Virus record (IMG/VR): IMGVR_UViG_3300009285_000007
Coordinates: 1 to 59,345 of that record
Source of the DNA: a virus
DNA length: 59,345 nucleotides
Reading direction: 5' to 3' (one strand)
Shown: piece by piece, positions 1-59,345 of the stretch
How positions within the stretch are numbered: position 1 is the stretch's first letter
Layout: the number at the start of each line of letters is the position of its first letter
Made by a program: the position numbers and the translations under genes
The notes under the pieces: generated by a model
Seen by the model: only the letters and a program-made list of their open reading frames with translations
What the model was told of the DNA's origin: nothing
Databases searched by the model: none

Positions 1-77
1 AGTCCACCCTCACCGTCGAGCCTGGAGTCTGGGTGGCCGTCGAGACGGGTGCGGATGTCGGCGAGCTCGGCGCGGAG
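1..77. repeat. Terminal direct repeat, left copy, identical to 59269..59345 (circular-assembly overlap)
   Basis: Read directly: agtccaccctcaccgtcgag...gagctcggcgcggag occurs at both ends. Confidence 0.95.
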
Positions 78-470
78 CCCCTCGCACTCATCCTCTGCCG
101 CTCGCCTGGCGTGGTTGCAGGACTCCAGTCCAACGATGCGTTGCTCTGCCACCGCATTCGCCGCCAGCCTGCACAACTCAACCAGCCGACCGTAGCTGAT
201 CTCATCATGGTTGTAATCATCAACCGCTTGCCGGACTGTCAGATAGTCGAGTCCGTTGGCGCGCGCGGCTACGATGTCGGCGTCGCGGCGGTCGAGTATA
301 GCCCTGAATGCAGCGTGTGCTTTGTCGCGCTCGGCCCGCATCGCCTCCACCTCGTCAAGCAGGCGCGGGACCCACCCCGTCACCATCTCGCGTAGTCGCA
401 CGGCAGACAGGCTATCAACGTGCTCCCGCATCTCAGCCAGCTCGGCGTCTGTGAGTCGCTCACTTGCCAT
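1..470 (-). CDS. Hypothetical coiled-coil protein, 5' part of a CDS that wraps the circular junction and continues at 59345->59202
   Basis: ATG at 470 (MASERLTDAELAEMREHVD...). No stop before position 1. With 1..77 = 59269..59345 the frame continues in phase to TAA at 59202-59204, about 178 aa in total. Absent from the ORF track because it runs off the edge. Confidence 0.6.
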   Translation of the reverse strand, partial: MASERLTDAELAEMREHVDSLSAVRLREMVTGWVPRLLDEVEAMRAERDKAHAAFRAILDRRDADIVAARANGLDYLTVRQAVDDYNHDEISYGRLVELCRLAANAVAEQRIVGLESCNHARRAAEDECEGLRAELADIRTRLDGHPDSRLDGEGG

Positions 471-672
471 CGCCCGCCCTCCGATTCCATGCATTGATAG
501 CTGCGAGCTGTGTTGCGCGTTTTGGCCCACGAGCTCCGCACTTTTCGCGGTGGCAGTAGACGTAACCGAGTTGGCCGTGCCACGGCATGACGCGCCACTC
601 ACACTTGCCGCCGCAGAACGGGCACGGCTTGATCTCCGGTAGCTTGCGCTTACTATCAACCGGTAGCTTCAT
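460..672 (-). CDS. lar: Lar-family restriction-alleviation Zn-ribbon protein
   Basis: MKLPVDSKRKLPEIKPCPFCGGKCEW...CHREKCGARG matches the Lar-type CPFCGG motif from memory. ATG at 672 forms an ATGA overlap with the upstream stop. Confidence 0.75.
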   Translation of the reverse strand: MKLPVDSKRKLPEIKPCPFCGGKCEWRVMPWHGQLGYVYCHREKCGARGPKRATQLAAINAWNRRAGDGK

Positions 673-833
673 GGCGTCAGCCTCTCCAGCGCCTCTTCTG
701 CGAGCTTGCGCGCTTCGCACGCGGCACACTCGCTAGTCGGGCAGTAGCCATAGGCGTGGTACGACTTGATTGCGCAGATGCACTCGCGTAGGGCGCGGAT
801 CGCGAGCTGTACCGTGGCACTCTTACGTCTCAT
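669..833 (-). CDS. Hypothetical small Cys-rich protein (54 aa)
   Basis: Hand-translated: MRRKSATVQLAIRALRECICAIKSYHAYGYCPTSECAACEARKLAEEALERLTP. ATGA overlaps at both ends. Below the track length cutoff. Confidence 0.5.
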   Translation of the reverse strand: MRRKSATVQLAIRALRECICAIKSYHAYGYCPTSECAACEARKLAEEALERLTP

Positions 834-994
834 GACTCGGTCTCCTCGCCGGGCGTGGGGTGGTCATGCTTATAACGAAACCAGATCATGCCGAAGCTCC
901 ACTGCCACAAGTCGAACACCCAGACGTGAGCCGTCCAACCAATGCCTTCAAGTTGCGCCAGGAAGCGCGCTGTTAGTCTGCGACGCATCATCAT
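830..994 (-). CDS. Hypothetical small Trp-rich, possibly membrane, protein (54 aa)
   Basis: Hand-translated: MMMRRRLTARFLAQLEGIGWTAHVWVFDLWQWSFGMIWFRYKHDHPTPGEETES. ATGA overlaps with both neighbours. Confidence 0.45.
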   Translation of the reverse strand: MMMRRRLTARFLAQLEGIGWTAHVWVFDLWQWSFGMIWFRYKHDHPTPGEETES

Positions 995-1215
995 CCATCC
1001 ACACGAGCGCGCTTGGAAATGACTCCGCGCAACGCTGCGATACTACGGTCTCGCTTAGCGATCTCGTCCCGCATGTGACTCATCTCCTCTGCTAGGCATA
1101 GGGCACATCTACCAGGCAGCTCTCCACTTTCCACAGCGTAGTAGCGGTGGCAGGCGTAACAACGATGCAGGTCCATATGGTGGGTCAGCGACACATTCCA
1201 GGTCATAATAGACAT
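991..1215 (-). CDS. Hypothetical Zn-ribbon protein (74 aa)
   Basis: Internal ATG (MSIMTWNVSLTHHMDLHRCYACH...CALC) begins just after the upstream stop at 1220. The longer track ORF start would overlap the upstream gene. Confidence 0.65.
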   Translation of the reverse strand: MSIMTWNVSLTHHMDLHRCYACHRYYAVESGELPGRCALCLAEEMSHMRDEIAKRDRSIAALRGVISKRARVDG

Positions 1216-1219
1216 GCGG

Positions 1220-1660
1220 TTATCCCTCCTCGCGAGCGGTGAAGTGGCCGCACGGCGTTTTGGGCCACGGACACTTGTTGCGGTAGTACTCGCAGCTGCC
1301 GCACGTCCGCTCGCCCCGGGGCTGCTGTGGGTCGGGCACAGCCGCGGCACGCGCCTCGTCGTGGTCCGGACGTGGTAGCTCGCCACCGCAGGTGACGTGG
1401 CGATAGACTTGGCGCCAGGTGTTGTCGAGAACGCGACGGTGCATGTTCTCGAGCGGACGGTGCGCGACCTCGGCGTCCCAACGCTCGATTACCCACGCGG
1501 CGAGTGACGAGCACTCCAGGGCGGCGACTGGTTGATCCTCCCTCGCGTCGATGGCGGCGAGGGCGCGGTCTAGTGCCTCACGCACCTCGTGCATCGTCGC
1601 GTATGTTGTTGCATGGCACAGGGCTGTGCCATCGCCACCGCAGTATCGGCATATCGTCAC
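1220..1660 (-). CDS. Hypothetical Cys-rich protein
   Basis: Track ORF 1220..1705 starts at TTG. GTG at 1660 gives a GTGA overlap with the stop of the 1657..1935 gene. Starts VTICRYCGGDG. Confidence 0.65.
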   Translation of the reverse strand: MTICRYCGGDGTALCHATTYATMHEVREALDRALAAIDAREDQPVAALECSSLAAWVIERWDAEVAHRPLENMHRRVLDNTWRQVYRHVTCGGELPRPDHDEARAAAVPDPQQPRGERTCGSCEYYRNKCPWPKTPCGHFTAREEG

Positions 1661-1935
1661 GGCTGCCCCCAGATCCGAAATCCCCCTGCCTTCCAAATAC
1701 CCCAATTGAAAAACATGGCAGTATCACCAGAGTGCACGATATCTGCCATTGTCGTGCGCGAAAATGGCCCAAACAGGACCCCATCCGCCAATCGCATCCC
1801 CCACCGCTCTTGTGGTAGCTGCTCGTTGGCGAGTATTAATACCTGCCGTAGCACGTCGGCCACAGTCGTCGTCGCCTCGACTGGTATCTCGTACTGCCGT
1901 GTTTCACACGCACTGGTAGTGATATGGGTTTCCAT
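1657..1935 (-). CDS. Hypothetical protein (92 aa)
   Basis: Only the last 92 aa of track ORF 1657..2400 look protein-like (METHITTSACETRQYEIPVEATT...). The upstream part is an Arg/Pro/Ser-rich shadow. Confidence 0.65.
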   Translation of the reverse strand: METHITTSACETRQYEIPVEATTTVADVLRQVLILANEQLPQERWGMRLADGVLFGPFSRTTMADIVHSGDTAMFFNWGIWKAGGFRIWGQP

Positions 1936-1966
1936 GGTGCGTGGCCAGGTGGTATTCGTCCGCGGG

Positions 1967-3001
1967 TCACTCGTCATCGCTGGCCTCCTTGCGGGTGAGG
2001 GCGCGCAGACCATTACGCCCGACGACCGCCAGCGCCGCGACTGAAAGCGCAGCAAGTTGCAACAACCGCTTGCGCAGCTCAACGGCGGCGTGCGGATGCG
2101 CGAGGTCGAGTGCGTCGAGTTTGTCGAGCCGCTTGCGCAGCATCCGGCGCCAGGCGTCGAGGCACCAGCGGCCATCCACTTCACCCCAGAGGAAATCCTG
2201 CACATCGCGTGCGGCAATGATAGCCGCATGGATCGCACCCTCCTCGGTGGTGAACGCCGCCTCACTGGCGGCCTCCTCGCGCTCCATCTCAAGACTCGCC
2301 TGCCGCTCAGGCGTAGCCGCATACCGGCGGTGCAGGATCTCAACGGCGTCGGTTGTGGGCGTATTGGCGGGAAACTCGCGCTCCGTTGGGATCGGACCAT
2401 CGGTAGTCCCAGATTGGCTTCCGTCCTCCGGACTCATGCAGCCGCTCACGCGCGCTCGGCTGCTGCCATCAATGGACGGCCCTGTGCTAGTCTGGGACGC
2501 TCCACAGGGAGAGCCCGATTCTGATGCGTCGGTGGGCTGGAGTGGAGCACGTGCTTCTGCGCATGCAACTGAATCTCCCCACGATGGCCAGAAGGTGATG
2601 GCATGTTGGATCATTGCACGTAGCGCCTCCTCGCACGTCTTCAGCCGGCGACCTTGTTGCATGAACCGTTTGTTTAGATTGTCTGCCCGTGCAGTAGCGG
2701 CTTCAAGGTCATCCAAACACTCATTCCGCTCAGCCGAGAGGATGTCGATCTTGTACCCCATGGCCGTGACGACGCGCAGCAGGCGGTCGTTCTCTTCCGC
2801 CAGGCGCAACTCATTGTTGCGGACGTTCGCGCAGGTGCAAGTCGTTGACCGCAACCGCTGCGCCTCAGCGCGAAGAGTGCGGTTCTCCTCGGCGATCACG
2901 TCGAAAGCGGTTGCGTCGAGCTTGCGGAGCGCTTCGTCGCGCTGGCGAATCGCATCGTCGAGCAACGCAATGGCAGTCTTCTCGTGGTCGTTGAACGTCA
3001 T
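1967..3001 (-). CDS. Hypothetical protein with N-terminal coiled coil
   Basis: ATG at 3001 (MTFNDHEKTAIALLDD...) gives an ATGA overlap with the upstream stop at 2998-3000. Third codon positions are GC-rich. Confidence 0.75.
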   Translation of the reverse strand: MTFNDHEKTAIALLDDAIRQRDEALRKLDATAFDVIAEENRTLRAEAQRLRSTTCTCANVRNNELRLAEENDRLLRVVTAMGYKIDILSAERNECLDDLEAATARADNLNKRFMQQGRRLKTCEEALRAMIQHAITFWPSWGDSVACAEARAPLQPTDASESGSPCGASQTSTGPSIDGSSRARVSGCMSPEDGSQSGTTDGPIPTEREFPANTPTTDAVEILHRRYAATPERQASLEMEREEAASEAAFTTEEGAIHAAIIAARDVQDFLWGEVDGRWCLDAWRRMLRKRLDKLDALDLAHPHAAVELRKRLLQLAALSVAALAVVGRNGLRALTRKEASDDE

Positions 3002-3270
3002 CGCTCCCCATCCTTCCTCGCATCCCTCCACCTATCCGGCCCGAGTACCTCATCCCGCCGCGCCAGCCGCGCCCGCGCGCACGCCTCCTGATGCCGGCGC
3101 TCGGCGAGGTCTTCGTCCGCGAGCGCACCGATCTCGGCGAGCAGCGCATCGTCGGCCGCGCTCTCAGTGCCATACTCATCGCGCACTGACTGCACATCGG
3201 CGTGATTGCCGTCCGGCTCGTAGTCGACTTCGTAGCCGATGCCGTCAATTGCGGGGTGGAAGGTCAGCAT
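2998..3270 (-). CDS. Hypothetical acidic protein (90 aa)
   Basis: ATG at 3270 is preceded by GGAGGA. The track start at 3282 is a TTG inside that RBS. Confidence 0.7.
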   Translation of the reverse strand: MLTFHPAIDGIGYEVDYEPDGNHADVQSVRDEYGTESAADDALLAEIGALADEDLAERRHQEACARARLARRDEVLGPDRWRDARKDGER

Positions 3271-3282
3271 GACATCCTCCAA

Positions 3283-3627
3283 TTAGTAGCCGCTGAATAC
3301 TTCCTTGAGCACAGCATCAAGCTTGTAGTCGCTCAGCTTGGTGGCCCTCTCGACCATCCTCTCGCGGAGCTTCTCACCCGTCGCGACGACCGCCGCCACA
3401 GCGCTCTCGATGATCGCCGACTTTTGCGCCACCAGGACGGCGAGTAATTCAGGCTTGATGTGTTCGTCGAAGTACGCCTTGGTGATTTCAGTGATTTGCT
3501 CACCAATGCTCCAACGCATCGTTTCAGCGATCCGGTCCTCAAGCTGCTTGACTACGGCCGCCTGGATCCTGTCCTTCTCGTTGGCCAAGATAGTCTCAAT
3601 GTCGATCTTCATCGCCTCAGTGCTCAT
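3283..3627 (-). CDS. Hypothetical protein
   Basis: GGAGGATGAG precedes the ATG. Protein-like composition (MSTEAMKIDIETILANEKDRIQ...). Confidence 0.8.
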   Translation of the reverse strand: MSTEAMKIDIETILANEKDRIQAAVVKQLEDRIAETMRWSIGEQITEITKAYFDEHIKPELLAVLVAQKSAIIESAVAAVVATGEKLRERMVERATKLSDYKLDAVLKEVFSGY

Positions 3628-3703
3628 CTCATCCTCCGATTAGAGCACCCAACCCCGGCCGCCGAGAGGGGGAGACGACGACCGGGGAGGGTGCGACTTG
3701 GGT

Positions 3704-4885
3704 CTAGATTGCGTCCGCGTCCGGAGTCGCGAAGTAGGTATTGATGGCAGCCACGACGCCGCGAAACTCCGGGATCTCACCGTACCGACCGCAGAACGTG
3801 CTGAGCATCTGCCGCGCGTCGAGCAGCTCATCTCGCGCCCGCTGTTCCTCGCGGGCCTTCGCCTCGGCCGCTTCCCACTCGCGACGCTTGCGGTCTTCAT
3901 CGGCGCGGTGCACGGCCTCGATCTTCTCGCGCTCGGCACGGAGCCGCGCTTCCTCCGCCCCGCGTGCTGCACGAGCCTCGGAGTCTGCCTTCTCCCGGAG
4001 CCGGCGTGCTTCGGCGTCTGCTTTCTCTCGAGCCTCACGCGCGGTTTTCTCCTCTGCCGCGATACGGTCGCGCTCAGCCTTCATCCTAGCGCGAGCTTCG
4101 GCTTCCTGTGCTTCGCGTGCCTCCCTGGCCTTGCGCTCTTCTGCTGCGATGCGTTCCCTGGCCGCGTGCTCCTCGGCCTCGATCTTGGCGCGGGCCTCTG
4201 CCTCCGCCTTGCGCTGGGCGGCGGCCTCCGCTTCGCGCTTCTCGCCCTCGGCCTTCTCCCGTGCCTCCTGCTCGGCGCGCAGCCTGGCGAGCTCGGCCCG
4301 TTCCTCGGCGATGCGCGCCTGCTCGGCCTCGTGCGCGACCGCCGCCGCGTGTAACTCACGGAGGGTGTCGAGCGTTTCAGCCTTGGCGGCTGCAGCCGCT
4401 ACCGCAAACTCGTCGTTACGCGTGGGATCGAAGGCGCCGAGTTGCTCCATCGCATCGTAGATCGCGCCTGACGGTTTACCGACCATGCGGCGGGCCGGCT
4501 CACGGATGGCGTCGACCTCGGCACGAGCCTTCTCGATGCGCGCTTGCTCGGCGAGTGCGCGGGTCGCCTTCTCTTCTGCCCTGCGCGCCTCCTCTGTCCT
4601 GATCGCCTCGTCGACCGGCGTCTCGAGAGCGAGCAGCTCGACGGTGATGCGCTTCGCCTCCGTGTCGATTGCCTTGCACCGCTCGAGTGCTGGGGCCTTG
4701 ATGCGCTTGCGCTCCGACTCCAGGGACGTGCGCCACTTGCGGATCTCGGCGCGGGCCTTGCGTGCAGCGTCGAGGCAAGCGGTAGTATCCACCACCCAGA
4801 TGGTCGCGCCGTACTGCTCGCGGAGCTGCGCCAGCGCGGCCTCGGTGGGGCTGTATTCTGCGATTGCCGTGGTCGTGTCCGTCAT
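3704..4885 (-). CDS. Hypothetical protein with a roughly 200-aa Glu/Ala/Arg/Lys-rich coiled-coil centre (recombination-module neighbour)
   Basis: GGAGG RBS. Globular N and C ends flank the EAR-rich repeat. Sits directly upstream of the recombination genes. Confidence 0.8.
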   Translation of the reverse strand: MTDTTTAIAEYSPTEAALAQLREQYGATIWVVDTTACLDAARKARAEIRKWRTSLESERKRIKAPALERCKAIDTEAKRITVELLALETPVDEAIRTEEARRAEEKATRALAEQARIEKARAEVDAIREPARRMVGKPSGAIYDAMEQLGAFDPTRNDEFAVAAAAAKAETLDTLRELHAAAVAHEAEQARIAEERAELARLRAEQEAREKAEGEKREAEAAAQRKAEAEARAKIEAEEHAARERIAAEERKAREAREAQEAEARARMKAERDRIAAEEKTAREAREKADAEARRLREKADSEARAARGAEEARLRAEREKIEAVHRADEDRKRREWEAAEAKAREEQRARDELLDARQMLSTFCGRYGEIPEFRGVVAAINTYFATPDADAI

Positions 4886-4908
4886 TTCATCCTCCGGTGG
4901 TCTGGCCG

Positions 4909-5949
4909 TTACGCTGCGTCCGTGGGCTCGCCACCACTCCAGTCGGGAGGGCCGTAGTCGTAGGAGATGTTGGGATCAGAGGCGGTAGCCTGTGGCACCT
5001 TCGACGCTGTCTCGGTGTCGCTGATGGCCTTCGCCTCGGCGAGCTTCGTTTGTAGCTCACCTGCGTCGATCACGCTGTTGGACTTCGACGGGTGGAATTC
5101 GGCGGCCGTGTCAGTAGCCTCGTCGTCGGTCTCGTCGTCGGCGGCCGGGGCCCTGAGTAGCGCTCGGTACGACTCGCGCGTCACTGCGTCGAGCTCGGCC
5201 ATGACTTCGCGGCGCGTGCGTGCTTGGTCGAGCAACTCGCGTTGTAGTTTATGCATGTCCTGGGAGTGCAACTCGAGGTGACAGACGTACACGGTTGACT
5301 GCTGCGGTCCCTTCGGGGTGTCGGGGGTAACCTGGACGGCGCGCACCACGAGTTGCAGCGGTACGTTGCGCAGCACGCCCACGGCCTGCCTAATCTGGAG
5401 CATGCTGCCGATGAGTTGCTTGATACTGATGATCGAGGTCGTGCGCCAGCGATGTACCGACCCGGCGACCGCATGGTCAGGCAGGGCGATTGAGCAATGC
5501 AGCGTGCCGTGTGCCTTACACGACGGCTTGTCACCTTCAAGCAGATTGCATGGACACTTACATTCCTTCTCGCGCCCGGTGCGCTTGCTGTCCCTCATCT
5601 CCCATCGGTGCGCTGTCTCGCCATCGCCACGGCACGCAAGCTTCTTTCCCTGGTACATGGCGTATGAGGTCGGGAACACCTCGTCAATCTCGTCCGAGTG
5701 CAGCATGACCGGCAGCCTTCGAAGCTTACCATCCTCATCCGCGAAGCCTGAAGCGGACAGCGCAGCCATGAGATCGGCGTCCTGAATCAGATCGCCGCGC
5801 GCATCGCGATGCGTCTTGGTGAGGATGAAGTGGTCGAGCTTCACCGGCATGCGCCATGAGCCGTTCTTGCCCTGTCTCTCCTCGCCAAGCCCGCCAATCT
5901 TGATCTTACCACCCTCAGCGAGCGAAGGTGTGAGTCCCTTGATAGTCAT
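4909..5949 (-). CDS. Hypothetical Cys-cluster protein; possible ssDNA-annealing or ssDNA-binding partner of the adjacent exonuclease (position only)
   Basis: GGAGG RBS. CRGDG...CKCPCN...CKAHGTLHC cluster and an acidic C-terminal tail. I do not recognise the family. Confidence 0.75.
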   Translation of the reverse strand: MTIKGLTPSLAEGGKIKIGGLGEERQGKNGSWRMPVKLDHFILTKTHRDARGDLIQDADLMAALSASGFADEDGKLRRLPVMLHSDEIDEVFPTSYAMYQGKKLACRGDGETAHRWEMRDSKRTGREKECKCPCNLLEGDKPSCKAHGTLHCSIALPDHAVAGSVHRWRTTSIISIKQLIGSMLQIRQAVGVLRNVPLQLVVRAVQVTPDTPKGPQQSTVYVCHLELHSQDMHKLQRELLDQARTRREVMAELDAVTRESYRALLRAPAADDETDDEATDTAAEFHPSKSNSVIDAGELQTKLAEAKAISDTETASKVPQATASDPNISYDYGPPDWSGGEPTDAA

Positions 5950-5962
5950 TGGTTCCTCCGTG

Positions 5963-6781
5963 TTAGTCGATGTCGTCGAATGGTATGTCGCTGTCGTTCG
6001 CCGGCACGTCGGACGCGGCCCACTTTGGTAGGCGCAACGTCTGCTCTTCCGTGTATCGCCCAGGCCATACGCCGGTCTTCATTGCGATGCGGATCAGGTT
6101 GAGGGCGCCCTTGTATTCAGCACGCCCGGCCTCGACTAGATCGTCGTCGAGTCGGTAGACCGCCACGTCGTGCGGCGGGTTGCTCTCGACTGCCAGGATC
6201 ACGAATGGCAGGCGCTCGCCCGTCACCGCTTCGTACCCATCAACATAGAAAGCGCCTTGCAGGTGATAGCCGAGGCCGTATGAGTTTGAGGCGAACCGAT
6301 GCACGGCCACGTCCCGGGCCGTCTTGAGATCGCAGAGAACGAAGGTCGCCCAGTCGAGGCGGCCCTTGCATTCGAAGCCGAAGTCCTCGTCCTTCCACGT
6401 CAGCGACATCTCGGCCTTGCCCTCACGAAGGTACGGCTTGACTAGCGGGTGACTGCGCACAGCGTCGCGGATGGCAAGGCAGTGATCGTATTCGTTGACC
6501 TTGAGGATCGTTCGCCCGGCGTTTGCGGCTTCAAAAGCATCCCAATCCTTGCCCGCCCGTCGCGCGCCCTTGTAGACGGCATACTCCAGCGGGAACTTAT
6601 CCGGCTCGAACACGCACGTGTGAACGGCGCGCCCGAGCATCATCGCTGGAGTGTCTGGTCGGTCGTTCTCCAGCGCCCACTTGTAGTGCAGCAAACTCGT
6701 CCGCACCTGCTTTAGCAGCGTCGCGTTGATGCCTTTGCGCGCGACATACTCCGCGAACGTCTCGTTGGGTATCGCAACCAT
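5963..6781 (-). CDS. PD-(D/E)XK (Cas4/RecB/YqaJ-like) exonuclease
   Basis: GRLDW...LCDLKT (D...D-x-K) and QGAFY (QxxxY) motifs. GAGGAGGGG RBS. Confidence 0.8.
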   Translation of the reverse strand: MVAIPNETFAEYVARKGINATLLKQVRTSLLHYKWALENDRPDTPAMMLGRAVHTCVFEPDKFPLEYAVYKGARRAGKDWDAFEAANAGRTILKVNEYDHCLAIRDAVRSHPLVKPYLREGKAEMSLTWKDEDFGFECKGRLDWATFVLCDLKTARDVAVHRFASNSYGLGYHLQGAFYVDGYEAVTGERLPFVILAVESNPPHDVAVYRLDDDLVEAGRAEYKGALNLIRIAMKTGVWPGRYTEEQTLRLPKWAASDVPANDSDIPFDDID

Positions 6782-6802
6782 CTGTATCCCCTCCTCACCC
6801 GT

Positions 6803-7162
6803 CTAGCGGGCGTCGTGATCAGTGCCGGGGCCCCGGTCAACGCAGCCGATTGCCCCGGCTCCCGCACCATGCGGGATTCTCGATTCCACCGGACGAGGGC
6901 CGTCCATGCCGGGGCGGATACCGTCCCCTTGCAAACCCTCGTCCGGGGTGCCAGCACCATGCCGGCAAACCTTTGCGCGTCTCGACTCGATAGCTGCCAG
7001 CGCGGCCTCGCAATTGGCGCACCTGCCGAGCTTCGGCGGCTTCTCGATGGCAATGCCGCGCAACGCCATGCCGCAATAAGTCTGTGCCGCAGCCTCGTCG
7101 GGACGTAGGATCGTCTTGCGCGCCGCGTGGACGCGCCCGGTGTGGGATCGAATCCAGATCAT
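6803..7162 (-). CDS. Hypothetical protein
   Basis: ATG at 7162 (MIWIRSHTGRVHAARK...) gives an ATGA overlap with the upstream stop at 7159. Confidence 0.6.
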   Translation of the reverse strand: MIWIRSHTGRVHAARKTILRPDEAAAQTYCGMALRGIAIEKPPKLGRCANCEAALAAIESRRAKVCRHGAGTPDEGLQGDGIRPGMDGPRPVESRIPHGAGAGAIGCVDRGPGTDHDAR

Positions 7163-7533
7163 TCCCCTGCCACCAGTCGAATGATCACGATCATCGCCGC
7201 AATACCCACGAACAGCCCGAGCACGTGCCACCCACTACTCCCCTCGTCAGCCTCTCTGCGCGGCCACGAGTCGGTCAGATAGTCCTGGACGGCGCGGACG
7301 CCGACGAGGCTGCGGTCCTCTGCGATCTGCTCACGCACCGCCTTGGCGAGGGCTTGGTGGTGCGCGGCGCGGGTGAGACACTCGGAGTGGTAGACGCACT
7401 CTGGACACTCGTCCGGCCACGCATCACAGTCGGCGGTGCGCTCGACCTCGGCCTGGTGACTCTCGGCGCGCTCGTCCCCGACGCCCTGCACCTGGGCACA
7501 GTGACGGGCGTAGGCGTGGGCGGTGGAGGTCAC
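7159..7533 (-). CDS. Hypothetical C-terminally membrane-anchored protein
   Basis: GTG at 7533 gives a GTGA overlap with the upstream stop. Ends in a hydrophobic helix (WHVLGLFVGIAAMIVIIRLVAG). The upstream part of the track ORF is a shadow. Confidence 0.6.
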   Translation of the reverse strand: MTSTAHAYARHCAQVQGVGDERAESHQAEVERTADCDAWPDECPECVYHSECLTRAAHHQALAKAVREQIAEDRSLVGVRAVQDYLTDSWPRREADEGSSGWHVLGLFVGIAAMIVIIRLVAGE

Positions 7534-7751
7534 GGCATCCTCTCCAACGCCCCCTCGGGCAGGTAATGGCCGTCGGCGTCGCGCACGGCTGAAATCGTGA
7601 AGCGCTGCCCGTCCGGTCGGCAGGTGCAGTGGCGCAACTCGCAGGCGAGATCGCCGAGAGGGTAGACGCCGCCGTATGGAAGCCTGACCCACGTGCGCGC
7701 GTCGTAGAGCGTGCCGCAGCCGGTACAGCGGGCGATGATTGGGGCGGTCAT
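7530..7751 (-). CDS. Hypothetical Zn-finger protein (73 aa)
   Basis: CTGCG...CELRHCTC. ATGA overlap with the upstream gene. Confidence 0.7.
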   Translation of the reverse strand: MTAPIIARCTGCGTLYDARTWVRLPYGGVYPLGDLACELRHCTCRPDGQRFTISAVRDADGHYLPEGALERMP

Positions 7752-8206
7752 GACTCGCTCCAGGCGGTGGACTCAACGGCCCACCACTGGCCGTGATCAT
7801 CCTCGCCGTGCTCGGTGACTCGGCAGTCGTAGTGTCGGAACAGCTCGTCCCAAGAGTCGACACGGACGCCAAACTCGCCGAAGCCGCGGTCGCGGCGATT
7901 GAGCAGCCAGATCGCGCCGTCAAGGAAGCGGACGTAGCCGACTCCGAGCAGCTTGGCTGGCGGCTTGTCTTGGGCGCGGACCCGCGCCTTCCAGTCGTCG
8001 CGATCCTCCGCGAGCGAACGGAGCGCCGACTCGAGTTGATCGACCACTTCTTTGTGGCGCGACAGTCGGCACGCCAACTCGAACGCGGCCTCGTTATTTT
8101 CGCCGCCGCAGTCAGGCGTCACGGTGACGCGCATGCCGTCTACGTCGAATGCAGACATGCGGCTGCCGTCCCCGCTGGCCATGAATGTCGTGACTGTGGC
8201 CGTCAT
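7748..8206 (-). CDS. Hypothetical protein
   Basis: ATGA overlaps at both ends. Protein-like composition. Confidence 0.75.
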   Translation of the reverse strand: MTATVTTFMASGDGSRMSAFDVDGMRVTVTPDCGGENNEAAFELACRLSRHKEVVDQLESALRSLAEDRDDWKARVRAQDKPPAKLLGVGYVRFLDGAIWLLNRRDRGFGEFGVRVDSWDELFRHYDCRVTEHGEDDHGQWWAVESTAWSES

Positions 8207-8541
8207 GACTCGCCTCGGGCGAGATTGAGGGCGGCGTCACAGTCGTCGGCGAGTCCCGCTGCTGTCGTCGTGCCCTCGTAGCACTGGAGCGCGGCGAGCA
8301 CCGTTGCGAGCACGCGGAGGCCCTTGGCCGCGGCCTCACAGGCGGCGTAGATGTCGGGCGAGGCGGCGATGAGACGCGCATCGGCCTCCTGTCTACCGGC
8401 GATGAGGGTCGCGCACTCCAGGTGGCGGCATGTGAGGCGGCTGCCCTGGCTCACGCAGGCTATCGTCAGGTCGTCGGTGCTAGTCACCGTGCATCCGCCG
8501 CGGTGGCGCCACGGCCCCGGCGTGAATCGCGCCTCAGCCAT
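8203..8541 (-). CDS. Hypothetical protein with PGPW ... ARLIAASPD motifs (recalled from Ead/Ea22-like phage proteins)
   Basis: ATG at 8541 follows GGAGG. Starts MAEARFTPGPWRHRGG... Confidence 0.7.
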   Translation of the reverse strand: MAEARFTPGPWRHRGGCTVTSTDDLTIACVSQGSRLTCRHLECATLIAGRQEADARLIAASPDIYAACEAAAKGLRVLATVLAALQCYEGTTTAAGLADDCDAALNLARGES

Positions 8542-8638
8542 GACGGCCTCCGATCTGCGCCAGCAGCGCATCAGCCGCGGCGATGTGGTGGCGGGCGCGG
8601 GCGAGGCAGATGAGGGCGGCGGCGTAGCGTGTGGTCAC
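8534..8638 (-). CDS. Possible tiny ORF (34 aa)
   Basis: GTGA overlap with the upstream stop. Hand-translated TTRYAAALICLARARHHIAAADALLAQIGGRHG. Fills an otherwise empty 94-nt gap. Confidence 0.3.
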   Translation of the reverse strand: MTTRYAAALICLARARHHIAAADALLAQIGGRHG

Positions 8639-8997
8639 GGCGCCACCTCCGTCATCAGCGTCGACTGACAGACGCACTGCCGCCAGGTCTGTCGGTAGCC
8701 GTCATCCGTCACCACTACGCCGTCGCCAGGGATCGAGTGCGGAGCTGGCAGCGCGAGGAACTGCGCCCTGGTGTAGCTGCGGCCGCAGGTGCAAACCTTG
8801 TAGGACACCTCGTGCTCCCGCAGGCTCGCCAGGATCGCCGCGTCAACCTCCGACAACGCGGTCTCGAGCCGGCGCACTACGGGCTCGGCCCCGGGCACGT
8901 GCCGCAGGTCGCGCAGGGCGTCGGCGACAGCGACGCGCAGCACGTCCAGGGCGCGGCCGTCGCTCAGGTCGGCGGCAGTGATCGGCTCACGCGGCAT
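8635..8997 (-). CDS. Hypothetical protein
   Basis: ATG start. GC-rich third positions. CTCG...CVC. Confidence 0.75.
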   Translation of the reverse strand: MPREPITAADLSDGRALDVLRVAVADALRDLRHVPGAEPVVRRLETALSEVDAAILASLREHEVSYKVCTCGRSYTRAQFLALPAPHSIPGDGVVVTDDGYRQTWRQCVCQSTLMTEVAP

Positions 8998-9223
8998 CGC
9001 GCACCACCCCTCGCGCCTGGCAGCGGCGGCAGGTCCCGGCGAGCTCGGCGGCGATCTGGCGGATGTAGTCGGCGGCGTGGCCGGTCAGGGACTCCGCGTT
9101 GACGGACGGAGTGACCGAGCCGGTGCGCAGCTGATGCTCCACGCCTCGCAGCTCCTCGACGAGCATCTCTGTGCTCGCCAGCGCGGCACCGCAGAGGCAG
9201 GTGGTGGTCTTCGGTTGCGTCAT
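8987..9223 (-). CDS. Hypothetical protein; first gene of the leftward early operon
   Basis: ATG at 9223 (MTQPKTTTCLCGAALAST...) follows GAGAGGGG. The upstream part of the track ORF lies in the operator region. Confidence 0.7.
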   Translation of the reverse strand: MTQPKTTTCLCGAALASTEMLVEELRGVEHQLRTGSVTPSVNAESLTGHAADYIRQIAAELAGTCRRCQARGVVRDAA

Positions 9224-9252
9224 TGTGGCCCCTCTCTCGATTCCGAATACAG

Positions 9253-9267
9253 GTAACACGACGTTAC
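9253..9267. promoter_or_regulatory. Candidate operator, perfect palindrome GTAAC-N5-GTTAC (OL-like)
   Basis: gtaacacgacgttac lies 30 nt upstream of the first leftward early gene. The same palindrome type recurs at 10279. Confidence 0.5.
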
Positions 9268-9287
9268 GGGGCGAGTCAAGCAAAAAA

Positions 9288-9302
9288 GTAACGAGGCGTG
9301 AC
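9288..9302. promoter_or_regulatory. Candidate operator variant GTAAC-N5-GTGAC
   Basis: gtaacgaggcgtgac has one mismatch to the palindrome and lies 21 nt from the first site. Confidence 0.35.
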
Positions 9303-9357
9303 TGGAGAACGCACACGAGGTCGCAGAGAATCCGGAATCCACAACGATGGAGGAGAG

Positions 9358-9798
9358 ATGCGGCTATTCTTTTTGCGCCCGGCGCGTTGTCAGGTAGCGT
9401 CTATTATAATGTGCTCGCTGTTGCTGGCGCAGTCTGCGGCCGCGCACAGCGGCGGCACAAACGCGTCTGGCTGTCACACAGACAGTAGCACGGGCGTCTA
9501 CCACTGCCATTCGAGCAGCAGATCATCATCGTCGAGCTCATTCGACGGAGATCCGACAGCGCTAGGGTTGGCACTCGCCGGAACCGCCGGGCTGTTGACC
9601 TCCCTATTCCTCTACTTCCCGGCGTCTAGGGCGTGTGCTGCTAGGCCGGCGGACGAAGCGTGCGGGCCGAAGGTCGCATGGTGGATACTGACCGGCGTGT
9701 CGGCAGCGTTCGTGGTTGCGTCACTGGCCGTATCACTGGGAGGCGACGACGGGTCGCCAACGCAAGCTCACGCGGGCGTTGTGGCCTGGGATTTCTAG
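9358..9798 (+). CDS. Secreted/membrane YHYH-type (HSGG...GCH...YHCH) metal-binding-motif protein; moron-like
   Basis: GGAGGAGAG RBS. Signal-like MRLFFLRPARCQVASIIMCSLLLAQSAAA, then HSGGTNASGCHTDSSTGVYHCH, a poly-Ser linker and two hydrophobic helices. Confidence 0.7.
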   Translation: MRLFFLRPARCQVASIIMCSLLLAQSAAAHSGGTNASGCHTDSSTGVYHCHSSSRSSSSSSFDGDPTALGLALAGTAGLLTSLFLYFPASRACAARPADEACGPKVAWWILTGVSAAFVVASLAVSLGGDDGSPTQAHAGVVAWDF

Positions 9799-9805
9799 GC
9801 TCGCC

Positions 9806-10267
9806 CTAATCCACGGCATCCTCAGCAGCACGCAACATCAGAAGCGCCAGGTGATAAGCCTCGGGCGTCAACCGCTTGCCCGGGATGGCGAGCTGGCGTA
9901 GCTGCCCGACTTCCTCGTCTGTGACAGTCCGGGCCATTGGCGACTCGAGGAACTGGACCAGTTCCTGCGGCATACCGGTCTCGGCGCCCTTGAACAATTC
10001 TGTCATTGGTACGCCGAGAGCTACAGCAATCTTCTGAAGGCTGTCAACCCGCCCGGCGCCGCGCTTCTCGATCATCTTGACCGAGCTGATCCCTGCTCTC
10101 TCGGCGAGCTCCTCCTGGGTCAGCTTCTTGGCTGACCTGAGTCGCCGGATGTTGCAGCCCAGCGTGTTGTCGCCGGGGCGCGTGCGGTCGCTGCGCATAT
10201 GCCGATAGTGAGGCAGCCGGCGCCCATCGTCAGCACACGTCATTTTACTTTTGGCGAAGGCAGCCAT
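9806..10267 (-). CDS. XRE-family HTH repressor (CI-like)
   Basis: NIRRLRSAKKLTQEELAERAGISSVKMIEKRG is an HTH_3-type motif. Divergent from the Cro-like gene. The start is ambiguous: ATG at 10267, 10243 or 10198, none with a clear SD. Confidence 0.8.
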   Translation of the reverse strand: MAAFAKSKMTCADDGRRLPHYRHMRSDRTRPGDNTLGCNIRRLRSAKKLTQEELAERAGISSVKMIEKRGAGRVDSLQKIAVALGVPMTELFKGAETGMPQELVQFLESPMARTVTDEEVGQLRQLAIPGKRLTPEAYHLALLMLRAAEDAVD

Positions 10268-10278
10268 TGACTTTCTCA

Positions 10279-10293
10279 GTAACGGTATGTTAC
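10279..10293. promoter_or_regulatory. Candidate operator, perfect palindrome GTAAC-N5-GTTAC (OR-like), in the 38-nt cI/cro intergenic region
   Basis: gtaacggtatgttac. TTGACT lies at 10267-10272 immediately upstream. Confidence 0.5.
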
Positions 10294-10305
10294 CCAGAAA
10301 GGACG

Positions 10306-10554
10306 ATGGACGCCAACCGAAATCAACGGCCTTCGCTCATTGGGAAAAACATCAAGCGACTTCGGGAAGTACGCGACTGGAGTCAGACCGATCTTGCCGT
10401 CCGGGCCCACCTCACCAGGCCACTTGTGACGATGGTCGAGAGTGGCCAGCGCCAGCGGGTAGCGGGCGCCAGCCTCGAACGGCTCGCCGCCGCTCTTGGC
10501 GTCAGCGTCGCCGAGCTCTACGCCCCCGTCCCAGCGCGACGCAAGAGGAAGTAG
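10306..10554 (+). CDS. XRE-family HTH protein (Cro-like)
   Basis: ATG at 10306 follows AAAGGA. NIKRLREVRDWSQTDLAVRAHLTRPLVTMVESG is an HTH motif. Confidence 0.8.
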   Translation: MDANRNQRPSLIGKNIKRLREVRDWSQTDLAVRAHLTRPLVTMVESGQRQRVAGASLERLAAALGVSVAELYAPVPARRKRK

Positions 10555-10604
10555 CAGCCCGCCCCCCCCCACCCCGCCCTCGGACAGAGGGCCGAGGAGA
10601 TGTG

Positions 10605-11498
10605 ATGTCCAAGACCTACGAAGGCACGTTGAAGATCGGCACCGTCGAGCTGCGCTGCTACGTGGTGCCGGGCAAGTCGGGTGCGCCAGCACAGAGGTTG
10701 CTGTCGAGGCGGGGCGTGGATGCGGCGCTGTTGGTGGCGCGCGGAGATCGCGGCCTCCCCTCGCTCGTATCGCTCTGCGCCGGGAACCTCAATGTCTCCG
10801 CCTCACTCGACGAGATGCTTGCAAATCCAGTTGCGATTCGTACAGCCAACAAAGACGGCCGCGGAGTCACAACGCACGCCGCTGCCCACGGCTACGACGC
10901 CATGGTGCTCCCCGGCATCTGCACCCTGGTGCTGCAGGCCGAGCGCGCTGGCGTCCTACCGCCTCAGTACAAGCACGTCGCCGACAGGTGCTTCGAGCTA
11001 CAGACTGGCTTCGCGTACCTCGGGATCACGGCGCTCGTTGACGAGGCGACCGGCTACCAAGAGGACCGCGAGCGAGACGAGTTGCAGAAGATCCTCGACG
11101 CCTACGTGTCGAAAGAACTGCTGCCGTGGGAGCTTCGATTCCCACACGAGTTCTTTCGGCAGATGTTCCGGCTTCGCGGGTGGGACTTCGATCACACGCT
11201 GCAGGGTCCGCGGTACGCCGGGAAGCTGGTCAACCGGATCATCTATCGCCGGATGCCAGAGGGTGTGCTCGAGGAGCTTCGGTCTAAGACGCCGCCCGCT
11301 GACGATGGCGAACGCAGGACCAAGTATCACCAGCATCTGACTCCTGATCTCGGCGTGCCGCAACTCACGGTGCTCGTGTCGTCAGCCATCGCGATGATGC
11401 GCGCGTCAGCGTCATGGGAGGCATTCGAAAGGTACTGGAACCGGGCCTATCCGGCGGCCGGTTCACAGATGCTACTGGTCATGGACGAGGACGAATAG
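10605..11498 (+). CDS. P63C-domain protein
   Basis: GAGGAG RBS. ATGYQEDRERDELQKILDAYVSKELLPWELRFPHEFFRQMFRLRGW...HQHLT matches the P63C pattern from memory. The track ORF's N-terminal 118 aa is a shadow. Confidence 0.8.
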   Translation: MSKTYEGTLKIGTVELRCYVVPGKSGAPAQRLLSRRGVDAALLVARGDRGLPSLVSLCAGNLNVSASLDEMLANPVAIRTANKDGRGVTTHAAAHGYDAMVLPGICTLVLQAERAGVLPPQYKHVADRCFELQTGFAYLGITALVDEATGYQEDRERDELQKILDAYVSKELLPWELRFPHEFFRQMFRLRGWDFDHTLQGPRYAGKLVNRIIYRRMPEGVLEELRSKTPPADDGERRTKYHQHLTPDLGVPQLTVLVSSAIAMMRASASWEAFERYWNRAYPAAGSQMLLVMDEDE

Positions 11499-11541
11499 CT
11501 CTGACCCTCTTCCTCGCCGCCTCGAACGGCCGGAGAATAGT

Positions 11542-11874
11542 ATGTGCCCGCTCTGCCCAGAGTCTCGTCCCGACACCATCGTGATCGAGCGCGAGGAACG
11601 CACGATCCAGGTAGGCGAGGGAGGTCAATTCGACTGGCCCGAGCTCAACGCACAGCGCGCGTGGACGGAGCACCGGAGCGCTTACTACGGCGTTGAGATT
11701 CCGCAGCTCATGAGTCTCGGCATGCTCGACGCCGTCTTGCGCGTCAAGGAGTTGCTCGGCGGAGAGGTAGTCAACCCGCGAGACGACAGGGACGTGAAGC
11801 GGCCACGCAATGTGGCTGTACAGACGAAGCCTCGTGCACGCACACAACGACAACGCACGTTCGGAGGGATGTGA
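11542..11874 (+). CDS. Hypothetical protein
   Basis: GGAG RBS. GC-rich third positions. The 3' end carries the RBS of the next gene. Confidence 0.7.
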   Translation: MCPLCPESRPDTIVIEREERTIQVGEGGQFDWPELNAQRAWTEHRSAYYGVEIPQLMSLGMLDAVLRVKELLGGEVVNPRDDRDVKRPRNVAVQTKPRARTQRQRTFGGM

Positions 11875-12509
11875 TGCGCGACCGTCCAATCATCTTCAGC
11901 GGCGATTCAGTGCGCGCCATCCTGCGCGGCGAGAAGACGCAGACGAGGCGGGTGACCCGCTGGCCCGAGTGGGTGAAGGACATCGACCACGTGGTTTGCG
12001 TCCTGCGCGAGGGCAGAACGTTGGGCTACTGTGCCGATGGCCACCTGACGCATTCGATGACGCGGCCGTATGAAGTAGGCCAGCAGCTTTGGGTGCGGGA
12101 GACGTGGGCGCAACTCATCTGGAACACCCTGCACGACGGCATCGATACCGAGCACAACGAGACGCTCTATCGGGCAGACGAGCGGCCGGAAGACATCGGC
12201 ACTCGGTGGAGGCCGTCGATCTTCATGCCGCGTGACTTGTCCCGCCTCACCCTCGAAGTCGTAAGCGTGCGCGTGGAGAAGTTGCAAAGCATCAGCGAGG
12301 AAGACGCTATCGCCGAGGGTGTGCGGTGCTGGATCTGTGGTGGCCCCGTTGATGGCACGAGTGAGAACGACTGCGCCTGCTTTCACACCAAGCACGAGGC
12401 GCCACCGTCGTTCCAGGTTCTCTGGAACACCATCAACGCCAAGCGGCCCGGGTGCTCGTGGGAAGACAACCCATGGGTGCGGGCCGTCTCATTTCGGAGG
12501 GTCGGCTGA
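11874..12509 (+). CDS. ASCH/PUA-like domain protein (KTQTRR motif)
   Basis: IIFSGDSVRAILRGEKTQTRRV...LWVRETW pattern recalled from ASCH-like phage proteins. TGATG overlap with the upstream gene. Confidence 0.7.
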   Translation: MRDRPIIFSGDSVRAILRGEKTQTRRVTRWPEWVKDIDHVVCVLREGRTLGYCADGHLTHSMTRPYEVGQQLWVRETWAQLIWNTLHDGIDTEHNETLYRADERPEDIGTRWRPSIFMPRDLSRLTLEVVSVRVEKLQSISEEDAIAEGVRCWICGGPVDGTSENDCACFHTKHEAPPSFQVLWNTINAKRPGCSWEDNPWVRAVSFRRVG

Positions 12510-12772
12510 TGCGCGAGTCAGTCTCCGACTATCTCGCCCGCGGTGGCCAGATCGAGCACGGGCCATACCTGCCGTGTTTCGGCGAGGGCAATCGGGTCCA
12601 CACCCAATTCAAGTTCCGCGGGACAGCGGCCGGGCTCAGAGCACAGCTCGAGCGCGGGTGCCCGTCCTGCGGCGGCCCGGTGCAGCACGTACAGGCCGGA
12701 TCCAGTCCGGCGATCATCGAGTGCGGGCGCTGCGGGGATAGGTTCCGCGCGGCGACGGGGGAGGCGGTCTGA
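12509..12772 (+). CDS. Hypothetical Zn-ribbon protein
   Basis: TGATG coupling. CPSCGG...CGRCG. Confidence 0.7.
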   Translation: MRESVSDYLARGGQIEHGPYLPCFGEGNRVHTQFKFRGTAAGLRAQLERGCPSCGGPVQHVQAGSSPAIIECGRCGDRFRAATGEAV

Positions 12773-12966
12773 TGCCCAACACAGTCCGCATTGACGACGT
12801 GACATGCAAACGCTCGACCGCCAAGGCGATCCTCGTCGAGATTGATGGCGATGAGTATTGGATCCCGCAGAGTCAGATCGATGACGACTCGGAGGTGTGG
12901 CAGGAGGGTGACGAAGGCGTGCTCGTGATCACTGAGTGGATCGCAGAGCAGAAGGGGATTGCGTGA
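12772..12966 (+). CDS. Hypothetical protein (64 aa)
   Basis: TGATG coupling at both ends. Protein-like composition. Confidence 0.75.
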   Translation: MPNTVRIDDVTCKRSTAKAILVEIDGDEYWIPQSQIDDDSEVWQEGDEGVLVITEWIAEQKGIA

Positions 12967-13184
12967 TGCCCCGCTACCGCACCAACGCCGAGCTCGTAGA
13001 CATGCTCGCCGAGGAGATGGCGATCTCCGACAAGCTCCGTCGCGACAACCTCGAGCTACACACGCAGACGCAAGGGTTGCGCGTGGTGCTCGCCCGCCTC
13101 CGCTCGCAACTATGTATGGCCCAGTCGGCGCTGGGCCGGGTGAGGCGGGCGACTGCGCCGGTGCAGGGGAGGTTGGCGAGGTGA
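12966..13184 (+). CDS. Hypothetical coiled-coil protein (72 aa)
   Basis: ATG at 12966 overlaps the upstream TGA. Confidence 0.65.
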   Translation: MPRYRTNAELVDMLAEEMAISDKLRRDNLELHTQTQGLRVVLARLRSQLCMAQSALGRVRRATAPVQGRLAR

Positions 13185-13714
13185 CTACGGTCGCGGCATT
13201 CACACTCACCCAACCCGGGTATCGCGACATCGGCCTTGACTACTGGCTGCTGTCAGAGAGTGGGGCATTTGACCGCGCCGGCTGTCAACTCGCAGACGGC
13301 CATTACAGCAGGCGCAAGATCGGCGCGCGTCAGTTCGTTCCGCCAGGGCAGCGGTTTGTATTGGTGACCCCAGATCACAGCGCTGTCTGGGCATGGTGGA
13401 GGCCGCATCCTGATAGTGGGATTACGCAAATGAACGGGCTGGACGGCTGGACGTGTACGATCTTTCGCAACACGGGCGCCACGCTGTCGAGCGAGTTGGT
13501 TCTTGACGCCGAGATGTCTCTCGCTGCGCTCGGTCACGGCTGCGGGCCGGACGGGATGTTGACCTACGTATGGGACAAGAAGGTCAAGAGCAGGAACCCG
13601 GGATACTGCTTCAAGTGCGCCGGGTGGATCATTCATCCGACGAAGCCGCGCAGTGCAGACAACAAGAAGACGCTGCTCTCGAAGTCGTTTGAATTGGCCG
13701 GGGTGCCGGCATGA
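13181..13714 (+). CDS. Hypothetical protein
   Basis: GTGA overlap start. VTTVAAFTLTQPGYRDIGLDYW... The track ORF's N-terminal extension is a shadow. Confidence 0.7.
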   Translation: MTTVAAFTLTQPGYRDIGLDYWLLSESGAFDRAGCQLADGHYSRRKIGARQFVPPGQRFVLVTPDHSAVWAWWRPHPDSGITQMNGLDGWTCTIFRNTGATLSSELVLDAEMSLAALGHGCGPDGMLTYVWDKKVKSRNPGYCFKCAGWIIHPTKPRSADNKKTLLSKSFELAGVPA

Positions 13715-14049
13715 CTTGGACCGCCTACGCCGAAGCCCCGGGCTACTGCCGGCGGCTGGTCACGCGCGGGACGGTCGAGGACGCGGTGCAGGCCGGGTGC
13801 GAGCGGATGCACCTGGTGTCACTCGACTGGCCGGCAGAGCACTCGCCGTGCCTCACCGTGCGCCGCACCGAGCTCGGGCCGCCGGACGTCCAGGCACGGC
13901 TCGAGAGTCCGCGCGCAAGCCTGCGGTTCGAGCATGTGCTGCACGGCGCAAGAGAGAAATACATCAAGTACGCCGGCAAGTCGCGGCGGGAGTACGTCAA
14001 CTCGCGGGTAGAGGTCGAAATCGCACGGGCGAGGAGAGCGAAGGCATGA
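13711..14049 (+). CDS. Hypothetical protein
   Basis: ATGA overlaps at both ends. Confidence 0.65.
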   Translation: MTWTAYAEAPGYCRRLVTRGTVEDAVQAGCERMHLVSLDWPAEHSPCLTVRRTELGPPDVQARLESPRASLRFEHVLHGAREKYIKYAGKSRREYVNSRVEVEIARARRAKA

Positions 14050-15443
14050 CGTGGGCGAATGAGTCATACTGTAAGTGGCTTTCAAAGAAGATGGAGACGA
14101 GCACGCCAGTCGGGCTTTCTCCATCAGACATACACCTGGGCGAGTATCTGTTCGGCTTTCAAGCTGACCTCGTGAGGTGGGCGCTTGTCCGCGGTCGGGC
14201 CGCAATCTTTGCCGACACCGGGCTTGGCAAGAGTCTGATGCAGCTCGAGTGGGCTAGACACATCGCGGAGCACGGGCGAGTGCTAATACTCACACCGCTG
14301 GCAGTGGCGCAACAGACTGTACGCGAGGCGCAGAGGTTCGGCATTGACGCCACGTATTGCCGTGATGATGACGGGTCGCGGATCGTCGTGACGAACTACG
14401 ACATCCTCGACCGCTTCGATCCGTCGCGATTTGTCGGCATCGTGCTCGATGAGAGTAGTATACTAAAGAGCTTCAACGGTGCTACTCGTAACGCACTGAT
14501 CGGTCAATTCGGTGCGACACCATACCGCCTTGCGTGCACCGCAACGCCGGCACCGAACGACTTCACAGAGTTGGGGAACCATTCGGAGTTCCTGAGCATC
14601 AAATCGCGCACGGAGATGCTCGCAGAGTACTTCGTGCACGACGGCGAGACCACCCAAGAATGGCGACTCAAAGGCCACGCCGTGGATCAATTCTGGCGCT
14701 GGGCGTGCGGCTGGGGCGCCATCGTGCGCAAGCCGAGCGACCTCGGATACGATGACGGCAACTTCGCGCTCCCCCCGCTGCGCATGCATGAGCACGTGTT
14801 GAGGGTCGACCACACGGCCGCGTGGCAATCCGGGATGCTGTTCGCCACGGAGTCGATGACACTCTCGGACCAGCGCGCCACACGCCGGGCAACGATTGAT
14901 GACAGGGTATCGGCCGCATGTGAATTGGCTGCCGGCGATGAACCTGTCCTAATCTGGTGTGAGTTGAACGCCGAAGGTGACGCACTGGAAAAGTCGATAC
15001 CGGGTGCCGTGCAAGTCAAAGGCTCTGATTCGCCAGACGTGAAGGAGGATCGGCTGCTCGGCTTCGCGGATGGCAAGTATCGCGTTCTGGTCACGAAGCC
15101 AAGCATCGCGGGCCATGGTATGAATTGGCAACACTGCGCCAGACAGATATTCGTCGGCGCGTCACACTCCTACGAGCAAACCTACCAGGCTTTGCGCCGG
15201 AGCTGGCGATTCGGCCAGACGAGGCCGGTTGACGCGTTCATCATTCGCGCCGAGACGGACGGCGCAATCGTCGCGAACTACAAGCGCAAGGACCACGACG
15301 CTCAGTTGATGTCGGTAGAGGCGTCCAAACACGTGCTCGGCGCCGTGCGCGAGGCAATCGGCGCGACGCGGAGAGAGTGGAACGACTACAGCGCAGAAAC
15401 TTCAATGCGCATCCCGTCATGGTTGCGCGCGGAGGCGGCATGA
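14046..15443 (+). CDS. SNF2/DEAD-like superfamily-2 helicase
   Basis: ADTGLGKS (motif I), VLDESS (motif II), C-terminal helicase motifs (VTKPSIAGHGMNWQ, QALRRSWRFGQ). ATGA start. Confidence 0.9.
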   Translation: MTWANESYCKWLSKKMETSTPVGLSPSDIHLGEYLFGFQADLVRWALVRGRAAIFADTGLGKSLMQLEWARHIAEHGRVLILTPLAVAQQTVREAQRFGIDATYCRDDDGSRIVVTNYDILDRFDPSRFVGIVLDESSILKSFNGATRNALIGQFGATPYRLACTATPAPNDFTELGNHSEFLSIKSRTEMLAEYFVHDGETTQEWRLKGHAVDQFWRWACGWGAIVRKPSDLGYDDGNFALPPLRMHEHVLRVDHTAAWQSGMLFATESMTLSDQRATRRATIDDRVSAACELAAGDEPVLIWCELNAEGDALEKSIPGAVQVKGSDSPDVKEDRLLGFADGKYRVLVTKPSIAGHGMNWQHCARQIFVGASHSYEQTYQALRRSWRFGQTRPVDAFIIRAETDGAIVANYKRKDHDAQLMSVEASKHVLGAVREAIGATRREWNDYSAETSMRIPSWLRAEAA

Positions 15444-17380
15444 AGGTCATCAACCAAGCACACGGCGAGCGGTTCGCCATCTACAATGCGGACTGCGTCG
15501 AGGCACTGCGCGGGTTGCCGGATAGCTCCGTGCACTACTCCATCTTCTCCCCGCCGTTTGCGAGTCTGTACACCTATAGCGCTTCTCCGCGCGATATCGG
15601 CAACTCACGAGATTACGCGGAGTTCACAGAGCATATGGGCTTCATGACCGGTGAGTTGCTCCGTGTCACGAAGCCAGGCCGGTTGCTGTCATTTCACTGC
15701 ATGCTGCTGCCGACAAGCAAGACTCGCGACGGATACATCGGGCTGCGTGACTTCCGTGGCGACCTCATCAGAGCATTCAATCTTGGCGGGTGGGTGTTTC
15801 ATTCGGAAGTAGCGATCTGGAAGGATCCAGTCACGGCCATGCAACGGACGAAGGCGCTGGGCTTGCTCCACAAGCAGATCAAGAAAGACGCTGCGATGAG
15901 TCGCCAGGGGATCAACGACTATTTAGTGACGATGCGACGGCCTGGCGAGAATGACGAGCCAGTCGCACACAAGGATGATCCGCTCGGTAATGATGTCGAG
16001 GTGTGGCAGCGGTACGCATCGCCGGTGTGGGCCGTAGCAGGAGAGCCGGACGACGAGGGTATGTGTCGCATGACACAGGACATCAATCCCAACGAGACGT
16101 TGCAGTATCGCAGTGCTCGCGAGGACAAGGACGAGCGCCACATCTGCCTTGCCGAAGGGTCGCTTGTGCTCACGCGCGAGCGTGGCTACCAGCCCATCGA
16201 GATCGTTGAGCCGGGGGAACACGTCCTCACGCATCATGGCCGGTGGCGCCCGGTGTTGGCTCGGTGCTGTAACGGCACCAAGGGCACGATCCGTGTGCAG
16301 GCCCAAGGCGTTGCCAACCTGATCGCGACTCCAGACCACAAGCTCTACGCCAGGGTGGCAAGCGGGGCGCGCGCGAAGGAACTGGCACTGAAAGCCGACC
16401 CGACATGGATTCAAGCATCGAAGACCACTGGGTCATACCTCAACCTCAAGCTGCCTCCGGTGGAGGAGAGCGAGTTGTCGGCCGAGGAGTGGTGGATCGT
16501 CGGCCGCTGGCTCGGAGACGGCCACCGCGGAACTCGCCGCACCAGTGGCGCTCGCGGAGCAGGCTTTGGCGAATTCATCGTGTCGTGTTCGCATGAAGAG
16601 GCACCGGGGCTCATCGAGAGGCTGGGGTCACACGCCGGACAGGTCCACAAAATCACGGCGACGCAGATTACGCTCCGCGGGCTCCGCCACGTCGTGCGCG
16701 AGACTCTCGATAGGTGCGGCGAGGGCGCCGCAAACAAGCACCTGCCCGGCGAGGCGGCGGCACTTTGCCAAGAGAAGGCCGAGGCCCTGCTTTCGGGTTA
16801 CCTGTCGGCTGATGGCCATTACGTTTCGAGACACGACCGCCATTGCTCCTCGTCGATCTCACGCGCGCTACTGCTCGGCATGTCGCTCGTCGCGATGCGC
16901 GCACGTGATGTGGTTGCGAGCGTCTATGCGGGCCGTCCAGACAGGGGTGGTGTCATTTGCGGACGAAACGTTCACATGGCGCAGGACTGGATCTTCTCAT
17001 TCAGGGGCAGCAACGGTTATCGGAAGTCCGGGTGGATCGACGAACTGGGTTCGTGGCGGAAGGTGCGCAAGATTAATGATGCCGGAGAGCGGCGTGTCTG
17101 GGACCTGCAGGTAAAAGAAGACGAGTCATTCACTGCTGAGGGGTGCGTTGTTCACAACTGCCCGCTGCAACTCGAAGTCATCCGTCGCGCGGTCAGGCTG
17201 TGGACGAACCCCAACGACATCGTGCTCTCGCCATTCGCAGGTATCGGATCTGAGGGCGTAGTCTCCATCGAGGAGGGCCGACGGTTCGTCGGCGTCGAGC
17301 TCAAGCGGAGCTACTACGAGCAGGCCACGCGCAATCTCGCCGAAGCGGAGAACCCGCGGCAAGCAAGCCTGTTCGCGTAG
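15440..17380 (+). CDS. Beta-class N6A/N4C DNA methyltransferase interrupted by an intein (precursor 646 aa)
   Basis: IFSPPF (motif IV) at the N terminus and VLSPFAGIGSEG (motif I) at the C terminus. A 338-aa insertion between ...DERHI and CPLQLEV has intein hallmarks. Confidence 0.9.
   Translation: MKVINQAHGERFAIYNADCVEALRGLPDSSVHYSIFSPPFASLYTYSASPRDIGNSRDYAEFTEHMGFMTGELLRVTKPGRLLSFHCMLLPTSKTRDGYIGLRDFRGDLIRAFNLGGWVFHSEVAIWKDPVTAMQRTKALGLLHKQIKKDAAMSRQGINDYLVTMRRPGENDEPVAHKDDPLGNDVEVWQRYASPVWAVAGEPDDEGMCRMTQDINPNETLQYRSAREDKDERHICLAEGSLVLTRERGYQPIEIVEPGEHVLTHHGRWRPVLARCCNGTKGTIRVQAQGVANLIATPDHKLYARVASGARAKELALKADPTWIQASKTTGSYLNLKLPPVEESELSAEEWWIVGRWLGDGHRGTRRTSGARGAGFGEFIVSCSHEEAPGLIERLGSHAGQVHKITATQITLRGLRHVVRETLDRCGEGAANKHLPGEAAALCQEKAEALLSGYLSADGHYVSRHDRHCSSSISRALLLGMSLVAMRARDVVASVYAGRPDRGGVICGRNVHMAQDWIFSFRGSNGYRKSGWIDELGSWRKVRKINDAGERRVWDLQVKEDESFTAEGCVVHNCPLQLEVIRRAVRLWTNPNDIVLSPFAGIGSEGVVSIEEGRRFVGVELKRSYYEQATRNLAEAENPRQASLFA
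16145..17158 (+). mobile_element. Intein with LAGLIDADG homing-endonuclease domain (338 aa) inside the methyltransferase
   Basis: Starts CLAEGSLVLTRERGYQPIEIVEPGEHVLTHHG (blocks A/B). Two LAGLIDADG-like motifs (WWIVGRWLGDGH, LLSGYLSADGHY). Ends VWDLQVKEDESFTAEGCVVHN, followed by the +1 Cys (CPLQ). Confidence 0.85.
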
Positions 17381-17450
17381 CCGTAGTTCCACGCCGGCCC
17401 ACCAGCCGGCCTTGCCCAGACTGCCGCCTATGACGGGCGGGGGGGATGGA

Positions 17451-17843
17451 ATGAGACGAGTGATTATCGAGAGTCCGTACGCTGCCGATACGCCCGAGCA
17501 GGTAGAGCGCAACATCGACTACCTTCTCAGTTGTATGGCCGATTGCCTACTCCGCGGTGAAGCCCCGTTCGCGAGCCACGCACTCTACCCGCAGGTGCTC
17601 AATGACAAAGACCCGGCAGAGCGCGCAATCGGAATCGGGGCCGGGCTTGCGTGGGGCTCGCAAGCCGAGGCGACGGTGGTCTACGACGACTTCGGGATCA
17701 CGCCGGGCATGGAGACGGGTATCAAGCGCGCGCACGACGAGGGGCGGCCAGTGGAGTATCGGAAGCTGTACTCACGCGAGGAGCAGTGCAAACAAGGTGT
17801 CCTTTCCGCCCTCGCCAGGTTCGACGAGTGGCAGAGGCGCTAG
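17451..17843 (+). CDS. Hypothetical protein (possibly nucleoside-deoxyribosyltransferase-like fold; weak)
   Basis: G-rich RBS. MRRVIIESPYAADTPEQVERNIDY... Confidence 0.7.
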   Translation: MRRVIIESPYAADTPEQVERNIDYLLSCMADCLLRGEAPFASHALYPQVLNDKDPAERAIGIGAGLAWGSQAEATVVYDDFGITPGMETGIKRAHDEGRPVEYRKLYSREEQCKQGVLSALARFDEWQRR

Positions 17844-17881
17844 ATTGCATGAGTTGAGGGTTACTCACAACGGAGGATGGA

Positions 17882-18187
17882 ATGCGCTGGGTGATGCAAT
17901 TCGACAGCCTCGTATCGGTGATGACGGACGAAGACTTGGTCAAAGCTGCGCCGCACTTCAGCGAGGCGAGGCGTATGTGGAAAGAGTACGGGCGCGACGG
18001 CGGTACATGCGTGCGCGGTGCTGGCATCGGCGTGCTGTACTTGCCGCCACGCTGCCGGAACCCTCGCGAGCAGGTAGTAATCCCGTCACCGTGGCAGGGT
18101 GACGGTGGCGACAGCGTGCGCATTCCCCTTAACTATCTCGCACGTCACGGCATTCCGGCGTTTCACGTGGCAGGGAGTATGGACTGA
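17882..18187 (+). CDS. Hypothetical protein
   Basis: GGAGGATGGA RBS. Confidence 0.75.
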   Translation: MRWVMQFDSLVSVMTDEDLVKAAPHFSEARRMWKEYGRDGGTCVRGAGIGVLYLPPRCRNPREQVVIPSPWQGDGGDSVRIPLNYLARHGIPAFHVAGSMD

Positions 18188-18684
18188 TGAAAACCATCAT
18201 CGGCATCGACCCGGGGCTTACAGGCGCCATCGCCGTGCTCGGTCCGGACGGCGAGACAGTGATCGACATGCCCATCGCTGTCGGCGGGCTGCGCGGGCAC
18301 AAGAGCCAGGTCGACGCGCTCACGCTCGGCATGGAACTCGGCGCGCACCCGGACGCGACAGTGTTCGTTGAGGTGCAGGGCGCGCGGCCGGGTGAGGGTG
18401 TCAGCAGCTCGCACACCAACGGCACCAACTTCGGAATCATCCTCGGCGTGCTCGGGGCGTTGCGCATGCGCTGGGAGCCCGTTGCCGCGCAGAAGTGGCG
18501 GCCGGCGATGGTTGGCCATCGTGGCCAGGGCGAGAGCAAGCGCGACAAGGGGCCGTCGCTGGCCACGGCGAGGCGGCTGTTCCCGGCGCTCGCAAGCTAC
18601 CTCGAGCGGAAGAAGGATCACGGGCGGGCCGAGGCGCTCTTGATTGCCGAGTGGGGCCGGCGGCGACTTGGCGGCGGCGCATGA
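18187..18684 (+). CDS. RuvC-like Holliday-junction resolvase
   Basis: MKTIIGIDPGLTGAIAVL...VFVEVQGARPGEG...GRAEALLIA fits the RuvC-fold pattern. TGATG coupling. Confidence 0.8.
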   Translation: MKTIIGIDPGLTGAIAVLGPDGETVIDMPIAVGGLRGHKSQVDALTLGMELGAHPDATVFVEVQGARPGEGVSSSHTNGTNFGIILGVLGALRMRWEPVAAQKWRPAMVGHRGQGESKRDKGPSLATARRLFPALASYLERKKDHGRAEALLIAEWGRRRLGGGA

Positions 18685-18778
18685 CCTGCCCACGCTGCGG
18701 AACTGAGTTGCGAGCACGGCTGCTGATCCGCGGCGTGTGGCGGTGGGTGTGTCTGCGGTGTGCGGAGAGGAGCGAGTG

Positions 18779-18779
<1 letters not shown>
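18681..18779 (+). CDS. Tiny Zn-ribbon protein (32 aa)
   Basis: MTCPRCGTELRARLLIRGVWRWVCLRCAERSE. ATGA overlap upstream and TGATG downstream. Confidence 0.5.
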
Positions 18780-19807
<1,028 letters not shown>

Positions 19808-20163
19808 ACTGTTCGCCGGCTACCCGCAAGCGGTGATGAGCCCGGCGGCGATTACGGCTTACTGGAGGCGGTGCTCCGGCATCATGCCCGAGGCGGTCGC
19901 GGTCGCATTCAACAAGGCGCCCTCACAGAGCCCGACATGGTGTCCGAGCGCGCAACTCGTTCGGGAGATTGCCATCGTCGAGGAGAAAGCGCGGTCAGGG
20001 CCGAGACCGGACCTCACCAGGCCAGCGCTTCCGGAACCGGAGCCGGAACTCGAGCCCGGCAATCCGTTCTACGAAACGCTGCAGCGATACAAGCGCGGAG
20101 AGATTCCCGGGCGGCAACTCGAGGGCGAGATTGTGCGGGCTGCGGCGAAGATCGGGGCAAGTC

Positions 20164-20835
20164 ATGATTGAGCAGGATCTACATGGCCCGCCCTGCGAGA
20201 GCGTCATCGAGAGCGATTTCGATTACCACGCGCGCAAGTACCTGCACCAAGAAGTCGTAATGGAGCGACAGGTCGAATTCCACACGGCGGTCGGCACATT
20301 CCGGGCTGACTTCGTCTTGTCGAGGCACGGTCGCCGTGTCGTGGTCGAGTGTGACGGCAGGGATTACCACCAGGCAGGCAGGGACGAGTGGCGCGATGCG
20401 ATGATTCTCGGCGAGAAGCACGCGGAGGTCATCGTCCGTTTGCCGGGCAACCTCCTGTACTGGAGGATTGCAGATGCCCTGTTTGTACTCGCCGCCTGGG
20501 AGCCGCAGCTCTTTGACGAGCGCGGCCTCGTCAACGTCAATGCGCTCGCTACGGATGCCGTCAAGGAAGCGGGCCAGCGCTCGACCGCAACCCGCACGTG
20601 GATCCATTACACTGGCGAGGACTTTGACGAAGTACGGGATCGCAACGTCTCGGTCTTGGTAGAGCGCAAGTGTGCTGAACAAACGGGGTCAGAGGAGCTT
20701 CGGGTGCAGTTGTGGATTTCCTGCTACGCATATGCCCAAGCTCACGGAGATATCGTAACCTTGGATGCCCTGATGGCGGCTTACTGGATCGATGACGAGG
20801 CTCCTGGTTCGAGTTTCGGGGGGGGGAGAGTTTGA
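20164..20835 (+). CDS. DUF559/Vsr-like (restriction-endonuclease-fold) domain protein
   Basis: FRADFVLSRHGRRVVVECDGRDYH is the DUF559-type motif from memory. An 8-nt overlap with the upstream gene. A G9 run sits near the 3' end. Confidence 0.7.
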   Translation: MIEQDLHGPPCESVIESDFDYHARKYLHQEVVMERQVEFHTAVGTFRADFVLSRHGRRVVVECDGRDYHQAGRDEWRDAMILGEKHAEVIVRLPGNLLYWRIADALFVLAAWEPQLFDERGLVNVNALATDAVKEAGQRSTATRTWIHYTGEDFDEVRDRNVSVLVERKCAEQTGSEELRVQLWISCYAYAQAHGDIVTLDALMAAYWIDDEAPGSSFGGGRV

Positions 20836-20859
20836 GGCGGCGTGAGTAGCAGATTGGAC

Positions 20860-20874
20860 TTGACAATGAAACGG
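20860..20874 (+). promoter_or_regulatory. Conserved AT-rich 15-mer TTGACAATGAAACGG, copy A (candidate promoter/regulator site)
   Basis: Identical to 28011..28025. Both copies lie upstream of late-type transcription units. Confidence 0.4.
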
Positions 20875-20958
20875 CTTGTTTGCCCCTCTGTAGGCACAGG
20901 TCAACAGCGTCGATTGCTACTCGTGCGGAGGTGGCTTGTGGTGCGTGAAGGGAAGCAC

Positions 20959-21081
20959 ATGACACGCACAGAGTTTTGCCGACTGCACGGAATCAGCTCG
21001 ATGACGCTTGGCCGATGGGCTCGACAATGCGCTGCCGCGGTGACCGGCGCCGACTTTGAGCGGGAGAAGACGGACCGATGA
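20959..21081 (+). CDS. Small HTH protein (40 aa)
   Basis: MTRTEFCRLHGISSMTLGRWARQ is HTH-like. GAAGGGAAG RBS. ATGA overlap with the downstream 583-aa gene. Confidence 0.5.
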   Translation: MTRTEFCRLHGISSMTLGRWARQCAAAVTGADFEREKTDR

Positions 21082-22829
21082 ATCTCGACAACACCAAGTC
21101 CTTACAAGTCGTACTCGACGCCGCGGTCGCAGCGAACGAGCTCCAGTGCGTCGTCGGCTACGAGCACCTCGACACGCGCGGCGTTCGTTCCGACAGCAGT
21201 GCCACCGCAGTCACCAGCGGCGCAACGGCCAAGGAGATCGTCGCGGCCCCGACAGGCGGTGATCGGATCGCCATCAAGTCTGTGGGCGTCTACAACGCCG
21301 ACACGGCCGCTGCGGCTGTCTCGGTACAGATGCTCGAAAGCTCGACCGCGTACACGCTAATCAAAGCGACGCTCGCAGCCGGAGAGACACTCACGTGGGA
21401 CGAGCGCAACGGGTGGAGGGCGACCACCACGACCGGCGCGGCGAAGACCGGACTCCCGGTTACTGCGTCGACGCTCAGTGATGGCAAGATCCCAATCGGA
21501 AGCTCGACGAACATCGCAGCCGAGAAGACGCTATCGGGTGACGCGACGATGACACGCGAAGGCGTGATCACCGTCGTCGATGTCACCGTGGGCTCAGACG
21601 CGGCCGGAGACCTGCCCTACAAGTCGAGTGCGACGGCGCTGGCGCGGCTCGCGATTGGCGCTGCTGGAGCTGTGTTGCAAGTCAATGCTGGCGCGACCGC
21701 GCCTCAGTGGGCGGCCATCTCTGGCGACGTGGCTGTCGCAGACGGTGGCGCGATGACGATCCAGCCCGACGCCGTCGAAGACTCGATGATCTTGAGCGAG
21801 ATCGTCAAGGACCTCGGGAGCCAAGCGGTCGGGCACGTGGACATCACGGGCGACGTAATCGACGGCGAGTCCGTGACGATCAATTCGCGCGTCTACGAGC
21901 TCGACACGCACGACGCGGAGACCATCACTGGCGACGTGCGCGTGGATGTGAGCGGTGGCTCGACAGTCAAGAGTCAGGGCACGCTGACGCTCGCAGAGAA
22001 CGCGGCCAACACCAACACGGTCACCATCGGAGCCAAGGTCTACACGTTCCAGGATGTGCTGACGGACGTTGATGGCAACGTGGCAGTCGGCGCCGATGCC
22101 AGTGGTAGCATCGACAACCTCATCGCTGCGATCATGCTTGGCGCCGGCTCGGGAACTGCCTACGCTGCGTCGACTACGCTGCACCCGACTGTGACTGCCG
22201 CTGCAGGTGCCGCCGACACGATGGTCGTAACCGCGAAAGAGGGCGGCACGGCCGGCGACGCCATCGCTACCACCGACACGCTTGCCGGTGCCTCGGCGTT
22301 CGACGATGTCACGCTCGGCACCACGACCGCCGGTGTCGACCCGATTGCGACCGAGGCCGCGACCGCGCTCGTGGCAGCCGTCAACGCGGACGTGAGCAGG
22401 GTCGTCGATGCCATCGATGTCGGCGACGGCACCGTGCTGTTCGTCGCCAAGGCGGCCGGTGCGAGCAACTACGCGCTGGCGAAGTCCGGCACCAACATCG
22501 TCGTGAGCGCTGCGGCTTGCGTCGGGGCCGCCGTAGCTGCGGTCAAGAGCGTGCACAAGCTGCGGCGCGCAATCACCGCCGCCGATGCGACTGTGACCAC
22601 GGACACCGATGGGACTATCGCCATCGGTGGCATTCCGGCCACGTCTGCCCCGACCGTGTTCATTGCGCAGTGCCGCGACTCGGCTGGTGCACCGAAGGCC
22701 ATCTCCACGGTCGAATTCGTGTGGGCGCAGGCGAACACGAATTTCTACGTGCTCAAGGCGGTCGAGAACCAGAACGGGGCGACTGCGCTGGCGGACGGTG
22801 ACGTGATCGATGTGATCGTGATTGAGTAA
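21078..22829 (+). CDS. Fibre-like virion structural protein (Ala/Thr/Gly/Val-rich, 583 aa)
   Basis: LARLAIGAAGAVLQVNAGATAPQWAA motif recalled from phage tail-fibre proteins. Internal repeat ESVTINSRVYELD / NTVTIGAKVYTFQD. Confidence 0.7.
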   Translation: MNLDNTKSLQVVLDAAVAANELQCVVGYEHLDTRGVRSDSSATAVTSGATAKEIVAAPTGGDRIAIKSVGVYNADTAAAAVSVQMLESSTAYTLIKATLAAGETLTWDERNGWRATTTTGAAKTGLPVTASTLSDGKIPIGSSTNIAAEKTLSGDATMTREGVITVVDVTVGSDAAGDLPYKSSATALARLAIGAAGAVLQVNAGATAPQWAAISGDVAVADGGAMTIQPDAVEDSMILSEIVKDLGSQAVGHVDITGDVIDGESVTINSRVYELDTHDAETITGDVRVDVSGGSTVKSQGTLTLAENAANTNTVTIGAKVYTFQDVLTDVDGNVAVGADASGSIDNLIAAIMLGAGSGTAYAASTTLHPTVTAAAGAADTMVVTAKEGGTAGDAIATTDTLAGASAFDDVTLGTTTAGVDPIATEAATALVAAVNADVSRVVDAIDVGDGTVLFVAKAAGASNYALAKSGTNIVVSAAACVGAAVAAVKSVHKLRRAITAADATVTTDTDGTIAIGGIPATSAPTVFIAQCRDSAGAPKAISTVEFVWAQANTNFYVLKAVENQNGATALADGDVIDVIVIE

Positions 22830-22836
22830 CAGGTTG

Positions 22837-22899
22837 CGGGGCGTCCGGGTTACCCTGGCGGTCACATGGTGTGACTGACTGCCGGCCGTCCCGCTTTTC
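22837..22899 (+). terminator. Putative intrinsic terminator after the fibre-like gene
   Basis: cggggcgtccgg ... ccggccgtcccg forms a 12-bp stem with 2 mismatches around an inner GTCACAtggTGTGAC hairpin, followed by CTTTTC. Confidence 0.45.
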
Positions 22900-22930
22900 G
22901 AGTTGAACACAACGCACCTGGAGGCGCAAC

Positions 22931-23290
22931 GTGGCGGATGAGAGACCGGAAGCGGCGAACGAGTTGCCGGCAAGGCTGAGCGAACCAGGCGACGCGGCTC
23001 TACCTGTCGCCTACGCCTCGGCGAAGATGCGGGTCATTCAGCGGCCGTTCTGGCAGTGGAAGTGCTCCGGCTGTGGCGAGCAGTTCGAGGTCGACCACCC
23101 CGAGGCCGTCAAAGCGCTCGGTGACCACAAGCGCGGGATCACGGTCGAGCGGTGCCCGAAATGTGGCGCGGCTTACCGCGTGCAGCGCGAGCTGGTGCTG
23201 AGCGGCGCGAGCGGCCCCAATCGGCACGCGCGGCGGGCGATGCTGGCGCGGGTCAACGGAGGAGCGGATGGGCCGGTGGTGCTGAAGTAG
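22931..23290 (+). CDS. Hypothetical Zn-ribbon protein
   Basis: GTG start follows GGAGG. CSGCG...CPKCG. Confidence 0.65.
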   Translation: MADERPEAANELPARLSEPGDAALPVAYASAKMRVIQRPFWQWKCSGCGEQFEVDHPEAVKALGDHKRGITVERCPKCGAAYRVQRELVLSGASGPNRHARRAMLARVNGGADGPVVLK

Positions 23291-23303
23291 GCAGGAGGCC
23301 GAC

Positions 23304-23684
23304 GTGGTGAAGCGCAAGGCAACGAAAGCGGCGGCTAGAAAGCCTCGTGCTGGCAAGAATGGAGCATCACGCGGCCCGCATCGCTGGGCCCCTGGGCAGT
23401 CCGGTAACCCGCTGGGGCGCGTGCCTGACGAGGAGCTAGCCAACGCGAGAGAGGCGGCGCGCAGACTCATCTTGCCGCACGCGCAAGACCTCGTTCAGAC
23501 GCTCGTTGACATTGCGAACAGAGGCAAGAGCGAAAGGGCGCGCATTCACGCCGCCGAGGCGCTGCTTGACCGCCTTTATGGCAAGGCCCCGCAGAGCGTA
23601 GAAGTCACAGGGAAAGACGGCGGACCGGTCGGCCAGATCATCGTCCGCTTGGTGAAGCCCGGCGAGGATGGTGTCAGTGCGTGA
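23304..23684 (+). CDS. terS: Terminase small subunit (DUF5681-like; WAPGQSGNPLGR motif)
   Basis: AGGAGG RBS and GTG start. The motif and the position before TerL support the call. Confidence 0.75.
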   Translation: MVKRKATKAAARKPRAGKNGASRGPHRWAPGQSGNPLGRVPDEELANAREAARRLILPHAQDLVQTLVDIANRGKSERARIHAAEALLDRLYGKAPQSVEVTGKDGGPVGQIIVRLVKPGEDGVSA

Positions 23685-24933
23685 CATCCATCTAGACCTA
23701 CCAGAGAAGATCGGCTTCATGCTCGAGCCCGCGCGCTACAAGGCAGCTTATGGCGGCCGCGGGTCTGGGAAGTCGTGGGGGTTCGCTCGCGCCGCCCTGG
23801 TCTACGCGCTTGAGCGCCGCCGCCGTATTCTTTGTGCGCGCGAGCTCCAGCTTTCAATCCAGGACTCAGTCCACAAGCTACTGAAAGAGCAGATCGAAGC
23901 CCTCGGCGTTGCCTCCGACTTCGAGGTGCTACAGACTGCGATCCGCGGGCGCAACGGATCGGAGTTCATTTTTAGTGGGCTTCGCAGCAACATCACCAAG
24001 ATCAAGTCCATGGAGGGGGTTGATGTCTGCTGGGTGGAGGAGGCAGAGGTTGTTAGCGAGGACAGTTGGAAGGTTCTCATTCCGACCATCCGCAAACCCG
24101 GCTCAGAGATCTGGGCGAGCTTCAACACCGGCGAAGAGACAGACCCGGCTTATCAGCGGTTCGTTGCTCACCCGCCGCCCGGCGCTCGTGTTGTCGAGAT
24201 AAATTCCGAGGACAACCCATGGCTGCCGGAAGAGTTGCGGCGTGAGCGCGAGTACCTGTACAGCGTCGACCCGGAGGCGGCAGCGAATGTGTGGGGCGGG
24301 AAGCCGCGGCGCAACAACAACGCCAACGTGCTCCGCGGCCGCTACGTCGTCGAGCCGTTCGAGCCGCAAGAGGACTGGAGTGGCCCGTACTATGGCGCCG
24401 ATTGGGGCTTCGCCAATGACCCCACCGTGCTCGTTCGCGAGTGGGTGCACGGGCGGACGCTCTACATCGAGCATGAGGCGTATGGGCTCGGCATCGACAT
24501 TGACGATACGCCGGAGTTGTTCAAGCGCGTTCCCGAGTCGCAACTGCACGTCATTCGCGCTGACAGCGCCAGGCCGGAGACCATTTCGCACATGCGCCGG
24601 CACGGCTTCGAGCGCATGGAGGGGGCGATCAAGGGGCCCGGCAGCATCGAGGACGGCGTTGAGCACTTGCGCAGCTACGAGCGGATCGTCATCCATCCAC
24701 GGTGCACGCTGGCCAAGCAGCAGGCGCGGCTGTGGTCGTACAAGGTCGACAGGCTGACTGGAGACGTGATGCCCGTACTCGTCGACAAACACAACGACGT
24801 GTGGGATGCTACAAGATACGCGCTCGAGCCGATCATCAGGGCGTCCAACGCGGGCGACCTCGACGCCGACCCCGATGCCGTGGCGACTGGGTACACGTGG
24901 GGGATCGATGAGGCGGGAGATGATGATGAGTGA
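23668..24933 (+). CDS. terL: Terminase large subunit (PBSX/Terminase_3-like)
   Basis: Walker A GGRGSGKS, Walker B-like DVCWVEEAE, C-terminal nuclease region (YGADWGF...DVWDATRYA). Confidence 0.92.
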   Translation: MVSVRDIHLDLPEKIGFMLEPARYKAAYGGRGSGKSWGFARAALVYALERRRRILCARELQLSIQDSVHKLLKEQIEALGVASDFEVLQTAIRGRNGSEFIFSGLRSNITKIKSMEGVDVCWVEEAEVVSEDSWKVLIPTIRKPGSEIWASFNTGEETDPAYQRFVAHPPPGARVVEINSEDNPWLPEELRREREYLYSVDPEAAANVWGGKPRRNNNANVLRGRYVVEPFEPQEDWSGPYYGADWGFANDPTVLVREWVHGRTLYIEHEAYGLGIDIDDTPELFKRVPESQLHVIRADSARPETISHMRRHGFERMEGAIKGPGSIEDGVEHLRSYERIVIHPRCTLAKQQARLWSYKVDRLTGDVMPVLVDKHNDVWDATRYALEPIIRASNAGDLDADPDAVATGYTWGIDEAGDDDE

Positions 24934-24942
24934 CGAGCACGC

Positions 24943-25179
24943 ATGGACCAGGGCCGTGGCGTAGGCGCGACGATGTCTGACATCCAGCCATCTCGCGGCA
25001 TCCCACTCGCCTACTTCTCCTGGCTCGCTAATCACCCGCGCTGCCAGTGCGGTGGCGACTGGTCCTATGACCGGCCGGATGGTGCCAGGTGCTCCGAGTG
25101 CGGCAAGCGCGCAATGGCGCTGTGGGCTGAGTCGGCAGGGCTGAAGGTCGACGTGGCCAAGCATGGAGGCGCCAAGTAG
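24943..25179 (+). CDS. Hypothetical Cys-rich protein
   Basis: Coding-like third positions. CQCGG...CSECG. Start uncertain (24943 or 24973). Confidence 0.5.
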   Translation: MDQGRGVGATMSDIQPSRGIPLAYFSWLANHPRCQCGGDWSYDRPDGARCSECGKRAMALWAESAGLKVDVAKHGGAK

Positions 25180-25184
25180 ACGCC

Positions 25185-26129
25185 ATGTGCTCCATCTTCG
25201 CGCCTACCCTCGACGATGTTGCCAAGGTCAGCCGCACCCGCTGGCGGGCCCGCAGGCATCGTACCATCGAGACGCGAGCCAATGCGCTCGAGGTGGGCGT
25301 GCAGGCGTGGCTGGACCGCTACGCACGTGCGAAGCTGCGCGAGGTCAACGAGCGGCTCGAGTCTGGCGGCATTGGCGGTCTCAAGCGGTCGCGACTGGCG
25401 AAAAGACTGCCTGACGACTTGAGCGACCTCGAGCGCGAACTCGCCGAGTTGATCGCCAAGTTCGGTCTTGCGCAGGCAGAGGCGGCCGGGGCGGACGCGT
25501 CGCGCTCTGCCGGCGGGGCGTGGCGCGTGCGGCCACAACTCAAGGAGCAACTCTACCAACAGGCGGCCAACAAGGTCGTGCTGCTCGTCCAGGACACCGA
25601 GTCGATGGTGCGCGACTCGATCCGGCGCATCATCACCGACGCGCTCACCGAGGTCCCACGCCCGTCGCCGCGCGAAGTCGGCCGCCGCATCGCCAGGCAG
25701 TGGATGGGTCCCGCCTCGTTGCGCGTGCCGGCGCGGGGCAGTCTTGAGGAAACTCGCGTCACCGCAGACTGGCGTCGCACGCAACGAGAGATCGACGCTG
25801 GCGGGCGCGAGCACATCTTCGCGTTCAGCCGCGCGCAGACCATCGCCAGGACCGAGCTCGGCCGCGCAGACAACCAGGGGATCGCCGAAGGCTTCGCCGT
25901 TGCCGGTGTCGAGCAAGTCGGCTGGCTTCCATTCGCCAACGACGGGCGGTCGGGTAAGCGGCAGCACTGGCGTATGGCGACGCAATCCATTACCGTCGAG
26001 GCGATGCAGGGCAAGGACAGCTCGAAGTGGTTTCGACTGCCGAATGGGGAGCGGGCGCCGTACCCGCACTATCTCGGGCTGTCGGCGTTCAACGTGGTGA
26101 ACTGTCGATGCACGCTGGTGCCGAAGTGA
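25185..26129 (+). CDS. Head morphogenesis protein (Mu gpF / SPP1 gp7-like)
   Basis: RAQTIARTELGRADNQG ... HWRM ... NCRCTL pattern is typical of Phage_Mu_F. Confidence 0.8.
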   Translation: MCSIFAPTLDDVAKVSRTRWRARRHRTIETRANALEVGVQAWLDRYARAKLREVNERLESGGIGGLKRSRLAKRLPDDLSDLERELAELIAKFGLAQAEAAGADASRSAGGAWRVRPQLKEQLYQQAANKVVLLVQDTESMVRDSIRRIITDALTEVPRPSPREVGRRIARQWMGPASLRVPARGSLEETRVTADWRRTQREIDAGGREHIFAFSRAQTIARTELGRADNQGIAEGFAVAGVEQVGWLPFANDGRSGKRQHWRMATQSITVEAMQGKDSSKWFRLPNGERAPYPHYLGLSAFNVVNCRCTLVPK

Positions 26130-26202
26130 TGACGATGACCGGCCGCCAACAGGGTGACGTGGCCACTACGCGGTGCGCACAGGCGTACCGTTGGAGGCGG
26201 CT

Positions 26203-27852
26203 ATGTCCCGACGCGGGATCCGCGGCAGGATCGAGAAGGCGGCCGGCGCGGTCGTAGACGCGGCCGGCGAGACAGCGGACCGACTGCTCAATCTGGTGCC
26301 AACGGGTATCAGCGGGTTGAAGCGCTCGGGTGGATACGTCTACGACGAATTCCATCCGCGACTCTACGGCAAGAAGGCGATCAAGACCTACCGCGAGATG
26401 GCGGACAACGACGCCGTGTGTGGATCGATCCTCTGGTCTCAAGAGGCATTCGTCCGCCAGGCACCGTGGAACCTGAATCCCGAGGACGAGGGCCAGCCCG
26501 AGGCGGTGTTCTACCGCGACCGCATTCACGAGATGTTCAACGACATGAGCCACACGCCACAGGAGATGATGAGCGACGTGATGAGCATGGTGTGGGCCGG
26601 CTACTCTTGGCACGAGATCGTCTACAAGATCCGACGCGGCAACAACCCGCTGCCGCAGCTTCGCAGCAAGCACGACGACGGCCTCGTGGGCGTGCGCAAG
26701 ATCGAGATCAGGGCGCAAGAGTCCATCGAGAGATGGGACTTTGCCGACGACGGTGGCGTGACCGGCGCGTGGCAACAGGCGTGGCCGGACTTCCGCATGC
26801 GGCATCTCGACATCAACAAGTCATTGCTGTTCCGCATCCGAGCGAACAAGTCAAACCCGGAGGGCCGGAGCCTTCTTCGCAACGCACATCGGTCGTGGTG
26901 GTTTCTAAAGCGCATCCAAGAGCTCGAGGCCATCGGCGTCGAGCGCGACATGGCTGGGCTGCTTGTCTTCGAGATGCCGCCCGAGTTTTTCAGCAGGCTC
27001 GCCACACCGAAGCAGCTCGCGGCCGTCTCGCACTGGCGCAAGATCCTGCAGCGCGCTCGCCGCGGGGAGTACGACGGGCTCCTGTTCCCCGCCGAGCAGG
27101 ACAAGAACGGCGTGACCGGGTGGAAGGCCAGACTCATGCAGTCCGGTGGTCGCCGGCCGATGGATGTGGACGGGATCATCAAGCGTCTTGAGTCACGCAT
27201 TGCGCTGTCCGTGCTCGGCGAGGCCGTGTTGCTCGGCATGCAAGGCAACGTGGGCTCGTGGTCGTTGGCATCTAGCAAGACGCACATGTTTGCGGTCGCA
27301 CTCAAAGCCGAGATGGACGCCATCGCCGACGTGTTCAATCGTTTTCTCATCCCGCGCATCATGGAACTCAACAACTGGCCGCTCGCGGCGGCACCACGCT
27401 ACGAGTTCGGCGACATCGAGAACGACGACGCGCTCGAGCTCATCAATGCGCTGTCCTCGGCCGCGTCCGCGGGAATCATCGTGCCGGACCGCTCCATCGA
27501 GACTTACCTCCGCAAGCGCATGGGGCTGCCGGCGCGCGAGGATATCGACATGTCGAGCGGGCAGGCCCAAGACGCTGTCGGGGCATTTGCAGAGCATGAG
27601 AAGGATCTCAGCGACGGCGAGCAGGATCTCGAAGCCGAGGACGCACTGAGCAACGTGATCCCGATTCAGCCGGCGACGGCGCCATCGGAGACCCTGAGCG
27701 CCAACGACGCGGCACAACTGCTTGGCGTGAGTCGGGCGGTCATCAACCGCGCGATCTCATCCGGACAGTTGCCTGGCAACAAGGTCGGCGGCGGCTATCG
27801 CGTCTTCCGCTCCGATTTGATGGCGTACATGCGCAGCCAGAGGGCAGCATGA
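26203..27852 (+). CDS. Portal protein with C-terminal excisionase-type HTH
   Basis: GGAGG RBS. KTYREMADNDAVCGSILWS... is portal-like (Mu gp29/DUF935-type from memory). The last ~50 aa, LSANDAAQLLGVSRAVINRAISSGQLPGNKVGGGYRVFRSDLMAYM, form an HTH_17-like motif. Confidence 0.8.
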   Translation: MSRRGIRGRIEKAAGAVVDAAGETADRLLNLVPTGISGLKRSGGYVYDEFHPRLYGKKAIKTYREMADNDAVCGSILWSQEAFVRQAPWNLNPEDEGQPEAVFYRDRIHEMFNDMSHTPQEMMSDVMSMVWAGYSWHEIVYKIRRGNNPLPQLRSKHDDGLVGVRKIEIRAQESIERWDFADDGGVTGAWQQAWPDFRMRHLDINKSLLFRIRANKSNPEGRSLLRNAHRSWWFLKRIQELEAIGVERDMAGLLVFEMPPEFFSRLATPKQLAAVSHWRKILQRARRGEYDGLLFPAEQDKNGVTGWKARLMQSGGRRPMDVDGIIKRLESRIALSVLGEAVLLGMQGNVGSWSLASSKTHMFAVALKAEMDAIADVFNRFLIPRIMELNNWPLAAAPRYEFGDIENDDALELINALSSAASAGIIVPDRSIETYLRKRMGLPAREDIDMSSGQAQDAVGAFAEHEKDLSDGEQDLEAEDALSNVIPIQPATAPSETLSANDAAQLLGVSRAVINRAISSGQLPGNKVGGGYRVFRSDLMAYMRSQRAA

Positions 27853-28043
27853 CGGCGGCCATGGAGATGCGGCGACCGGTACTCTACGTCATTCGCTGCA
27901 CAGAGTGCGGCCGTTGTCTCGGCGAAGTCGAGCGTGGGGCACAGTATCGGCTTCGGTGCCGGCGCTGTGGTGCATGGGTAACGCCGAATGACGATTCTCG
28001 AAAAAAGTTGTTGACAATGAAACGGGCCGTTCGTCAAGGTTGA
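27849..28043 (+). CDS. Com-like Zn-ribbon protein
   Basis: VIRCTECGRCLGEVERGAQYRLRCRRCGAWV resembles the Mu Com Zn-ribbon pattern. ATGA overlap with the portal gene. Confidence 0.6.
   Translation: MTAAMEMRRPVLYVIRCTECGRCLGEVERGAQYRLRCRRCGAWVTPNDDSRKKLLTMKRAVRQG
28011..28025 (+). promoter_or_regulatory. Conserved 15-mer TTGACAATGAAACGG, copy B
   Basis: Identical to 20860..20874. Lies 156 nt upstream of the protease/capsid operon. Confidence 0.4.
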
Positions 28044-28084
28044 TGGACCATGTAGGTTGGTCTGGGTTCGTGCTCTGGGTATAC

Positions 28085-28118
28085 TGACCACCGGCTGGCG
28101 AAAGTCACCCGGTGGTCA
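28085..28118 (+). promoter_or_regulatory. Long RNA hairpin with GAAA tetraloop in the capsid-operon leader
   Basis: TGACCACCGG-C-TGGC-GAAA-GTCA-C-CCGGTGGTCA: 10 bp plus 4 bp around one C/C mismatch. Confidence 0.45.
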
Positions 28119-28142
28119 ACCAGAGCGAGACGGAGCGGGTTC

Positions 28143-28168
28143 TCACGGCGCTGCCCCCCAAGCCGTGA
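28143..28168 (+). promoter_or_regulatory. Second leader hairpin, ending 12 nt before the GTG start
   Basis: TCACGGC-(12 nt)-GCCGTGA, directly followed by tcGAGGcccgcgGTG. Confidence 0.35.
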
Positions 28169-28180
28169 TCGAGGCCCGCG

Positions 28181-29572
28181 GTGTCGTCAAATTGGTCGCT
28201 CACCATACCCGTAATCAAGGCTGACCCCATCCGTGGTCTAGTCACGGGCTGGGCCGCGATCTCCACCGATGACACTTGGACGCCGGTCGTCGATCACGAT
28301 GGCGAGGTGTTGCCGATCTATGAGTTGGAGAAGGCTGCACACGCGGCGTTCACCGAGGCGAGCGGGTCCGGCAAGGCCGGCGACATGCATGCGCGCCAGG
28401 GCGTCGCTGATGTGGTCGAGAGTTTCGTGCTCGACAAGGCGAAGCGCGTGGCCCTCGGCTTCGGAGACCCGCAGCCCGGCCACCCCGCAGAGGGTTGGAT
28501 CGTCACGCTGAAGTTGCGTGACCCCAGGCTCATCGAGGACGTCGCCGCCGGCCGCAAGCTCGAGCTGAGCATCAAGGGGCGTGGGCGGCGCATCGGCTTC
28601 GCCGACTGGCAATCAAGCCAGGGCGAGATCGCGAAGGCGTACAAGCCGCGGACGGGTGAGCCATCCGTGGTCGTGGATCTCGAGCTCGATCAGGCCGAGT
28701 TGCTTTCCGTCGTAGACAAGGGCGCGAGCGGCAACGGTCGGGTGAGCCCGAAGATCGTACTCATCAAGCGCAAAGGGATCGGTGGTGCCATGGGCTTCAT
28801 CTCCAAGTGGTTCGGCAAGGACGGAAAGCTGCAGAAGGCGGACGCGATGGCAATGAAGTCGCCGAAGGAGCTGCTCGAGGGCGCCATGGACGGCATCCCC
28901 GAGGAGAAGGCCAATGTGATCATGGCGGCCATCGCTGCGCTCGTCGCTGAGCAGGGCGGCAAGGTCGAGCCGCCGGAGCCGGAGCCCGCGCCAGCCGAGA
29001 AGCAAGACCCGGAACCCGAGAAGGAGCCCGAGATGAAGCCCGAGGAAGTCGCCAAGGCACTGCAGAGCATGACCCCCGAGGGTCGCGCGCTCATCGAGAA
29101 GATCGCGGCCGACAACAAGGCCAAGGACGCGGCGATGTCCGACTTGCAGAAGTCAGTCAAGACGCTCACCGAGAAGCTCGACGGCGAGGTCAGCAAGAGC
29201 CTGGATCGCGAGTCTCTCGAGAAGGCGAAGAAGACTCCGCACGTGCCGGGCGAGATCGAGAAGCGCGCCGAGTTGCTGCGCGAGGCCGACGCTAAGCTCT
29301 CGCCGGCCGCGGCCGAGACGTTGGCTAAGATCCTCGGCGACGCCGATGCGGTCATCGCCAAGAGCAAGCTGCTCGGCTCCGAGGGCACCACCGGCCACGA
29401 CGGCAACGCCGACGCAGACAGCCCTGTGGCCAAGGCCGAGGCGCTTGCTAAGTCGCGCCTGCAGGAAGTGCGCAAGAGCGGCAACGCCAAGCTCACCTAC
29501 GAGCAGGTGCTCGATCAGGTATGGGAGGAGAACCCCGACCTCTACCGCGAGTACCGGAAGCGCCAGGGCTGA
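28181..29572 (+). CDS. Prohead protease (XkdF-like) fused to a scaffold-like coiled-coil domain
   Basis: N terminus IPVIKADPIRGLVTGWAAISTDD...DHDGEVL...LEKAAHAF is the XkdF pattern. The C-terminal 250 aa is a Lys/Glu/Ala-rich coiled coil. Confidence 0.8.
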   Translation: MSSNWSLTIPVIKADPIRGLVTGWAAISTDDTWTPVVDHDGEVLPIYELEKAAHAAFTEASGSGKAGDMHARQGVADVVESFVLDKAKRVALGFGDPQPGHPAEGWIVTLKLRDPRLIEDVAAGRKLELSIKGRGRRIGFADWQSSQGEIAKAYKPRTGEPSVVVDLELDQAELLSVVDKGASGNGRVSPKIVLIKRKGIGGAMGFISKWFGKDGKLQKADAMAMKSPKELLEGAMDGIPEEKANVIMAAIAALVAEQGGKVEPPEPEPAPAEKQDPEPEKEPEMKPEEVAKALQSMTPEGRALIEKIAADNKAKDAAMSDLQKSVKTLTEKLDGEVSKSLDRESLEKAKKTPHVPGEIEKRAELLREADAKLSPAAAETLAKILGDADAVIAKSKLLGSEGTTGHDGNADADSPVAKAEALAKSRLQEVRKSGNAKLTYEQVLDQVWEENPDLYREYRKRQG

Positions 29573-29640
29573 CCTCTAGCGCATGACCACGAACGTGCAA
29601 CGAACCCCTGCCGGTCAAGGCCGGCGCAGTGGAGGCAGAG

Positions 29641-30429
29641 ATGTCCACCCGTGAAATCAGTGCCCTGAGTGACGACTTTGCGGCCGGCGAGTCGCTGGCA
29701 AGCAAGCAATATTTCGCACTCACCCTGTCGAGCGGCAACGCCATCGGTGTCGCTTCGGCTGGTGGTGCCGGTGTCGGTGTCGGCCTGTCGAAGCCAGCGA
29801 GCGGCGGCGAGGTTGATGTCGGCATCGTCGGCGTCTACCCGATCAGCTACGGCGGCACCGTCGCGGCCCTCGGCGAGATCACGCCCGACTCTTCTGGAGA
29901 GTTCGTCGCCAGCACCAACGACGATGACTTCGTGTACGGCAACGCACTCGAGGCCGGCGTCGACGGAGACATCCGTTCGGCCCTCGTTCACCCACCGTTC
30001 CAGCACGTGCCGCTGCGCAGCTCGGACGGTCGCGGCCAGGTGCACCTGCTGCGCGTGACCTTCGATCCGAGCGCCGTCTCGGGCGACCGCACCGCCGCCG
30101 CGCACTCGTCCAGTGAGACGCTGCCCGACAACGCCGTGGTGGTTCGCAGCTACTACTACGTGGCAACGACCTTCACCTCGGCCGCCGACACGGCAACGAT
30201 CAGCATCGGCTACGCAACCGATGACGTGGCAGGTATCGTTGCTGCCATTGCCATCAATGATGGTACCAACCCGTGGGACGCCGGCTGGCACGAGGGCATC
30301 CAGGTCTACACCGCTGCGACGTTCAGCGAAGCGTGCACCGCGGCGCGAGCCATCGACTTCACCGTCGCCGTGCAGGCGCTCACCGCCGGCAAGCTTACCC
30401 TCTTCCTGGAGTACGTGATCATCGACTGA
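29641..30429 (+). CDS. Head decoration protein (DUF2190-like N domain plus extra C-terminal domain)
   Basis: GGAGG RBS. Gly/Ala/Val-rich N domain. Lies immediately before the major capsid gene. Confidence 0.7.
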   Translation: MSTREISALSDDFAAGESLASKQYFALTLSSGNAIGVASAGGAGVGVGLSKPASGGEVDVGIVGVYPISYGGTVAALGEITPDSSGEFVASTNDDDFVYGNALEAGVDGDIRSALVHPPFQHVPLRSSDGRGQVHLLRVTFDPSAVSGDRTAAAHSSSETLPDNAVVVRSYYYVATTFTSAADTATISIGYATDDVAGIVAAIAINDGTNPWDAGWHEGIQVYTAATFSEACTAARAIDFTVAVQALTAGKLTLFLEYVIID

Positions 30430-30492
30430 GCGTCGGTGTGAGTTGAGCCCGCGGTAACCGGGCCGGGACACACAAAGTCATCGGAGACTACA

Positions 30493-31491
30493 ATGCCCGA
30501 TCCCGTTCTGAGTACCATTCATGTCGACGCGCCGCTCACCAACATGACGGTGGCGCGCATCCAGTCGGCCGACAACTTCATCGCCGGATCGATCTTCCCG
30601 ATCATGCCGTGTGAGAAGCGGTCCAACAAGTACTTCGTCTTCGACCGCGGCGACTTCAACCGCCTCGAGATGCGTCGTGGCGCTCCCGGGCGCAAGGCGC
30701 CTTCGGTCGGCTACCGGGTGAGCGACGACAGCTACTCCTGCGAGAAGTACCACGTCAGGCAACCCACGCCGGACGAGATTCAGGAGAACGCCGACGAGCC
30801 GCTCGATCTCAAGGGACGCGTCAAGACCAAGTGGCTCACCCTGCAGATGATGCTGCAGATGGAGACGCTGTTTTTCAACGGCTTCTGGGGTCCGTCCATC
30901 TGGACCACCGATTGGGACGGCGTCTCGAGCGGCGCCAGCACGAACGAGATCGTGCAGTGGGATCAGTCCGGGTCCACCCCGCTCGCCGATGTCGAGGCGC
31001 TCAAGTTCGCCGTCGAGGCCCTCGGTGCCCCAACCCCGAACAAGCTCGTGGTCGGCGCCCGCGTGCACAAGGTGCTGATGAGCCACAGCGACCTCATCGG
31101 CCGGCTGCAGTACTCGACCGCGACTACCAATGCGGTCGTGCGCGGCCAAATGGCCGCCCTCTTCGGCGTCGCCGAGTACCACGTGGCCAAGGCGGTCTAC
31201 AACAGCGCGGCCCGCGGTCAGACCGACAGTTACTCGCGCATCGCGACCGACAACGACATCCTGCTCGCCTACGCCAACCCAACCCCGGAGAGTCTCGAAG
31301 AAGAGAGCGCCGGGTACATCATGGGTTGGAAGGGCAAGTCCGGCGCCTCCAAGTACGGCACGCGCATTCGCACGTACCGCAACGAGGAGGAAGAAGTCGA
31401 GTACGCCGAGGGGCAGATGTGGGTCGACATGAAGCAGGTATCGGCCGACTGCGGCGCCTACGTCGACGCCGCCGTGGCTTCCGACGCGTGA
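30493..31491 (+). CDS. Major capsid protein (lambda gpE-like)
   Basis: Length, position and N-terminal pattern (LTNMTVARIQSADNFIAGSIFPIMPCEKRSNKYFVFDRGDF). Confidence 0.85.
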   Translation: MPDPVLSTIHVDAPLTNMTVARIQSADNFIAGSIFPIMPCEKRSNKYFVFDRGDFNRLEMRRGAPGRKAPSVGYRVSDDSYSCEKYHVRQPTPDEIQENADEPLDLKGRVKTKWLTLQMMLQMETLFFNGFWGPSIWTTDWDGVSSGASTNEIVQWDQSGSTPLADVEALKFAVEALGAPTPNKLVVGARVHKVLMSHSDLIGRLQYSTATTNAVVRGQMAALFGVAEYHVAKAVYNSAARGQTDSYSRIATDNDILLAYANPTPESLEEESAGYIMGWKGKSGASKYGTRIRTYRNEEEEVEYAEGQMWVDMKQVSADCGAYVDAAVASDA

Positions 31492-31501
31492 CCCTGAGTT
31501 T

Positions 31502-31553
31502 CGCGGCCAGCGGTGACCGGGCTCCCTCCAGGTAGTCCGGTCCGCTGGTCGCG
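31502..31553 (+). terminator. Stable stem-loop just after the capsid gene (attenuator or mRNA stabiliser; no U-tract)
   Basis: cgcggccagcggtgaccgg / ccggtccgctggtcgcg give about 17 bp with a 2-nt bulge and a 16-nt loop. Confidence 0.35.
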
Positions 31554-31572
31554 AATCCACTGAGCCTGGAGG

Positions 31573-32388
31573 ATGCACATGTACGTCTCGAATGTCCCCA
31601 ACCTGAAGATTGGCGACGGCTTCCGCACTCCCGGCGAGCCCGTCCCCGAGTTCCGCAAGTGGCCGGCTTCGGCGCAGGACGCGCATCTGCGCCAGCGCCG
31701 CGTGGTCGATGTGACTCCCGATGTCGCCGAGGAGATGCGCAGGGAATATGGCGAGCGCGCCGAGAAGGCGAACAAGGCGCGACTGCGCCAGCAATTCGAG
31801 AAGAAGCAAGCGTCCATCCGTACCCTGTCGCGCCAGATCGCTACGTCGAAGCAGGACACGCTGAACAAGGCGGCGCTGCTCAGCGAAGCCGAGGACATGG
31901 CGCTCAAGCTCGCTGCAGAGTTGGGTCTCGACGAGAGCACGGTGGAGATGGGCGTCCGCCCACCGCCTCCGGCACCAAAGGAGCACGCACCGCTGCTCGA
32001 CACCACGCCCCAGGCGCTCGCGGACAAGCTCGCCGACCTCTCCGACATCGATCTGCGCACGTGGGCGGCCGAGGAGATCGACCTCGACCACCTGGACGAG
32101 ACGCAGACGCGCGAGGCGATGCTCAAGGACATTTTCGGACACGTCTACGGCGGCGCCGTCGTGATCCCGCCCCCGCAAGTACAGAAGCCCGGCAAGGGCC
32201 TGGTAAGCGCGGCCGACATCGAAGACTTCCGCAAGCGCCTGCTCACCGAGTTAGAGGCCGCGTCGACCACGCAGCTACGCAAGCAGGCCAAGGAGCTGCG
32301 CGTGGGCGGCGACGGGCCGCGCGACGAGGTGATCAAGCGCCTCGCGGCGGCATTCGAGCAGCGGGAGTTGGCTAAGCTGGGCCGGTAA
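31573..32388 (+). CDS. Hypothetical protein with C-terminal SAP/HeH-like motif
   Basis: GGAGG RBS. The C terminus TQLRKQAKELRVGGDGPRDEVIKRL is HeH/Rho-N-like. Confidence 0.75.
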   Translation: MHMYVSNVPNLKIGDGFRTPGEPVPEFRKWPASAQDAHLRQRRVVDVTPDVAEEMRREYGERAEKANKARLRQQFEKKQASIRTLSRQIATSKQDTLNKAALLSEAEDMALKLAAELGLDESTVEMGVRPPPPAPKEHAPLLDTTPQALADKLADLSDIDLRTWAAEEIDLDHLDETQTREAMLKDIFGHVYGGAVVIPPPQVQKPGKGLVSAADIEDFRKRLLTELEAASTTQLRKQAKELRVGGDGPRDEVIKRLAAAFEQRELAKLGR

Positions 32389-32427
32389 TCCGTCGCCAGC
32401 GGCCCCACTGGGGCAAGGAGCGGGCCC

Positions 32428-32856
32428 GTGGCGCACACCTACGATCTCACCACCAGCGCCGGCAAGGTTCGGCTGTTGATCGGTGACACCGTCGACGGCG
32501 GCGCGGAGTCGCTCACCGACGACGAGATCGATTACGCGCTCGAGCTTAGCTCCGACGTGGACGTGGCAGCCTACCACGCCGCGCAGATGCTCTATGCGCG
32601 TCTGCGCGTGCGCATCGACCAGAATCAGAAGGGCGTAAGCGCCAACGGCTCACAGAAGATGGCAAACACGAAGGCCATCATCGGCATGTTGCGCGAGCGT
32701 ATCGAAGCTGGCCAGATCGAGGGCTTCTTCGGTGGCATCTCACAGGCCGAGAACGACACACACGGCGCAGACTCAGACTTTCCGCAGCCGTCCTTCACGG
32801 TCGGGATGGACGACAACCCAGGGCTGAATGCGAGCGATGAGGACGACGATGCTTAG
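32428..32856 (+). CDS. Hypothetical protein (head completion/adaptor position)
   Basis: GTG start. GKVRLLIGDT...LTDDEIDYAL pattern. Position after the capsid gene. Confidence 0.7.
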   Translation: MAHTYDLTTSAGKVRLLIGDTVDGGAESLTDDEIDYALELSSDVDVAAYHAAQMLYARLRVRIDQNQKGVSANGSQKMANTKAIIGMLRERIEAGQIEGFFGGISQAENDTHGADSDFPQPSFTVGMDDNPGLNASDEDDDA

Positions 32857-33466
32857 CGTCCATGTCGACCGGCCGGTGGGGCAGATGCTCGACGCCGCCG
32901 CCAACTCAGTCACGCCCGAACTCGCCAAAGCGGTGTTGCGCGCTGCTAACTACGGTGGCGGCGAGATCGCCAAGGACACGCGGACCATGTTCCGCAAAGG
33001 CACCGGCGCACTTGCTCGCTCGTTCATGCCCGCCGCGCTCATCGACAGCAAAGTGGGTATTGCGGCCGGCGCACTCTCTGACCTCGTATACGCCGACATC
33101 CTGAACCGCGGGGGAACGATACTGGCCGGCAAGACGGCGAAGATGCTCGCCATTCCATTGACCCCGCAGGCGCGCACGAAGTGGCCGCGAGATTGGCCGA
33201 AAGACCAACTGCAACTCATCAAGTCGAAGCGCGGCAATCTGATCCTTGTTGAGGCAAAGCAGAAGTGGTCGAAGGGCGGGCGCTCGGGTGGCAGTGTGTC
33301 GACCGGTGAGAAGCTCATCGCTCACTACGTGCTCAAGAAGTCGGTGGACGTAGACCCGCGGCACTACATCGACTGGGCGACCGAGGCGGCACGGCCAACC
33401 ATCGCCAAGATGGTTGGTGAGGACATAGCAGCAGCGGTGCGCCAGGCGATGCGGGGGGCGAAATGA
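32849..33466 (+). CDS. Head-tail joining protein (HK97 gp10-like; weak)
   Basis: ATG at 32849 overlaps the upstream gene by 8 nt. Called from position and the RKGTGALARSF pattern. Confidence 0.65.
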   Translation: MLSVHVDRPVGQMLDAAANSVTPELAKAVLRAANYGGGEIAKDTRTMFRKGTGALARSFMPAALIDSKVGIAAGALSDLVYADILNRGGTILAGKTAKMLAIPLTPQARTKWPRDWPKDQLQLIKSKRGNLILVEAKQKWSKGGRSGGSVSTGEKLIAHYVLKKSVDVDPRHYIDWATEAARPTIAKMVGEDIAAAVRQAMRGAK

Positions 33467-33978
33467 CTGACCCCCTGCGGCTGCAGATCCTCGACGCCTT
33501 GGTCGACGCCATCGAGTGCATTGACGGCACCGGGAGCTGGCGCAACACGGTCGCCACCGCAGCCATCGAGGCGCGTGGCTTCGACGACCCCGACGTGCAG
33601 GCGACTGCGGTCAAACCCTGGGTGGGCATCGTGCCGCAGAAGGACCAGGCCAGCGACGAGCCGTTCGGCTCGCGCTATGTAGCTTGGCCCATCGACGTGC
33701 TGGCGCACTTCGACGTTGCGACCAAGACGGCACGGGGGATCGCCGCGGCGTGTGAGGAGATGCGGTCGGACATCCGCCGTGCCATCTACGGATACAATGC
33801 TGTCACCGAGGCAGTCGAATCTGACGCACCCGGCGATCTAGGCATCGAGGGTGTCGTCTCTGCGCGCGTCTCGGACACCGACGATTCTACGGCTGCCGTG
33901 CAAGCGGCGACGGATGGCGTCGCGTCTGTTTCTATCCGCGTCGTGATCGAGTTCGTAGAGGAGGTAAATACCCCATGA
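33463..33978 (+). CDS. Hypothetical protein (tail completion/terminator position)
   Basis: ATGA overlaps at both ends. Confidence 0.75.
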   Translation: MTDPLRLQILDALVDAIECIDGTGSWRNTVATAAIEARGFDDPDVQATAVKPWVGIVPQKDQASDEPFGSRYVAWPIDVLAHFDVATKTARGIAAACEEMRSDIRRAIYGYNAVTEAVESDAPGDLGIEGVVSARVSDTDDSTAAVQAATDGVASVSIRVVIEFVEEVNTP

Positions 33979-34211
33979 GAGCCGCCAAATACATCGGCCC
34001 CGACAACCGCGTACGCGTCGGCGAGCGTCGGCTGAAGACGGGCGACATGATCATCGAACCGCCTGCAGTCGTCGATTCGCTGCTTGCGCGGTCCGACTTC
34101 GAGGAAGTGGGCGTCACCTCCTATCCTGATATCGCCGTCATGACGTTCGGCGAGGACACCGACAACACGCCAGAGCAGCCCGTGCGCCGCAAGCGCAAGG
34201 CGCAGGAGTAG
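33975..34211 (+). CDS. Hypothetical protein (78 aa)
   Basis: ATGA overlap. Protein-like composition. Confidence 0.7.
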   Translation: MRAAKYIGPDNRVRVGERRLKTGDMIIEPPAVVDSLLARSDFEEVGVTSYPDIAVMTFGEDTDNTPEQPVRRKRKAQE

Positions 34212-34214
34212 CAG

Positions 34215-35372
34215 ATGGGACTCGGGACAGGCAAAGAACACGTCATCGGCCGCGGGCAGAAGTTCTTTGCCATGGCCGAGACCGTTCACGGTACGTTCGT
34301 CAAGCCGACCGCCACCGATGCAGTGAAGACACAGCAGTCGAGTTTCAAGGTCGAGCCCTCGCGCGAGCCCATCGTAGAGAACACGGACTATCGCGAGGAT
34401 TTCGAGATGATGACCGGGAAGAGCAAGTACTCCTGGTCATGGGATGGTCAGCTCATCCCGTCCGGGACTGCCGCGACCGAGTGCGACGCCGGACCGATGC
34501 TCACCGCCGCGTGCGGTGCGGACAACAACGGCGGCAGCAGCAAATGGATCTACACGCCGAGCAACACCCAGGACTGGCCAACACTGTCCATCGTGCGCTG
34601 CTACTCGACCCTCTGGATGGAGGCGATGTGGGGTGCGTGGGTCAACGGCATGTCGCTGAAGGTCCAGGGTGGCTCGGCGCCGCAACTGCACTTCGAGGGT
34701 GGCGCGATGGGCTACGTGATTACCGGCTCGTCGACGCTCAATGGGGCAATGGTCGCGTCCGCGTCGATGGTCGTGGCGACAGCGGACAAGAACCTCTTTG
34801 GCGTCAACTCGGTCGTCCAGGTTGCCGCGCTCACCAATACCGGCGCCGGCTACCAGATTACGACAGCCGCCGCGCCCCCCACGTTCACGCTCGAGAGCGC
34901 GATCAGTGCCGACACGGCCGCGGTGGTCATCCCGTACGTGCCGACGCCGACCTACACCGGTAGCCCCATTGCCGGCATCGCCGGTAGCCTCACCATCGAC
35001 GGGGCCGCGCTGGCGATCACCTCGTTCGAGCTTGCGCTCGACAACGGGCATGAGGCATTCGAGGACGAGGCGCTCACGGCCGCGGCTACCGACTTCGTGC
35101 CGGGCATGCTCAAGCTCACGGGCTCGATCTCTGTGCGCATGCGCAAAGACTATCTGCCGTACTTCGCCAACCCCAAGACATTCGAGACGGCGGACATCGC
35201 GGTTGTCATTGGCAGTGGTGCGGGCACGAGATTTAAGGTCGATGTCGACGCCGCTGAGTTCAAGCGCCCCGAGGCGTCGCTGACCCCCGACCACAAGGCG
35301 GGCACGGTCAAACTCGACTTCTCGGCACTCGCCACCAGCGGCAACGACAGCTTCGCGATCACCACCGACTGA
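34215..35372 (+). CDS. Major tail tube protein (by position)
   Basis: 385-aa gene immediately upstream of the G/GT chaperone pair and the tape measure. Confidence 0.75.
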   Translation: MGLGTGKEHVIGRGQKFFAMAETVHGTFVKPTATDAVKTQQSSFKVEPSREPIVENTDYREDFEMMTGKSKYSWSWDGQLIPSGTAATECDAGPMLTAACGADNNGGSSKWIYTPSNTQDWPTLSIVRCYSTLWMEAMWGAWVNGMSLKVQGGSAPQLHFEGGAMGYVITGSSTLNGAMVASASMVVATADKNLFGVNSVVQVAALTNTGAGYQITTAAAPPTFTLESAISADTAAVVIPYVPTPTYTGSPIAGIAGSLTIDGAALAITSFELALDNGHEAFEDEALTAAATDFVPGMLKLTGSISVRMRKDYLPYFANPKTFETADIAVVIGSGAGTRFKVDVDAAEFKRPEASLTPDHKAGTVKLDFSALATSGNDSFAITTD

Positions 35373-35397
35373 GGTCGGTTACCACCCGGAGGAAGAG

Positions 35398-35811
35398 ATG
35401 GCCAGGACATTCGATGCGCTGCAAGAGTGGGAGACTTATGTCCCTGCAGTCGACGGCGACGCAGGCCCGGAGCGCGAGTTGTACGCTGAGGCCCCGGACA
35501 AGGCGCTCACCTGCGAGTTGCGCTACCTGACGGCAGCGCAGATCAAAGGCTACGAGCGCGTGGTGTTCCGCAACCTCAAGGCGGCCAACCAGGTGCGCGA
35601 CAAGGGTGAGGAACTGGCTCGCCGCATGTTCACCGAGAACGTGCGTAACGTGCGCAACTACGCCCCGAATGGCAGGCCTCTCACCACCGGCGATGAGGTC
35701 TGGGACGACGGCGAGCCGGAGGTCATCAACGACTTGAGCGTCGCGATGCAGAGCCGGTCGCGGCTGGAGGAAGGCCTGGGAAAAAGGTTGAGCTCGCGAT
35801 CCGTTACATGA
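35398..35811 (+). CDS. Tail assembly chaperone (gpG-like)
   Basis: Position before the tape measure. Carries the G_GGA_AAA slippery heptamer 27 nt before its stop. Confidence 0.8.
   Translation: MARTFDALQEWETYVPAVDGDAGPERELYAEAPDKALTCELRYLTAAQIKGYERVVFRNLKAANQVRDKGEELARRMFTENVRNVRNYAPNGRPLTTGDEVWDDGEPEVINDLSVAMQSRSRLEEGLGKRLSSRSVT
35778..35784 (+). promoter_or_regulatory. Programmed -1 ribosomal frameshift site G_GGA_AAA
   Basis: The zero frame reads CTG GGA AAA AGG. The -1 frame is open from here into the 35808..36257 ORF frame. Confidence 0.7.
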
Positions 35812-36257
35812 TCCTAGCGCCAGACGAGGATCGGCGGTGGCGGTGTTCGCGATGCGACCCAACGATTGACGAGGACGATCCAGGTGACCCAGACAGCGAG
35901 GACTCAGAGTTGCAGTTACCAGACGCGCGCAAGCGCTGGCTGCGCAACTGCGACAGCGAGACGAACGAACACGTTTCGTGGGATTGGGCCAACGACGTCG
36001 ATGACACCGGCAAGGGTTTGCGCCGCTGCCCGAAGTCGTACCTCACTGCCGAAGTCTGGGATCTGGTGTCGATCTGGATCGACTGGACGAAGTTCCGTGC
36101 GCTCCCCTGGCCTGGTGACATCCTCGATCAACCGATGTTCGTCTACGAGGTCATTCAGCATTGCGACGACTTGGCGGCAAAGCTCTCCGCCGAGTCGCGT
36201 GGCGAAGAGGCGACCGGGATGCAGCGGATGCTCGAACAAGCCCGCAACGGCGCCTGA
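35808..36257 (+). CDS. Tail assembly chaperone T-part (expressed as a G-T fusion 35398..35784/35784..36257 by -1 frameshift)
   Basis: This ORF lies in the -1 frame relative to the gpG-like gene, as in lambda G/GT. Confidence 0.75.
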   Translation: MILAPDEDRRWRCSRCDPTIDEDDPGDPDSEDSELQLPDARKRWLRNCDSETNEHVSWDWANDVDDTGKGLRRCPKSYLTAEVWDLVSIWIDWTKFRALPWPGDILDQPMFVYEVIQHCDDLAAKLSAESRGEEATGMQRMLEQARNGA

Positions 36258-36265
36258 GGTAGGCC

Positions 36266-38008
36266 ATGCCTGACTCGCAAGAGAAGGTCGGGCTCATCGT
36301 CGAAGCGACAGATAAAGCGTCGGCAGTGATCAAGCAGATCGGCGCGACTGCCACCAGTGCGTTCAACGGCGTTTCAGATGGCGTCAAGAAAGCTGGAGCG
36401 CACATTGCTTCGCTACCGGACAAGCTTGGCAAGAGCGCAACGGCGCTGCTGTTGTTCCAGAACGCGACTTCTCAGATGGGTGGCAAAGTCGCTGACGCGG
36501 CAAACAAGCTCGCAGCCCTCGGTGGAATCATTGCAACCGGGGGGCCTGTTGGTATTGCCATCGCAGGGCTGACGCTCGGGCTTGCCGCGGCTTCCTACGC
36601 CTGGGAGGCATTCACGCAGGAAACGCGCGATGCAGAGACGGCCCAGAAGGCTATCACCGATGTCTTCGCTCGCAACAATGAGAAGCTCACATCGGCTCGG
36701 GAGAGGACGAAGGCCCTGGGCGACGAGGTCAAGTTCTTTGGCCTCACTACGCGAGAAGCTGCTGTTGCGTCGCTCAAGGAACAGATCGCAACGCAGCAGA
36801 AAGCCATCGAGTCGGCGCAGGCTCATGCGGACGCGCTGATCTGGAATGGCCGCGCATTTCGCGAATTGGCCGGCGCACAGAAGGAAGATTGGGAAGTCAC
36901 GCAGAAGACAATCGAGCAAAGCAAGGCATTGATTTCTGAGCGTGAGGCACAGTTAGGGGAGCTTCGCGAACTTCTGCGATTGGAGAAACAAAAGAGCGAC
37001 ACCGACAAGCGCCAGCAGGCGACCGAGGCAGCCTCCATGGCGCGCCGCAATGAAATTCTCGCGACGTTGAAACAGGAGATCGAAGCGTGGGGTCCACTAA
37101 ACAAGGAGCAGGCAAGGTACGGCCAGACAATAAGTGGCAACGGTGGTCAGCTTGCCATGTTGGCCGCAAAACTCGAGCACGTTGATCGGCTTTCCAAAGC
37201 GCAGGCTGAGAATCTCAAACAAGAGATCGACCTGTCGAAGCTAGTCCGTGACGAAGAGACCGCCACCATCAACAAGATCATTGAGCGTCGCGAGTTCGCG
37301 CACAACCAAATGCTCATGCAGATGAAGCGCGAGCGGACACTACGAGAGAAGGATCTTGCGTGGCAGGAAACGCAAGCACGAGAGACCGACGCGAAGCTCA
37401 CGTCCATGGAGAAACAACGGGGTGAGATGTCGGTACAGATCGCCGGCAGTACAATGCAGGCCTATGGCGCCGCGTTCACGAGCATCATCGAGGGCTCGGA
37501 AGGTGCCGGCAGGGCTATGCTCAAGGCCACCGTGCAAGCCGCATACGGAGCCATTATGGCCTACGCGGCGACATCGGCGGCCGGCGCAGCGTCGTCCCAA
37601 TCGGCAATCCCAGTGGTCGGGCCATTCCTGGCTCCGATAGCCGCAACTGTGATCTTCGGCCTCGTCATGGCGCTCATCAACAAGCTCCCGAGTTTCGCCA
37701 CCGGCGGCTCGATCACTGGCGGAATTCCCGGCATCGACAGCGTGCCGATCCTCACGCAGGCAAAGGAGCGCGTGCTCAGCGTGCGGCAAAACGATCTTTT
37801 CGAGCGGCTGGTGACGACGCTCGAGGGTCGAAGCAGTGGCGGCGGTAGCCTTGCCCTCGCCGGGGCCGGCGTCGGTACGTTTGGCGGTGGCGGGTCGATC
37901 AATCTGACAATCCGCTCCGACGTTCCACCGACCAACATGGACTACCTCAAGGCAAGTCGTAAGATCGCCAGGGCGACGAAAGACCTAGCGCGCAGGAGGA
38001 TGACTTAG
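36266..38008 (+). CDS. Tape measure protein
   Basis: 580 aa, coiled-coil rich, Gly/Ala hydrophobic segments. Position after the chaperones. Confidence 0.9.
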   Translation: MPDSQEKVGLIVEATDKASAVIKQIGATATSAFNGVSDGVKKAGAHIASLPDKLGKSATALLLFQNATSQMGGKVADAANKLAALGGIIATGGPVGIAIAGLTLGLAAASYAWEAFTQETRDAETAQKAITDVFARNNEKLTSARERTKALGDEVKFFGLTTREAAVASLKEQIATQQKAIESAQAHADALIWNGRAFRELAGAQKEDWEVTQKTIEQSKALISEREAQLGELRELLRLEKQKSDTDKRQQATEAASMARRNEILATLKQEIEAWGPLNKEQARYGQTISGNGGQLAMLAAKLEHVDRLSKAQAENLKQEIDLSKLVRDEETATINKIIERREFAHNQMLMQMKRERTLREKDLAWQETQARETDAKLTSMEKQRGEMSVQIAGSTMQAYGAAFTSIIEGSEGAGRAMLKATVQAAYGAIMAYAATSAAGAASSQSAIPVVGPFLAPIAATVIFGLVMALINKLPSFATGGSITGGIPGIDSVPILTQAKERVLSVRQNDLFERLVTTLEGRSSGGGSLALAGAGVGTFGGGGSINLTIRSDVPPTNMDYLKASRKIARATKDLARRRMT

Positions 38009-38907
38009 TGGCGTGGTCCAGCGCAGCATTGTCAGCGGCAGAGTCGACCGGGTTCGCCGCGGACAAGCCGGTGATCGGCGCGCAGGTATGCCCGCGCTCG
38101 CCGACTGACGTACGGTGGAATACCACGGGCAGCCTCGCCACAGCGGACGACGTTAACGCATCGTACCCATGCCATCGAGTCTACGACGGCAAGCTGCAAT
38201 ACACGTCCACGCGCACGACCGCCGCAACGCAGTCCTATCTGATCTTCGACTTCGCTGCAGCCGGTATTGAGTTTGACGCACTGCTGCTCGGCAGTGGGCA
38301 CAACCTCTACACCGACGCCTGCAACCTGACGCTCGACATCGACGACGCGAGCAACTTCTCCGGTGCGTCGAACCTGCTCACCGTAGCGTCATTCGCGGCG
38401 AACATGCGCTACGCCGCCTGGGATCTTCACCACACCGGGAGCGTGCCACTACGTTACAGCGCGGTGCGATATGCCAGGCTCGGCATGTTGTCCGCGGGGG
38501 CGGTGACGCCAGAGTTGTCGGAGGTCATCTTTCTTCGCAGGCGGCAACTGCCGCGCAACCCGAGCACGCCATTCAACCCCACGGCATTGCGCGCACAGTC
38601 GGAAATCGGCGCCACGGCAGGCGGGTCACTGACGAACCATATCGACCACGAGGGGCGGTTCGACCTGTCCGCAAGATGGCCGCTAAAGTCGGATGCGGAG
38701 GCTGCAGATGTTGAGGCTTGGTACAAGCAGTGTGGCGGCCAGGTCATCTATTGCCCGCAGCCGACCACCTATCCGCACCGATTCAACCTGATGCAGATCG
38801 CGGACTACTCTCTTGAGCTGCCCGTGCAAGGCTTCGTCAAACGCACGTTTACGCTCGAATCAGTCGAGCAGGGACCGGAGAGGTTCTACCTCTCGAAGGA
38901 AGTCTAA
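38008..38907 (+). CDS. Distal tail protein (by position)
   Basis: GTG start overlapping the tape-measure TAG by one nt (TAGTG). Confidence 0.7.
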   Translation: MAWSSAALSAAESTGFAADKPVIGAQVCPRSPTDVRWNTTGSLATADDVNASYPCHRVYDGKLQYTSTRTTAATQSYLIFDFAAAGIEFDALLLGSGHNLYTDACNLTLDIDDASNFSGASNLLTVASFAANMRYAAWDLHHTGSVPLRYSAVRYARLGMLSAGAVTPELSEVIFLRRRQLPRNPSTPFNPTALRAQSEIGATAGGSLTNHIDHEGRFDLSARWPLKSDAEAADVEAWYKQCGGQVIYCPQPTTYPHRFNLMQIADYSLELPVQGFVKRTFTLESVEQGPERFYLSKEV

Positions 38908-38910
38908 CCC

Positions 38911-41271
38911 GTGGCACTGTCGCCGTCAGCAGCATGGTACGAGGGGATGTCGCGTGCGAATCCACGCGTGCGCCTACTTGCGATCATCGCCGATGGAACG
39001 AACACATGGAAAGCGCTCGACAAGTCCTGCGACGAATTCACTTACCCGGAGGCTATCAGCGAGGTGGGTGCTCTGAGCGCTCGGGTCGACCCATTTACGC
39101 GCGAGGTCGAGATCGGCGGAATCGACATCGGTGCCGAGGACGACTGGTTGCGTCCTATTTGGGTCAACAACCGACTTAAGGGCCAGTCCATCCAGGTAAA
39201 GATAGGGCCTGCCGAAGCTGGCGAGTCGGACTTCATCAACTACTTCACGGGAATCATCGAGGACTTGAAACCAGACGGTAAGCGTCAGTACATCACGATC
39301 AAGACGCTTGATCTGTTCGGCTTCTTGGCAGTCAAGAAAGTCAAAGGCTACTGGATCAACAAACACCCGCTGCAGGCGATGTATTTGGGTGATGGGACCG
39401 GCATCCTCGAGCTCGCCGGTGTGCCCACGGCGCTCATCGACACGGCGAGCTTTGACCCGAGCGACGCGGCAAATGTGTCCATTGGTCATTGGGTCGTTTC
39501 GCGCGGCGGGAGGATGTTCGGCGGTGGGGATCTTGGAGTGACAGAACCCGTCCCGGCGATGGACCTGGTCAGAGAGTTGTCGCAGTTGCTCGGCGGCGGG
39601 TTGGTGATCAACGAAGCCGGTCAACTGTCGTTCGTCCGCTTCGACGCGACCGCGAGTGCCGTCGTTGACTGGACGATGGGCGATCACATCATCAACCCAA
39701 TCGAAGTGGAGAGTACCGAAGGCAAGATCTGCAACAAAGTTACCGTCCGGTCACACCGTGTTGAATCAGACACGTTCGGCGATGACGGCTTTATGGTCGA
39801 ATTCTCAGACGAAGACACGGACAGCGAATCCCAGGTGTCATATCTCGGTGGCGACCCGCGTGTAATCGACCTGGATCCAATCGACACAGCGTGGATCAAC
39901 GGCAGCGGACAACTACTCACAGGAATCAGTGACGTAGATACGTCGATGGTTATTTACCATCCGACAGGCATGGCCGGAGCGAACATCGGTAGCGGTTCGG
40001 TACCTGCATGGGCTCAACTTACCGGAGGTCGCGTTGCCTACTTCCTCATCTCGAACTTGTGGGGCGACGAGAATGAGATCGTCAAGGCAACCGCATGCTC
40101 GATCACGTCATACGGCTCCTACACCGGTGTAGCTAATCCCAACACTGGTAGCGATGACATCATGTACTCCCCTGGTTCGGCGACCTATACCATCGTGCGC
40201 GGGCAGTTAGGGACCACAGCACAGGAATGGGATAGTAGCTTAGATGGCGGACAGAGTGCCGTGTCTGTACGCGACATCACGGTCAATGTTGCCGTGGTCG
40301 ACGCATTACTCAGCAGATTCGGGGAGGGCGCCACAGAGATCTCGGTGGAGACGTCGATAGCCGAGTGCGACAAGCAGGTTGGAGACCTCGTCACGATCAC
40401 GGACCCGAGCTACGTGGCATACGGCAAGGACGGGATCACCACATCCGACAAGTGGGAGATCGTTTCGAAAGAGTTGAATCCAGCGTCTCCTGGATTCGTG
40501 CGCTGGTCACTCGTCTACGCTGCAGCTGTGGTGAATACGAGATCGAGAGCGATACGCGTTCCATACCCTGGGCGCAGCGCGCTGCTGCGCAGCTCGCACG
40601 CCGCTGCTGATGCACTGCAACCAGCAGTGGTTGACGGGCTCGCCGTGTCGGCCGTAGTCGGATCGTCGACAGCAACCGTGGCAGCCGGCGTCATGGCGGC
40701 GCACCCGTACAAGTCGCGGCTGGCGTCCGATGTCGATGTGACAGTGGCGAATAGCCAGGACACGTGGATCGCCTACGATCCAGGCACCAACTCCGTCGTT
40801 CCATACCCAGTCGCCAACGGTGCACCGGAGCCAGACCGCGCACCGCTGCACAAGTGGCTTGCGAAGGTCGTGACTGATGGGTCTGGTGTGGCGTCGAAGA
40901 CAGACCTTCGGGAGACTTTGCCGGTTCCGGGGGCAAACCTCAAAGCTGGCGTTGGCATGGGCCCCCTAACCCACCTGAGCGCCGCCGGAGCACTCGACAA
41001 TCTGACCAGCGTCACCACGCGCAGCCTGGACAGCCTGACCGATGGCACGTACGCCAGGGTGCTTGCGGCCGGCCTGACCGCGGGCAAGGTCAACACGACT
41101 GGATTCGTTGCCGGTGCGGTCGACTCTGCGGCTCTCGGCACCGGCGCGGTGTCGACGGCAAGCAAAGTCGCTGACGGGGCTATTGGTCTGATCAAGATGG
41201 ACCTATCGCAGCAATTCGGCGGGAGAACTATCGTCGCCAACGGCGCCATGACCATGTACACGAGAGGGTAG
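38911..41271 (+). CDS. Tail tip / central fibre protein (786 aa, by position)
   Basis: GTG start follows AAGGAAG. Large beta-rich protein after the Dit-position gene. Confidence 0.75.
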   Translation: MALSPSAAWYEGMSRANPRVRLLAIIADGTNTWKALDKSCDEFTYPEAISEVGALSARVDPFTREVEIGGIDIGAEDDWLRPIWVNNRLKGQSIQVKIGPAEAGESDFINYFTGIIEDLKPDGKRQYITIKTLDLFGFLAVKKVKGYWINKHPLQAMYLGDGTGILELAGVPTALIDTASFDPSDAANVSIGHWVVSRGGRMFGGGDLGVTEPVPAMDLVRELSQLLGGGLVINEAGQLSFVRFDATASAVVDWTMGDHIINPIEVESTEGKICNKVTVRSHRVESDTFGDDGFMVEFSDEDTDSESQVSYLGGDPRVIDLDPIDTAWINGSGQLLTGISDVDTSMVIYHPTGMAGANIGSGSVPAWAQLTGGRVAYFLISNLWGDENEIVKATACSITSYGSYTGVANPNTGSDDIMYSPGSATYTIVRGQLGTTAQEWDSSLDGGQSAVSVRDITVNVAVVDALLSRFGEGATEISVETSIAECDKQVGDLVTITDPSYVAYGKDGITTSDKWEIVSKELNPASPGFVRWSLVYAAAVVNTRSRAIRVPYPGRSALLRSSHAAADALQPAVVDGLAVSAVVGSSTATVAAGVMAAHPYKSRLASDVDVTVANSQDTWIAYDPGTNSVVPYPVANGAPEPDRAPLHKWLAKVVTDGSGVASKTDLRETLPVPGANLKAGVGMGPLTHLSAAGALDNLTSVTTRSLDSLTDGTYARVLAAGLTAGKVNTTGFVAGAVDSAALGTGAVSTASKVADGAIGLIKMDLSQQFGGRTIVANGAMTMYTRG

Positions 41272-41309
41272 TGTGGTATGATGCGGGCATCTCAATCAGG
41301 AGGGGCCAA

Positions 41310-42350
41310 ATGCTGCGAGTTGCTTGCATCACTCTGCTCTGCGCCGTCTCGTGTGGCGATTCCTACTACGTCTCGGAGGGAGGGACCGAGACCTACTACG
41401 TCGAGACTGATGGCGAGCATGTCATTGCCGGCGGTGACATCGGAGGCGACCCGATGAGCAACTACCCGCCCGATGGATGGAGCCTGAGCGGCACCGGCTG
41501 CGTCTGGGGCACGGACGCGCAGGTCAACACGGTAATCGCCAACCGAATCGGCGACTCATGCGTCGAGTTCTTGCCGACGACTCCAGCGGGAGCGCCGGTG
41601 TGGACACTGACGACCCCGGTGCCAATCGACGAGAACAGGCCATACAAGGTCGATGCTATCGTGCAGGCGGATAGTATCGCCGCCGGAAACACCGTCACTC
41701 TGCGGATCAACTGGTACGATGCCGACAAGGCATACCTCAGCTACGATTCCGCGTACGCTGCAGTCCTACCCAGCGCGAACGTGTGGCACGAGCTGAGCGG
41801 CATCTTCAACCCGCCGGCCGGGGCGCGATACGCGAGCCCGAGATTCACGAAGGAGAAGAATGCGTTCTCGGCGTATCTGGATTGGCTGGTGATCGAGGAG
41901 GTGAGGCGCAGCTTCAGTGCTTACCTAAGCAGTGCTCAGACCGGCGTTTCAGGTGGTGACGTGATCGAGTTTGACTCCGAGAGATACGACTTCGGATCCA
42001 TGTTCGACAACGTCACGAATTACGATTGGCTTTGCCCAGCTACGGGTTCCTACTCGCTACAAGCGTCCGTTCGCAACGATGCCTTTACGCCGCTTGACGA
42101 CGGCGAATACCTCCAGGTGCGGCTGTACAAGAGCACAAATGCGTGGTCGTCGTCCACCCAACTTGCGGACGGCACCATGTGCTGGGTGTCAGCGAATTCG
42201 GCCGATGCTGCCTCGGCAGTGGCATACACCGGCTATTTCAACCGCGGGGATCGTGTGCGCGTCAACGTCTATCACTCACACGGAAGTGCTATCAGTCTAG
42301 CTGGCGCTGCAGCGACGAACTATTCCTTCTTTGCCGTCAGTGAGCTGTAA
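41310..42350 (+). CDS. Lipobox-bearing protein with CBM-like jelly-roll and C-terminal C1q/TNF-like domain (receptor-binding candidate)
   Basis: AGGAGG RBS. MLRVACITLLCAVSCGDS. The C terminus FSAYLSSAQTGVSGGDVIEFDSERYDFGSMFD...GSYSLQA...GDRVRVNVY...FFAVSEL is C1q-like. Confidence 0.75.
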   Translation: MLRVACITLLCAVSCGDSYYVSEGGTETYYVETDGEHVIAGGDIGGDPMSNYPPDGWSLSGTGCVWGTDAQVNTVIANRIGDSCVEFLPTTPAGAPVWTLTTPVPIDENRPYKVDAIVQADSIAAGNTVTLRINWYDADKAYLSYDSAYAAVLPSANVWHELSGIFNPPAGARYASPRFTKEKNAFSAYLDWLVIEEVRRSFSAYLSSAQTGVSGGDVIEFDSERYDFGSMFDNVTNYDWLCPATGSYSLQASVRNDAFTPLDDGEYLQVRLYKSTNAWSSSTQLADGTMCWVSANSADAASAVAYTGYFNRGDRVRVNVYHSHGSAISLAGAAATNYSFFAVSEL

Positions 42351-42370
42351 CCAGGCCGTAGGAGACCCCC

Positions 42371-42835
42371 ATGCTTTCCAAGCGCCTCACCATCGCAACC
42401 CTAGCCCTGGTCATGCTCGCTGGCTTCTCTAGCCAGCGCGCGCTCAGGCAGAAGCTTGCAACCCTCGTCAACAACCTGGGCCTCGACGCCACGCGCTCGT
42501 TCACGGTCGCACCGTGCAATGACTCCGGCGACTGCTACAGCACGCTTGTGCTGACGCTGAATCACAGCGTGCACAACAGCGCGACTGCCATTGCCATGTC
42601 TTGCACGGCGACGGTGGACGACGGGACCACCGACGCGACGCTGCAAGAGTGTGCGGTCGCCAACGGGGTGTGCACGTCGAGTGACGCCTCATGGTCGAAG
42701 GCTGTGAGCGGCACTGCCGTCTGGGCCTGGCGAGTGGACGTGCGCGGCTATCCGTCCGTCACGTGCACGATCACCGACACGGGTGGCGACGCGGCCGACA
42801 AGATTACCGTCAAGGGCGTCCTGGTGACGTGGTGA
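42371..42835 (+). CDS. Hypothetical secreted/anchored Cys-containing protein
   Basis: N-terminal MLSKRLTIATLALVMLAGFSS. Confidence 0.7.
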   Translation: MLSKRLTIATLALVMLAGFSSQRALRQKLATLVNNLGLDATRSFTVAPCNDSGDCYSTLVLTLNHSVHNSATAIAMSCTATVDDGTTDATLQECAVANGVCTSSDASWSKAVSGTAVWAWRVDVRGYPSVTCTITDTGGDAADKITVKGVLVTW

Positions 42836-42843
42836 GGTACGCA

Positions 42844-43629
42844 ATGAGGCATCTACTCTGGATCGCGCCCGTCGTGGCGCTCGCCGGTGTGGCGTTCGCA
42901 GGGACGGTGGGCGGCTCACACTTCGTCGACGCGACGCCGAGCAACTACATCAACGGCTCCGGTGCCTCCGCCGGCCCGCTCCACCTCGGCGATGATGAGC
43001 CGCTCTACACCGGCTCCAGCAACGACTGCTGGACCGAGTGGGAGACCGGCACAACTCCCGACCGCTGGGAGCTTGAGTGCACGGACGTGGACGGCGGCGG
43101 TACGGACGGCGTTGTGTGCTCAGTGGACCAGGGCACGGATGACCTGGTGTGCTCGGGTGACGTCGATGTGACCGGCGATCTGACGGCCGGCACGCTGCAA
43201 GGCCAGACCGTCTCCCTCTCCGGCACCCTCACCGTCGAGGCGGGCGGGTGCACGTGCAACCAGGACGTGACGAGCGATGCCTACGCGACCTTCGCCGGTG
43301 TGGCTCTCACCGTCCCGACGCTCATGGAGCCTGCCGGTACGACGCAGACAATCACCTGGACGGACGGCATTCTCCAGCGCCTCGACCTCGGGAGTGCGAC
43401 GGGCACCGTCACGATCACCTGGGCAGGCGCCGCGGCCGGCCGGCAACTCGCCTTGGAGATCACACAGGCGGCGACGGCCCGGGCGATCACCTGGCCGGCC
43501 ACCGTCGATTGGGACTACGGATCTGCGCCGACGCTGAGCACCGGCGAGGACGAGGTGGACATCGTGCACTGCTACATCTTCGTGACCGGCGTAGAGCGGT
43601 GCCGCATCGTCGGGCAGGCATCGGAATGA
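42844..43629 (+). CDS. Hypothetical protein with Sec-type signal peptide (AFA/G)
   Basis: MRHLLWIAPVVALAGVAFAGTVGG. The track ORF's N-terminal extension is a shadow. Confidence 0.7.
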   Translation: MRHLLWIAPVVALAGVAFAGTVGGSHFVDATPSNYINGSGASAGPLHLGDDEPLYTGSSNDCWTEWETGTTPDRWELECTDVDGGGTDGVVCSVDQGTDDLVCSGDVDVTGDLTAGTLQGQTVSLSGTLTVEAGGCTCNQDVTSDAYATFAGVALTVPTLMEPAGTTQTITWTDGILQRLDLGSATGTVTITWAGAAAGRQLALEITQAATARAITWPATVDWDYGSAPTLSTGEDEVDIVHCYIFVTGVERCRIVGQASE

Positions 43630-45311
43630 CCCGCCGCGCCTATCTCCTGCTTGGGCTGCTGGCCGCCCTCACCGGCTACGCCTTCGCTGGCCCCGGCGGC
43701 TCCGGCGTTCGCTTCTGGTTGCGTGACAGCTCGCATGCGGACGCGGCCTCGGGCGCCACCGCCACCAAGACCAACACCGGCCCCACCTACTGCTGGGTGG
43801 ATGGCGAACTGACCGAGTTCGCCGACGACGTGCTGCGCTCCGGCTGCGAGATCCCGCCCGGCCTGACCGGCGGGGGAGATCCGGCGAGGTGCGACTATCA
43901 CAGCCACCCGTCGATCACGAATTCGATCCTACAGAGTGAGAACCTGGCGGCGACGTGGAGTGTTGACGGTGGCGTGGGGGTGGTGACATGCGGGCACGCA
44001 TCCACAGCGTTCGCCGATGCCAGGACGGTGTGCAAGATCACCGATGACAACGCCACTGCGTGGGAGGATGCCTATCAAGCCGTGGCGCACGGCTTGAGCA
44101 ATGACGATCCCGTAGTATTGTGCGTCGTTGCGTATGCCGACGATGCGCAAACGCTCGATGTCCAGTTTCGTGAGGCGGCAGGGGCCTGCGGCGGCGGGGC
44201 GACAAACTATCAAGTTGATTCTGTCGCGTTGACCACCGCACCCACGATCCACTGCTGGGCGCACACGATACACGACGCGACTTGTACGAACATAGTACCG
44301 ATCCTGAACCCGCACGACGTGGCAGACGGCGTTGCTGGAGTCGGCCACGCCTACGTCACCGCCGTTCAAGTCCTGCTCGGCACCGCGACCATCCCCTCGA
44401 TCTACTGCCCCACCACCGCCGCCGCGAACACCTGCGGGGTAGACGCCTTGTCGTACGCCATCGCCAACAGCGCGATCACCACGACAGCCAACCTTGCGGT
44501 GGCGGTGGCGGATGCTACCCAGGAAGGTGGTGATACAAGCGCGTGGACGACGACAAACGCAACGCTCAGCAAGAGCGCTGCGAACCCGCATGATGGGACA
44601 CAGGCTCTCCGTATTACCTATGCCAGCAGTGCCAACGGGAGCGCGTACCAGACGACGACGTTAACGGTGGGCCGCAAGTACCGCGTTCAGGCGTGGGCCC
44701 GCGGTGATGGCACGGCCAATCCTCGCATTGGCACAGGGGCTACAGGGAACAAGTTTACCACCGGGACTAACAGTACGGAGTGGCAACTGCTCGATGGCAC
44801 CGCGGTCGCCGACCACGCTTACTTTGTGCTGGGATCGGCCGGCATGGCTGTAGGTACCTGGGTGGAGTATGACTCCCCCACGCTGACCCCGATCACCGAC
44901 ATCACCGAGGAGCTGCGGGGGACGGTGAGGGTGGAGATGGATGTCTCGGTGTTCGTAGCGGACATTCCGGCAACGGCGGTCTTGTGGCACCTGGACAATG
45001 GCATAGCAGCGCAGCGAGCATCGGGCTATTTCTCCGACGCCGAGAGGTTGTTGTGGGTCACTACTCCCGGTGGCACGGATATGACTAGTGCCCCGCAGGT
45101 TTTAGCTGCTGGTGCATCATATCGCTTTGAATGGCGCAGTAACTACGACTTGGATGCGCACGAGGAGCGCATCGGCGGCGCGTCTGTTGGCACAAGTGCG
45201 GTAGCGCGCAGCAGTCCTGTCGGCATCACCACGTTCAGGATCGGAATGAACACAACGGCCGGCCAGCCTCCTGGTGGTGCCTGTTTCTCCAACATTCGAG
45301 TGAGCCGATGA
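43626..45311 (+). CDS. Signal-peptide protein with CBM_4_9-like / lectin-like domains (561 aa)
   Basis: MTRRAYLLLGLLAALTGYAFAGPGG. GDTSAWTTTNATLSKSAANPHDGTQALRITY...GRKYRVQAWARGDG is a CBM-like pattern. ATGA start. Confidence 0.75.
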   Translation: MTRRAYLLLGLLAALTGYAFAGPGGSGVRFWLRDSSHADAASGATATKTNTGPTYCWVDGELTEFADDVLRSGCEIPPGLTGGGDPARCDYHSHPSITNSILQSENLAATWSVDGGVGVVTCGHASTAFADARTVCKITDDNATAWEDAYQAVAHGLSNDDPVVLCVVAYADDAQTLDVQFREAAGACGGGATNYQVDSVALTTAPTIHCWAHTIHDATCTNIVPILNPHDVADGVAGVGHAYVTAVQVLLGTATIPSIYCPTTAAANTCGVDALSYAIANSAITTTANLAVAVADATQEGGDTSAWTTTNATLSKSAANPHDGTQALRITYASSANGSAYQTTTLTVGRKYRVQAWARGDGTANPRIGTGATGNKFTTGTNSTEWQLLDGTAVADHAYFVLGSAGMAVGTWVEYDSPTLTPITDITEELRGTVRVEMDVSVFVADIPATAVLWHLDNGIAAQRASGYFSDAERLLWVTTPGGTDMTSAPQVLAAGASYRFEWRSNYDLDAHEERIGGASVGTSAVARSSPVGITTFRIGMNTTAGQPPGGACFSNIRVSR

Positions 45312-46015
45312 CCCGCATTCAGCAAGCCCTTGCCGCAGCCGCAATCCTAGTCGCCGGTGGCGCGACCCTGACACTCGCCCTCCACGACGCTGGCCAGGCA
45401 CTCGACCCGCCGGGCACGTGCGTGGAGTGGTGCACGGCGACAGCGCGGGCCAGGGACAGCCAATGGCACAGCACCTTCTTCGTGGCGCTCCAGCAGGGCG
45501 TCACCGTCCCAGCCGCGCACGGCGAGCGCGTGATCGGCGACTGCTCCGGCGGCGAGTGCAGGATCGAGCCGGGCGGGTGCGGGCAATGCCCCGTGGTCTA
45601 CACGTACCAACTCGGCGCTCTCGTCAACGGGTGGCGGCTGTTCCGCGTGCGGGCGCCGGCCTACGTTGCAGGCTCACTCAAGGCGTGGGCGGCCGAGACG
45701 CCGGGCGCCAAGTTCCTCGGCTCGTTCGCCGCAGTCAAACAAGCGTGCCTCGCGGTCATGTCGCCGGCCAACTGCCTCGCAGCGCTGCAATCCGTATCCG
45801 ACTGCTGGCTCCTGTCAACCGGCGATGCCTGCCGACATGGCTATCTCGTGCGCCTGACCGGGCCGGGCGACCTGGAGCCGCTGGCCTGCCCGTGGGCTCA
45901 GGTCGTAGCGTCGATGGACTGCGAGCAGCAGGGTGGAGCACCGGACCGGGTACTCGTAGAGGCGCAGCAGGTGTGGGCTGACGGGGAGATCGACGCGGCC
46001 TCTCTGGCCGAGTGA
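45308..46015 (+). CDS. Hypothetical Cys-rich protein with N-terminal hydrophobic anchor
   Basis: ATGA start. MTRIQQALAAAAILVAGGATLTLAL. Confidence 0.7.
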   Translation: MTRIQQALAAAAILVAGGATLTLALHDAGQALDPPGTCVEWCTATARARDSQWHSTFFVALQQGVTVPAAHGERVIGDCSGGECRIEPGGCGQCPVVYTYQLGALVNGWRLFRVRAPAYVAGSLKAWAAETPGAKFLGSFAAVKQACLAVMSPANCLAALQSVSDCWLLSTGDACRHGYLVRLTGPGDLEPLACPWAQVVASMDCEQQGGAPDRVLVEAQQVWADGEIDAASLAE

Positions 46016-46022
46016 GGGAGAC

Positions 46023-46286
46023 ATGGCGAACGGCAACGGCAACGGATCGGTTGTCAAGGTGGTCGCAGCCATCGCCGGCCCGCTCGTTGTCGCGGCCGTC
46101 GTCTGGCTGTGGTCGCAAACGGTCGCGCTCGGGCAGCAGGCGACACGGGCAGAGACGCGCGCCGAGGCTGTCCGGGTCGAGCTCGACGTGATGCGGTCGC
46201 AATGGCGTGCTGACGTGGTCGATATCAAAGCTGACGTGCGCTCGATCCGCGACGCGCTGCAGCAACGGGGGCATGGCGGCAGATGA
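46023..46286 (+). CDS. Membrane-anchored coiled-coil protein (lysis-module; holin/spanin-like)
   Basis: One TM segment (VVKVVAAIAGPLVVAAVVWLW) followed by a coiled coil. Confidence 0.65.
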   Translation: MANGNGNGSVVKVVAAIAGPLVVAAVVWLWSQTVALGQQATRAETRAEAVRVELDVMRSQWRADVVDIKADVRSIRDALQQRGHGGR

Positions 46287-46480
46287 CCGACGCCCTCGCC
46301 CGCCGCCTCGACGCTCTCGAGCGCCGCGTCGCCTCGCTCGAAGGGCAGCAGATCGCCTACCCTCTCAGGCTGTGCCCGGGCTGCAACCAGATGCGCCCCT
46401 ACGACGCCGACGCGTGGCGCAACGACGCAGGCCGGGGCACGCGCTACGTGTGCGCGGCGTGCTCGGGGAGAGCACCGTGA
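46283..46480 (+). CDS. Hypothetical Zn-ribbon protein (65 aa)
   Basis: ATGA overlap upstream and GTGA overlap downstream. CPGC...CAAC. Confidence 0.6.
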   Translation: MTDALARRLDALERRVASLEGQQIAYPLRLCPGCNQMRPYDADAWRNDAGRGTRYVCAACSGRAP

Positions 46481-47109
46481 TCACGCTAGCCACCTACGAC
46501 GCGCACGGCAGGGCGCCGAGAGTCGTCGACCGCATCGGCGAGTGTCACGCCATCAACCGTCGTGCGCTCGTTCCGGCGTCCGTTCGGTACGTGGTGGTCC
46601 ATAGGATCAGTCTCGCGCTCAAGACGGACGACAACCCATATCCGATCCCAGACCACCTACTCGACGGGCCGGCGCTTGTCGGGCGATTCGCCAGGCCCGC
46701 ACTCGGCACAGGCGGTGCGTGCCCGTACCATGTGCTCGTCAGGTACGACGGGACGGCGGAGCAACTCATCCCGATGTCGGTGATGGGCGCGCACGCCGTC
46801 AATTACAATGGGTGCTCGTGGGGCGTCGCGTGCGTTGGCGACACGCGTAAGAGGCCGCTCAGGGATCGACAGTGGGAGGCGCTGCGTGAGGTATGCCGCC
46901 GGCTCGCGGTGCACAACGGCGGGCTCGACATCGTGGGGCACACGTCGCTGAGCAACGGCAGTCACGACCCGGGAAAGGTATGTCCTGGGGAGTATCTGTC
47001 CGTCGACGCGCTCGAGCGTGAGGTGGCGTCGAGCCTTCCGGATGGATGGCAGAGACTGAGTGAGGAGATGCAGCGAGACTGGCTCACGGGCACGGGGCTC
47101 GTGATGTGA
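46477..47109 (+). CDS. N-acetylmuramoyl-L-alanine amidase (Amidase_2/PGRP-type endolysin)
   Basis: YHVLVRYDG...GAHAVNYNGCSWGVACVGD...VGHTSL...DPGKVCPG is the amidase_2 pattern. GTGA start. Confidence 0.85.
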   Translation: MITLATYDAHGRAPRVVDRIGECHAINRRALVPASVRYVVVHRISLALKTDDNPYPIPDHLLDGPALVGRFARPALGTGGACPYHVLVRYDGTAEQLIPMSVMGAHAVNYNGCSWGVACVGDTRKRPLRDRQWEALREVCRRLAVHNGGLDIVGHTSLSNGSHDPGKVCPGEYLSVDALEREVASSLPDGWQRLSEEMQRDWLTGTGLVM

Positions 47110-47204
47110 TCGACGCGGGCCCGAGCGCGCATTGTCGACCCCTCCGGCGACCCGCGCGATAGCAGCCATGCCCGTGGCAGGGACGGGCACCCGCGACCAT
47201 TTGA

Positions 47205-47220
47205 GCCGGCGAAAGTCGGC
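47205..47220 (+). promoter_or_regulatory. GNRA-tetraloop hairpin abutting the holin RBS
   Basis: GCCGGC-GAAA-GTCGGC (6 bp including one G-U), followed directly by AAGGAGaaagcaATG. Shares GGCGAAAGTC with the 28085 hairpin loop. Confidence 0.3.
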
Positions 47221-47232
47221 AAGGAGAAAGCA

Positions 47233-47487
47233 ATGCGACCTGGGTGGAAAACTTCCGAGTTCTGGCTCTCACTCATTGCGATGGTGATCGGGGCCGTCAT
47301 GGCGTCGGGTGCGCTCGATAGCCTCGCTAGCGACCACTGGGCCGTCAAAGTGCTCGGCCTTGTGGCGAGCATTCTCGGCGCGCTCGGCTACCAGGTGAGT
47401 CGAACAATGGTCAAGGGCGCCGAGGCCAAGGCGGTAGCGCTCGTCAAGGCAGCCGAGGTCGCCAAAACAAACCCTCCGTCAGCCTGA
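47233..47487 (+). CDS. Holin (two TM segments; KTSEFW motif)
   Basis: AAGGAG RBS. MRPGWKTSEFWLSLIAMVIGAVMASG...VLGLVASILGALGY. Confidence 0.75.
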   Translation: MRPGWKTSEFWLSLIAMVIGAVMASGALDSLASDHWAVKVLGLVASILGALGYQVSRTMVKGAEAKAVALVKAAEVAKTNPPSA

Positions 47488-47498
47488 CCGCGGCGATC

Positions 47499-47714
47499 AT
47501 GCGCGGGCTGGACGGCGCAGAGCTGCTACAGCCCGGCCACGGTCAGGCGACGCTGGGCGCCTACGTCTCGCGCGAGTCGCTGGGAGCGAGTCTGACAGTC
47601 GAGGCGCGAGTCCACAGGGCGCTCGCAGCCTACGCCGAGGGGCGCGCGGGCTACTCGTGGGCGACGCGGGAGATCGAGGCTGCAGCGCTGGGCGGGTTGC
47701 GGGTGCGGTGGTGA
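47499..47714 (+). CDS. Hypothetical protein (last plus-strand gene)
   Basis: GC-rich third positions. No recognisable motif. Confidence 0.45.
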   Translation: MRGLDGAELLQPGHGQATLGAYVSRESLGASLTVEARVHRALAAYAEGRAGYSWATREIEAAALGGLRVRW

Positions 47715-47727
47715 CCGTGGTAGCGTC

Positions 47728-48198
47728 CTAGGCCTTGCTGCGGAGCCTCTGATACTCGGCGATTGCCGCCTGTAGGCGCTTTGCCGCCTCGATCCCGGCG
47801 GTCCACGTAGACGCAGCGGCACGGTGCAGCAGCTCGTCGACTCGTCCTGCGGTCTCGGCGGCGATGCCGCCCTCCTCGTCGATCGACAGTCGGACCTCGA
47901 TGCCGTCGATCAGTACGGTCTCGCGCATGGCCGCGCACTCGCGACGGGCACGTACGGTCTCCAGCCATGCCCGGCTCGCGGCCTCATCGCGGGCGTGTTG
48001 GCTCTCGCCCCACGGGCCGACCTCCTCGTATCGCTGATTGCGCAGCACCTGCCGGCGTGCGCCGCAACCGACGCACTGCTCGGTGACTTCGATCCCGCCG
48101 TGCGCCGCGGCGACCTCGTCCGTGTACGGGGCGCGCGCCACAGGGTGGCTGAAGGGTCGGGGCTCTGAGATCGTCGTGGTCCGGGCGTGGTCGCACAT
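47728..48198 (-). CDS. Hypothetical protein
   Basis: AGGAGG RBS. Protein-like composition. Confidence 0.7.
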   Translation of the reverse strand: MCDHARTTTISEPRPFSHPVARAPYTDEVAAAHGGIEVTEQCVGCGARRQVLRNQRYEEVGPWGESQHARDEAASRAWLETVRARRECAAMRETVLIDGIEVRLSIDEEGGIAAETAGRVDELLHRAAASTWTAGIEAAKRLQAAIAEYQRLRSKA

Positions 48199-48272
48199 AG
48201 CATCCTCCTCCGTGAGCTCCAGCGCTCGTGCGCGCTCCGGCCGTAGCTGGGGCGCGAGGCGAGGGTGGGGGC

Positions 48273-49139
48273 TCAGATCTCGACTCGATCAACCTCGCCA
48301 GCTGTGCAGGCCCAGCGCGCAACCTCGGCGCCTGCGGAGTCGTACACGCTGAGCCGCTGCCCATGATGCAGGGTACGCCGAGCCAGCAGATCGGCATCAG
48401 CGAGCGACCCTACGCTGTCGCCAGCCTCGCCGCCCGGGGCGCATGGGGCGCCATGATAGCGGGTGGTGTAGGCGGCGGTGGTGGTGGTGGTGGTGGCGAC
48501 CTCGATCCATTCGTCGTCCTCGACTGACTCGAGACAGTCGGGGCAGAGCCATGCCTCTCGCCAGTAGCCGGCCCCGCGGGGCTGGACCTGAGCGGCCGCG
48601 TCGCGGTCCTGGATCCGGACGTACCAGACGCGGACGCAGGCGCCGGGCTCGGAATCGCAGCCGTCGCCGCCCAGGACTTCGGCGGACTGGCAGCGGTGGG
48701 ACTCGTCTTCGACCCGCCGGCACGTCGCCGTCGCGTCCGGCTCGCCCTGGGCGCCCTGCCACTCGCCGACGATCTCGACCGGGTAGCCGAGTAGCTCGCT
48801 GGCCTCCTGGAGGATCAGCGCGCCGTCCGGCCGCTCGCTGTCCTCGGTCTCCGCGGTCGCGCCGTCCGAGAGACGTACCGGCTCGCCGCCCTCGACCAGG
48901 ACCGCGCCGCCGCATGGCAGGGTGCGCCAGCCGTCCGGATCGTCCGACGACGCGCACTCCGGACAAGTCGATGTATCGTCTGTCGCGTCCAGCAGGGCGC
49001 CGCAGGCGCAGTATGCCTCGTCGCCGTAGCAGTCCGGGCAGATGGCCCCGCCCTCAGTCTGCACCGGCCAGTGGAGGGCGATCTCTTCGTCGGTGATCGC
49101 GCGGTGGCAGCGGGTGCATGTCGTGGTCTTGCTGGTCAT
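48273..49139 (-). CDS. Hypothetical multi-Zn-ribbon acidic protein with poly-Thr tract
   Basis: CTRCH..CPDC, CACG..CPEC, CPDC. (GGT)6 on the plus strand encodes T6. Confidence 0.7.
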   Translation of the reverse strand: MTSKTTTCTRCHRAITDEEIALHWPVQTEGGAICPDCYGDEAYCACGALLDATDDTSTCPECASSDDPDGWRTLPCGGAVLVEGGEPVRLSDGATAETEDSERPDGALILQEASELLGYPVEIVGEWQGAQGEPDATATCRRVEDESHRCQSAEVLGGDGCDSEPGACVRVWYVRIQDRDAAAQVQPRGAGYWREAWLCPDCLESVEDDEWIEVATTTTTTAAYTTRYHGAPCAPGGEAGDSVGSLADADLLARRTLHHGQRLSVYDSAGAEVARWACTAGEVDRVEI

Positions 49140-49229
49140 CGTCTTCCCCTCTGTGCCGCCGTGGCGGCTGTGATGTCTGTCGGCTACCGCGACGGGCCTG
49201 CGCCCGTTTCGTCCCGGCCGAGGGACTCG

Positions 49230-49472
49230 TCAGGCGGCTACGATGTAGAACCCCTGCCCGTCGAGGCGGACGCCCTGGGCCTGGATCCAGCGCTCGGCGC
49301 CTGCGATGTCGCGGCACCGGCGCTCATCGCGGGTGCGGGTCATGTCGCTGCGGTCGAGGCGCTCGATCCAGACGACCAGGGAGCGGCCCTGGCGGACGGC
49401 GCCGGCCGTGGTCTCGATGTGCTGTCCGGCGTGGTACTGGCTGATCGCTGCTCGGTAGGTCTTGCTGGTCAT
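49230..49472 (-). CDS. Hypothetical protein (80 aa)
   Basis: ATG at 49472 follows GGAGACG. Its start region (GACGATGACCAGCAAGACC) is shared with the 49139 gene. Confidence 0.65.
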   Translation of the reverse strand: MTSKTYRAAISQYHAGQHIETTAGAVRQGRSLVVWIERLDRSDMTRTRDERRCRDIAGAERWIQAQGVRLDGQGFYIVAA

Positions 49473-49605
49473 CGTCGTCTCCGTGGTGGTGTGCGTCGTC
49501 ATGGTGGTAATGTAGCACGTCTGACGAATAACGCAAGAAAAAAGATTGCACCCATGTCGCTTTTTTTACGTTGCTAAAATCGCAAGAAAGGCGTACAGTT
49601 ACAGC
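49473..49605. promoter_or_regulatory. AT-rich divergent intergenic region with CGCAAGAAA x2 (second switch-like region)
   Basis: The most AT-rich stretch I saw. CGCAAGAAA occurs at 49532-49540 and 49581-49589. TTGCTA-N17-TACAGT ends 6 nt before the ATG at 49606. Confidence 0.4.
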
Positions 49606-49935
49606 ATGGGACGCAAACCGACAGGGCGCAAGCGGGGGCAGCGAGGGCCGGACAGGGCGCCGCGCAAGCCGGGCTCGGGACGCCGGGCCGTGGTGCGGCC
49701 GAGCACGAGAGGGGCGGCGGCACTGGCAGACTGGCTCGCCGGTGACGGGCGGTCGAGGGCCGGGCTCGCCGGGCAGCTCGGGTGCAGCGCCTACCGCGTC
49801 CACCGGCTCCTGCACGGACAGGCGCCGGCCACGCTCCGAGAGGCGGTCGTTATAGAGGAGATCACGGACGGGGCGGTCGGGGCGCATGCTTGGCTGGAGG
49901 TGGCGACGCCTGAGCGTCGCACCACTCCCTCGTAG
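49606..49935 (+). CDS. Cro/YdaS-like HTH protein with Arg/Lys-rich N-terminal tail
   Basis: RAGLAGQLGCSAYRVHRLLHGQAPATLREAVVIEEITDGAV is a YdaS/Cro-like pattern. It is the only plus-strand gene in the minus block. Confidence 0.6.
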   Translation: MGRKPTGRKRGQRGPDRAPRKPGSGRRAVVRPSTRGAAALADWLAGDGRSRAGLAGQLGCSAYRVHRLLHGQAPATLREAVVIEEITDGAVGAHAWLEVATPERRTTPS

Positions 49936-50326
49936 CGCCATGCACGGTCTCGCAGCGGTGGCGCTGGCCGTCGATGACCACGCATAGCTCGACGATCTTG
50001 TGCGCGCATGCGAGCCGGCCAATCTCGGCAGCACTCCATGGCAGTACTGAGTATTCTGGGCCGCCGACAGCGGAGGCTGGAATCATACTATCATCTGCCA
50101 TCGTCGCGGTCTCCACGCACCGCCGTATCCGCCCGTCGTCCCTCGGGTCAGCGTCGTCGTAGCAGGTCCACCGCCCGTCCCGGTGCGAGCAGTCGCACAT
50201 GCGGCCGTCGACCGCGAACATCTGGCCGTACGCGTCGCGGTAGGTGCCGGTGTCGTGGTCGCCGTCAAACTCCGCCGCCTTGTTGCATCCCACCGCCAGC
50301 AGAATCAGAATTGCTATCAGTCGCAT
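49862..50326 (-). CDS. Lipoprotein (LAVGC lipobox), Cys-rich
   Basis: AGGAGG RBS. MRLIAILILLAVGCNKAAEF. The 3' end overlaps the convergent HTH gene by 74 nt. Confidence 0.7.
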   Translation of the reverse strand: MRLIAILILLAVGCNKAAEFDGDHDTGTYRDAYGQMFAVDGRMCDCSHRDGRWTCYDDADPRDDGRIRRCVETATMADDSMIPASAVGGPEYSVLPWSAAEIGRLACAHKIVELCVVIDGQRHRCETVHGATREWCDAQASPPPAKHAPRPPRP

Positions 50327-50346
50327 GGATCCTCCTGTATCGCACG

Positions 50347-51081
50347 CTACCATCTAGCGTCAAGCGCCACCCTCCGCACCACGTCTCCATAGTATTTCCT
50401 CTCCCACTCACGGCGTCCGAAGCCCGCTCCGGGTTCGCCACCGATGTGATCGACACGCAGGCGCTCGCGAGGGAGAGATCCGCCGTATGACATAGCATAT
50501 ACGGGGTGGATCGGAAGATCCTCGCGTGCGAGATAGGCGAACACATCGAGGATCGTCCAGTGCGCAAGCGGGGCGCAGGCAATGTTGCTCGTCTCTCCCC
50601 ACCGACGCACGCGCATGCGACGCGCGCTCGACTCATCGGCGCGGATCCCGCTCACGCGCGGGGTCTGCATGTATGATGTACCGATGGCCTCGCGCATGAG
50701 TCTGTCTGAGCACGCGCACGGCACGTCTGCCGGGCAGTCGCAGCCGCATTCAATCTCCATGTACTCGTACGGATAGCGGAGCAGGAACGCATCGCGGACG
50801 CGGACGTTGTCCGGGTTACTCAGTCGGCCGAATAGCGTATGCACCATCTTGCGACAGCCCGCGACCCAGGCAAGGTGGGCCATAACCACTGAGTCCTTAC
50901 CCCAACTCGCCATCACGACAGCGTCCGGATGCTGGGCGCGGAATGCAGCCAAAACGTCCAGAGCTCGTGAGATAAGCCGACCCATACGCGCGCTGTGTGC
51001 CAGAGCACGATCTTGACGCTCCAGCCTTGTCCACTCCGCGATGTCCGCGTGCGTGTGACGCCGACTCTGAATCAAGGGCAT
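50347..51081 (-). CDS. PAPS-reductase-family (CysH-like / PP-loop) protein
   Basis: SWGKDS PP-loop, VSGIRADESSARR motif, inserted Cys cluster IECGCDCPADVPCAC. Start MPLIQSRRHT. Confidence 0.8.
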   Translation of the reverse strand: MPLIQSRRHTHADIAEWTRLERQDRALAHSARMGRLISRALDVLAAFRAQHPDAVVMASWGKDSVVMAHLAWVAGCRKMVHTLFGRLSNPDNVRVRDAFLLRYPYEYMEIECGCDCPADVPCACSDRLMREAIGTSYMQTPRVSGIRADESSARRMRVRRWGETSNIACAPLAHWTILDVFAYLAREDLPIHPVYAMSYGGSLPRERLRVDHIGGEPGAGFGRREWERKYYGDVVRRVALDARW

Positions 51082-51344
51082 CGTGGCCACCACTTGTCGT
51101 GTCCCGCGAGCACCGTCATGAGCTGCGGTGCGCCGTTCCCATTCTCGGCCACACGGAACCGCAGCCGTCGTGGCCGGCCTTCGCGGTAAAGCCACACCCC
51201 AGGTTCGATCTCCTTTACCCTCCGCGCTCGCTCGCTGCAACGAACGAGTTCAGCCAGTGCTTGCTCGTAGTTCGCTAGTGGGTCGACGCGCTCGACGTAG
51301 CGTCGCACCGCATGTGGTGTGATGAACCAGCGGCCAGTGATCAT
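51072..51344 (-). CDS. Hypothetical protein (90 aa)
   Basis: ATG at 51344 gives an ATGA overlap with the stop of the sigma-like gene. MITGRWFITPHAVRRYVERV... Confidence 0.6.
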   Translation of the reverse strand: MITGRWFITPHAVRRYVERVDPLANYEQALAELVRCSERARRVKEIEPGVWLYREGRPRRLRFRVAENGNGAPQLMTVLAGHDKWWPRCP

Positions 51345-51859
51345 ACAGCTCTCCGTGGTATATTGCACGTCGGCTTGAGCGCACCCGGAGGTGAGTCAAT
51401 CCGGCCGAGCGCCCGCTGCAGTGATCGCGCAAAGTTGTTCCCGGCATCACATACACCGAAGATCCTGGCCGCATCACTCTTGTCGACAGAGTACACTACG
51501 TGCACGAGCGCTGCACGCTGATGCGGCGCCATCGCGGTCCATGCCACTCGTGCCCTCCACGCGCACAGCGCGGCCAACTCATGAGGTGCGTCAACGGCGG
51601 GCTCTCTCGCCATCCATGCGTGCAACTCCCGTGACCGCCTCCACCGGTTACTGACTCCACCGAAAATCCTACGCGCCGCAGACACCGCATAGCGCCTACC
51701 CCAGAACGCAGTCGGTGGAGCGCCGAACCTGGCATGCGCAACGACGAACGAGGCCATTACCTCCTGCGCCACGTCCGCCCGCCAGTGCCGCATGGCGCGA
51801 GGCACCACGCGACGGGCTTGCCTGCGTGCGATGCGGTAGGCGCAGGTGATGTCAATCAT
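51341..51859 (-). CDS. ECF-type sigma-70-like protein (regions 2 and 4)
   Basis: ADVAQEVMASFVVAHARF is region-2-like. MAPHQRAALVHVVYSVDKSDAARIFGVCDAGNNFARSLQRALGRI is a region-4 HTH-like segment. ATGA overlap with the csf3-like gene. Confidence 0.6.
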   Translation of the reverse strand: MIDITCAYRIARRQARRVVPRAMRHWRADVAQEVMASFVVAHARFGAPPTAFWGRRYAVSAARRIFGGVSNRWRRSRELHAWMAREPAVDAPHELAALCAWRARVAWTAMAPHQRAALVHVVYSVDKSDAARIFGVCDAGNNFARSLQRALGRIDSPPGALKPTCNIPRRAV

Positions 51860-52593
51860 GCGGCGAGTACCTCCCCGGTCACCGGATGGATGACCGGCTC
51901 CGACAGGTCAGGGTCGCGTGCATAGGTGTGCCGGCTCACGTGATGGTACGGAGGTCGGATGCTCGCGATGCTCTGTGCCTCCGACTCGCGGCAGGGCATG
52001 CGACGCTGCGACATGACCCATTCGGCGGACACGTCAGCCGGCTCGACCGCCCACCGCATGACGCGCCCCTGGCCCTTCGCGCAGTGCTTGCCGATTCCCA
52101 GGACGTGCGTCTGCAGGAGTCGCAGCAACTCGTCCTTGTCGCCGATGCAGAACCACCGCACCTCGTGCGCGAACGACGTGGGTAGTTTGAGGTCGTACGC
52201 CTTCGCTGGGCCGCACCCGGCGTTGACCGAGACCGCGTCCGTGTACCGCGTCATCTGCTCACCGGCGATGCGCTTGCGCACCTCGAACACGCTGCGCTTG
52301 CGCCACACAGCCAGCGCCCGCGTAGCCATCCAGCCCCACACACGACCGCTCTCGTCGCGCAATCTGTCGTCGACGCCGGGCGGTATGTCCGCCTCGACGG
52401 ACCACCGAGCGATTGGCAGCGGGAAGTCAACCGCCCACGCCGTGTTGATCGGCGGCAACTCCCACCGCTGCTCTTCGGTGAGGTCGCGGTATGCTGCCCA
52501 TGCCACGATGCCATCGAGGTGCATGCCGTCGTCGAAATGGACGACCGGTTCGCTGAGTCTGGCTGTGACGAGTAGTGACTCGTGTGCGCTCAT
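51856..52593 (-). CDS. csf3: Cas5-like RAMP (type IV Csf3-like)
   Basis: MSAHESLLVTARLSEPVVHFDDGMHLDGIVAWAAY and the Gly-rich loop LGIGKHCAKGQGRV. ATGA overlap with the csf2-like gene. Confidence 0.6.
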   Translation of the reverse strand: MSAHESLLVTARLSEPVVHFDDGMHLDGIVAWAAYRDLTEEQRWELPPINTAWAVDFPLPIARWSVEADIPPGVDDRLRDESGRVWGWMATRALAVWRKRSVFEVRKRIAGEQMTRYTDAVSVNAGCGPAKAYDLKLPTSFAHEVRWFCIGDKDELLRLLQTHVLGIGKHCAKGQGRVMRWAVEPADVSAEWVMSQRRMPCRESEAQSIASIRPPYHHVSRHTYARDPDLSEPVIHPVTGEVLAA

Positions 52594-53600
52594 CCCGCCG
52601 CCCCCTGTAGCGCCGCCAGGATCTCCTCCCGCCGCTCGCGCAGGTGCGCCACGTAAGCGCCATCCCAAGACGCACCAGCGGCCGGGACGAGGCTCTTGTC
52701 GGCCGCCATGGCGGGTGCGATGATGCCGCGGATCTGCCCCGACCACTGCATCGAGACACGTCCGAGGCCGATGCTGCGCTTCGCTCCGAGGTAGTAAATC
52801 AACCCGCCGTCACCGGCCTGGTCCTGTGCCGCATGCGAGAGCGAGGCCTTCAACGCGGCGAGTTCCATCAGGTCGAGGTCACGGTAGTAGAGCCCGCCCC
52901 AGAGCTTCGCCCCGGGCTTGATGATCTCGCTGTCGTAGATCATCTGGGATGTACCCTCCATCTTCGTACGTGCCTCGGCCTCGAGAGACTCGCTGACCTT
53001 GCCCTCGAGCTTCAGTCGCTCGGCGTTCGGCAGCAAACGCGCGACATGGGGTGAGCGACTGGCCTCGTGGCGCGTTCCGAACGTCTCGCCTCGGAAGATG
53101 CCGGAGCGACGGCGCGCATGCGGCAATTCCTGTGCGTCTATTGGTAGGCGCCAGGCGTTCTCCTCGCAGACGAGGTGGATGTTGTCGACGCTGAGCTTGC
53201 TGTGTGCCATGTAGTTGCCGGCGCTGTAGCCGCACACGCCGAGGATGGGGAACAGCTCCGCGAGCGCACGGGCCTTGCTGAGGTTGACCGCGCTGCCGCT
53301 CTTGCTCAAGTGGCCGCCGGAGAACAGAAGGTCAACTACCGGCTTGGTGAGCGAGCCATCCGCAACGCCCATCGCAGTAAGCGCGTGATCGACACCAGCC
53401 TCGCGGATGGTGTGCTTGAAACTGTTGCCACTAATGAATGGCACCTCCTCATCCTCGCCGTCTGGCGTCGTGATCTCCTGCACCCGCAAGAGCGCCGTGT
53501 TGCCCTCAGTGCCAGCCCCGTGATGGAGCGCGTCAAGCGCCGTGGCGATGAAGCTCAATCTGCCTGACTGCCTGGTGACCTGCTCTGCTGTTGCAACCAT
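52590..53600 (-). CDS. csf2: Cas7-like RAMP (type IV Csf2-like)
   Basis: VPFISGNSFKHTIREAG (Cas7-type motif) and the C-terminal Gly-rich LGAKRSIGLGRV. GAGGAGG RBS. 336 aa. Confidence 0.65.
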   Translation of the reverse strand: MVATAEQVTRQSGRLSFIATALDALHHGAGTEGNTALLRVQEITTPDGEDEEVPFISGNSFKHTIREAGVDHALTAMGVADGSLTKPVVDLLFSGGHLSKSGSAVNLSKARALAELFPILGVCGYSAGNYMAHSKLSVDNIHLVCEENAWRLPIDAQELPHARRRSGIFRGETFGTRHEASRSPHVARLLPNAERLKLEGKVSESLEAEARTKMEGTSQMIYDSEIIKPGAKLWGGLYYRDLDLMELAALKASLSHAAQDQAGDGGLIYYLGAKRSIGLGRVSMQWSGQIRGIIAPAMAADKSLVPAAGASWDGAYVAHLRERREEILAALQGAAG

Positions 53601-53601
53601 A

Positions 53602-53997
53602 CTATGCCTCCTCTTGGTGGGTGAGTTCGTCGAGTTCCTTGCGGAGCACCTTCTTGGACTTCCTCTGCTCGTCTCGCTTCGCCTGTGCCATCGCCACGAT
53701 GTAGACCGCATCGCGCCTGCAGAGGTGACGGAAGCGCTTGAACGTCGCCCGCTCGACCAGCGCCTCACTGAGCGAAGAGAGATAGTTGGCTGTGTCGTTG
53801 GTGACCGCCGGGATCTGGAGCTTGCGCGCCATCTCGCTCGTGAACCGGCCCACCGTCTCGGCCCGGTTCGCCGCGCTTACCATTGCCGCCCGCGCCCTCG
53901 GCCACCAGTCCAGCGCCCGGATCGTGTCCTGCGGTACCGACCGCATCATTGCCAATATCAGATCGACCGCCAGGTCCGTCAGTTGCTCGTCCGTCAT
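53602..53997 (-). CDS. cas11: Cas11-like small helical subunit
   Basis: 131 aa, helix-former rich, basic C terminus. Sits between the csf1-like and csf2-like genes. Strong GC3 in this frame. Confidence 0.5.
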   Translation of the reverse strand: MTDEQLTDLAVDLILAMMRSVPQDTIRALDWWPRARAAMVSAANRAETVGRFTSEMARKLQIPAVTNDTANYLSSLSEALVERATFKRFRHLCRRDAVYIVAMAQAKRDEQRKSKKVLRKELDELTHQEEA

Positions 53998-54706
53998 CTC
54001 GCATATCCTTTCGGAGGAAGCTCACCACGAGCTCCAGTTGCTTGCTGTTATGGTACGGCTGCAGCACCGGCGCGTACTCACGCCACGTGGCGATGCCCCA
54101 CTTGTGTAGCGTCGAGGGTAGGGGGCAGCCGGTGAAGATGTCGTTGCGCGAGTAGCCAGCGATGTAGAGCGATCGTGCTGCGCCCCACAGCGCGCGGAAT
54201 TCTGCGGCGCGCATCCGCACGTCGTTCCGCTCGTATCGGATCTGCCACTGCTGTCCGGCCGGCAGGTTGATCGGCGCGAACGGCAGCGTGTGAATCTGGC
54301 CGCTGTCCGCGATAGCCATTGCCCACTGGCATGACGGAGGGCTGAGCAGAACGGAAAGCAAGTGGGCGACATCGGCCTTGTTCGTCGCGTAGACACACGG
54401 CCCACCGATGGGTCCGCGACTCGGCGGGCACTGGCCGTCAGAGCGCCAAAGCACGGACCATGATCGCAGCGTGTTTGGCGGCTTGCCGCGCATCGTCCAG
54501 ACGCAGGCGCGGCAGATGTGAGACGATGCCGGCACAGCGAGGTCGCGGAAGTCGGAGAAGCTGCTGCCGAATGCCAGCGATGAGAGTATGCCAACGTTGC
54601 CGCAGGGTGCACCGCAGAGCGTGCACAGGTCGTCGGTGGATTCAATCGGCCGCTGACAGTCTGGCTCGCCGCAGTCGTGCCAGATGTGTTGCGTCACGCT
54701 GGGCAT
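53765..54706 (-). CDS. csf1: Csf1/Cas8-like large subunit with N-terminal Zn-finger clusters
   Basis: AGGAGG RBS. HDCGEPDC...CTLCGAPC...CRAC. The last ~77 codons overlap the cas11-like gene out of frame and look non-coding. Confidence 0.55.
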   Translation of the reverse strand: MPSVTQHIWHDCGEPDCQRPIESTDDLCTLCGAPCGNVGILSSLAFGSSFSDFRDLAVPASSHICRACVWTMRGKPPNTLRSWSVLWRSDGQCPPSRGPIGGPCVYATNKADVAHLLSVLLSPPSCQWAMAIADSGQIHTLPFAPINLPAGQQWQIRYERNDVRMRAAEFRALWGAARSLYIAGYSRNDIFTGCPLPSTLHKWGIATWREYAPVLQPYHNSKQLELVVSFLRKDMRDDGRATDGPGGRSDIGNDAVGTAGHDPGAGLVAEGAGGNGKRGEPGRDGGPVHERDGAQAPDPGGHQRHSQLSLFAQ

Positions 54707-54897
54707 GCGTCCTCCTGCAGATCCATCCATCCCCCTGCCCCCAGCACTATCCTCCGCAACTCCGCGCACCCTACCCCAGGCCGTCCGTGGCAGCAGCAGC
54801 CGTGAGTGTGCCCTGCGGCCCAGCGGGTGCGGAGCACGGCGAGGGCTACTGTGACTGCCGGCGGCTGGTCCTGGGTCTTGCGGGTGCGGCGGGTCAT
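54694..54897 (-). CDS. Possible small Cys-rich ORF (67 aa)
   Basis: ATGA overlap with the upstream stop. MTRRTRKTQDQPPAVTVALAVLRTRWAAGHTHGCCCHG... Overlaps the csf1-like start by 13 nt. Confidence 0.35.
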   Translation of the reverse strand: MTRRTRKTQDQPPAVTVALAVLRTRWAAGHTHGCCCHGRPGVGCAELRRIVLGAGGWMDLQEDACPA

Positions 54898-55205
54898 GGG
54901 CCACCTCCCAGCGTGAGCTGCCTCGCTCTCATCCTCGCCGCGCGCTTGACCACGTCGACAGCCTCGCCGCCGGCCACGCTCGCCACGGCCGACCGCACCG
55001 CACCGTCGACGAGCTCGCGCACCCACTCCTCCTCAGCCAGTCGCTCGACAGCGCGCCGCACTTGGGAGCGGACTGCGGCGGCCATGGCGCCGTCGCTGTG
55101 GCCGCTACCCACGTGCAGCTCCGCGTCGAGGGCGCGGCGGGCGGCGTCCTCGATTGCGCCCACGGGGAGGCGGACTGTGATTTCGAGCCACTCAGAGTTA
55201 GTCAT
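54894..55205 (-). CDS. Hypothetical protein (103 aa)
   Basis: ATG at 55205 overlaps the radical-SAM gene's stop by 8 nt. MTNSEWLEITVRLPVGAIEDAARR... Confidence 0.65.
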   Translation of the reverse strand: MTNSEWLEITVRLPVGAIEDAARRALDAELHVGSGHSDGAMAAAVRSQVRRAVERLAEEEWVRELVDGAVRSAVASVAGGEAVDVVKRAARMRARQLTLGGGP

Positions 55206-55920
55206 GTGGCGCCTCCAATACCTTCCGCAGGTCGGCCTTGAGCACGTAGCGCCGGCCCGTCGCCTCGCAGAGGTCCACCGCATCGCGAGCGAACCGCGGC
55301 CAGTCGATCTCGCGAGCCCGAGCGTCGTGGTTCCAGCGGCCGATCTTGAACACGTCGACGTAGCCCTTGGCGCGCCGGATGAGTTCGAGCGTCTGCTCTG
55401 GGTCGATCACAGGCTCGAGGCTCGCCCAGGTCTCGATGCCGCGCGCGTGCGCTTCGGCGAGCGCGATCAGACGCTCGTGTGGTAAGGCCGCGTGCGGTTC
55501 CCACTTCCGGGAGTCGCTCGCCATTGCGAACGTCAGTGTAGCGCCGTACCGGTCGATCCCAGGCCGCAGCATGTCGAGGTCGCGCATGCTGCGCTCGCCG
55601 CTTTTGGTGAGGATGACCACGCGGCACCTGGCGCGCTGGATGATGTCGATGGCCTCGCGCGTGGTGCCGTCGCTGCCCGGCCCGTAGGGGTCGGTGGTGA
55701 AGCACAGCAGGACCTCGCGGCCGGCGTGGCGTGGCGCCTCCTTGACTAGCGACTCGAGCACGCCCGGGCGCGGCCCCTGCTCGTCGAACGCATCGCGGTG
55801 CATGTGCAGCGCGCGCGGGGCGTAGCAGTACAGGCACCCGTGGCCGCAGCCGCGGTAGAGGTTGACGGCGCGCTCGCAGTATTCGAGCGCCTTGCCCTTG
55901 GGCTCGTAGATGGACTGCAT
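55198..55920 (-). CDS. Radical SAM protein (SplB/COG1533-like)
   Basis: NLYRGCGHGCLYCYA contains the CxxxCxxC cluster at the N terminus. TIM-barrel-like length. Confidence 0.8.
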   Translation of the reverse strand: MQSIYEPKGKALEYCERAVNLYRGCGHGCLYCYAPRALHMHRDAFDEQGPRPGVLESLVKEAPRHAGREVLLCFTTDPYGPGSDGTTREAIDIIQRARCRVVILTKSGERSMRDLDMLRPGIDRYGATLTFAMASDSRKWEPHAALPHERLIALAEAHARGIETWASLEPVIDPEQTLELIRRAKGYVDVFKIGRWNHDARAREIDWPRFARDAVDLCEATGRRYVLKADLRKVLEAPHD

Positions 55921-56183
55921 CACCGCCTCCCCGGGGTGAGGGGGTCGGACTTCGGTGGCGACCGGCGCAGCTTCGCGATGCGGCACTGCGGCCACCACTG
56001 CTCACTATTGCTGTTCCAGCTAACCACAGCCCCGCGTAACGGACCGAGGATGGAGTCGTGATCCTCGAGCCGGATGATTCTGACGGTCCAGCATCCGAGC
56101 CGCGACATCCGCGTGTTGCCCATCTTCGTGCGGTGCACGTCGTAGAGCACGTCACCGGGCTTGATCTTGTCGAACGAAATCAT
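55920..56183 (-). CDS. Hypothetical protein (87 aa)
   Basis: GGAGGGAGATGAG RBS, identical to that of the 56490 gene. TGATG overlap with the radical-SAM gene start. Confidence 0.65.
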   Translation of the reverse strand: MISFDKIKPGDVLYDVHRTKMGNTRMSRLGCWTVRIIRLEDHDSILGPLRGAVVSWNSNSEQWWPQCRIAKLRRSPPKSDPLTPGRR

Positions 56184-56184
56184 C

Positions 56185-56490
56185 TCATCTCCCTCCATTC
56201 GCGCGCACCATCTTGTCCCCACGCACGCACCATCGGATGTCGCCCTCGAGCGTCGCCACGTCCGAGTAACGATCCGTGTCCGGGCCCTCGGCGGACTCAT
56301 GCGTGTACGCTGCCGAGCCGGTGACCATGCGCTCCACGCGCCAACAGCCATCGCCATCGTAGCGCACGCGCAGCACGGTTCCGTCGCTGAGGGCGAGTAT
56401 GGACGCATCGTCATCGCCCGGGTTGAATTCCTCGCTGATGTCGCCCTCGACCTCGATCAAATCGTCGCTTGCTCCGTAGATCTTGATCAT
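56185..56490 (-). CDS. Hypothetical protein (MIKIYGASDDLIEVEG family)
   Basis: GGAGGGAG RBS. Protein-like composition. Confidence 0.75.
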   Translation of the reverse strand: MIKIYGASDDLIEVEGDISEEFNPGDDDASILALSDGTVLRVRYDGDGCWRVERMVTGSAAYTHESAEGPDTDRYSDVATLEGDIRWCVRGDKMVRANGGR

Positions 56491-56491
56491 C

Positions 56492-56746
56492 TCATCTCCC
56501 TCCGTCCTGGGTCGGTGCGTAGCCCTCGCACGCTCTGCTATTGGCGTGCGTCGGCGTTGGGTTGTGGCCGAGCTGTCCGCGCTGCTGTCCGCACGCCTGC
56601 GCGTGGTCCCAGATCCCGCCCGGGTCGTAGCAGGTGAAGCCGCACTCGCAGCGGTACGACCGGCGCCAGCCGACTAGGTGCTCCACGTCGAGGAATCGGG
56701 TCAGGTGCAGCGTCTCGGTGCTGACGAAGGTACGGCGGTCGATCAC
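56492..56746 (-). CDS. Hypothetical Cys/His protein (84 aa)
   Basis: GTGA overlap start after AGGAGAG. RCECGFTCYD...HAQAC. Confidence 0.6.
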   Translation of the reverse strand: MIDRRTFVSTETLHLTRFLDVEHLVGWRRSYRCECGFTCYDPGGIWDHAQACGQQRGQLGHNPTPTHANSRACEGYAPTQDGGR

Positions 56747-57015
56747 GGCATCTCTCCTAACTCCAGCGCCGAGCAGATGGTGCACAGGTCGCAGTCGATG
56801 TTGACCCATGCCTCGGCGCCGCACTTCGGACAGGTGGTCATCGTCGAGGCGGCGAGGGCAGCGATTTCGCTGGCCATGACATTGCCAATCAGGCAAACGT
56901 TCGGCTCCCACGCTAGAGCGCACAGGAGCACGTCTATCGCGACGTCGCCGGCCTTGCGCATTGGGCGGTTGATGGCATGCCCGGTCGCGTGGAAATCAAT
57001 ACGAGTCATGTTCAT
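56743..57015 (-). CDS. Hypothetical Zn-ribbon protein (90 aa)
   Basis: GGGAGGTG RBS. CPKCG...CDLCTIC. ATGA overlap with the upstream gene. Confidence 0.65.
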   Translation of the reverse strand: MNMTRIDFHATGHAINRPMRKAGDVAIDVLLCALAWEPNVCLIGNVMASEIAALAASTMTTCPKCGAEAWVNIDCDLCTICSALELGEMP

Positions 57016-57155
57016 CCCCACACCTCCCAATCCCCAGGCGGATCTGGTCTGCCGAGCAGCTCTTTCCCCGCCTTCGTCACGCCGTAGATGCGCAGCTTCG
57101 ACGGGTTGCCATCGGTGCCAGGCTCGCGTCTCACTGCACAGTGGGCGCAGGTCAT
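57012..57155 (-). CDS. Tiny ORF (47 aa)
   Basis: ATGA overlaps at both ends. MTCAHCAVRREPGTDGNPSKLRIYGVTKAGK... Confidence 0.45.
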   Translation of the reverse strand: MTCAHCAVRREPGTDGNPSKLRIYGVTKAGKELLGRPDPPGDWEVWG

Positions 57156-57499
57156 GGGGCGGCGGCCTTTGGTGCGTGGTCCACGATCTCGGCCACGGCA
57201 CGGAGCGTCTCGAGCGAGGCCTTGTCCATGCCCTCGCGTGTCCACGCGCGCACGCGGGCCAGGCATCTCTTGCGCTCTAGCTCGTGCTCGTGCTCCAGCG
57301 TAGCGACCTCGATCCAAGATCGACTCCAGCCAGATTGACGCGGGTATGTGCTGCCGTAGTGCGTCCACTTCGATCCGTCGCTCAGCTCGATGAAGCGCTT
57401 TGTGACGCGCTCAATCTTGCGTATCGCGCTCAGGCCGCTGTCCCAGCCGCCACTGTAGACGGCGACGGACATGCCTGGCGTCAGTTCGGTCGTGATCAT
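57152..57499 (-). CDS. Hypothetical protein (115 aa)
   Basis: AAGGAAG RBS. The ATG gives an ATGA overlap with the integrase stop. Confidence 0.7.
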   Translation of the reverse strand: MITTELTPGMSVAVYSGGWDSGLSAIRKIERVTKRFIELSDGSKWTHYGSTYPRQSGWSRSWIEVATLEHEHELERKRCLARVRAWTREGMDKASLETLRAVAEIVDHAPKAAAP

Positions 57500-58809
57500 T
57501 TGGCTTCCTTTTGGGTGGAAGAGGCGGCGAAATCCACGTCGAGCAAGATACTCGGCGGCGAGTAGCGGCTCCGTCGCCGGAACGGAATCACCTGTGCCGA
57601 GTGCATGTGCCGACCACATGGTGCGTCGGCCTGCACTTCGGCGTGATCGGCAGCGCACGCTTGACATGCGGGACAGCTACTTGCATCACCCTGGATGTGG
57701 TCCGCTCGCCTTACAAGCCGGGGGTCCTCGGTTCGATCCCGAGTCCGCCCACGCACTTGCGGCACCTGTGCCGAGTCACCTGTGCCGAGTAGGAGCCGCT
57801 CCGCTGCGGCGGCAGTCGCGGCGGCGCGCGCTTCGGTGCTGTGCTGGTAGAGACTTGTCGTCCGTAGATCTCGATGCCCGAGGCTCTCGAGCGCCGCCCA
57901 TGGGTCGCCGCTGCCGGCGACTGCGAGCGTCGCGAACGTGTGCCGCAGGTCTCGCAGCTTGATCCTCTTGCCGTAGCCGATCCTCTCGGCCGCCTCGCGG
58001 TATGCTCGCCTGTGCGTGCCCTGCGCCAGAACATGCTCGGCCTCGGGGTCGGCCTCGACGCGGCGACGGATGATCTCAGCCGCAGCGTCGGTGAGCCCGA
58101 TCACGCGCTCGCGCCGCGTTTTGGCGTCACCCGCCGGCACCCGGAGCACGTAGCGCGTGGCGCTCCCGGCCGGGGCGGGCTCGACCCATGAGGCGCGCAC
58201 GCGCTTGAGCTCGGCGGCGCGGAGCCCGGTACGGAGGCAGAGCTCGACCTCGTCGCGGGCGTCCTGGTGGAGCTCGGCGAGCCATACGGCGAGTACCTCT
58301 GGTGGATGCAGTTGGCCGCGGGCCGACTCGAGCGGGGCGTCGCTGCGGATCTTCGGTCGCGCCGGCACACGACCGATGTGGCCGCGCTGGCGAGCCAACC
58401 CGAGCGCGCGGACTAGCGCCTGCGCCTCGCGGCGGATCGTCTGACCACGCACGCCAGCCTCGCGGCGCGCGGCCACGTAGCGCGTGATCGCCACCTCGTC
58501 GATCTGCTGGACGGGCTTGTCGCCGAAGTGATCGGCAAGCGGCGCCCAGACCCACTCGAGCGTCTGTGCTCGCGACTCGGCTACGCCTTCGGCCACGGCA
58601 CGCTCGACATCCCACTCTGCAAGCCTTGCCACGTCTATGGCTCCCCGCCGGCAGCGCGGTGCGGCCGCTTCTGCGTCAGCCCGTTTGCGGCGCTCCTCTG
58701 TCGTAGCCTGTCGCCGATCTGTCGTGCGAGCGGAACCGCGGTGCTCCTTGCCTGCGACGGTAAAGCGGTACCACCAGCGGCGTGATCCGGGGCGTCGATA
58801 CAACGACAT
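57496..58809 (-). CDS. int: Tyrosine integrase
   Basis: MSLYRRPGSRRWWYRFTVAGKEHRGS arm-binding N terminus. RDLRHTFAT...LGHRDLRTTSLYQH catalytic region. The ORF continues about 115 aa past the catalytic Tyr, through the attP core. AGGAGG RBS. Confidence 0.9.
   Translation of the reverse strand: MSLYRRPGSRRWWYRFTVAGKEHRGSARTTDRRQATTEERRKRADAEAAAPRCRRGAIDVARLAEWDVERAVAEGVAESRAQTLEWVWAPLADHFGDKPVQQIDEVAITRYVAARREAGVRGQTIRREAQALVRALGLARQRGHIGRVPARPKIRSDAPLESARGQLHPPEVLAVWLAELHQDARDEVELCLRTGLRAAELKRVRASWVEPAPAGSATRYVLRVPAGDAKTRRERVIGLTDAAAEIIRRRVEADPEAEHVLAQGTHRRAYREAAERIGYGKRIKLRDLRHTFATLAVAGSGDPWAALESLGHRDLRTTSLYQHSTEARAAATAAAAERLLLGTGDSAQVPQVRGRTRDRTEDPRLVRRADHIQGDASSCPACQACAADHAEVQADAPCGRHMHSAQVIPFRRRSRYSPPSILLDVDFAASSTQKEAK
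57589..57602 (+). repeat. 14-bp motif CACCTGTGCCGAGT, copy 1 (candidate integrase arm-type site)
   Basis: Identical to two tandem copies at 57763..57790 on the other side of the attP core. Confidence 0.5.
57705..57751 (+). other. attP core: 3' portion of a tRNA-Val(UAC) gene (anticodon loop to discriminator), not a complete tRNA
   Basis: CTTACAA anticodon loop, GGGTC variable loop, CTCGG-TTCGATC-CCGAG T-arm, TCCGCCC acceptor strand plus A. Closely parallels the E. coli tRNA-Val(UAC) 3' half from memory. No matching 5' acceptor strand or D-arm upstream. Confidence 0.7.
57763..57790 (+). repeat. 14-bp motif CACCTGTGCCGAGT, tandem copies 2 and 3
   Basis: Read directly. Starts 12 nt after the tRNA fragment end. 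Confidence 0.5.
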
Positions 58810-58988
58810 GCGGTGTCCTCCTGAGTGTCGATCCAGGCGTCGACATCGGCCGTTCGATAGCGTACCCGGCCGGCGATCCGCAACCTCCGCGGTCCATCGT
58901 CGGCTCGGTGCGCGAGCCAGGAGACCGAGCACCCGATCCGCTCGGCGGCCTGTGCGACAGTGAGCAAGTCATCGCGCACGGCTTGCAC
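58635..58988 (-). CDS. Excisionase/AlpA-type HTH protein (Xis-like)
   Basis: LLTVAQAAERIGCSVSWLAHRADDGPRRLRIAGRVRYRTADVDAWI is an HTH_17-like motif. GTG start. The C-terminal ~58 codons overlap int out of frame. Confidence 0.6.
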   Translation of the reverse strand: MQAVRDDLLTVAQAAERIGCSVSWLAHRADDGPRRLRIAGRVRYRTADVDAWIDTQEDTACRCIDAPDHAAGGTALPSQARSTAVPLARQIGDRLRQRSAANGLTQKRPHRAAGGEP

Positions 58989-59202
58989 CCACGGAATCGT
59001 CCGGCCCGCCCAACTCTCCCGCCTTACCTAACTCCTTGAGCGCCCATCTCCACTCATCGAGCGCAGCGTGTGCGAGGAACAGACGATCATGTGGGTCTGT
59101 CGCCGCTTTTCCAAGTCTAAGTAAGCGCTGCGCTTCCTTGATACTAAATTCTGCGTCGGTGAGATGCGACTTGCGCTCTTGTTTTGCTTCGCGCTCGTTC
59201 AT
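58969..59202 (-). CDS. Hypothetical protein (77 aa)
   Basis: TAATG coupling to the wrap-around gene. Confidence 0.6.
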   Translation of the reverse strand: MNEREAKQERKSHLTDAEFSIKEAQRLLRLGKAATDPHDRLFLAHAALDEWRWALKELGKAGELGGPDDSVGASRAR

Positions 59203-59345
59203 TACTTGCTCACCAGCCTCTCCACCACATCCCCAAGCCTTCGTAACTCCCGCATCGTCGCCGCAGCAAGTCCACCCTCACCGTCGAGCCTGGAGTCTGG
59301 GTGGCCGTCGAGACGGGTGCGGATGTCGGCGAGCTCGGCGCGGAG
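59202..59345 (-). CDS. 3' part of the junction-spanning CDS (see 1..470)
   Basis: In phase with 78..470 through the 77-nt overlap. Ends ...LRRLGDVVERLVSK-TAA. Confidence 0.6.
   Translation of the reverse strand, partial: LRAELADIRTRLDGHPDSRLDGEGGLAAATMRELRRLGDVVERLVSK
59269..59345. repeat. Terminal direct repeat, right copy, identical to 1..77
   Basis: Read directly. Confidence 0.95.

Follow-up and report, generated by a model that had tools for sequence, protein, structure and literature searches.

Inteins in DNA methyltransferases

Inteins are already on record in phage DNA methyltransferases. Kelley et al. 2016 (mBio, PMC5050341) reported 11 inteins in two mycobacteriophage N6_N4_Mtase families, where DNMT appears in a survey context only, and their supplementary table lists as 'DNMT-1' the inteins of Pacc40 gp60 (43894-44886), Brocalys gp61 (41974-42966) and Job42 gp69 (47357-48349). 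Gosselin et al. 2023 (Genes, PMC9957025) devoted a whole paper to another methylase intein, and a 2025 survey (bioRxiv 10.1101/2025.01.02.630785) includes N6/N4 as well as C5 methylases among the intein hosts already reported. An earlier note on the DNA analysed here, made from the sequence alone, had considered a methyltransferase an unusual intein host, a view that the published DNMT-1 and DNMT-2 inteins (PMC5050341, PMC9957025) and the N6/N4 and C5 entries of the 2025 survey overturn. In this methylase-intein literature, we found no splicing or cleavage experiments on methylase inteins.

The intein described here lies in a 59,345-nucleotide stretch of viral DNA (IMG/VR virus record IMGVR_UViG_3300009285_000007, positions 1 to 59,345), hereafter the window, and is an ordinary further member of the published DNMT-1 family. 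The coordinates of its tblastn matches are those given for DNMT-1 by Kelley 2016. DNMT-1 of the cluster-F mycobacteriophages occupies the same site, H(V/I)^C...N^CPLQ (^ marks a junction), in the H-x-x-P element before motif I, with QMHV^C...VVKN^CPLQFD and ERHI^C...VVHN^CPLQLE falling in the same alignment columns. The two inteins are homologous over residues 1-338 (45-47% identity, E about 1e-77), and they have in common the LAGLIDADG architecture, the Cys1/Cys+1 pair and a host module of SNF2-like helicase plus N6_N4 methyltransferase. They differ in four respects. The exteins are only 29-39% identical; helicase and methylase are fused in the DNMT-1 phages, in proteins of 1200-1340 aa, whereas the window has two genes with an ATGA overlap; the mycobacteriophage intein ends in Lys-Asn, whereas the window intein has the canonical His-Asn; and the window phage, a temperate groundwater phage, has a terminase similar to those of phages of Gram-negative bacteria, unlike the DNMT-1 mycobacteriophages.

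DNMT-2 (Dorothy gp75; Kelley 2016, PMC9957025) is likewise a LAGLIDADG class-1 intein in a phage N6_N4-type methylase, and like the window intein it has a patchy distribution and signs of transfer between divergent methylases. However, its methylase family and its site differ (AWLYG^CLTADT...ITGN^SGFPKS, with Ser+1). Identity of the window intein with DNMT-2 was considered and rejected: beyond block B the two sequences show no meaningful similarity, and the best BLASTP segment is 27 residues long (E 0.013). The C5-methyltransferase inteins fall in the same clade as the window intein, at 30-38% identity over the full length, and share with it the endonuclease, the Cys1/Cys+1 pair and a site in a methyltransferase active-site motif; their host is PF00145 rather than the PF01555 of the window, and at their site, GFP^C...HN^CQPFS, the catalytic motif IV cysteine doubles as Cys+1.

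The interrupted methyltransferase gene

The host gene is an open reading frame at 15377/15440..17380 on the plus strand. Read from the ATG at 15440, its product is a beta-class N6/N4 DNA methyltransferase of 646 aa, and the identical protein has the same length in its public gene call. The same ATG overlaps the stop codon of an upstream helicase gene as ATGA. The features of the module outside the insert are:

14046..15443, plus strand: SNF2/DEAD-like helicase, the partner of the methyltransferase (465-aa gene call; PHROG phrog_62 DNA helicase, 2.5e-62)
15440..16144, plus strand: N-extein, precursor aa 1-235, ending ...KDERHI (end-to-end alignment with intein-free homologues)
15548..15559, plus strand: methyltransferase catalytic motif IV, SPPF, aa 37-40 (aligns with SPPY of PDB 2zie, via the homologue P0031)
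17159..17380, plus strand: C-extein, aa 574-646 plus stop, beginning with Cys+1 (17159-17161, TGC) in CPLQLEVIRR (Pfam N6_N4_Mtase 1.3e-15)
17228..17257, plus strand: AdoMet-binding motif I, SPFAGIGSEG, aa 597-606 (aligns with DPFAGTGTT of 2zie and CFMGSGTT of M.MboIIA)

The match to PF01555 exceeds the profile's cut-off of 26.7 bits with a score of 58.4, and motif IV (SPPF) lies N-terminal to motif I (SPFAGIGSEG), the beta-class order that had been recognized in the earlier note. N4-cytosine enzymes are the more typical carriers of SPPF. P0031, a homologue without intein, matches M.MboIIA, CcrM, M.RsrI, PvuII and 2zie. In the fused Pacc40 gp60 the N-terminal half is a helicase, with which the window helicase shares 33-36% identity (E 5e-42). 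The insertion had been placed just before motif I; it is indeed upstream of that motif, but 23 residues from SPFAGIG and within a conserved H-x-x-P element, whose aligned counterparts are HITPKP in M.MboIIA and HPAPFP in PDB 2zie.

Splicing motifs of the insert

The insert is very probably a genuine class-1 intein with a double-motif LAGLIDADG endonuclease, homologous to DNMT-1 and at the same site, for which splicing and homing are predicted. Its position and splicing motifs are:

16145..17158, plus strand: intein, class 1, 338 aa, with a nested LAGLIDADG homing endonuclease; precursor aa 236-573
16145..16147, plus strand: Cys1, block A nucleophile (N-S acyl shift); Cys in 154/154 full-length relatives
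16328..16339, plus strand: splicing block B, T62-P-D-H65 (ATPDHK); aligns with ATPDHK of the Mycobacterium tuberculosis (Mtu) RecA intein
17096..17158, plus strand: splicing blocks F and G, VWDLQVKEDESFTAEGCVVHN, ending in His337-Asn338; aligns with the C-terminus of the Mtu RecA intein

Both junctions of the intein keep the reading frame and fall exactly between codons; it starts with CLAEGSLV and ends ...EGCVVHN, followed by Cys. The earlier note's 338-aa insert between ...DERHI and CPLQLEVIRR is correct to the base, and its class-1 assignment with Cys+1 agrees with the presence of Cys1, a TPDH block B, His-Asn and Cys+1, and with an intein-like predicted fold. Its choice of LTHHG as block B was mistaken, the true block being T62-P-D-H65. 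Besides Cys1, H65 and Asn338 are kept in all 154 full-length relatives and T62 in 152, with Ser taking its place in two, and Cys+1 is found in 128/128 relatives that have a methyltransferase host. Two positions count against the intein reading: where the Mtu RecA intein has its block F His, the window intein has Glu327 (Glu in most relatives as well), and position F:4 is Asp, with N, C, D or S among relatives.

A profile search, proposed earlier as a check, gave a mixed result. TIGR01443 (intein_Cterm) scores 24.1 bits, over its cut-off of 15.6. Under their curated cut-offs are Pfam Intein_splicing PF14890 (30.3 bits versus 35.8), Hint_2 PF13403 (19.7 versus 28.4), TIGR01445 intein_Nterm (12.9 versus 24.5) and LAGLIDADG_3, with significant E-values for PF14890, PF13403 and TIGR01445. 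That several Pfam and TIGR intein models stay under cut-off would suit a domesticated, non-splicing in-frame domain kept in the mature enzyme, comparable to the extra LAGLIDADG domain or the ShiLan insert of other phage methylases, and in-frame non-intein insertions in phage methylases have been described (Gosselin 2023, PMC9957025). Such a retained domain would not need residues that serve splicing only, so the conservation of C1, T62, H65, N338 and C+1 in essentially all relatives speaks against it. Given also that the insert breaks a conserved motif beside the AdoMet-binding loop, that the predicted HINT fold is complete and that the closest homologues lack the insert, we regard a domesticated domain as highly improbable.

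Endonuclease domain and predicted fold

Within the intein, an endonuclease domain can be delimited from the secondary-structure pattern of an AlphaFold (AF2) model and from Foldseek matches:

16457..17020, plus strand: homing endonuclease domain, intein aa ~105-292, boundaries approximate
16490..16525, plus strand: LAGLIDADG motif 1, WWIVGRWLGDGH (GRWLGD125G), with predicted catalytic Asp125
16718..16747, plus strand: conserved endonuclease element GEGAANKHLP, with Lys198
16787..16822, plus strand: LAGLIDADG motif 2, LLSGYLSADGHY (GYLSAD223G), with predicted catalytic Asp223

Both LAGLIDADG-like motifs had been noticed before, and in the AF2 model helices 113-125 and 209-223 fall at these two positions. 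Residues G120, R121, D125 and G126 of motif 1, G192, K198 and P201 of the GEGAANKHLP element, and G218, Y219, D223 and G224 of motif 2 are invariant in alignment A1. Among the 154 relatives, position 125 is D or E in 147, and K198 and D223 are each found in 153.

The AF2 model of the intein (pLDDT 93.6, pTM 0.91) is predicted to contain a complete HINT fold. Its top Foldseek matches are all inteins, the best in the PDB being TliVMA 7qsu (E 1e-16, TMq 0.67), then PI-SceI, PI-PfuI and PI-TkoII; mini-inteins and hedgehog HINT domains are also matched, and the endonuclease in addition matches free-standing I-Tsp061I, I-WcaI and I-OnuI variants. TliVMA (7qsu), PI-SceI (1vde/1lwt), PI-PfuI (1dq3) and PI-TkoII (2cw7) have the same arrangement as the window intein, a HINT domain with a two-motif LAGLIDADG endonuclease inside it, and match it with TMq 0.5-0.67 (E 1e-16 to 1e-9). 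By sequence, block B and the C-terminal blocks of the window intein align with those of the Mtu RecA intein (2in0). However, all of these share only 10-16% identity with the window intein and sit in other host proteins.

Intein-free homologues and the putative target site

The best 120 of 8000 matches to the spliced extein are all without the insert, measure 290-359 aa and reach 76% identity at 100% coverage. The junction ...ERHI-CPLQ... that had been predicted is continuous in both intein-free homologues inspected: P0031 reads DERHICPLQLEVIRR and the homologue from the Manatee Spring phage, with an extein 66% identical, reads DDERHICPLQLEVIRR. The target-site DNA is conserved across hosts, and a putative intein-less target of 48 bp could be reconstructed as GAGGACAAGGACGAGCGCCACATC^TGCCCGCTGCAACTCGAAGTCATC.

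Distribution and mobility

With the intein alone as query, relatives are found down to E = 7e-154, and among 1.84 billion representative proteins there are 2720 matches at E <= 1e-3 and 162 at E <= 1e-30, so the intein is not a chance resemblance. A homologous intein at the same site is present in 24 mycobacteriophage records, six IMG/VR viral contigs and about ten bacterial genomes (Actinomycetota, Proteobacteria, Acidobacteria and Planctomycetes); the intein is also found in 36 metagenomic 50%-cluster representatives. The window derives from a metagenome assembly, which might suggest a chimera or sequencing artefact joining an unrelated intein gene to a methylase. Against this, the insert is in frame with codon-exact ends, two contigs on record carry this same 646-aa protein, and the same architecture recurs in independent sources, namely cultured mycobacteriophages, contigs of IMG/VR and genomes of bacteria; given these independent occurrences, an artefact is effectively refuted.

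Intein and extein have diverged to different degrees in different hosts. Relative to the window, the intein of P0152 is 57% identical and its N-extein 34%, the values for P0173 are 41% and 62%, and those for Pacc40 are 47% (intein) and 29-39% (extein). Such decoupled divergence, judged from sequence comparison, is what continued horizontal movement would be expected to give. On the other hand, GC3 is the same in the intein (0.734) as in the N-extein (0.732), leaving no compositional trace of a recent arrival, and the nearest intein-free allele found, among the best 120 of 8000 extein matches, is only 76% identical, which weakens the case for current homing in the window lineage. Asp125 is replaced by C or N in 3/37 inteins at the window site, so endonuclease decay does occur in the family. 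These three observations would fit a vertically inherited relic, competent for splicing but with an inactive or immobile endonuclease, of which only self-removal is needed. We consider this unlikely, though it deserves some weight: the window copy has an intact catalytic Asp pair and Lys198, nearly invariant over 154 relatives, its endonuclease domain is modelled at high confidence, and the decoupled divergence fits continued movement.

Predicted splicing, homing and dependence of the methyltransferase

For a splicing and homing intein, the following course would be expected. First the 646-aa precursor would be made, its translation probably coupled to that of the helicase gene upstream. Cys1 would undergo an N-S acyl shift, and the resulting thioester would be attacked by Cys+1 (aa 574). 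The intein would be released as Asn338 cyclises with the help of His337, and an S-N shift would then yield a 308-aa methyltransferase reading ...DERHI-CPLQLEVIRR.... Once free, the intein would act on alleles that lack it, cutting across GAGCGCCACATC^TGCCCGCTGCAA; such targets may lie in co-infecting phages or prophages, and recombinational repair would then copy the intein into the cut allele.

With the H-x-x-P element interrupted, and the AdoMet-binding FxGxG loop only 23 residues further on, a precursor that has not spliced is probably inactive. From the insertion site one may reasonably infer, as the earlier note had supposed, that DNA modification would require splicing, and the same holds for every known methylase intein. 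Another reading is that the intein is a conditional switch rather than a purely selfish element, a redox trap formed by a Cys1/Cys+1 disulfide or a stress sensor that times phage DNA methylation. Both Cys1 and Cys+1 are cysteines, a further one, Cys334, is present in 33/37 same-site inteins at a distance of four residues from the C-terminal junction, and with the site in a functional motif methyltransferase activity should depend on splicing. Yet the sporadic distribution with its mobility signature is the pattern of a selfish element, and most methylases of the family function without the insert, which makes a switch quite improbable. If it were one, it would gate an orphan methyltransferase, timing anti-restriction or epigenetic marking in a temperate life cycle.

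Place in the DNMT-1 family

The window intein, a member of DNMT-1 with predicted splicing and homing, is of modest importance and raises no new question on inteins or anti-restriction. It extends the DNMT-1 allele to a temperate groundwater phage with a terminase similar to those of phages of Gram-negative hosts and to the stand-alone ERHI^CPLQ subfamily of methylases, to which the window enzyme belongs, and together with its relatives it shows the intein spread over phages and prophages of several bacterial phyla, beyond actinophages. On a weaker reading, the clade may have jumped repeatedly between unrelated methyltransferase active sites (N6/N4 H-x^C-P and C5 P^C-Q), and to ATPase Walker-B sites as well, in which case it would be a model for ectopic intein transposition. 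As an apparently intact full-length intein, with canonical Cys1...His-Asn/Cys+1 and a high-confidence model, it could also serve as a splicing or meganuclease reagent. Intein-containing methylases are prone to mislabelling: in RefSeq, the homologues from mycobacteriophages bear the name 'anaerobic ribonucleoside reductase large subunit'.

A precisely bounded insertion in a beta-class methyltransferase gene

A single uninterrupted frame in the ORF listing (15377..17380, plus strand) encodes 646 amino acids when translated from the ATG at 15440, which shares an ATGA overlap with the stop codon of the upstream helicase gene. Pfam N6_N4_Mtase matches this precursor at 1.3e-15, over its cut-off, and motif IV lies upstream of motif I, the beta-class order that the earlier note had described. 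Translation of the frame also returned exactly the boundaries and flanks proposed there for a 338-aa insert.

15548..15559, plus strand: motif IV (SPPF), N-terminal to motif I
16145..17158, plus strand: predicted intein of 338 aa (CLAEGSLV...EGCVVHN), precursor residues 236-573, between ...KDERHI and CPLQLEVIRR
17228..17257, plus strand: motif I (SPFAGIGSEG), the AdoMet-binding loop

When the whole precursor was compared by tblastn with 50,697 phage records, the matches fell into two kinds: 24 mycobacteriophage records align across the insert, in a single piece except for Minnie, which aligns in two, and many other records match the flanks but not the insert. The best intein-free phage homologue, Manatee Spring podovirus MW202713 (extein 66% identical), reads DDERHICPLQLEVIRR at the junction, and P0031, an intein-free methylase among the metagenomic representative proteins, reads DERHICPLQLEVIRR; both are continuous through ERHI-CPLQ, as had been predicted for intein-less homologues. 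With the spliced 308-aa extein as query, the best 120 of 8000 matches are all 290-359 aa long, at no more than 76% identity and 100% coverage.

Gene calls on a groundwater-metagenome contig (ENA ERZ909573, run SRR2177362, PRJNA292723) include an identical 646-aa protein, which one further contig carries as well. An assembly artefact was considered and rejected, given the in-frame, codon-exact junctions, the identical protein on a second contig and the same architecture found independently.

The earlier note had placed the insert just before motif I. Alignment of P0031 with solved beta-class methyltransferases moves the site to 23 residues upstream of the AdoMet-binding loop, where the intein splits a conserved H-x-x-P element.

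Methyltransferase sequences at the insertion site, aligned through intein-free P0031
Window family: H-I-C-P-L-Q-L-E-V-I-R-R...SPF-x-G-I-G
M.MboIIA (1g60): H-I-T-P-K-P-R-D-L-I-E-R...CFMGSGTT
2zie: H-P-A-P-F-P-L-E-L-A-E-R...DPFAGTGTT

Intein-free members also carry the Cys used as +1, which is therefore native to the methylase subfamily. We infer that the unspliced 646-aa precursor lacks methyltransferase activity; our literature search found no paper on the HPTQKP motif that addresses the role of the interrupted element.

Splicing and endonuclease residues

Residue conservation was assessed by excising and aligning 154 full-length relatives of the intein.

Conservation of predicted functional residues (intein numbering)
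Cys1, block A nucleophile: 154/154
T62, block B: 152/154, the remaining two Ser
H65, block B: 154/154
D125, endonuclease motif 1: D or E in 147/154
K198, endonuclease: 153/154
D223, endonuclease motif 2: 153/154
Asn338, C-terminal cyclisation: 154/154
Cys+1, extein nucleophile: 128/128 of the relatives with a methyltransferase host

Block B is ATPDHK, which aligns with ATPDHK of the Mycobacterium tuberculosis RecA intein, as do the C-terminal blocks; the LTHHG that had been read as block B is a separate conserved element (T29). Position 4 of block F varies among the relatives (N, C, D or S). Glu327 of the window intein, also in block F, takes the place of a His in the RecA intein. The window intein ends in His-Asn, an ending shared by 7 of the 37 inteins at the N6/N4 site (window included), against Lys-Asn in 28/37; at the C5 site, 90 of 91 inteins have His as the penultimate residue. 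The N6/N4-site lineage departs systematically from the canonical His-Asn end.

The intein profiles that the note had proposed as a check gave a divided answer. TIGR01443 (intein C-terminal region) scores over its cut-off, while TIGR01445 and the Pfam intein, Hint and LAGLIDADG models return significant E-values with scores under their curated cut-offs. With the curated profiles mostly below cut-off, membership was therefore established through homologues, structure and residue conservation. An AlphaFold2 model of the intein, built from a 28-sequence alignment (pLDDT 93.6, pTM 0.91), has TliVMA (7qsu; E 1e-16, TMq 0.67) as its top PDB match, with PI-SceI, PI-PfuI and PI-TkoII among the other best matches, all of them full-length endonuclease-containing inteins; mini-inteins and free-standing LAGLIDADG enzymes rank lower. 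The insert is, with high confidence, predicted to be a class-1 intein carrying a two-motif LAGLIDADG homing endonuclease, and the original reading, including the +1 Cys, is supported by the precise absence from homologues, the splicing residues, TIGR01443 and the fold.

By established class-1 chemistry and the residues identified here, Cys1 would undergo an N-S acyl shift, followed by trans-thioesterification by Cys574 (+1), cyclisation of Asn338 assisted by His337, and an S-N shift to give the 308-aa methylase. Once freed, the intein (338 aa) would serve as a homing endonuclease against alleles that lack it; the putative target is reconstructed as GAGGACAAGGACGAGCGCCACATC^TGCCCGCTGCAACTCGAAGTCATC.

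A precedent in mycobacteriophages

Kelley et al. 2016 (PMC5050341) report 11 inteins in two methylase families in their main text, and their supplementary table lists as 'DNMT-1' Pacc40 gp60 43894-44886, Job42 gp69 47357-48349 and Brocalys gp61 41974-42966. The window-intein matches in these three phages have the same coordinates. All 24 mycobacteriophage records come from Cheoctovirus phages of cluster F (for example Pacc40, Job42, Brocalys, Squirty and Minnie). DNMT-1 occupies the same site (QMHV|CLARGS...VVKN|CPLQFD) and is 45-47% identical to the window intein across all 338 residues. Unlike the window, where the helicase is a separate upstream gene, the mycobacteriophages fuse the methylase to an SNF2-like helicase, to which the window helicase is homologous (33-36% identity, E 5e-42).

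The intein of Dorothy gp75, or DNMT-2, the subject of Gosselin et al. 2023 (PMC9957025), was also considered as direct precedent and rejected, since it lies at a different site and has no homology; the true precedent is DNMT-1. A 2025 survey had already listed N6/N4 and C5 methylases among intein hosts (bioRxiv 10.1101/2025.01.02.630785), and a literature search found nothing specific on C5-methyltransferase inteins. Given these three reports of methylase inteins, the earlier note's view of a methyltransferase host as unusual is not supported: its observation is confirmed and its intein reading supported, but its claim of novelty is not. Among phage records searched by tblastn, the only isolated phages with an intein at the N6/N4 site are mycobacteriophages, and the window copy falls outside the actinophage set that underlies the literature.

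RefSeq records for Pacc40 (NC_011287), Job42 (NC_021538), Squirty (NC_026588) and others name the helicase-methylase 'anaerobic ribonucleoside reductase large subunit'; the GenBank originals name it DNA methylase or helicase. The intein, to which NrdD inteins of Lactococcus phages are distantly related, is the probable route by which the wrong annotation was transferred. Pacc40 gp60 also carries an extra low-complexity, Ser/Thr/Ala/Gly-rich stretch of ~160 aa in its helicase half (residues about 253-413), which Minnie gp69 lacks, having instead a Cys-rich insert of ~30 aa in its methylase half. The gene would thus seem to collect several independent insertions, an observation like that made for DNMT-2 (Gosselin et al. 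2023, PMC9957025).

Wider distribution and probable mobility

Searched alone against 1.84 billion representative proteins, the intein gives 2720 matches at E <= 1e-3 and 162 at E <= 1e-30. Among the 154 excised sequences, the N6/N4 site, (D/E)E(R/K)H[IVLM]|C...N|CP[LM]Q, holds 36 in addition to the window's own, and C5 cytosine methyltransferases host 91, inserted immediately ahead of their catalytic cysteine (GFP|C...HN|CQPFS). The C5-hosted inteins are 30-38% identical to the window intein (metagenomic proteins P0026 and P0178-P0295; phage records H78-H89). C5 enzymes are the much commoner host of this clade, and in them the catalytic cysteine of PCQ doubles as the +1 nucleophile; among isolates, examples occur in Pseudomonas phage Lana, Lactobacillus phage Nyseid, Mannheimia phage 587AP2 and E. 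coli jumbo phages. Cysteine content and site are the basis for two further proposals: that conditional splicing regulates methylation, which we regard as very improbable, and that the clade could serve as a model for jumps between methyltransferase active sites.

The remaining relatives lie in other hosts, including TraG/VirD4-type coupling proteins and gpA-type terminases (P0002, P0154, P0174, P0187 and P0235). At 57% identity, the P0002 intein, in a TraG/VirD4-type type IV secretion coupling protein (junction DELHA|C...HN|CPVDLP), is nearer to the window's than are the mycobacteriophage copies; others interrupt gpA-type terminase ATPases in their Walker-B region (IDEYDD|C). Such placements suggest that the intein has jumped ectopically from one host gene to another, unrelated one.

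In IMG/VR, six viral contigs have an intein at the window's site that shares 59-68% identity with the window copy, and their exteins likewise belong to the ERHI|CPLQ subfamily. A single-pattern scan of bacterial genomes, one per species, matched Micromonospora, Dactylosporangium, Rhizomonospora, Duganella, Bradyrhizobium, Methylocystis, Nevskia, [Pseudomonas] boreopolis, one acidobacterial MAG and one planctomycete MAG; in Aureimonas the N-terminal junction alone was readable. Intein and extein identities are decoupled across hosts and the target-site DNA is conserved, both consistent with homing from one divergent methylase to another, the case that Gosselin et al. 2023 (PMC9957025) made for DNMT-2. 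GC3 is the same in intein (0.734) and extein (0.732) and gives no hint of recent acquisition.

Host phage and neighbouring genes

The phage of the window is temperate and siphovirus-like. It has a terminase sharing ~50% identity with its counterparts in Nitratiruptor, Bdellovibrio and Pseudomonas phages, a Mu-like portal and a tail tube protein. Megablast of 13000-20000 against the 50,697 phage records gave no match, and so no close isolated relative there; no further inteins turned up when the window's terminase, portal and large ORFs were scanned with Pfam.

4909-6781, minus strand: RDF-like Gp3 adjoining a PDDEXK (DUF3799) nuclease
17412-17843, plus strand: protein like nucleoside 2-deoxyribosyltransferase (DUF7768-type)
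18187-18684, plus strand: RuvC-like Holliday junction resolvase
26173-27852, plus strand: Mu-like portal ORF (PF06074), a long GTG-started frame
50347-51240, minus strand: PAPS-reductase-domain protein
57496..58932, minus strand: integrase

Of these neighbours, the deoxyribosyltransferase-like, RuvC-like, PAPS-reductase-domain and Gp3/nuclease genes make up a typical phage replication and recombination module. No restriction endonuclease partner was seen adjoining the methylase, which therefore looks like an orphan methyltransferase.

In frame with the portal ORF, at its C-terminal end (27694-27843), is an HTH_17 (excisionase/MerR-type) DNA-binding domain, on its predicted domains an unusual combination for a portal protein. 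Within ORF 18737-19807, a perfect 11-fold AGCGAC hexanucleotide repeat (19247-19312, plus strand) encodes (Ser-Asp)11 in the middle of a DnaD-like helicase-loader (phrog_1701/25210), where the tract may form a flexible acidic linker or be prone to slippage.

Follow-up and report, generated by a model that had tools for sequence, protein, structure and literature searches.

What does an array-less type IV-B CRISPR-Cas effector operon do for a temperate phage that carries it? The operon considered here runs from 54706 to 50347 (minus strand) of a 59,345-nucleotide stretch of viral DNA, which in its full length is referred to as the window. Of its features the most telling, missed in a preliminary description of this DNA, is that csf1 is overprinted on the start of cas11 and ends in a clamp-type C-terminus. 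We favor the explanation that the effector filament is tethered to the host replication clamp.

The locus is a type IV-B effector operon

Seven open reading frames follow one another in the order csf1, cas11, csf2, csf3, orf172, orf98 and cysH-like, and the peptide motifs that the preliminary description had quoted were all found in the translations. Its assignments (Csf1/Cas8, Cas11, Cas7/Csf2, Cas5/Csf3 and a PAPS reductase) were recovered for every component in profile searches against type IV proteins and PF01507, and for Csf2 by fold as well. The Cas8-like large subunit Csf1 (313 aa; 53765-54706) matches PADLOC typeIV_Cas8 (Csf1_0_IV) at 2.3e-28 over aa 2-234, and TIGR03114 at 3.1e-10, which is under that profile's cutoff. 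Its N-terminal Cys-rich domain (~aa 1-236), in which C28, C31, C65 and C68 are invariant among homologues, is followed by a 78-aa tail. The small subunit Cas11 (131 aa; 53602-53997) matches PADLOC typeIV_Cas11 (1.3e-14) and aligns with 25 homologues, while the Cas5 protein Csf3 (245 aa; 51856-52593) matches PADLOC typeIV_Cas5 (Csf3_0_IV) at 5.6e-29 and TIGR03116 at 3.4e-21, again under the cutoff of the latter profile. For the Cas7 backbone subunit Csf2 (336 aa; 52590-53600), matches to PADLOC typeIV_Cas7 (6.6e-64), PF01905 (1.9e-5) and the Csf2 of 7JHY (phmmer, 3.7e-12) are joined by an AF2 model (pLDDT 81) whose Foldseek matches have solved type IV Cas7 structures on top; the best are type IV-A Csf2 chains (4.5e-14), 7JHY (1.2e-9, a IV-B Csf2) and Csm3.

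The last gene encodes a PP-loop ATP pyrophosphatase of the CasCysH type (244 aa; 50347-51081) that matches PF01507 (2.5e-12) and phrog_2302 (3.6e-17). The SWGKDS PP-loop, G[IV]RA[ED]ES and C[AR]P are conserved in 22 CysH homologues, and the C-terminal ECG[LI]H cysteine is absent from them; a PP-loop with the reductase cysteine missing has been described for CysH (PMC8175902). The "two extra genes" noted before it turned out to differ. The Arg/Ala-rich orf172 (51341-51859; function unassigned) has no Pfam, NCBIfam, PADLOC or PHROG match, and tblastn across the related loci was empty, so that it is specific to the window. The small alpha/beta protein orf98 (51072-51344; 90 aa if counted from its ATG at 51344; 51 homologues), on the other hand, is no insertion: judged by gene neighborhood in related loci, it is a recurrent cysH partner in this IV-B clade. 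It lies at variable positions in L006/18, L007/19, L010/48, L017 and L042-44, and abuts cysH or overlaps it by 4-7 nt in L051-L053. Its AF2 model (pLDDT 82) has an HH-EEEE topology with weak RelE/BrnT/DUF4258-like fold matches that are not significant against the PDB.

By sequence reading, 1 nt separates the cas11 stop from the csf2 ATG, ATGA overlaps join csf2 to csf3, csf3 to orf172 and orf172 to orf98, and the overlap between orf98 and cysH in the window is 10 nt long. The tight translational coupling described earlier therefore holds from cas11 through cysH. However, csf1 is not simply coupled, as its ORF runs on through the initial 233 nt of cas11.

A repeat search of the whole window found no CRISPR-like array, and a scan of 49500-56500 found no mini-array, which bears out the earlier statement that the 59 kb hold no repeat-spacer array. 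ARAGORN found no complete tRNA in the window, and no Rfam family matched there. Likewise, PADLOC gave no match to Cas6, DinG, RecD or Cas1 among the operon genes and ten other ORFs (most of the largest included), in agreement with the reported lack of cas6, dinG and adaptation genes. Gene content and order are those of the IV-B definition given in PMC7038947 and PMC8175902, namely, csf1-cas11-csf2-csf3 with a cysH-like gene and without cas6, dinG, adaptation genes or an array. Thus, csf1-cas11-csf2-csf3 with the CasCysH-type enzyme and orf98 is a bona fide array-less type IV-B effector operon.

The carrier is a complete temperate phage

Positions 1-77 and 59269-59345 form a direct repeat of 100% identity, which indicates that the assembly is circular or complete. 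The phage encodes a large terminase, a portal, a major head protein, a tape measure protein, an amidase endolysin, an HTH_17 excisionase-like protein and a Gp3-like recombination directionality factor. A tyrosine integrase (PF00589, 5.1e-12) occupies 57496-58932 on the minus strand as the longest ORF, its true start being probably internal at MSLYRRPG. Within the 3' tail of this ORF is a tRNA 3'-half-like fragment (…GGTTCGATCCCGAG…CCA…; 57705-57753, plus strand, boundaries approximate) that is the probable attP core. The carrier is, as the preliminary description had it, a complete temperate phage. It is tailed and siphovirus-like, and the operon lies near int in its leftward arm and shares a strand with the recombination genes. 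The window has a GC content of 62-70%, and the sole genome matches are two contigs of one Kofleriaceae MAG; the host is probably a high-GC bacterium and possibly a member of Myxococcota.

A IV-B operon on a complete phage is nevertheless less novel than had been implied. PMC7038947 and PMC10848311 record IV-B from actinobacterial prophages and from an archaeal virus, respectively, the cultured Skermania phage SPI1 has a csf2 homologue without annotation as well as a cysH-like gene, and Csf2 homologues of this clade are found on many viral or metagenomic contigs of 43-86 kb. This kind of operon, also on viruses, is already known and is not new.

Csf1 is read over cas11 into a conserved C-terminal motif

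Beyond the cas11 start, the csf1 frame continues for 233 nt (53765-53997, minus strand) in a frame other than that of cas11 and encodes the 78-aa low-complexity tail. The tail consists of a Gly/Asp/Arg/Ala/Pro-rich linker above the 5' part of cas11 and ends in QLSLF (aa 307-311; 53774-53788, minus strand) two residues ahead of the csf1 stop. Its composition is disorder-like, with G+P+D+E+R+K+S+A+Q making up 76% of the tail versus 57% of the domain. The AGGA Shine-Dalgarno-like element of cas11, found by sequence reading, is located within csf1.

The overlap recurs in the same relative frame, with a length of 215-290 nt, in 20 of 26 distinct related loci. Counted from the cas11 ATG, the open stretch of the csf1 frame measures 210-285 nt in all 20 of these tail loci, versus a median of 15 nt for the third frame, which never reaches 215 nt. 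Qxx[LM][FL] is present within the last 45 aa in 18 of the 20, against a chance rate of ~0.01 per locus (binomial P ~1e-34), and composition-matched shuffles yielded the motif in two loci at most. Measured against the Cas11 alignment, its register takes two values, and Cas11 of tail-less loci is without the mirrored residues, so conservation of Cas11 does not account for the motif. Loci of 54-60% GC have the motif as well, and Csf1 of L012 (46% GC) ends in ...KQGQLSLF without any csf1/cas11 overlap.

An exhaustive profile search gave 1059 Csf1 cluster representatives (clusters at 50% identity or less), the best 150 of which were surveyed. Among these 150, the pentapeptide is present in 57 of the 86 that are at least 295 aa long and in just 6 of the 64 shorter ones. 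In the 57, Q is found in 57, L4 in 56 and F5 in 55, position 2 is mostly L and position 3 is mostly S, G or D, and in 53 the motif is no more than 10 residues from the C-terminus. Nine further long representatives have QLxLxL-like hexapeptides, leaving 20 of the 86 without a recognizable clamp-type motif. The tail is missing from about a quarter of the related loci (L006/7, L017, L042-44), with the L017 stop codon exactly at the domain/tail junction, and from the Csf1-like protein of Skermania SPI1. From these comparisons, the predicted tail is real and under selection.

The tail is likely to bind the host sliding clamp

The hexapeptide variants QLLLGL, QLSLDL and QLGLPG belong to what we take to be the second recognized class of clamp motif (Dalrymple 2001, Wijffels 2004). 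10.64898/2026.05.27.728225 also supports that class. The pentapeptide profile (Q1, L2, S/D3, L4, F5, then G or D) corresponds to the clamp-binding consensus, QL[S/D]LF or QxxLF (PMC12309361), and its location, beyond a disordered linker and at the very end of the protein, is that of known clamp ligands, which typically carry the motif on flexible C-terminal peptides and, among mobile-element proteins, include Tn7 and IS transposases (PMC3971601). These features make it likely that the Csf1 tail binds the host DnaN beta clamp. They also speak against the possibility that the tail is translated but its motif has a different partner (a replication or recombination protein of the phage, SSB or another Csf subunit) or acts as a degron or localization signal. 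We consider this unlikely, even though short linear motifs are promiscuous, variants occur here (QGDLF, QRSLF, QRGLF), some QxxLF peptides are weak clamp binders and, in E. coli, a Gly at position 3 weakens clamp binding (PMC12309361). The phage's own DNA methyltransferase, with the C-terminus ...RQASLFA, provides an internal parallel to QLSLF.

A model for the clamp-tethered filament and its alternatives

By homology to 7JHY and the IV-A structures, Csf2 and Cas11 would form a double filament on ~55-60 nt of RNA with Csf3 and Csf1 at one end. The QLSLF end of the disordered Csf1 tail would dock in the hydrophobic cleft of DnaN, and docking would enrich the ribonucleoprotein where clamps are loaded, at replication forks and lagging-strand clamp zones. 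These sites expose single-stranded template and nascent strands, and we propose that for this reason IV-B needs neither a helicase (DinG/RecD) nor a nuclease. The CysH-like adenylating enzyme and orf98 could then be offered the nucleic acid that the tethered filament has bound or paired with, and would modify or process it during replication. The phage might gain through marking or protection of its own DNA or through obstruction of the clamp-dependent replication of the host or of competing elements. The portion of the model that places action at forks and CysH/orf98 chemistry on nucleic acid is tentative and, by itself, doubtful. The scanned ORFs included neither a phage polymerase nor a phage clamp, so the phage presumably depends on host replication; in relatives, the cassette is set among RecT/YqaJ, DnaB and Dam genes. 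Clamp tethering is not essential to every IV-B system, since tail-less loci, JS623 and SPI1 exist. As a whole, a clamp-tethered IV-B filament working with CysH and orf98 is our best explanation, with a probability of about 0.55, and the clamp motif on Csf1 is a concrete, testable lead on the role of the enigmatic IV-B systems.

There are other possibilities for the function of the complex. The Csf filament could be an RNA sponge or anti-CRISPR that takes up crRNAs and small RNAs non-specifically, allowing the phage to evade RNA-guided defense, with the tail motif idle. RNA bound by the JS623 IV-B complex is heterogeneous, non-CRISPR and uniform in length (PMC7937560), PMC7038947 and PMC7937560 both bring up the idea, and an anti-defense function would profit a phage carrier. 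However, a sponge leaves the strictly conserved cysH partner unexplained and was deemed unlikely by the original authors for an Acr of such complexity (both in PMC7038947). It also gives no reason why 18 of 20 loci and 57 of the 86 long representatives among the best 150 of 1059 would keep a clamp-type motif despite the burden of dual coding. We regard it as improbable to the same degree as a partner other than DnaN.

Rather less probable is replication priming, in which the ribonucleoprotein makes R-loops on phage DNA with phage transcripts and Pol III, brought in by the clamp on Csf1, starts or restarts phage replication. This would fit the clamp motif, the replication and recombination genes around the cassette in relatives, the finding that RNAs bound by the JS623 complex come mostly from the expressing plasmid itself (PMC7937560) and the almost exclusive occurrence of IV-B on plasmids and phages reported in PMC7038947. 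It is purely inferential, however, no origin-like element was found adjoining the operon, CysH and orf98 are given no role, and tail-less systems exist. Finally, that the long csf1 ORF is a high-GC accident (rare stops) or an assembly frameshift, the real Csf1 ending near the cas11 start and the motif arising by chance, might be suggested by the GC content of the window, by the dropping of csf1 by gene callers in L002 and L003 and by the tail-less relatives, but it is effectively refuted by the motif enrichment, the two registers, the closed third frame, the motif in lower-GC loci (one without overlap) and its presence in 57 independent representatives among the best 150 of 1059.

Comparison with known systems

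The IV-B system of the Mycobacterium sp. JS623 plasmid (PDB 7JHY, PMC7937560) likewise has the four effector genes, a PAPS-reductase-family gene and no array, and its Csf2 is homologous (phmmer 3.7e-12, Foldseek 1.2e-9), with ~36% identity over ~37% of the protein. In contrast, it is megaplasmid-borne, its cysH is in a divergent operon, and its csf1 stops ahead of cas11 and ends in ...DDQSLL, without overlap, ~80-aa tail or QxxLF. As far as passages of PMC10848311 and PMC7038947 describe them, the Fuxivirus of Bathyarchaeia and the actinobacterial prophages, respectively, share with the window a virus-carried IV-B module and a CysH-like gene; Fuxivirus is archaeal and its mini-array has two repeats (PMC10848311), whereas the window, a bacterial temperate phage, has no array. 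The Csf1 tail, the clamp motif and orf98 are not described in those passages, and the overlapping frame, its recurrence with the motif and the conserved orf98 partner appear to be unreported.

Type IV-A (Csf complex with CasDinG; 7XG0, 8RC3) has a homologous Csf1, Csf2 and Csf3 core, supplies the best structural matches to the Csf2 of the window and is, like IV-B, nuclease-free and borne on mobile elements. It differs in having a CRISPR array, which the window lacks, and Cas6/Csf5 and the DinG helicase, neither of which was seen among the scanned ORFs, and in being without Cas11 and CysH. In types I-B, I-C and I-D, according to work attributed to McBride et al. 2020, Cas11 is reportedly an in-frame internal translation product of cas8. 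There, as here, large- and small-subunit coding sequences occupy common DNA, but the cas11 of the window is a gene in its own right, across which the csf1 tail is encoded in another frame.

The closest parallel to the tail itself lies outside CRISPR-Cas, in Tn7 TnsE and IS transposases (PMC3971601, PMC4549789). These are transposases or target selectors with demonstrated clamp binding, whereas the carrier in the window is a CRISPR large subunit whose clamp binding is predicted. In both cases, a QLSLF-type motif on a flexible C-terminal peptide links, or would link, a mobile-element protein to the host replisome, and the motif position or the subunit carrying it can vary between related elements.

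A type IV-B operon on a temperate phage

Seven ORFs share one orientation on the minus strand (54706-50347), in the order csf1, cas11, csf2, csf3, orf172, orf98 and a cysH-like gene. The preliminary description had read them as a csf1-cas11-csf2-csf3 operon with a cysH-like gene, and this was borne out by PADLOC, NCBIfam and Pfam and, for Csf2, also by structure: searches against type IV profiles and PF01507 returned significant matches for all four effectors and the cysH-like protein. Csf1 (313 aa) matched PADLOC typeIV_Cas8 (Csf1_0_IV, 2.3e-28), the 131-aa protein encoded between csf1 and csf2 matched typeIV_Cas11 (1.3e-14), Csf2 (336 aa) matched typeIV_Cas7 (6.6e-64) and, by sequence, the Csf2 of 7JHY (3.7e-12), Csf3 (245 aa) matched typeIV_Cas5 (Csf3_0_IV, 5.6e-29), and the cysH-like product (244 aa) matched Pfam PAPS_reduct (PF01507, 2.5e-12). 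The NCBIfam scores for Csf1 (TIGR03114, 3.1e-10) and Csf3 (TIGR03116, 3.4e-21) fell below the equivalog cutoffs, which indicates a divergent clade.

csf2, the type IV Cas7 gene, is now used for classifying type IV. An AlphaFold model of Csf2 built from 30 homologues (pLDDT 81) had type IV Csf2 chains as its top Foldseek matches, the best in the PDB being type IV-A Csf2 chains, 7JHY and type III Csm3. A Csf2/Cas11 filament on RNA is predicted from homology to 7JHY. The cysH-like gene belongs to this operon and follows the csf3 stop at a distance of 775 nt; of the related loci that extend far enough, most have cysH, usually directly downstream of csf3. Adjacent genes are 1 nt apart or overlap by 4-10 nt, consistent with the tight coupling proposed earlier, except for csf1 and cas11, which overlap by 233 nt. 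The IV-B typing of the operon is correct and the finding is real.

The operon had also been described as free of cas6, dinG, adaptation genes and an array. Among the seven operon proteins and 10 other ORFs, most of the largest included, there was no PADLOC match to Cas6/Csf5, DinG, RecD, Cas10-HD or an adaptation module, and the only helicase found was a phage SNF2/DpdE-like protein 36 kb from the operon. Repeat and tandem-repeat scans of the whole window revealed no CRISPR-like array, a mini-array scan of 49500-56500 was likewise negative, and no tRNA or Rfam family was found in the window. One ORF (18737-19807) contains a hexanucleotide tandem repeat, (AGCGAC)n, of about 18 copies (19247-19354), which is not CRISPR-like and codes for a low-complexity Ser/Asp/Arg-type stretch.

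The ends of the window carry an exact 77-nt repeat, which indicates a circular assembly. The window encodes a large terminase, portal, head-morphogenesis protein, major head protein and tape-measure protein, an exonuclease VIII-like nuclease, a helicase and an amidase endolysin, as well as a tyrosine integrase, an HTH_17 excisionase-like protein, a Gp3-like recombination directionality factor and an intein-containing DNA methyltransferase. A tRNA 3'-half-like sequence inside the 3' tail of the integrase ORF is likely the attP core. Directly 3' of it lies an exact 14-nt tandem duplication (CACCTGTGCCGAGT twice, 57763-57790) that is possibly a core-flanking or arm-type site of the integrase. Mapped on the circle, the operon forms part of a single long leftward block (10267 to 1, then 59345 to 47728), together with xis, int and the recombination genes. 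Thus, packaging, head, tail and integration modules, the terminal repeat and the tRNA-fragment attP agree with a complete temperate tailed phage (Caudoviricetes) as carrier, and this gene set together with the array-less operon supports the preliminary interpretation.

Just upstream of csf1 are two further minus-strand genes, one for a radical SAM protein (55198-55998; PF04055, 7.3e-8; phrog_13321) and one for a 129-aa protein (orf129, 54894-55283). Counterparts were found in no other IV-B locus. Since neither gene is conserved beside IV-B elsewhere, both were left out of the system and are probably unrelated cargo.

Overprinting of csf1 on cas11

The Csf1 profile match stops at aa 234, two codons ahead of the cas11 ATG. 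From there the csf1 frame has no stop for a further 233 nt (53765-53997) and, in another frame, covers the 5' part of cas11, which adds to Csf1 a 78-aa tail rich in Gly, Asp, Arg, Ala and Pro that ends in HSQLSLFAQ (C-terminal 20-mer, PGGHQRHSQLSLFAQ). The tail is disorder-like by amino-acid composition. The same arrangement is present in 20 of 26 distinct related loci, with an overlap of 215-290 nt (mostly 227-254) and always the same relative frame; the csf1 frame runs on without a stop for 210-285 nt beyond the cas11 start. Long open frames of this kind might be an accident of high GC content. The third frame rules this out: in the same 20 loci its median open length is 15 nt and it always meets a stop before 215 nt, and high GC content therefore does not explain the csf1 frame. 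The locus is a clean case of overprinting, in which a near-unconstrained linker and a five-residue motif are written over a conserved gene.

The overlap has consequences for annotation. csf1 is absent from the standard gene calls of three related loci, L002 (8889-9908), L003 and L004 (both 8894-9835), where it overlaps cas11 by about 230-300 nt and leaves an apparent gap of 660-710 nt. Callers drop csf1 where it overlaps cas11, so surveys may misclassify such loci as lacking it, and any that depend on called proteins will miss part of the csf1 genes of this clade. A word-index search with Csf1 returned only 3 proteins, probably because of the word-index prefilter and of gene callers skipping csf1, and an exhaustive profile search was needed.

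Several relatives depart from this arrangement. In a 66%-identical relative (L017, 36-1109), a single in-frame stop lies exactly at the junction of csf1 domain and tail, after which the frame runs for 91 more codons to VPLDLPA and a stop; the tail may be decaying here, or readthrough of the stop may yield two isoforms. In the tail-less loci L042-L044, the csf1 frame is open for 321-375 nt beyond the csf1 stop, across all of cas11 and with no clamp motif there, and may be the remnant of a former tail. Another protein, P0214, joins a Csf1 domain to a C-terminal part resembling the C-terminal two thirds of orf98 (KLRFRV...PQLLTVL...RRCS), possibly as a natural fusion of Csf1 and orf98 or through a merged gene call.

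The Csf1 tail carries a sliding clamp-type motif

Residues 307-311 of Csf1, QLSLF (53774-53788), match the consensus for binding DnaN, the bacterial beta sliding clamp, which is QL[S/D]LF or, more generally, QxxLF (PMC12309361). Flexible C-terminal peptides are the typical site of clamp motifs, and mobile-element proteins such as Tn7 and IS transposases make use of them (PMC3971601). Qxx[LM][FL] occurs within the last 45 residues of 18 of the 20 tails (for example QLSLF, QLDLF, QGDLF, QRSLF, QISLF or QLGLF), and the two exceptional tails read QLQLDGL and QLRLDGL. The six-frame background rate is about 0.01 per locus (binomial P of about 1e-34 for 18/20), and shuffled tails gave the motif in at most 2 loci.

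Parts of the tail do mirror Cas11 (AQAPD corresponds to RKLQI, and RLV to WW), and QxxLF might likewise be a shadow of Cas11 conservation. This was ruled out on two grounds: (i) the motif occurs in two registers, one group of loci having it behind the KLQI motif and another ahead of it, and (ii) it is absent from that frame in tail-less loci, whose Cas11 is without the residues corresponding to the motif. The motif is therefore not a by-product of Cas11. A third difference from such shadows is seen in the distant locus L012 (46% GC), where Csf1 ends in KQGQLSLF upstream of cas11, with no overlap.

The exhaustive profile search with the Csf1 domain yielded 1059 cluster representatives, 179 of them at E ≤ 1e-30, and the best 150 were inspected. 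Of these, 86 were at least 295 aa long, and the pentapeptide was present in 57 of the 86, as against 6 of the 64 shorter ones. It lies within 10 residues of the C-terminus in 53 of the 57, with Q in all 57, followed by L, then S, G or D, then L (56/57) and F (55/57), and after it G or D. Nine more long representatives have hexapeptide-like variants such as QLLLGL, QLSLDL and QLGLPG. In its place on a disorder-like C-terminal tail, and in being kept among orthologues whose flanks diverge, the motif resembles those of bacterial clamp ligands. About a quarter of related loci are tail-less, and no clamp motif was found on other proteins in these. In our literature search, no paper connected the clamp with Csf1 or IV-B.

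A second C-terminal QxxLF clamp-type motif occurs in the same phage. The intein-containing N6/N4 DNA methyltransferase (15377-17380, plus strand) ends in NPRQASLFA (motif at 17360-17374), and a homologue on the contig of another IV-B locus, L048, ends in TGTLFS. Judged from its sequence, the phage motif suggests clamp-tethered, co-replicational methylation. On an Actinarchaeum halophilum plasmid, an archaeal IV-B locus (L054) encodes a Cas11-like protein (3550-3945) that terminates in DPDPEPTTSKLTDFITED, a PIP-box-like xxxLxxFI behind an acidic, Pro-rich linker; this is a single case, which might represent the archaeal (PCNA) equivalent of the clamp motif of bacteria.

orf98 recurs beside cysH

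The preliminary description counted two extra genes ahead of cysH. This holds for orf172, between csf3 and orf98, which has no match in any library searched and no counterpart in any related locus; its likeness to a sigma-70 region-4-like HTH was an impression backed by no tool and was dropped. It does not hold for orf98 (90 aa counted from the ATG), which recurs beside cysH across relatives. orf98 is present in seven distinct related loci, at positions that vary (before csf1, between csf3 and cysH, or after cysH), and in three further contigs it abuts cysH or overlaps it by 4-7 nt (10 nt in the window). Its 51 homologues share invariant G4, F7, T9, P10, H11, R19, Y26 and R54. No Pfam family matched, and an AlphaFold model (pLDDT 82) has a helix-helix-four-strand topology whose PDB matches, mostly RelE/HigB/YoeB/BrnT-type toxins, are not significant (E ≥ 0.13); matches in BFVD were uncharacterised phage proteins (E 4e-4) and a DUF4258 protein at E 0.1. 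We take orf98 to be a conserved partner of CasCysH with a putative RNA-binding or RNase fold, and it should be counted as a seventh component of the system.

CasCysH has been described as an ATP alpha-hydrolase or adenylating enzyme, not a sulfonucleotide reductase (PMC8175902). In an alignment of 22 CysH homologues, the PP-loop is kept as SWGKDS in 21 and as SGGKDS in one, the G[IV]RA[ED]ES and C[AR]P motifs are conserved, and the C-terminal ECG[LI]H cysteine is absent. With its PP-loop retained and the reductase cysteine gone, the predicted protein fits the CasCysH description. The Cys cluster CGCDC...CAC is specific to the CysH of the window, where it falls in a variable stretch, and it was set aside because the homologues do not share it.

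Spread of the clade

The preliminary description set the phage context against the plasmids and integrated elements on which IV-B is mostly described. The context is less new than this suggests: an archaeal virus with IV-B and cysH has been published (PMC10848311), and relatives of the present operon lie on phage and viral contigs. Among these is the cultured Skermania phage SPI1, which has an unannotated csf2 homologue and a cysH-like gene. A large protein collection contained 171 Csf2 relatives at E ≤ 1e-5, many on contigs of 51-62 kb. A single-protein scan of viral contigs gave no match, whereas scans that started from alignments brought up 8 IMG/VR and 33 metagenome loci. The operon DNA showed no similarity to GenBank phages. 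Neighbours of the cassette in relatives include RecT/YqaJ, ERF, DnaB and Dam genes. Among 185,579 species-representative genomes, only one Kofleriaceae MAG gave matches, on two contigs, which is a weak pointer to a myxobacterial host.

Two relatives bear on Cas6. In L005, a Pfam-annotated Cas6 (PF09559, 12506-13219) adjoins csf3. In L012, in which csf1 and csf3 are duplicated, a 206-aa ORF just upstream of csf1 (4033-4653) is Cas6-like by suspicion only. No repeat array was found in the DNA examined of either locus.

A proposed replisome-coupled model for type IV-B

Reviews and the 2025 classification assign no demonstrated function to IV-B (PMC8175902, PMC11127173, PMC12669027), and Csf1 and Csf3 are not resolved in the sole solved IV-B complex (PMC7937560). 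The component identities, operon structure, dual coding and motif conservation established here allow a model to be put forward. By homology, Csf2 and Cas11 would form a filament on an RNA of about 55-60 nt, with Csf3 and Csf1 at one end (PMC7937560). The Csf1 tail, judging from its motif, probably docks on host DnaN and would thereby localise the RNP to replication forks and clamp zones. At forks, the filament could reach single-stranded or nascent nucleic acid without a helicase, and CysH and orf98 would then adenylate, modify or process it; these last two steps are speculative and we hold them to be rather doubtful. As a net benefit, the phage could gain self-marking or anti-restriction, or could obstruct the replication of its host or of competitors. 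With its clamp motif, the methyltransferase of this phage hints that co-replicational DNA modification may be a general strategy.

Taken as a whole, the reading that IV-B, or at least a large phage-borne clade of it, comprises replisome-coupled RNPs with a clamp-riding Csf1, helicase-free fork access and co-replicational action of CysH and the RelE/DUF4258-like orf98 is tentative, and we put its probability at roughly 0.3. If true, replisome coupling would supply the missing mechanistic logic for the sole CRISPR-Cas subtype without a known function. The Csf1 motif points to a specific host partner, DnaN, and a site of action, the replication fork, and offers a reason why IV-B does without a helicase and nuclease. 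The overprinted Csf1 and the orf98-cysH pair bring the question of what IV-B does within reach of simple binding and genetics experiments.

Comparison with known systems sets the scope of this model. The IV-B system of the Mycobacterium sp. JS623 plasmid is also without the Csf1 tail, as is the tail-less quarter of related loci, so clamp tethering would be a feature of a clade and not a universal property of IV-B. The operon as first described is a further member of the known IV-B systems; what is new is the overprinted Csf1 and the orf98-cysH pair.

Follow-up and report, generated by a model that had tools for sequence, protein, structure and literature searches.

A sigma-like gene in a phage type IV-B cassette: a probable one-lineage insertion beside a conserved small companion gene

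Two small genes, orf172 and orf90, separate csf3 from cysH in the type IV-B cassette of a temperate phage. The explanation that we favour, and hold to be probable, is that orf172 encodes a divergent phage sigma factor of the ECF type, inserted in this one lineage and acting as an ordinary phage regulator, and that orf90 is a member of the cassette. The first-pass annotation of this DNA had treated both genes as extra to the cassette, a description that suits orf172, an insertion, but not orf90, which is conserved.

The phage and its type IV-B operon

The window, i.e., the whole stretch of 59,345 nt that was analysed (IMG/VR record IMGVR_UViG_3300009285_000007), is, by its gene content, a temperate tailed phage, with hallmark genes for TerL, portal, tape measure, helicase, a DnaD-like loader, integrase and amidase. 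On the integrase side, a leftward operon carries a presumably mobile type IV-B cassette with the order csf1-cas11-csf2-csf3-orf90-cysH, to which orf172 is added at the csf3|orf90 junction. The genes concerned are:

50347..51081, minus strand: cysH-like gene (PAPS-reductase family), type IV-B accessory; PF01507 (PAPS_reduct) 4e-12, phrog_2302 7e-17
51072..51344, minus strand: orf90, 90 aa, CRISPR-linked; family signature G[RK]WFITPHAV, invariant His11 and Arg62
51341..51859, minus strand: orf172, 172 aa, putative divergent ECF-type sigma-70-family protein; 15 homologues, profile match and model
51856..52593, minus strand: csf3 (Cas5 of type IV); TIGR03116 6e-21, PADLOC Csf3_0_IV 6e-29
52590..53600, minus strand: csf2 (Cas7 of type IV); PADLOC typeIV_Cas7 7e-64, phrog_22746 2e-30
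53602..53997, minus strand: cas11 (type IV small subunit); PADLOC typeIV_Cas11 1e-14
53765..54706, minus strand: csf1 (Cas8-like large subunit); TIGR03114 5e-10, PADLOC Csf1_0_IV 2e-28

The earlier claim that both small genes are embedded between csf3-like and cysH-like genes was borne out, with the flanking genes matching type IV-B models, and NCBIfam and PADLOC searches found all of the genes on which type IV-B membership depends (csf1, cas11, csf2, csf3 and a cysH-like gene). Cas11 is 54-57% identical to its homologues in L002, L004 and L006, the cysH-like product is 43% identical to that of L004, and Csf3 has 17 homologues with PF27782. As in published type IV-B cassettes, the five genes follow the canonical order without an array, Cas6 or adaptation genes, and neither CRISPR array-like repeats nor matches to Rfam families were found in the window; the differences are that two additional genes here separate csf3 from cysH, and that in some relatives a radical SAM enzyme replaces CysH. 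The carriage of type IV-B systems by prophages and phages was already known (bioRxiv 10.1101/270033; PMC10848311). Since the genes flanking the cassette in the window are without counterparts in related loci, the cassette would seem to move as a unit.

The 172-aa and 90-aa reading frames, and the ATGA overlaps that had been described at their borders, are present as claimed on the minus strand. The 3' end of csf3 reads GCC GCA TGA, whose last four letters, ATGA, hold the start codon of orf172 (51859); the TGA of orf172 (51341-51343) in turn overlaps the ATG of orf90 (51344), and the start of the cysH-like gene (51081) is 10 nt ahead of the orf90 stop, so that orf90 and cysH overlap as well. 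A GGAGG-like ribosome-binding site precedes each of the two small genes. Tight overlap is the norm at every junction of this phage operon, csf2 and csf3 also overlapping by ATGA and the ATG of csf2 lying 1 nt after the cas11 stop. No sigma70-like promoters were found in the region from 47.5 to 59.3 kb, and only one terminator-like hairpin was observed against 2.9 expected by chance. The overlaps at both ends of orf172 fit co-transcription and translational coupling. The GC3 of orf172, orf90 and cysH is 0.68-0.71, as opposed to 0.80-0.86 for the csf genes, and the idea that orf172 alone is foreign by composition was rejected, because orf90 and cysH share the lower GC3 and so do not leave it singled out as the newcomer.

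A separate observation concerns Csf1, which has a 73-aa tail, overlapping cas11 in another frame, that ends in SQLSLFAQ. This end holds a QLxLF motif that looks like a site for binding the sliding clamp and, if real, such a clamp-binding-like C-terminus would suggest that the complex is recruited to replicating DNA.

The orf172 protein and its likeness to sigma factors

That both frames are real genes, as the first-pass annotation had taken them to be, is upheld for orf90 by homologues of 57-70% identity that occupy the same csf3/cysH interval of four related loci (L002, L004, L005 and L006), and for orf172 by 15 distant homologues (E from 3e-11 to 1e-3) and by an AlphaFold (AF2) model that reached a pLDDT of 83 with the family alignment. 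That orf172 is a decayed pseudogene, or a frame left open by chance where GC is high, might have been suspected from the GC3 of 0.69, from a word-indexed search of 5.8 billion proteins that returned only orf172 itself, the sole member of its 90%-identity cluster, and from a poor single-sequence AlphaFold model (pLDDT 39); but the conserved motifs of the homologues, the model obtained with their alignment, the ribosome-binding site and the exact coupling of start and stop leave such a reading hardly credible.

The nature of the protein emerged from the family alignment of these homologues, used as a profile (A1). Against the PDB, A1 matched 9isn_F, the Streptomyces ECF factor sigma-ShbA (PMC12019637), at E=1.5e-8, with profile positions 23-151 on chain residues 50-189, an alignment that takes in both domains, i.e., regions 2 and 4; further matches were 5uxx_A (4e-3) and region 4 of SigD (3vep_D, 5e-3), and sigma factors made up 10 of the 14 matches. 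The region-2-like and region-4 helix-turn-helix segments picked out from the letters alone align, respectively, to ECF region 2.2 (EDLAQEV) and to the region 4.2 helix-turn-helix of 9isn_F. In orf172, the region 2.2-like motif is RADVAQEV; D29 is invariant in the family, and the N-terminal domain as a whole is conserved among family members, including the region 2.2-like EDIAQE. In the AF2 model, helices span residues 4-66 and 93-155, and residues 67-92 form a low-confidence interdomain linker (pLDDT<50). The two predicted domains are:

51662..51859, minus strand: sigma2-like domain of orf172, residues 1-66, three helices; family profile, AF2 model, weak Foldseek matches
51395..51583, minus strand: sigma4-like helix-turn-helix domain of orf172, residues 93-155; 3vep_D and 9isn_F alignments, AF2 model, weak Foldseek matches

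When the model was compared with the PDB by Foldseek, the top 18 matches were all sigma factors (1or7 sigmaE with a probability of 0.96, AlgU, Mtb SigL/SigH, BldN, WhiG). The sigma2-like domain alone gave very weak matches to region 2 of sigmaE (2map and 4lup, E 5-9), and the sigma4-like domain weak matches to region 4 of 3hug, 2h27 and 2o8x (E 0.8-9). Among the viral proteins of BFVD, the model was most like a phage sigma factor, and roughly half of its 25 best matches carry such an annotation, e.g., the "RNA polymerase ECF sigma factor" of Cronobacter phage GAP52; in both databases every E-value was >=0.02 and whole-chain TM-scores were ~0.25-0.35. In addition, one family member is labelled a sigma24 protein by JGI. 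Profile and model thereby support the earlier description of orf172 as sigma-like, predicted to consist of a sigma2-like domain of three helices, then a flexible linker, then a helix-turn-helix domain of the sigma4 type.

Curated models fared differently. The search with Sigma70_r2/r4 and ECF profiles that the first-pass annotation had proposed as a check gave orf172 no match in Pfam (E<=10) or NCBIfam (E<=0.1), nor was it matched in PHROG or PADLOC; Sigma70_r2 was touched by 2 of the 15 family members, with a best E of 0.003, below the cut-off. A phmmer search of orf172 against the PDB at E<=10 gave no match, GenBank phages yielded none to the region (megablast) or to orf172 and orf90 (tblastn), and IMG/VR pattern scans with Csf2, orf172 and the family alignments A1 and A4 confirmed nothing. 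When A1 was compared by hhalign with a single sequence of E. coli RpoE, an uninformative template, only region 4 was aligned (E=0.037, probability 1.4%).

In its length of ~170 aa, its sigma2/linker/sigma4 order and its D-x-x-Q-E region 2.2 motif, orf172 is like the ECF (group 4) sigmas, such as sigma-ShbA (9ISN) and E. coli sigmaE (1OR7), but it is too divergent for the Pfam and NCBIfam sigma models, and it is phage-encoded, with no adjacent anti-sigma gene and no promoter motif found. With phage ECF-like sigmas (e.g., that of GAP52, and phiEco32 gp36) it shares the form of a small two-domain sigma of a tailed phage, in an early or accessory operon, and these are among its best structural matches within viral proteins. 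It differs from them in having no similarity to GenBank phage records detectable by tblastn and in lying inside a Cas-like cassette, not a replication or regulation module.

Conservation of the N-terminal domain in the family (the EDIAQE motif and the invariant D29), its alignment to sigma2 of a solved ECF sigma, and the presence of both domains with a linker length typical of complete ECF sigmas speak against a sigma fold put to use outside initiation, i.e., as an operon autoregulator using only the sigma4-like helix-turn-helix, or as a polymerase-binding decoy against host sigmas. We regard such a role as unlikely, though deserving of some weight: orf172 fails every curated sigma model, region 4 was the better matched in the single-template comparison, and no cognate promoter motif was found. 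The search for ECF-type promoters that had been suggested turned up no k-mers or gapped dyads above shuffled controls in 27 intergenic regions, a weak test with rough gene calls. Small helix-turn-helix regulators also recur in type IV-B loci, e.g., the HTH_11 gene at the corresponding junction of L005, and HTH and LRP genes have been drawn in such loci (bioRxiv 10.1101/270033).

Where orf172 and its relatives occur

Neither tblastn nor the family HMM, applied to every ORF, found the orf172 family in any of the 17 other distinct type IV-B loci, which makes it present in 1 of 18, in a sample that leaves out P0003 and P0004, the two closest Csf3 relatives. Elsewhere, csf3 adjoins orf90 directly (L002, L004, L006, L020, L023 and L047, and also L034, where csf3 was aligned in part only) or directly adjoins cysH (L007 and L008). 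The five closest loci have csf3 directly beside orf90, except L005, in which a different gene, encoding a 67-aa HTH_11-like DNA-binding protein, occupies the csf3|orf90 junction; in L035 an HTH gene lies between cas11 and csf2, and these two cases hint that regulators within the cassette may be non-random. The relatives of orf172 lie in other settings. No csf genes occur within +/-10 kb of P0034, a 39-kb phage contig, or of P0036, a Myxococcaceae prophage in which the family gene directly follows a LexA-like repressor gene, and none were found on the short stretches available for P0019, P0020 and P0024; in L017 and L019 the homologues are upstream of RusA, methyltransferase and terminase genes. 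Homologues of orf172 sit, that is, in phage or prophage regulatory regions. Because it is absent from the 17 other type IV-B loci and its relatives are without csf neighbours, orf172 is judged, on these sequence comparisons, to be a sporadic insertion unrelated to csf, the outcome that the first-pass annotation had itself named as one that would count against its reading. The suggestion that the sigma factor might be a part of the type IV-B system, or link the Csf complex to transcription, is not supported by the comparison of neighbourhoods that the first-pass annotation had itself recommended.

A functional component of type IV-B, linking RNA polymerase to CysH or to the Csf ribonucleoprotein, or transcribing the RNA with which the complex is loaded, would have its analogue in the RpoE of type III-E, and is in our estimate improbable. 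In type III-E, rpoE co-occurs with the loci, RpoE binds Csx30 and Craspase cleaves Csx30 (PMC9825189), which sets a precedent both for ECF sigmas with a CRISPR link and, as here, for an ECF sigma gene within a CRISPR-Cas locus. That case, however, rests on frequent co-occurrence, the gene recurring across loci with a dedicated partner, whereas orf172 is a single occurrence in a phage type IV-B locus that is without a protease or Csx30/31. Translational coupling on both sides inside the cassette would suit a component, but overlaps of this kind are common to the whole operon; other HTH genes do lie within type IV-B cassettes (L005 and L035), and nothing forbids such a role while type IV-B function is open (PMC8175902), but the orf172 family is found elsewhere without csf neighbours. 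Quite improbable too is a scheme in which the cassette junctions serve as dedicated slots, each open to one or another factor targeting DNA or polymerase (a sigma here, HTH_11 in L005, HTH in L035), and in which these factors direct a guide-less Csf complex, with CysH or a radical SAM enzyme and orf90, and in which orf172 couples type IV-B to RNA polymerase.

On the explanation that we consider probable, that of an inserted phage sigma factor, orf172 would have been acquired at the csf3|orf90 junction by this one lineage, from a small family whose other members lie in phage and prophage regulatory regions. Its product may bind host core RNA polymerase via the region 2.2-like DVAQEV helix and sigma4 and, by analogy with other phage ECF-like sigmas, could direct the polymerase to phage promoters, whether of middle/late or accessory genes. 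Its position in the Csf operon would only time its expression, with no Csf partnership; orf90, for its part, travels with the type IV-B genes and with an enzyme that modifies nucleic acids. The arrangement is that of one genome only, and is compatible with lineage-specific functional co-option. For orf172 itself little changes, phages often carrying sigma factors of their own, and what it contributes is one more ECF-like family, so divergent as to escape the standard models; where it lies, at n=1, is a curiosity. The surroundings matter more than orf172, since type IV-B function is an open question (PMC8175902; PMC12669027).

orf90 and its recurrence beside type IV-B and type I-C genes

By its recurrent co-occurrence with csf genes, orf90 is a conserved cassette member, present throughout an entire clade of such cassettes. 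The family HMM gave 38 matches, i.e., 30 distinct sequences, and homologues accompany type IV-B genes in at least 16 distinct loci, lying beside csf genes in L002, L004, L005, L006, L010, L011, L013, L023, L025, L034, L036-38, L040, L041, L043 and L047; orf90 was absent from the more distant cassettes L007 and L008. Further homologues are in bona fide type I-C loci (L042, L045, L044, L028, L029 and L031). The neighbours of orf90 are CysH, a radical SAM enzyme of ~500 aa, or an N6/N4 methyltransferase, and orf90 is retained where the radical SAM enzyme replaces CysH or the methyltransferase accompanies it. Published type IV-B descriptions were not found to include orf90, a previously unrecognised small protein that accompanies both type IV-B and type I-C genes and offers a new testable handle on the function of the guide-less complexes.

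ECF sigma genes usually precede their anti-sigma gene, and the overlap of the orf90 start with the orf172 stop would fit a sigma/anti-sigma pair that was inserted together. Yet orf90 homologues occur in >25 other distinct loci, none with a sigma-like gene, and orf172 relatives elsewhere have no orf90 nearby, which makes the pairing very improbable; orf90 as an anti-sigma factor was rejected on this distribution. A CysH-orf90 fusion, suggested in L011 and L035 by a long stop-to-stop frame, was likewise rejected, the tblastn matches being in different frames.

Searches of orf90 against Pfam, the PDB and PADLOC gave no match, and PHROG only marginal, unannotated ones. The Rhodovastum homologue WP_150041041 bears the UniRef name "DUF4258 domain-containing protein", after a family of BECR-fold toxins of the RelE/ParE superfamily; orf90 is of similar size, and DUF4258 proteins have an N-terminal "ITxHAxxR" motif like that of orf90. 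The label (PF14076) was rejected, as Pfam did not reproduce it at E<=10 for 19 members including WP_150041041, and there were no RelE/ParE-like chains among the PDB profile matches of orf90. Unlike DUF4258 toxins, moreover, orf90 is without an antitoxin-like partner and is embedded in cas operons, not in two-gene toxin-antitoxin modules (PMC11980606). Tentatively, orf90 is probably a small nucleic-acid-binding or RNase-like cofactor of type IV-B and I-C systems.

The phage and its type IV-B cassette

The window is a groundwater-metagenome contig of 59.3 kb and, by its gene content, a temperate tailed phage; PHROG matches also identified a tape measure protein, a helicase and a DnaD-like loader. 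Its Csf operon, on the minus strand, runs leftward, downstream of the integrase.

Phage and cassette genes in the window (phage genes by PHROG match, Cas genes by NCBIfam and PADLOC)
23668-24933, large terminase
26173-27852, portal
57496-58932, integrase
53765-54706, minus, csf1 (NCBIfam 5e-10, PADLOC 2e-28)
53602-53997, minus, cas11 (1e-14)
52590-53600, minus, csf2 (7e-64)
51856-52593, minus, csf3 (NCBIfam 6e-21, PADLOC 6e-29)
51341-51859, minus, orf172 (172 aa)
51072-51344, minus, orf90 (90 aa)
50347-51081, minus, cysH-like gene (PAPS_reduct 4e-12)

Apart from orf172 and orf90, the cassette has the gene set of a canonical type IV-B system. The junctions were as the first-pass annotation had described them, with ATGA overlaps at csf3/orf172 and orf172/orf90; orf90 and cysH overlap by 10 nt, and GGAGG-like ribosome-binding sites lie 5' of both extra genes. 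No sigma70-like promoter was found within the operon, one terminator-like hairpin was seen in it versus 2.9 expected by chance, and searches of the window for a CRISPR array or an Rfam family found neither. The genes beside the cassette had a counterpart in no related locus, and thus the conserved mobile unit is csf1-cas11-csf2-csf3-orf90-cysH.

Third-position GC was lower in orf172, orf90 and cysH (0.68-0.71; 50347-51859) than in the csf1 core, cas11, csf2 and csf3 (0.80-0.86) or the neighbouring radical SAM gene (0.90). The latter (240 aa; 55198-55920, minus; PA0069/Rv2578c-like, with a weak DrmC match) lies ~0.5 kb upstream of csf1 with two small ORFs between, and is not kept beside other cassettes. 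An AGCGAC hexamer is tandemly repeated (17.7 copies, 19247-19354) inside the DnaD-like helicase-loader gene (18737-19807).

orf172 as a divergent sigma-family protein

On its own, orf172 had no match in curated libraries or in a PDB sequence search; the curated Sigma70 models, proposed as a check in the first-pass annotation, failed on it, and a word-indexed protein search left it the sole member of its own cluster. When 1.84 billion representative proteins were scanned exhaustively with HMMER, 15 homologues of 161-228 aa emerged (E 3e-11 to 1e-3). Their alignment (A1) shows W-x-E-D-I-A-Q-E as a conserved motif (D29 invariant), the segment E-L-A-P-L-A-L-W-R-L-Q with R102 invariant and W107 kept in at least 90% of members, and a C-terminal helix-turn-helix ending A-L-x-R-I-D. 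The best PDB sequence match of the A1 profile (E=1.5e-8), spanning region 2.2 to region 4.2, was 9isn_F, the Streptomyces ECF sigma-ShbA (PMC12019637). Behind it came the sigma factor 5uxx (4e-3) and M. tuberculosis SigD, matched in region 4 (3vep, 5e-3), and sigma factors made up 10 of the 14 PDB matches listed.

An AlphaFold2 model built with A1 (mean pLDDT 83) has three helices in residues 4-66 and four in 93-155, joined by a low-confidence linker, a predicted layout that is that of an ECF sigma2-linker-sigma4 protein. In Foldseek searches of the PDB, sigma factors took all of the first 18 places, among them sigmaE/RseA (probability 0.96), AlgU, SigL, SigH, BldN and WhiG; sigmaE region 2 and several region-4 structures were matched as single domains, very weakly. 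Among viral models, the best match was a phage sigma factor, as were about half of the top 25 by annotation. Every Foldseek E-value was 0.02 or above, and whole-chain TM-scores were low, as expected of two mobile domains.

The profile match across both regions and the modelled layout support the earlier reading of orf172 as sigma-like: we take it for a true, if highly diverged, ECF-type member of the sigma family, with a presumed role as an initiation factor. The likeliest reading, and a reasonably probable one, is that of a phage ECF-like sigma, co-expressed with the cassette, that would turn host RNA polymerase towards phage promoters. A protein with the sigma fold that acts as a regulator or decoy, devoid of initiation activity, is an unlikely alternative. 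A search of the phage intergenic regions found no cognate promoter motif.

The place of orf172 among type IV-B loci

Csf3 homologues and their contigs formed the comparison set (L-numbers), and loci from IMG/VR, metagenomes, genomes and plasmids were added to it by pattern scans with the orf90 family. Among members of the window's clade, whose Csf3 is 55-66% identical, csf3 is followed directly by an orf90 homologue and then cysH in L002, L004 and L006, and in L005 the csf3|orf90 junction, which orf172 occupies in the window, holds a different 67-aa gene (HTH_11-like, E=6e-5; L005:1578-1781). The phage cassettes L007 and L008 are more distant, and there csf3 overlaps cysH directly. No orf172 relative was found in the 17 other distinct type IV-B loci, either by tblastn with orf172 or by the family HMM over every ORF.

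Conversely, tblastn found no csf, orf90 or cysH in the retrieved contexts of four orf172 homologues: P0019 and P0020, on short contigs lacking csf genes; P0034, on a phage contig of 39 kb, where it is flanked by small genes and a Dcm methylase, with RusA and terminase further downstream; and P0036, in a prophage of Myxococcaceae, where a LexA-like repressor precedes it by two genes and RusA, methyltransferase, HNH and terminase lie downstream. P0024 lies downstream of an integrase.

By this neighbourhood comparison, orf172 is not part of the type IV-B system but an insertion into a conserved cassette in this lineage. Its position probably reflects a permissive junction, not partnership. What the first-pass annotation had observed stood, as did the sigma-like assignment, but a sigma factor as a type IV-B component was not supported, a sporadic insertion being the outcome that the annotation itself had named as a refutation. 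A genuine lineage-specific link from the Csf machinery to transcription is highly improbable: the sole CRISPR precedent, rpoE in type III-E loci, is supported by recurrence and a binding partner, Csx30 (PMC9825189), and neither holds for orf172. What remains is a new and highly divergent sigma-like gene in an unusual, apparently incidental place.

Small helix-turn-helix genes are inserted in other type IV-B cassettes too: besides that of L005, a related one lies between cas11 and csf2 (L035:1489-1587, equivalent to L011 ~5509-5607).

orf90, the Csf1 tail and cassette variants

Of the two genes, orf90 is the more informative. Its family of 30 distinct sequences carries the signature G-[RK]-W-F-I-T-P-H-A-V, with His11 invariant, as well as a conserved strand, R-x-R-F, in which the second Arg (R62) never varies. 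At least 16 distinct loci have it beside type IV-B genes, and its position varies among them: between csf3 and cysH (the window, L002, L004, L006 and L047, the last being plasmid RHOApd of cultured Rhodovastum atsumiense, where its annotation reads 'hypothetical'); downstream of cysH (L011, L040, L041); on one side or the other of a ~500-aa radical SAM enzyme standing in for CysH (L010, L013, L036-38); adjoining a 206-aa N6/N4 methyltransferase (L010, L023, L024, L012); and between csf1 and csf2 (L043). A few copies have no visible cas neighbours (L012, L021, L032, L046/L030). Since orf90 occurs everywhere without a sigma gene, it was ruled out as an anti-sigma partner of orf172.

Homologues also occur inside bona fide type I-C loci in two arrangements. 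MAGs of Thermoanaerobaculia, with related soil contigs, show the first, in which the gene sits between cas2 and a CRISPR array of 87 repeats.

orf90 homologues in type I-C loci
L042:5932-6261 and L045:5938-6261 (also L028, L029, L031), between cas2 and the array
L044:5884-6255, directly upstream of cas3-cas5c-cas8c, Myxococcales MAG

Pfam, PDB sequences and PADLOC gave no match to orf90, PHROGs gave marginal matches to unannotated families, and no description of the family was found in the type IV literature searched. UniRef labels one homologue 'DUF4258 domain-containing', DUF4258 being a BECR-fold family of the RelE/ParE superfamily, of unknown activity (PMC11980606); this assignment was not reproduced.

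The C-terminal tail of Csf1, ~70-160 aa of low complexity, is encoded over cas11 in another frame, an overlap that probably explains why gene callers missed csf1 in L001 and L004. The bacterial beta-sliding-clamp binding consensus is QL[SD]LF, which the end of the tail resembles in sequence.

Csf1 C-terminal ends (last residues before the stop, except L036/L037)
Window 53765-53997, minus (tail), SQLSLFAQ
L010:3104-4159, TQLDLFARAR
L013:3369-4304, EQLNLFDW
L011:4160-5308, VQRSLFGD
L004:934-1986, GQGDLFDR
L036/L037, RQLDMF 24 aa from the end

Across all fetched DNA, Q-x-[SDN]-[LM]-F fell within the last 12 aa of 11 of 2085 ORFs, eight of them Csf1; no link between Csf1 and the sliding clamp was found in the literature searched. 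This clamp-binding-like tail and the link of orf90 to type I-C are leads worth following. A 667-aa methyltransferase/helicase-like replication-module protein of the window (15377-17380, plus) also has a clamp-binding-like end (RQASLFA, then stop).

With orf90, and with radical SAM enzymes as alternative partners, the cassette makes up an undescribed type IV-B variant. In some phage cassettes, the ~500-aa enzyme (Radical_SAM_N2 + Radical_SAM), unrelated to the window's 240-aa radical SAM gene, replaces the CysH-like gene, sometimes with the methyltransferase, and orf90 is kept in every one.

Genes of the variant cassettes
L010:6511-8004, L013:6430-7995, L036:3537-5006 (also L037, L038), ~500-aa radical SAM enzyme
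L010:5918-6538, L012:8264-8878, L024:953-1564, 206-aa N6/N4 methyltransferase

On the 44-kb phage contig L008, the type IV-B cassette is followed, ~1.6 kb downstream, by a 625-aa Cas12f1-like/TnpB-type gene (PF07282; L008:11111-12988).
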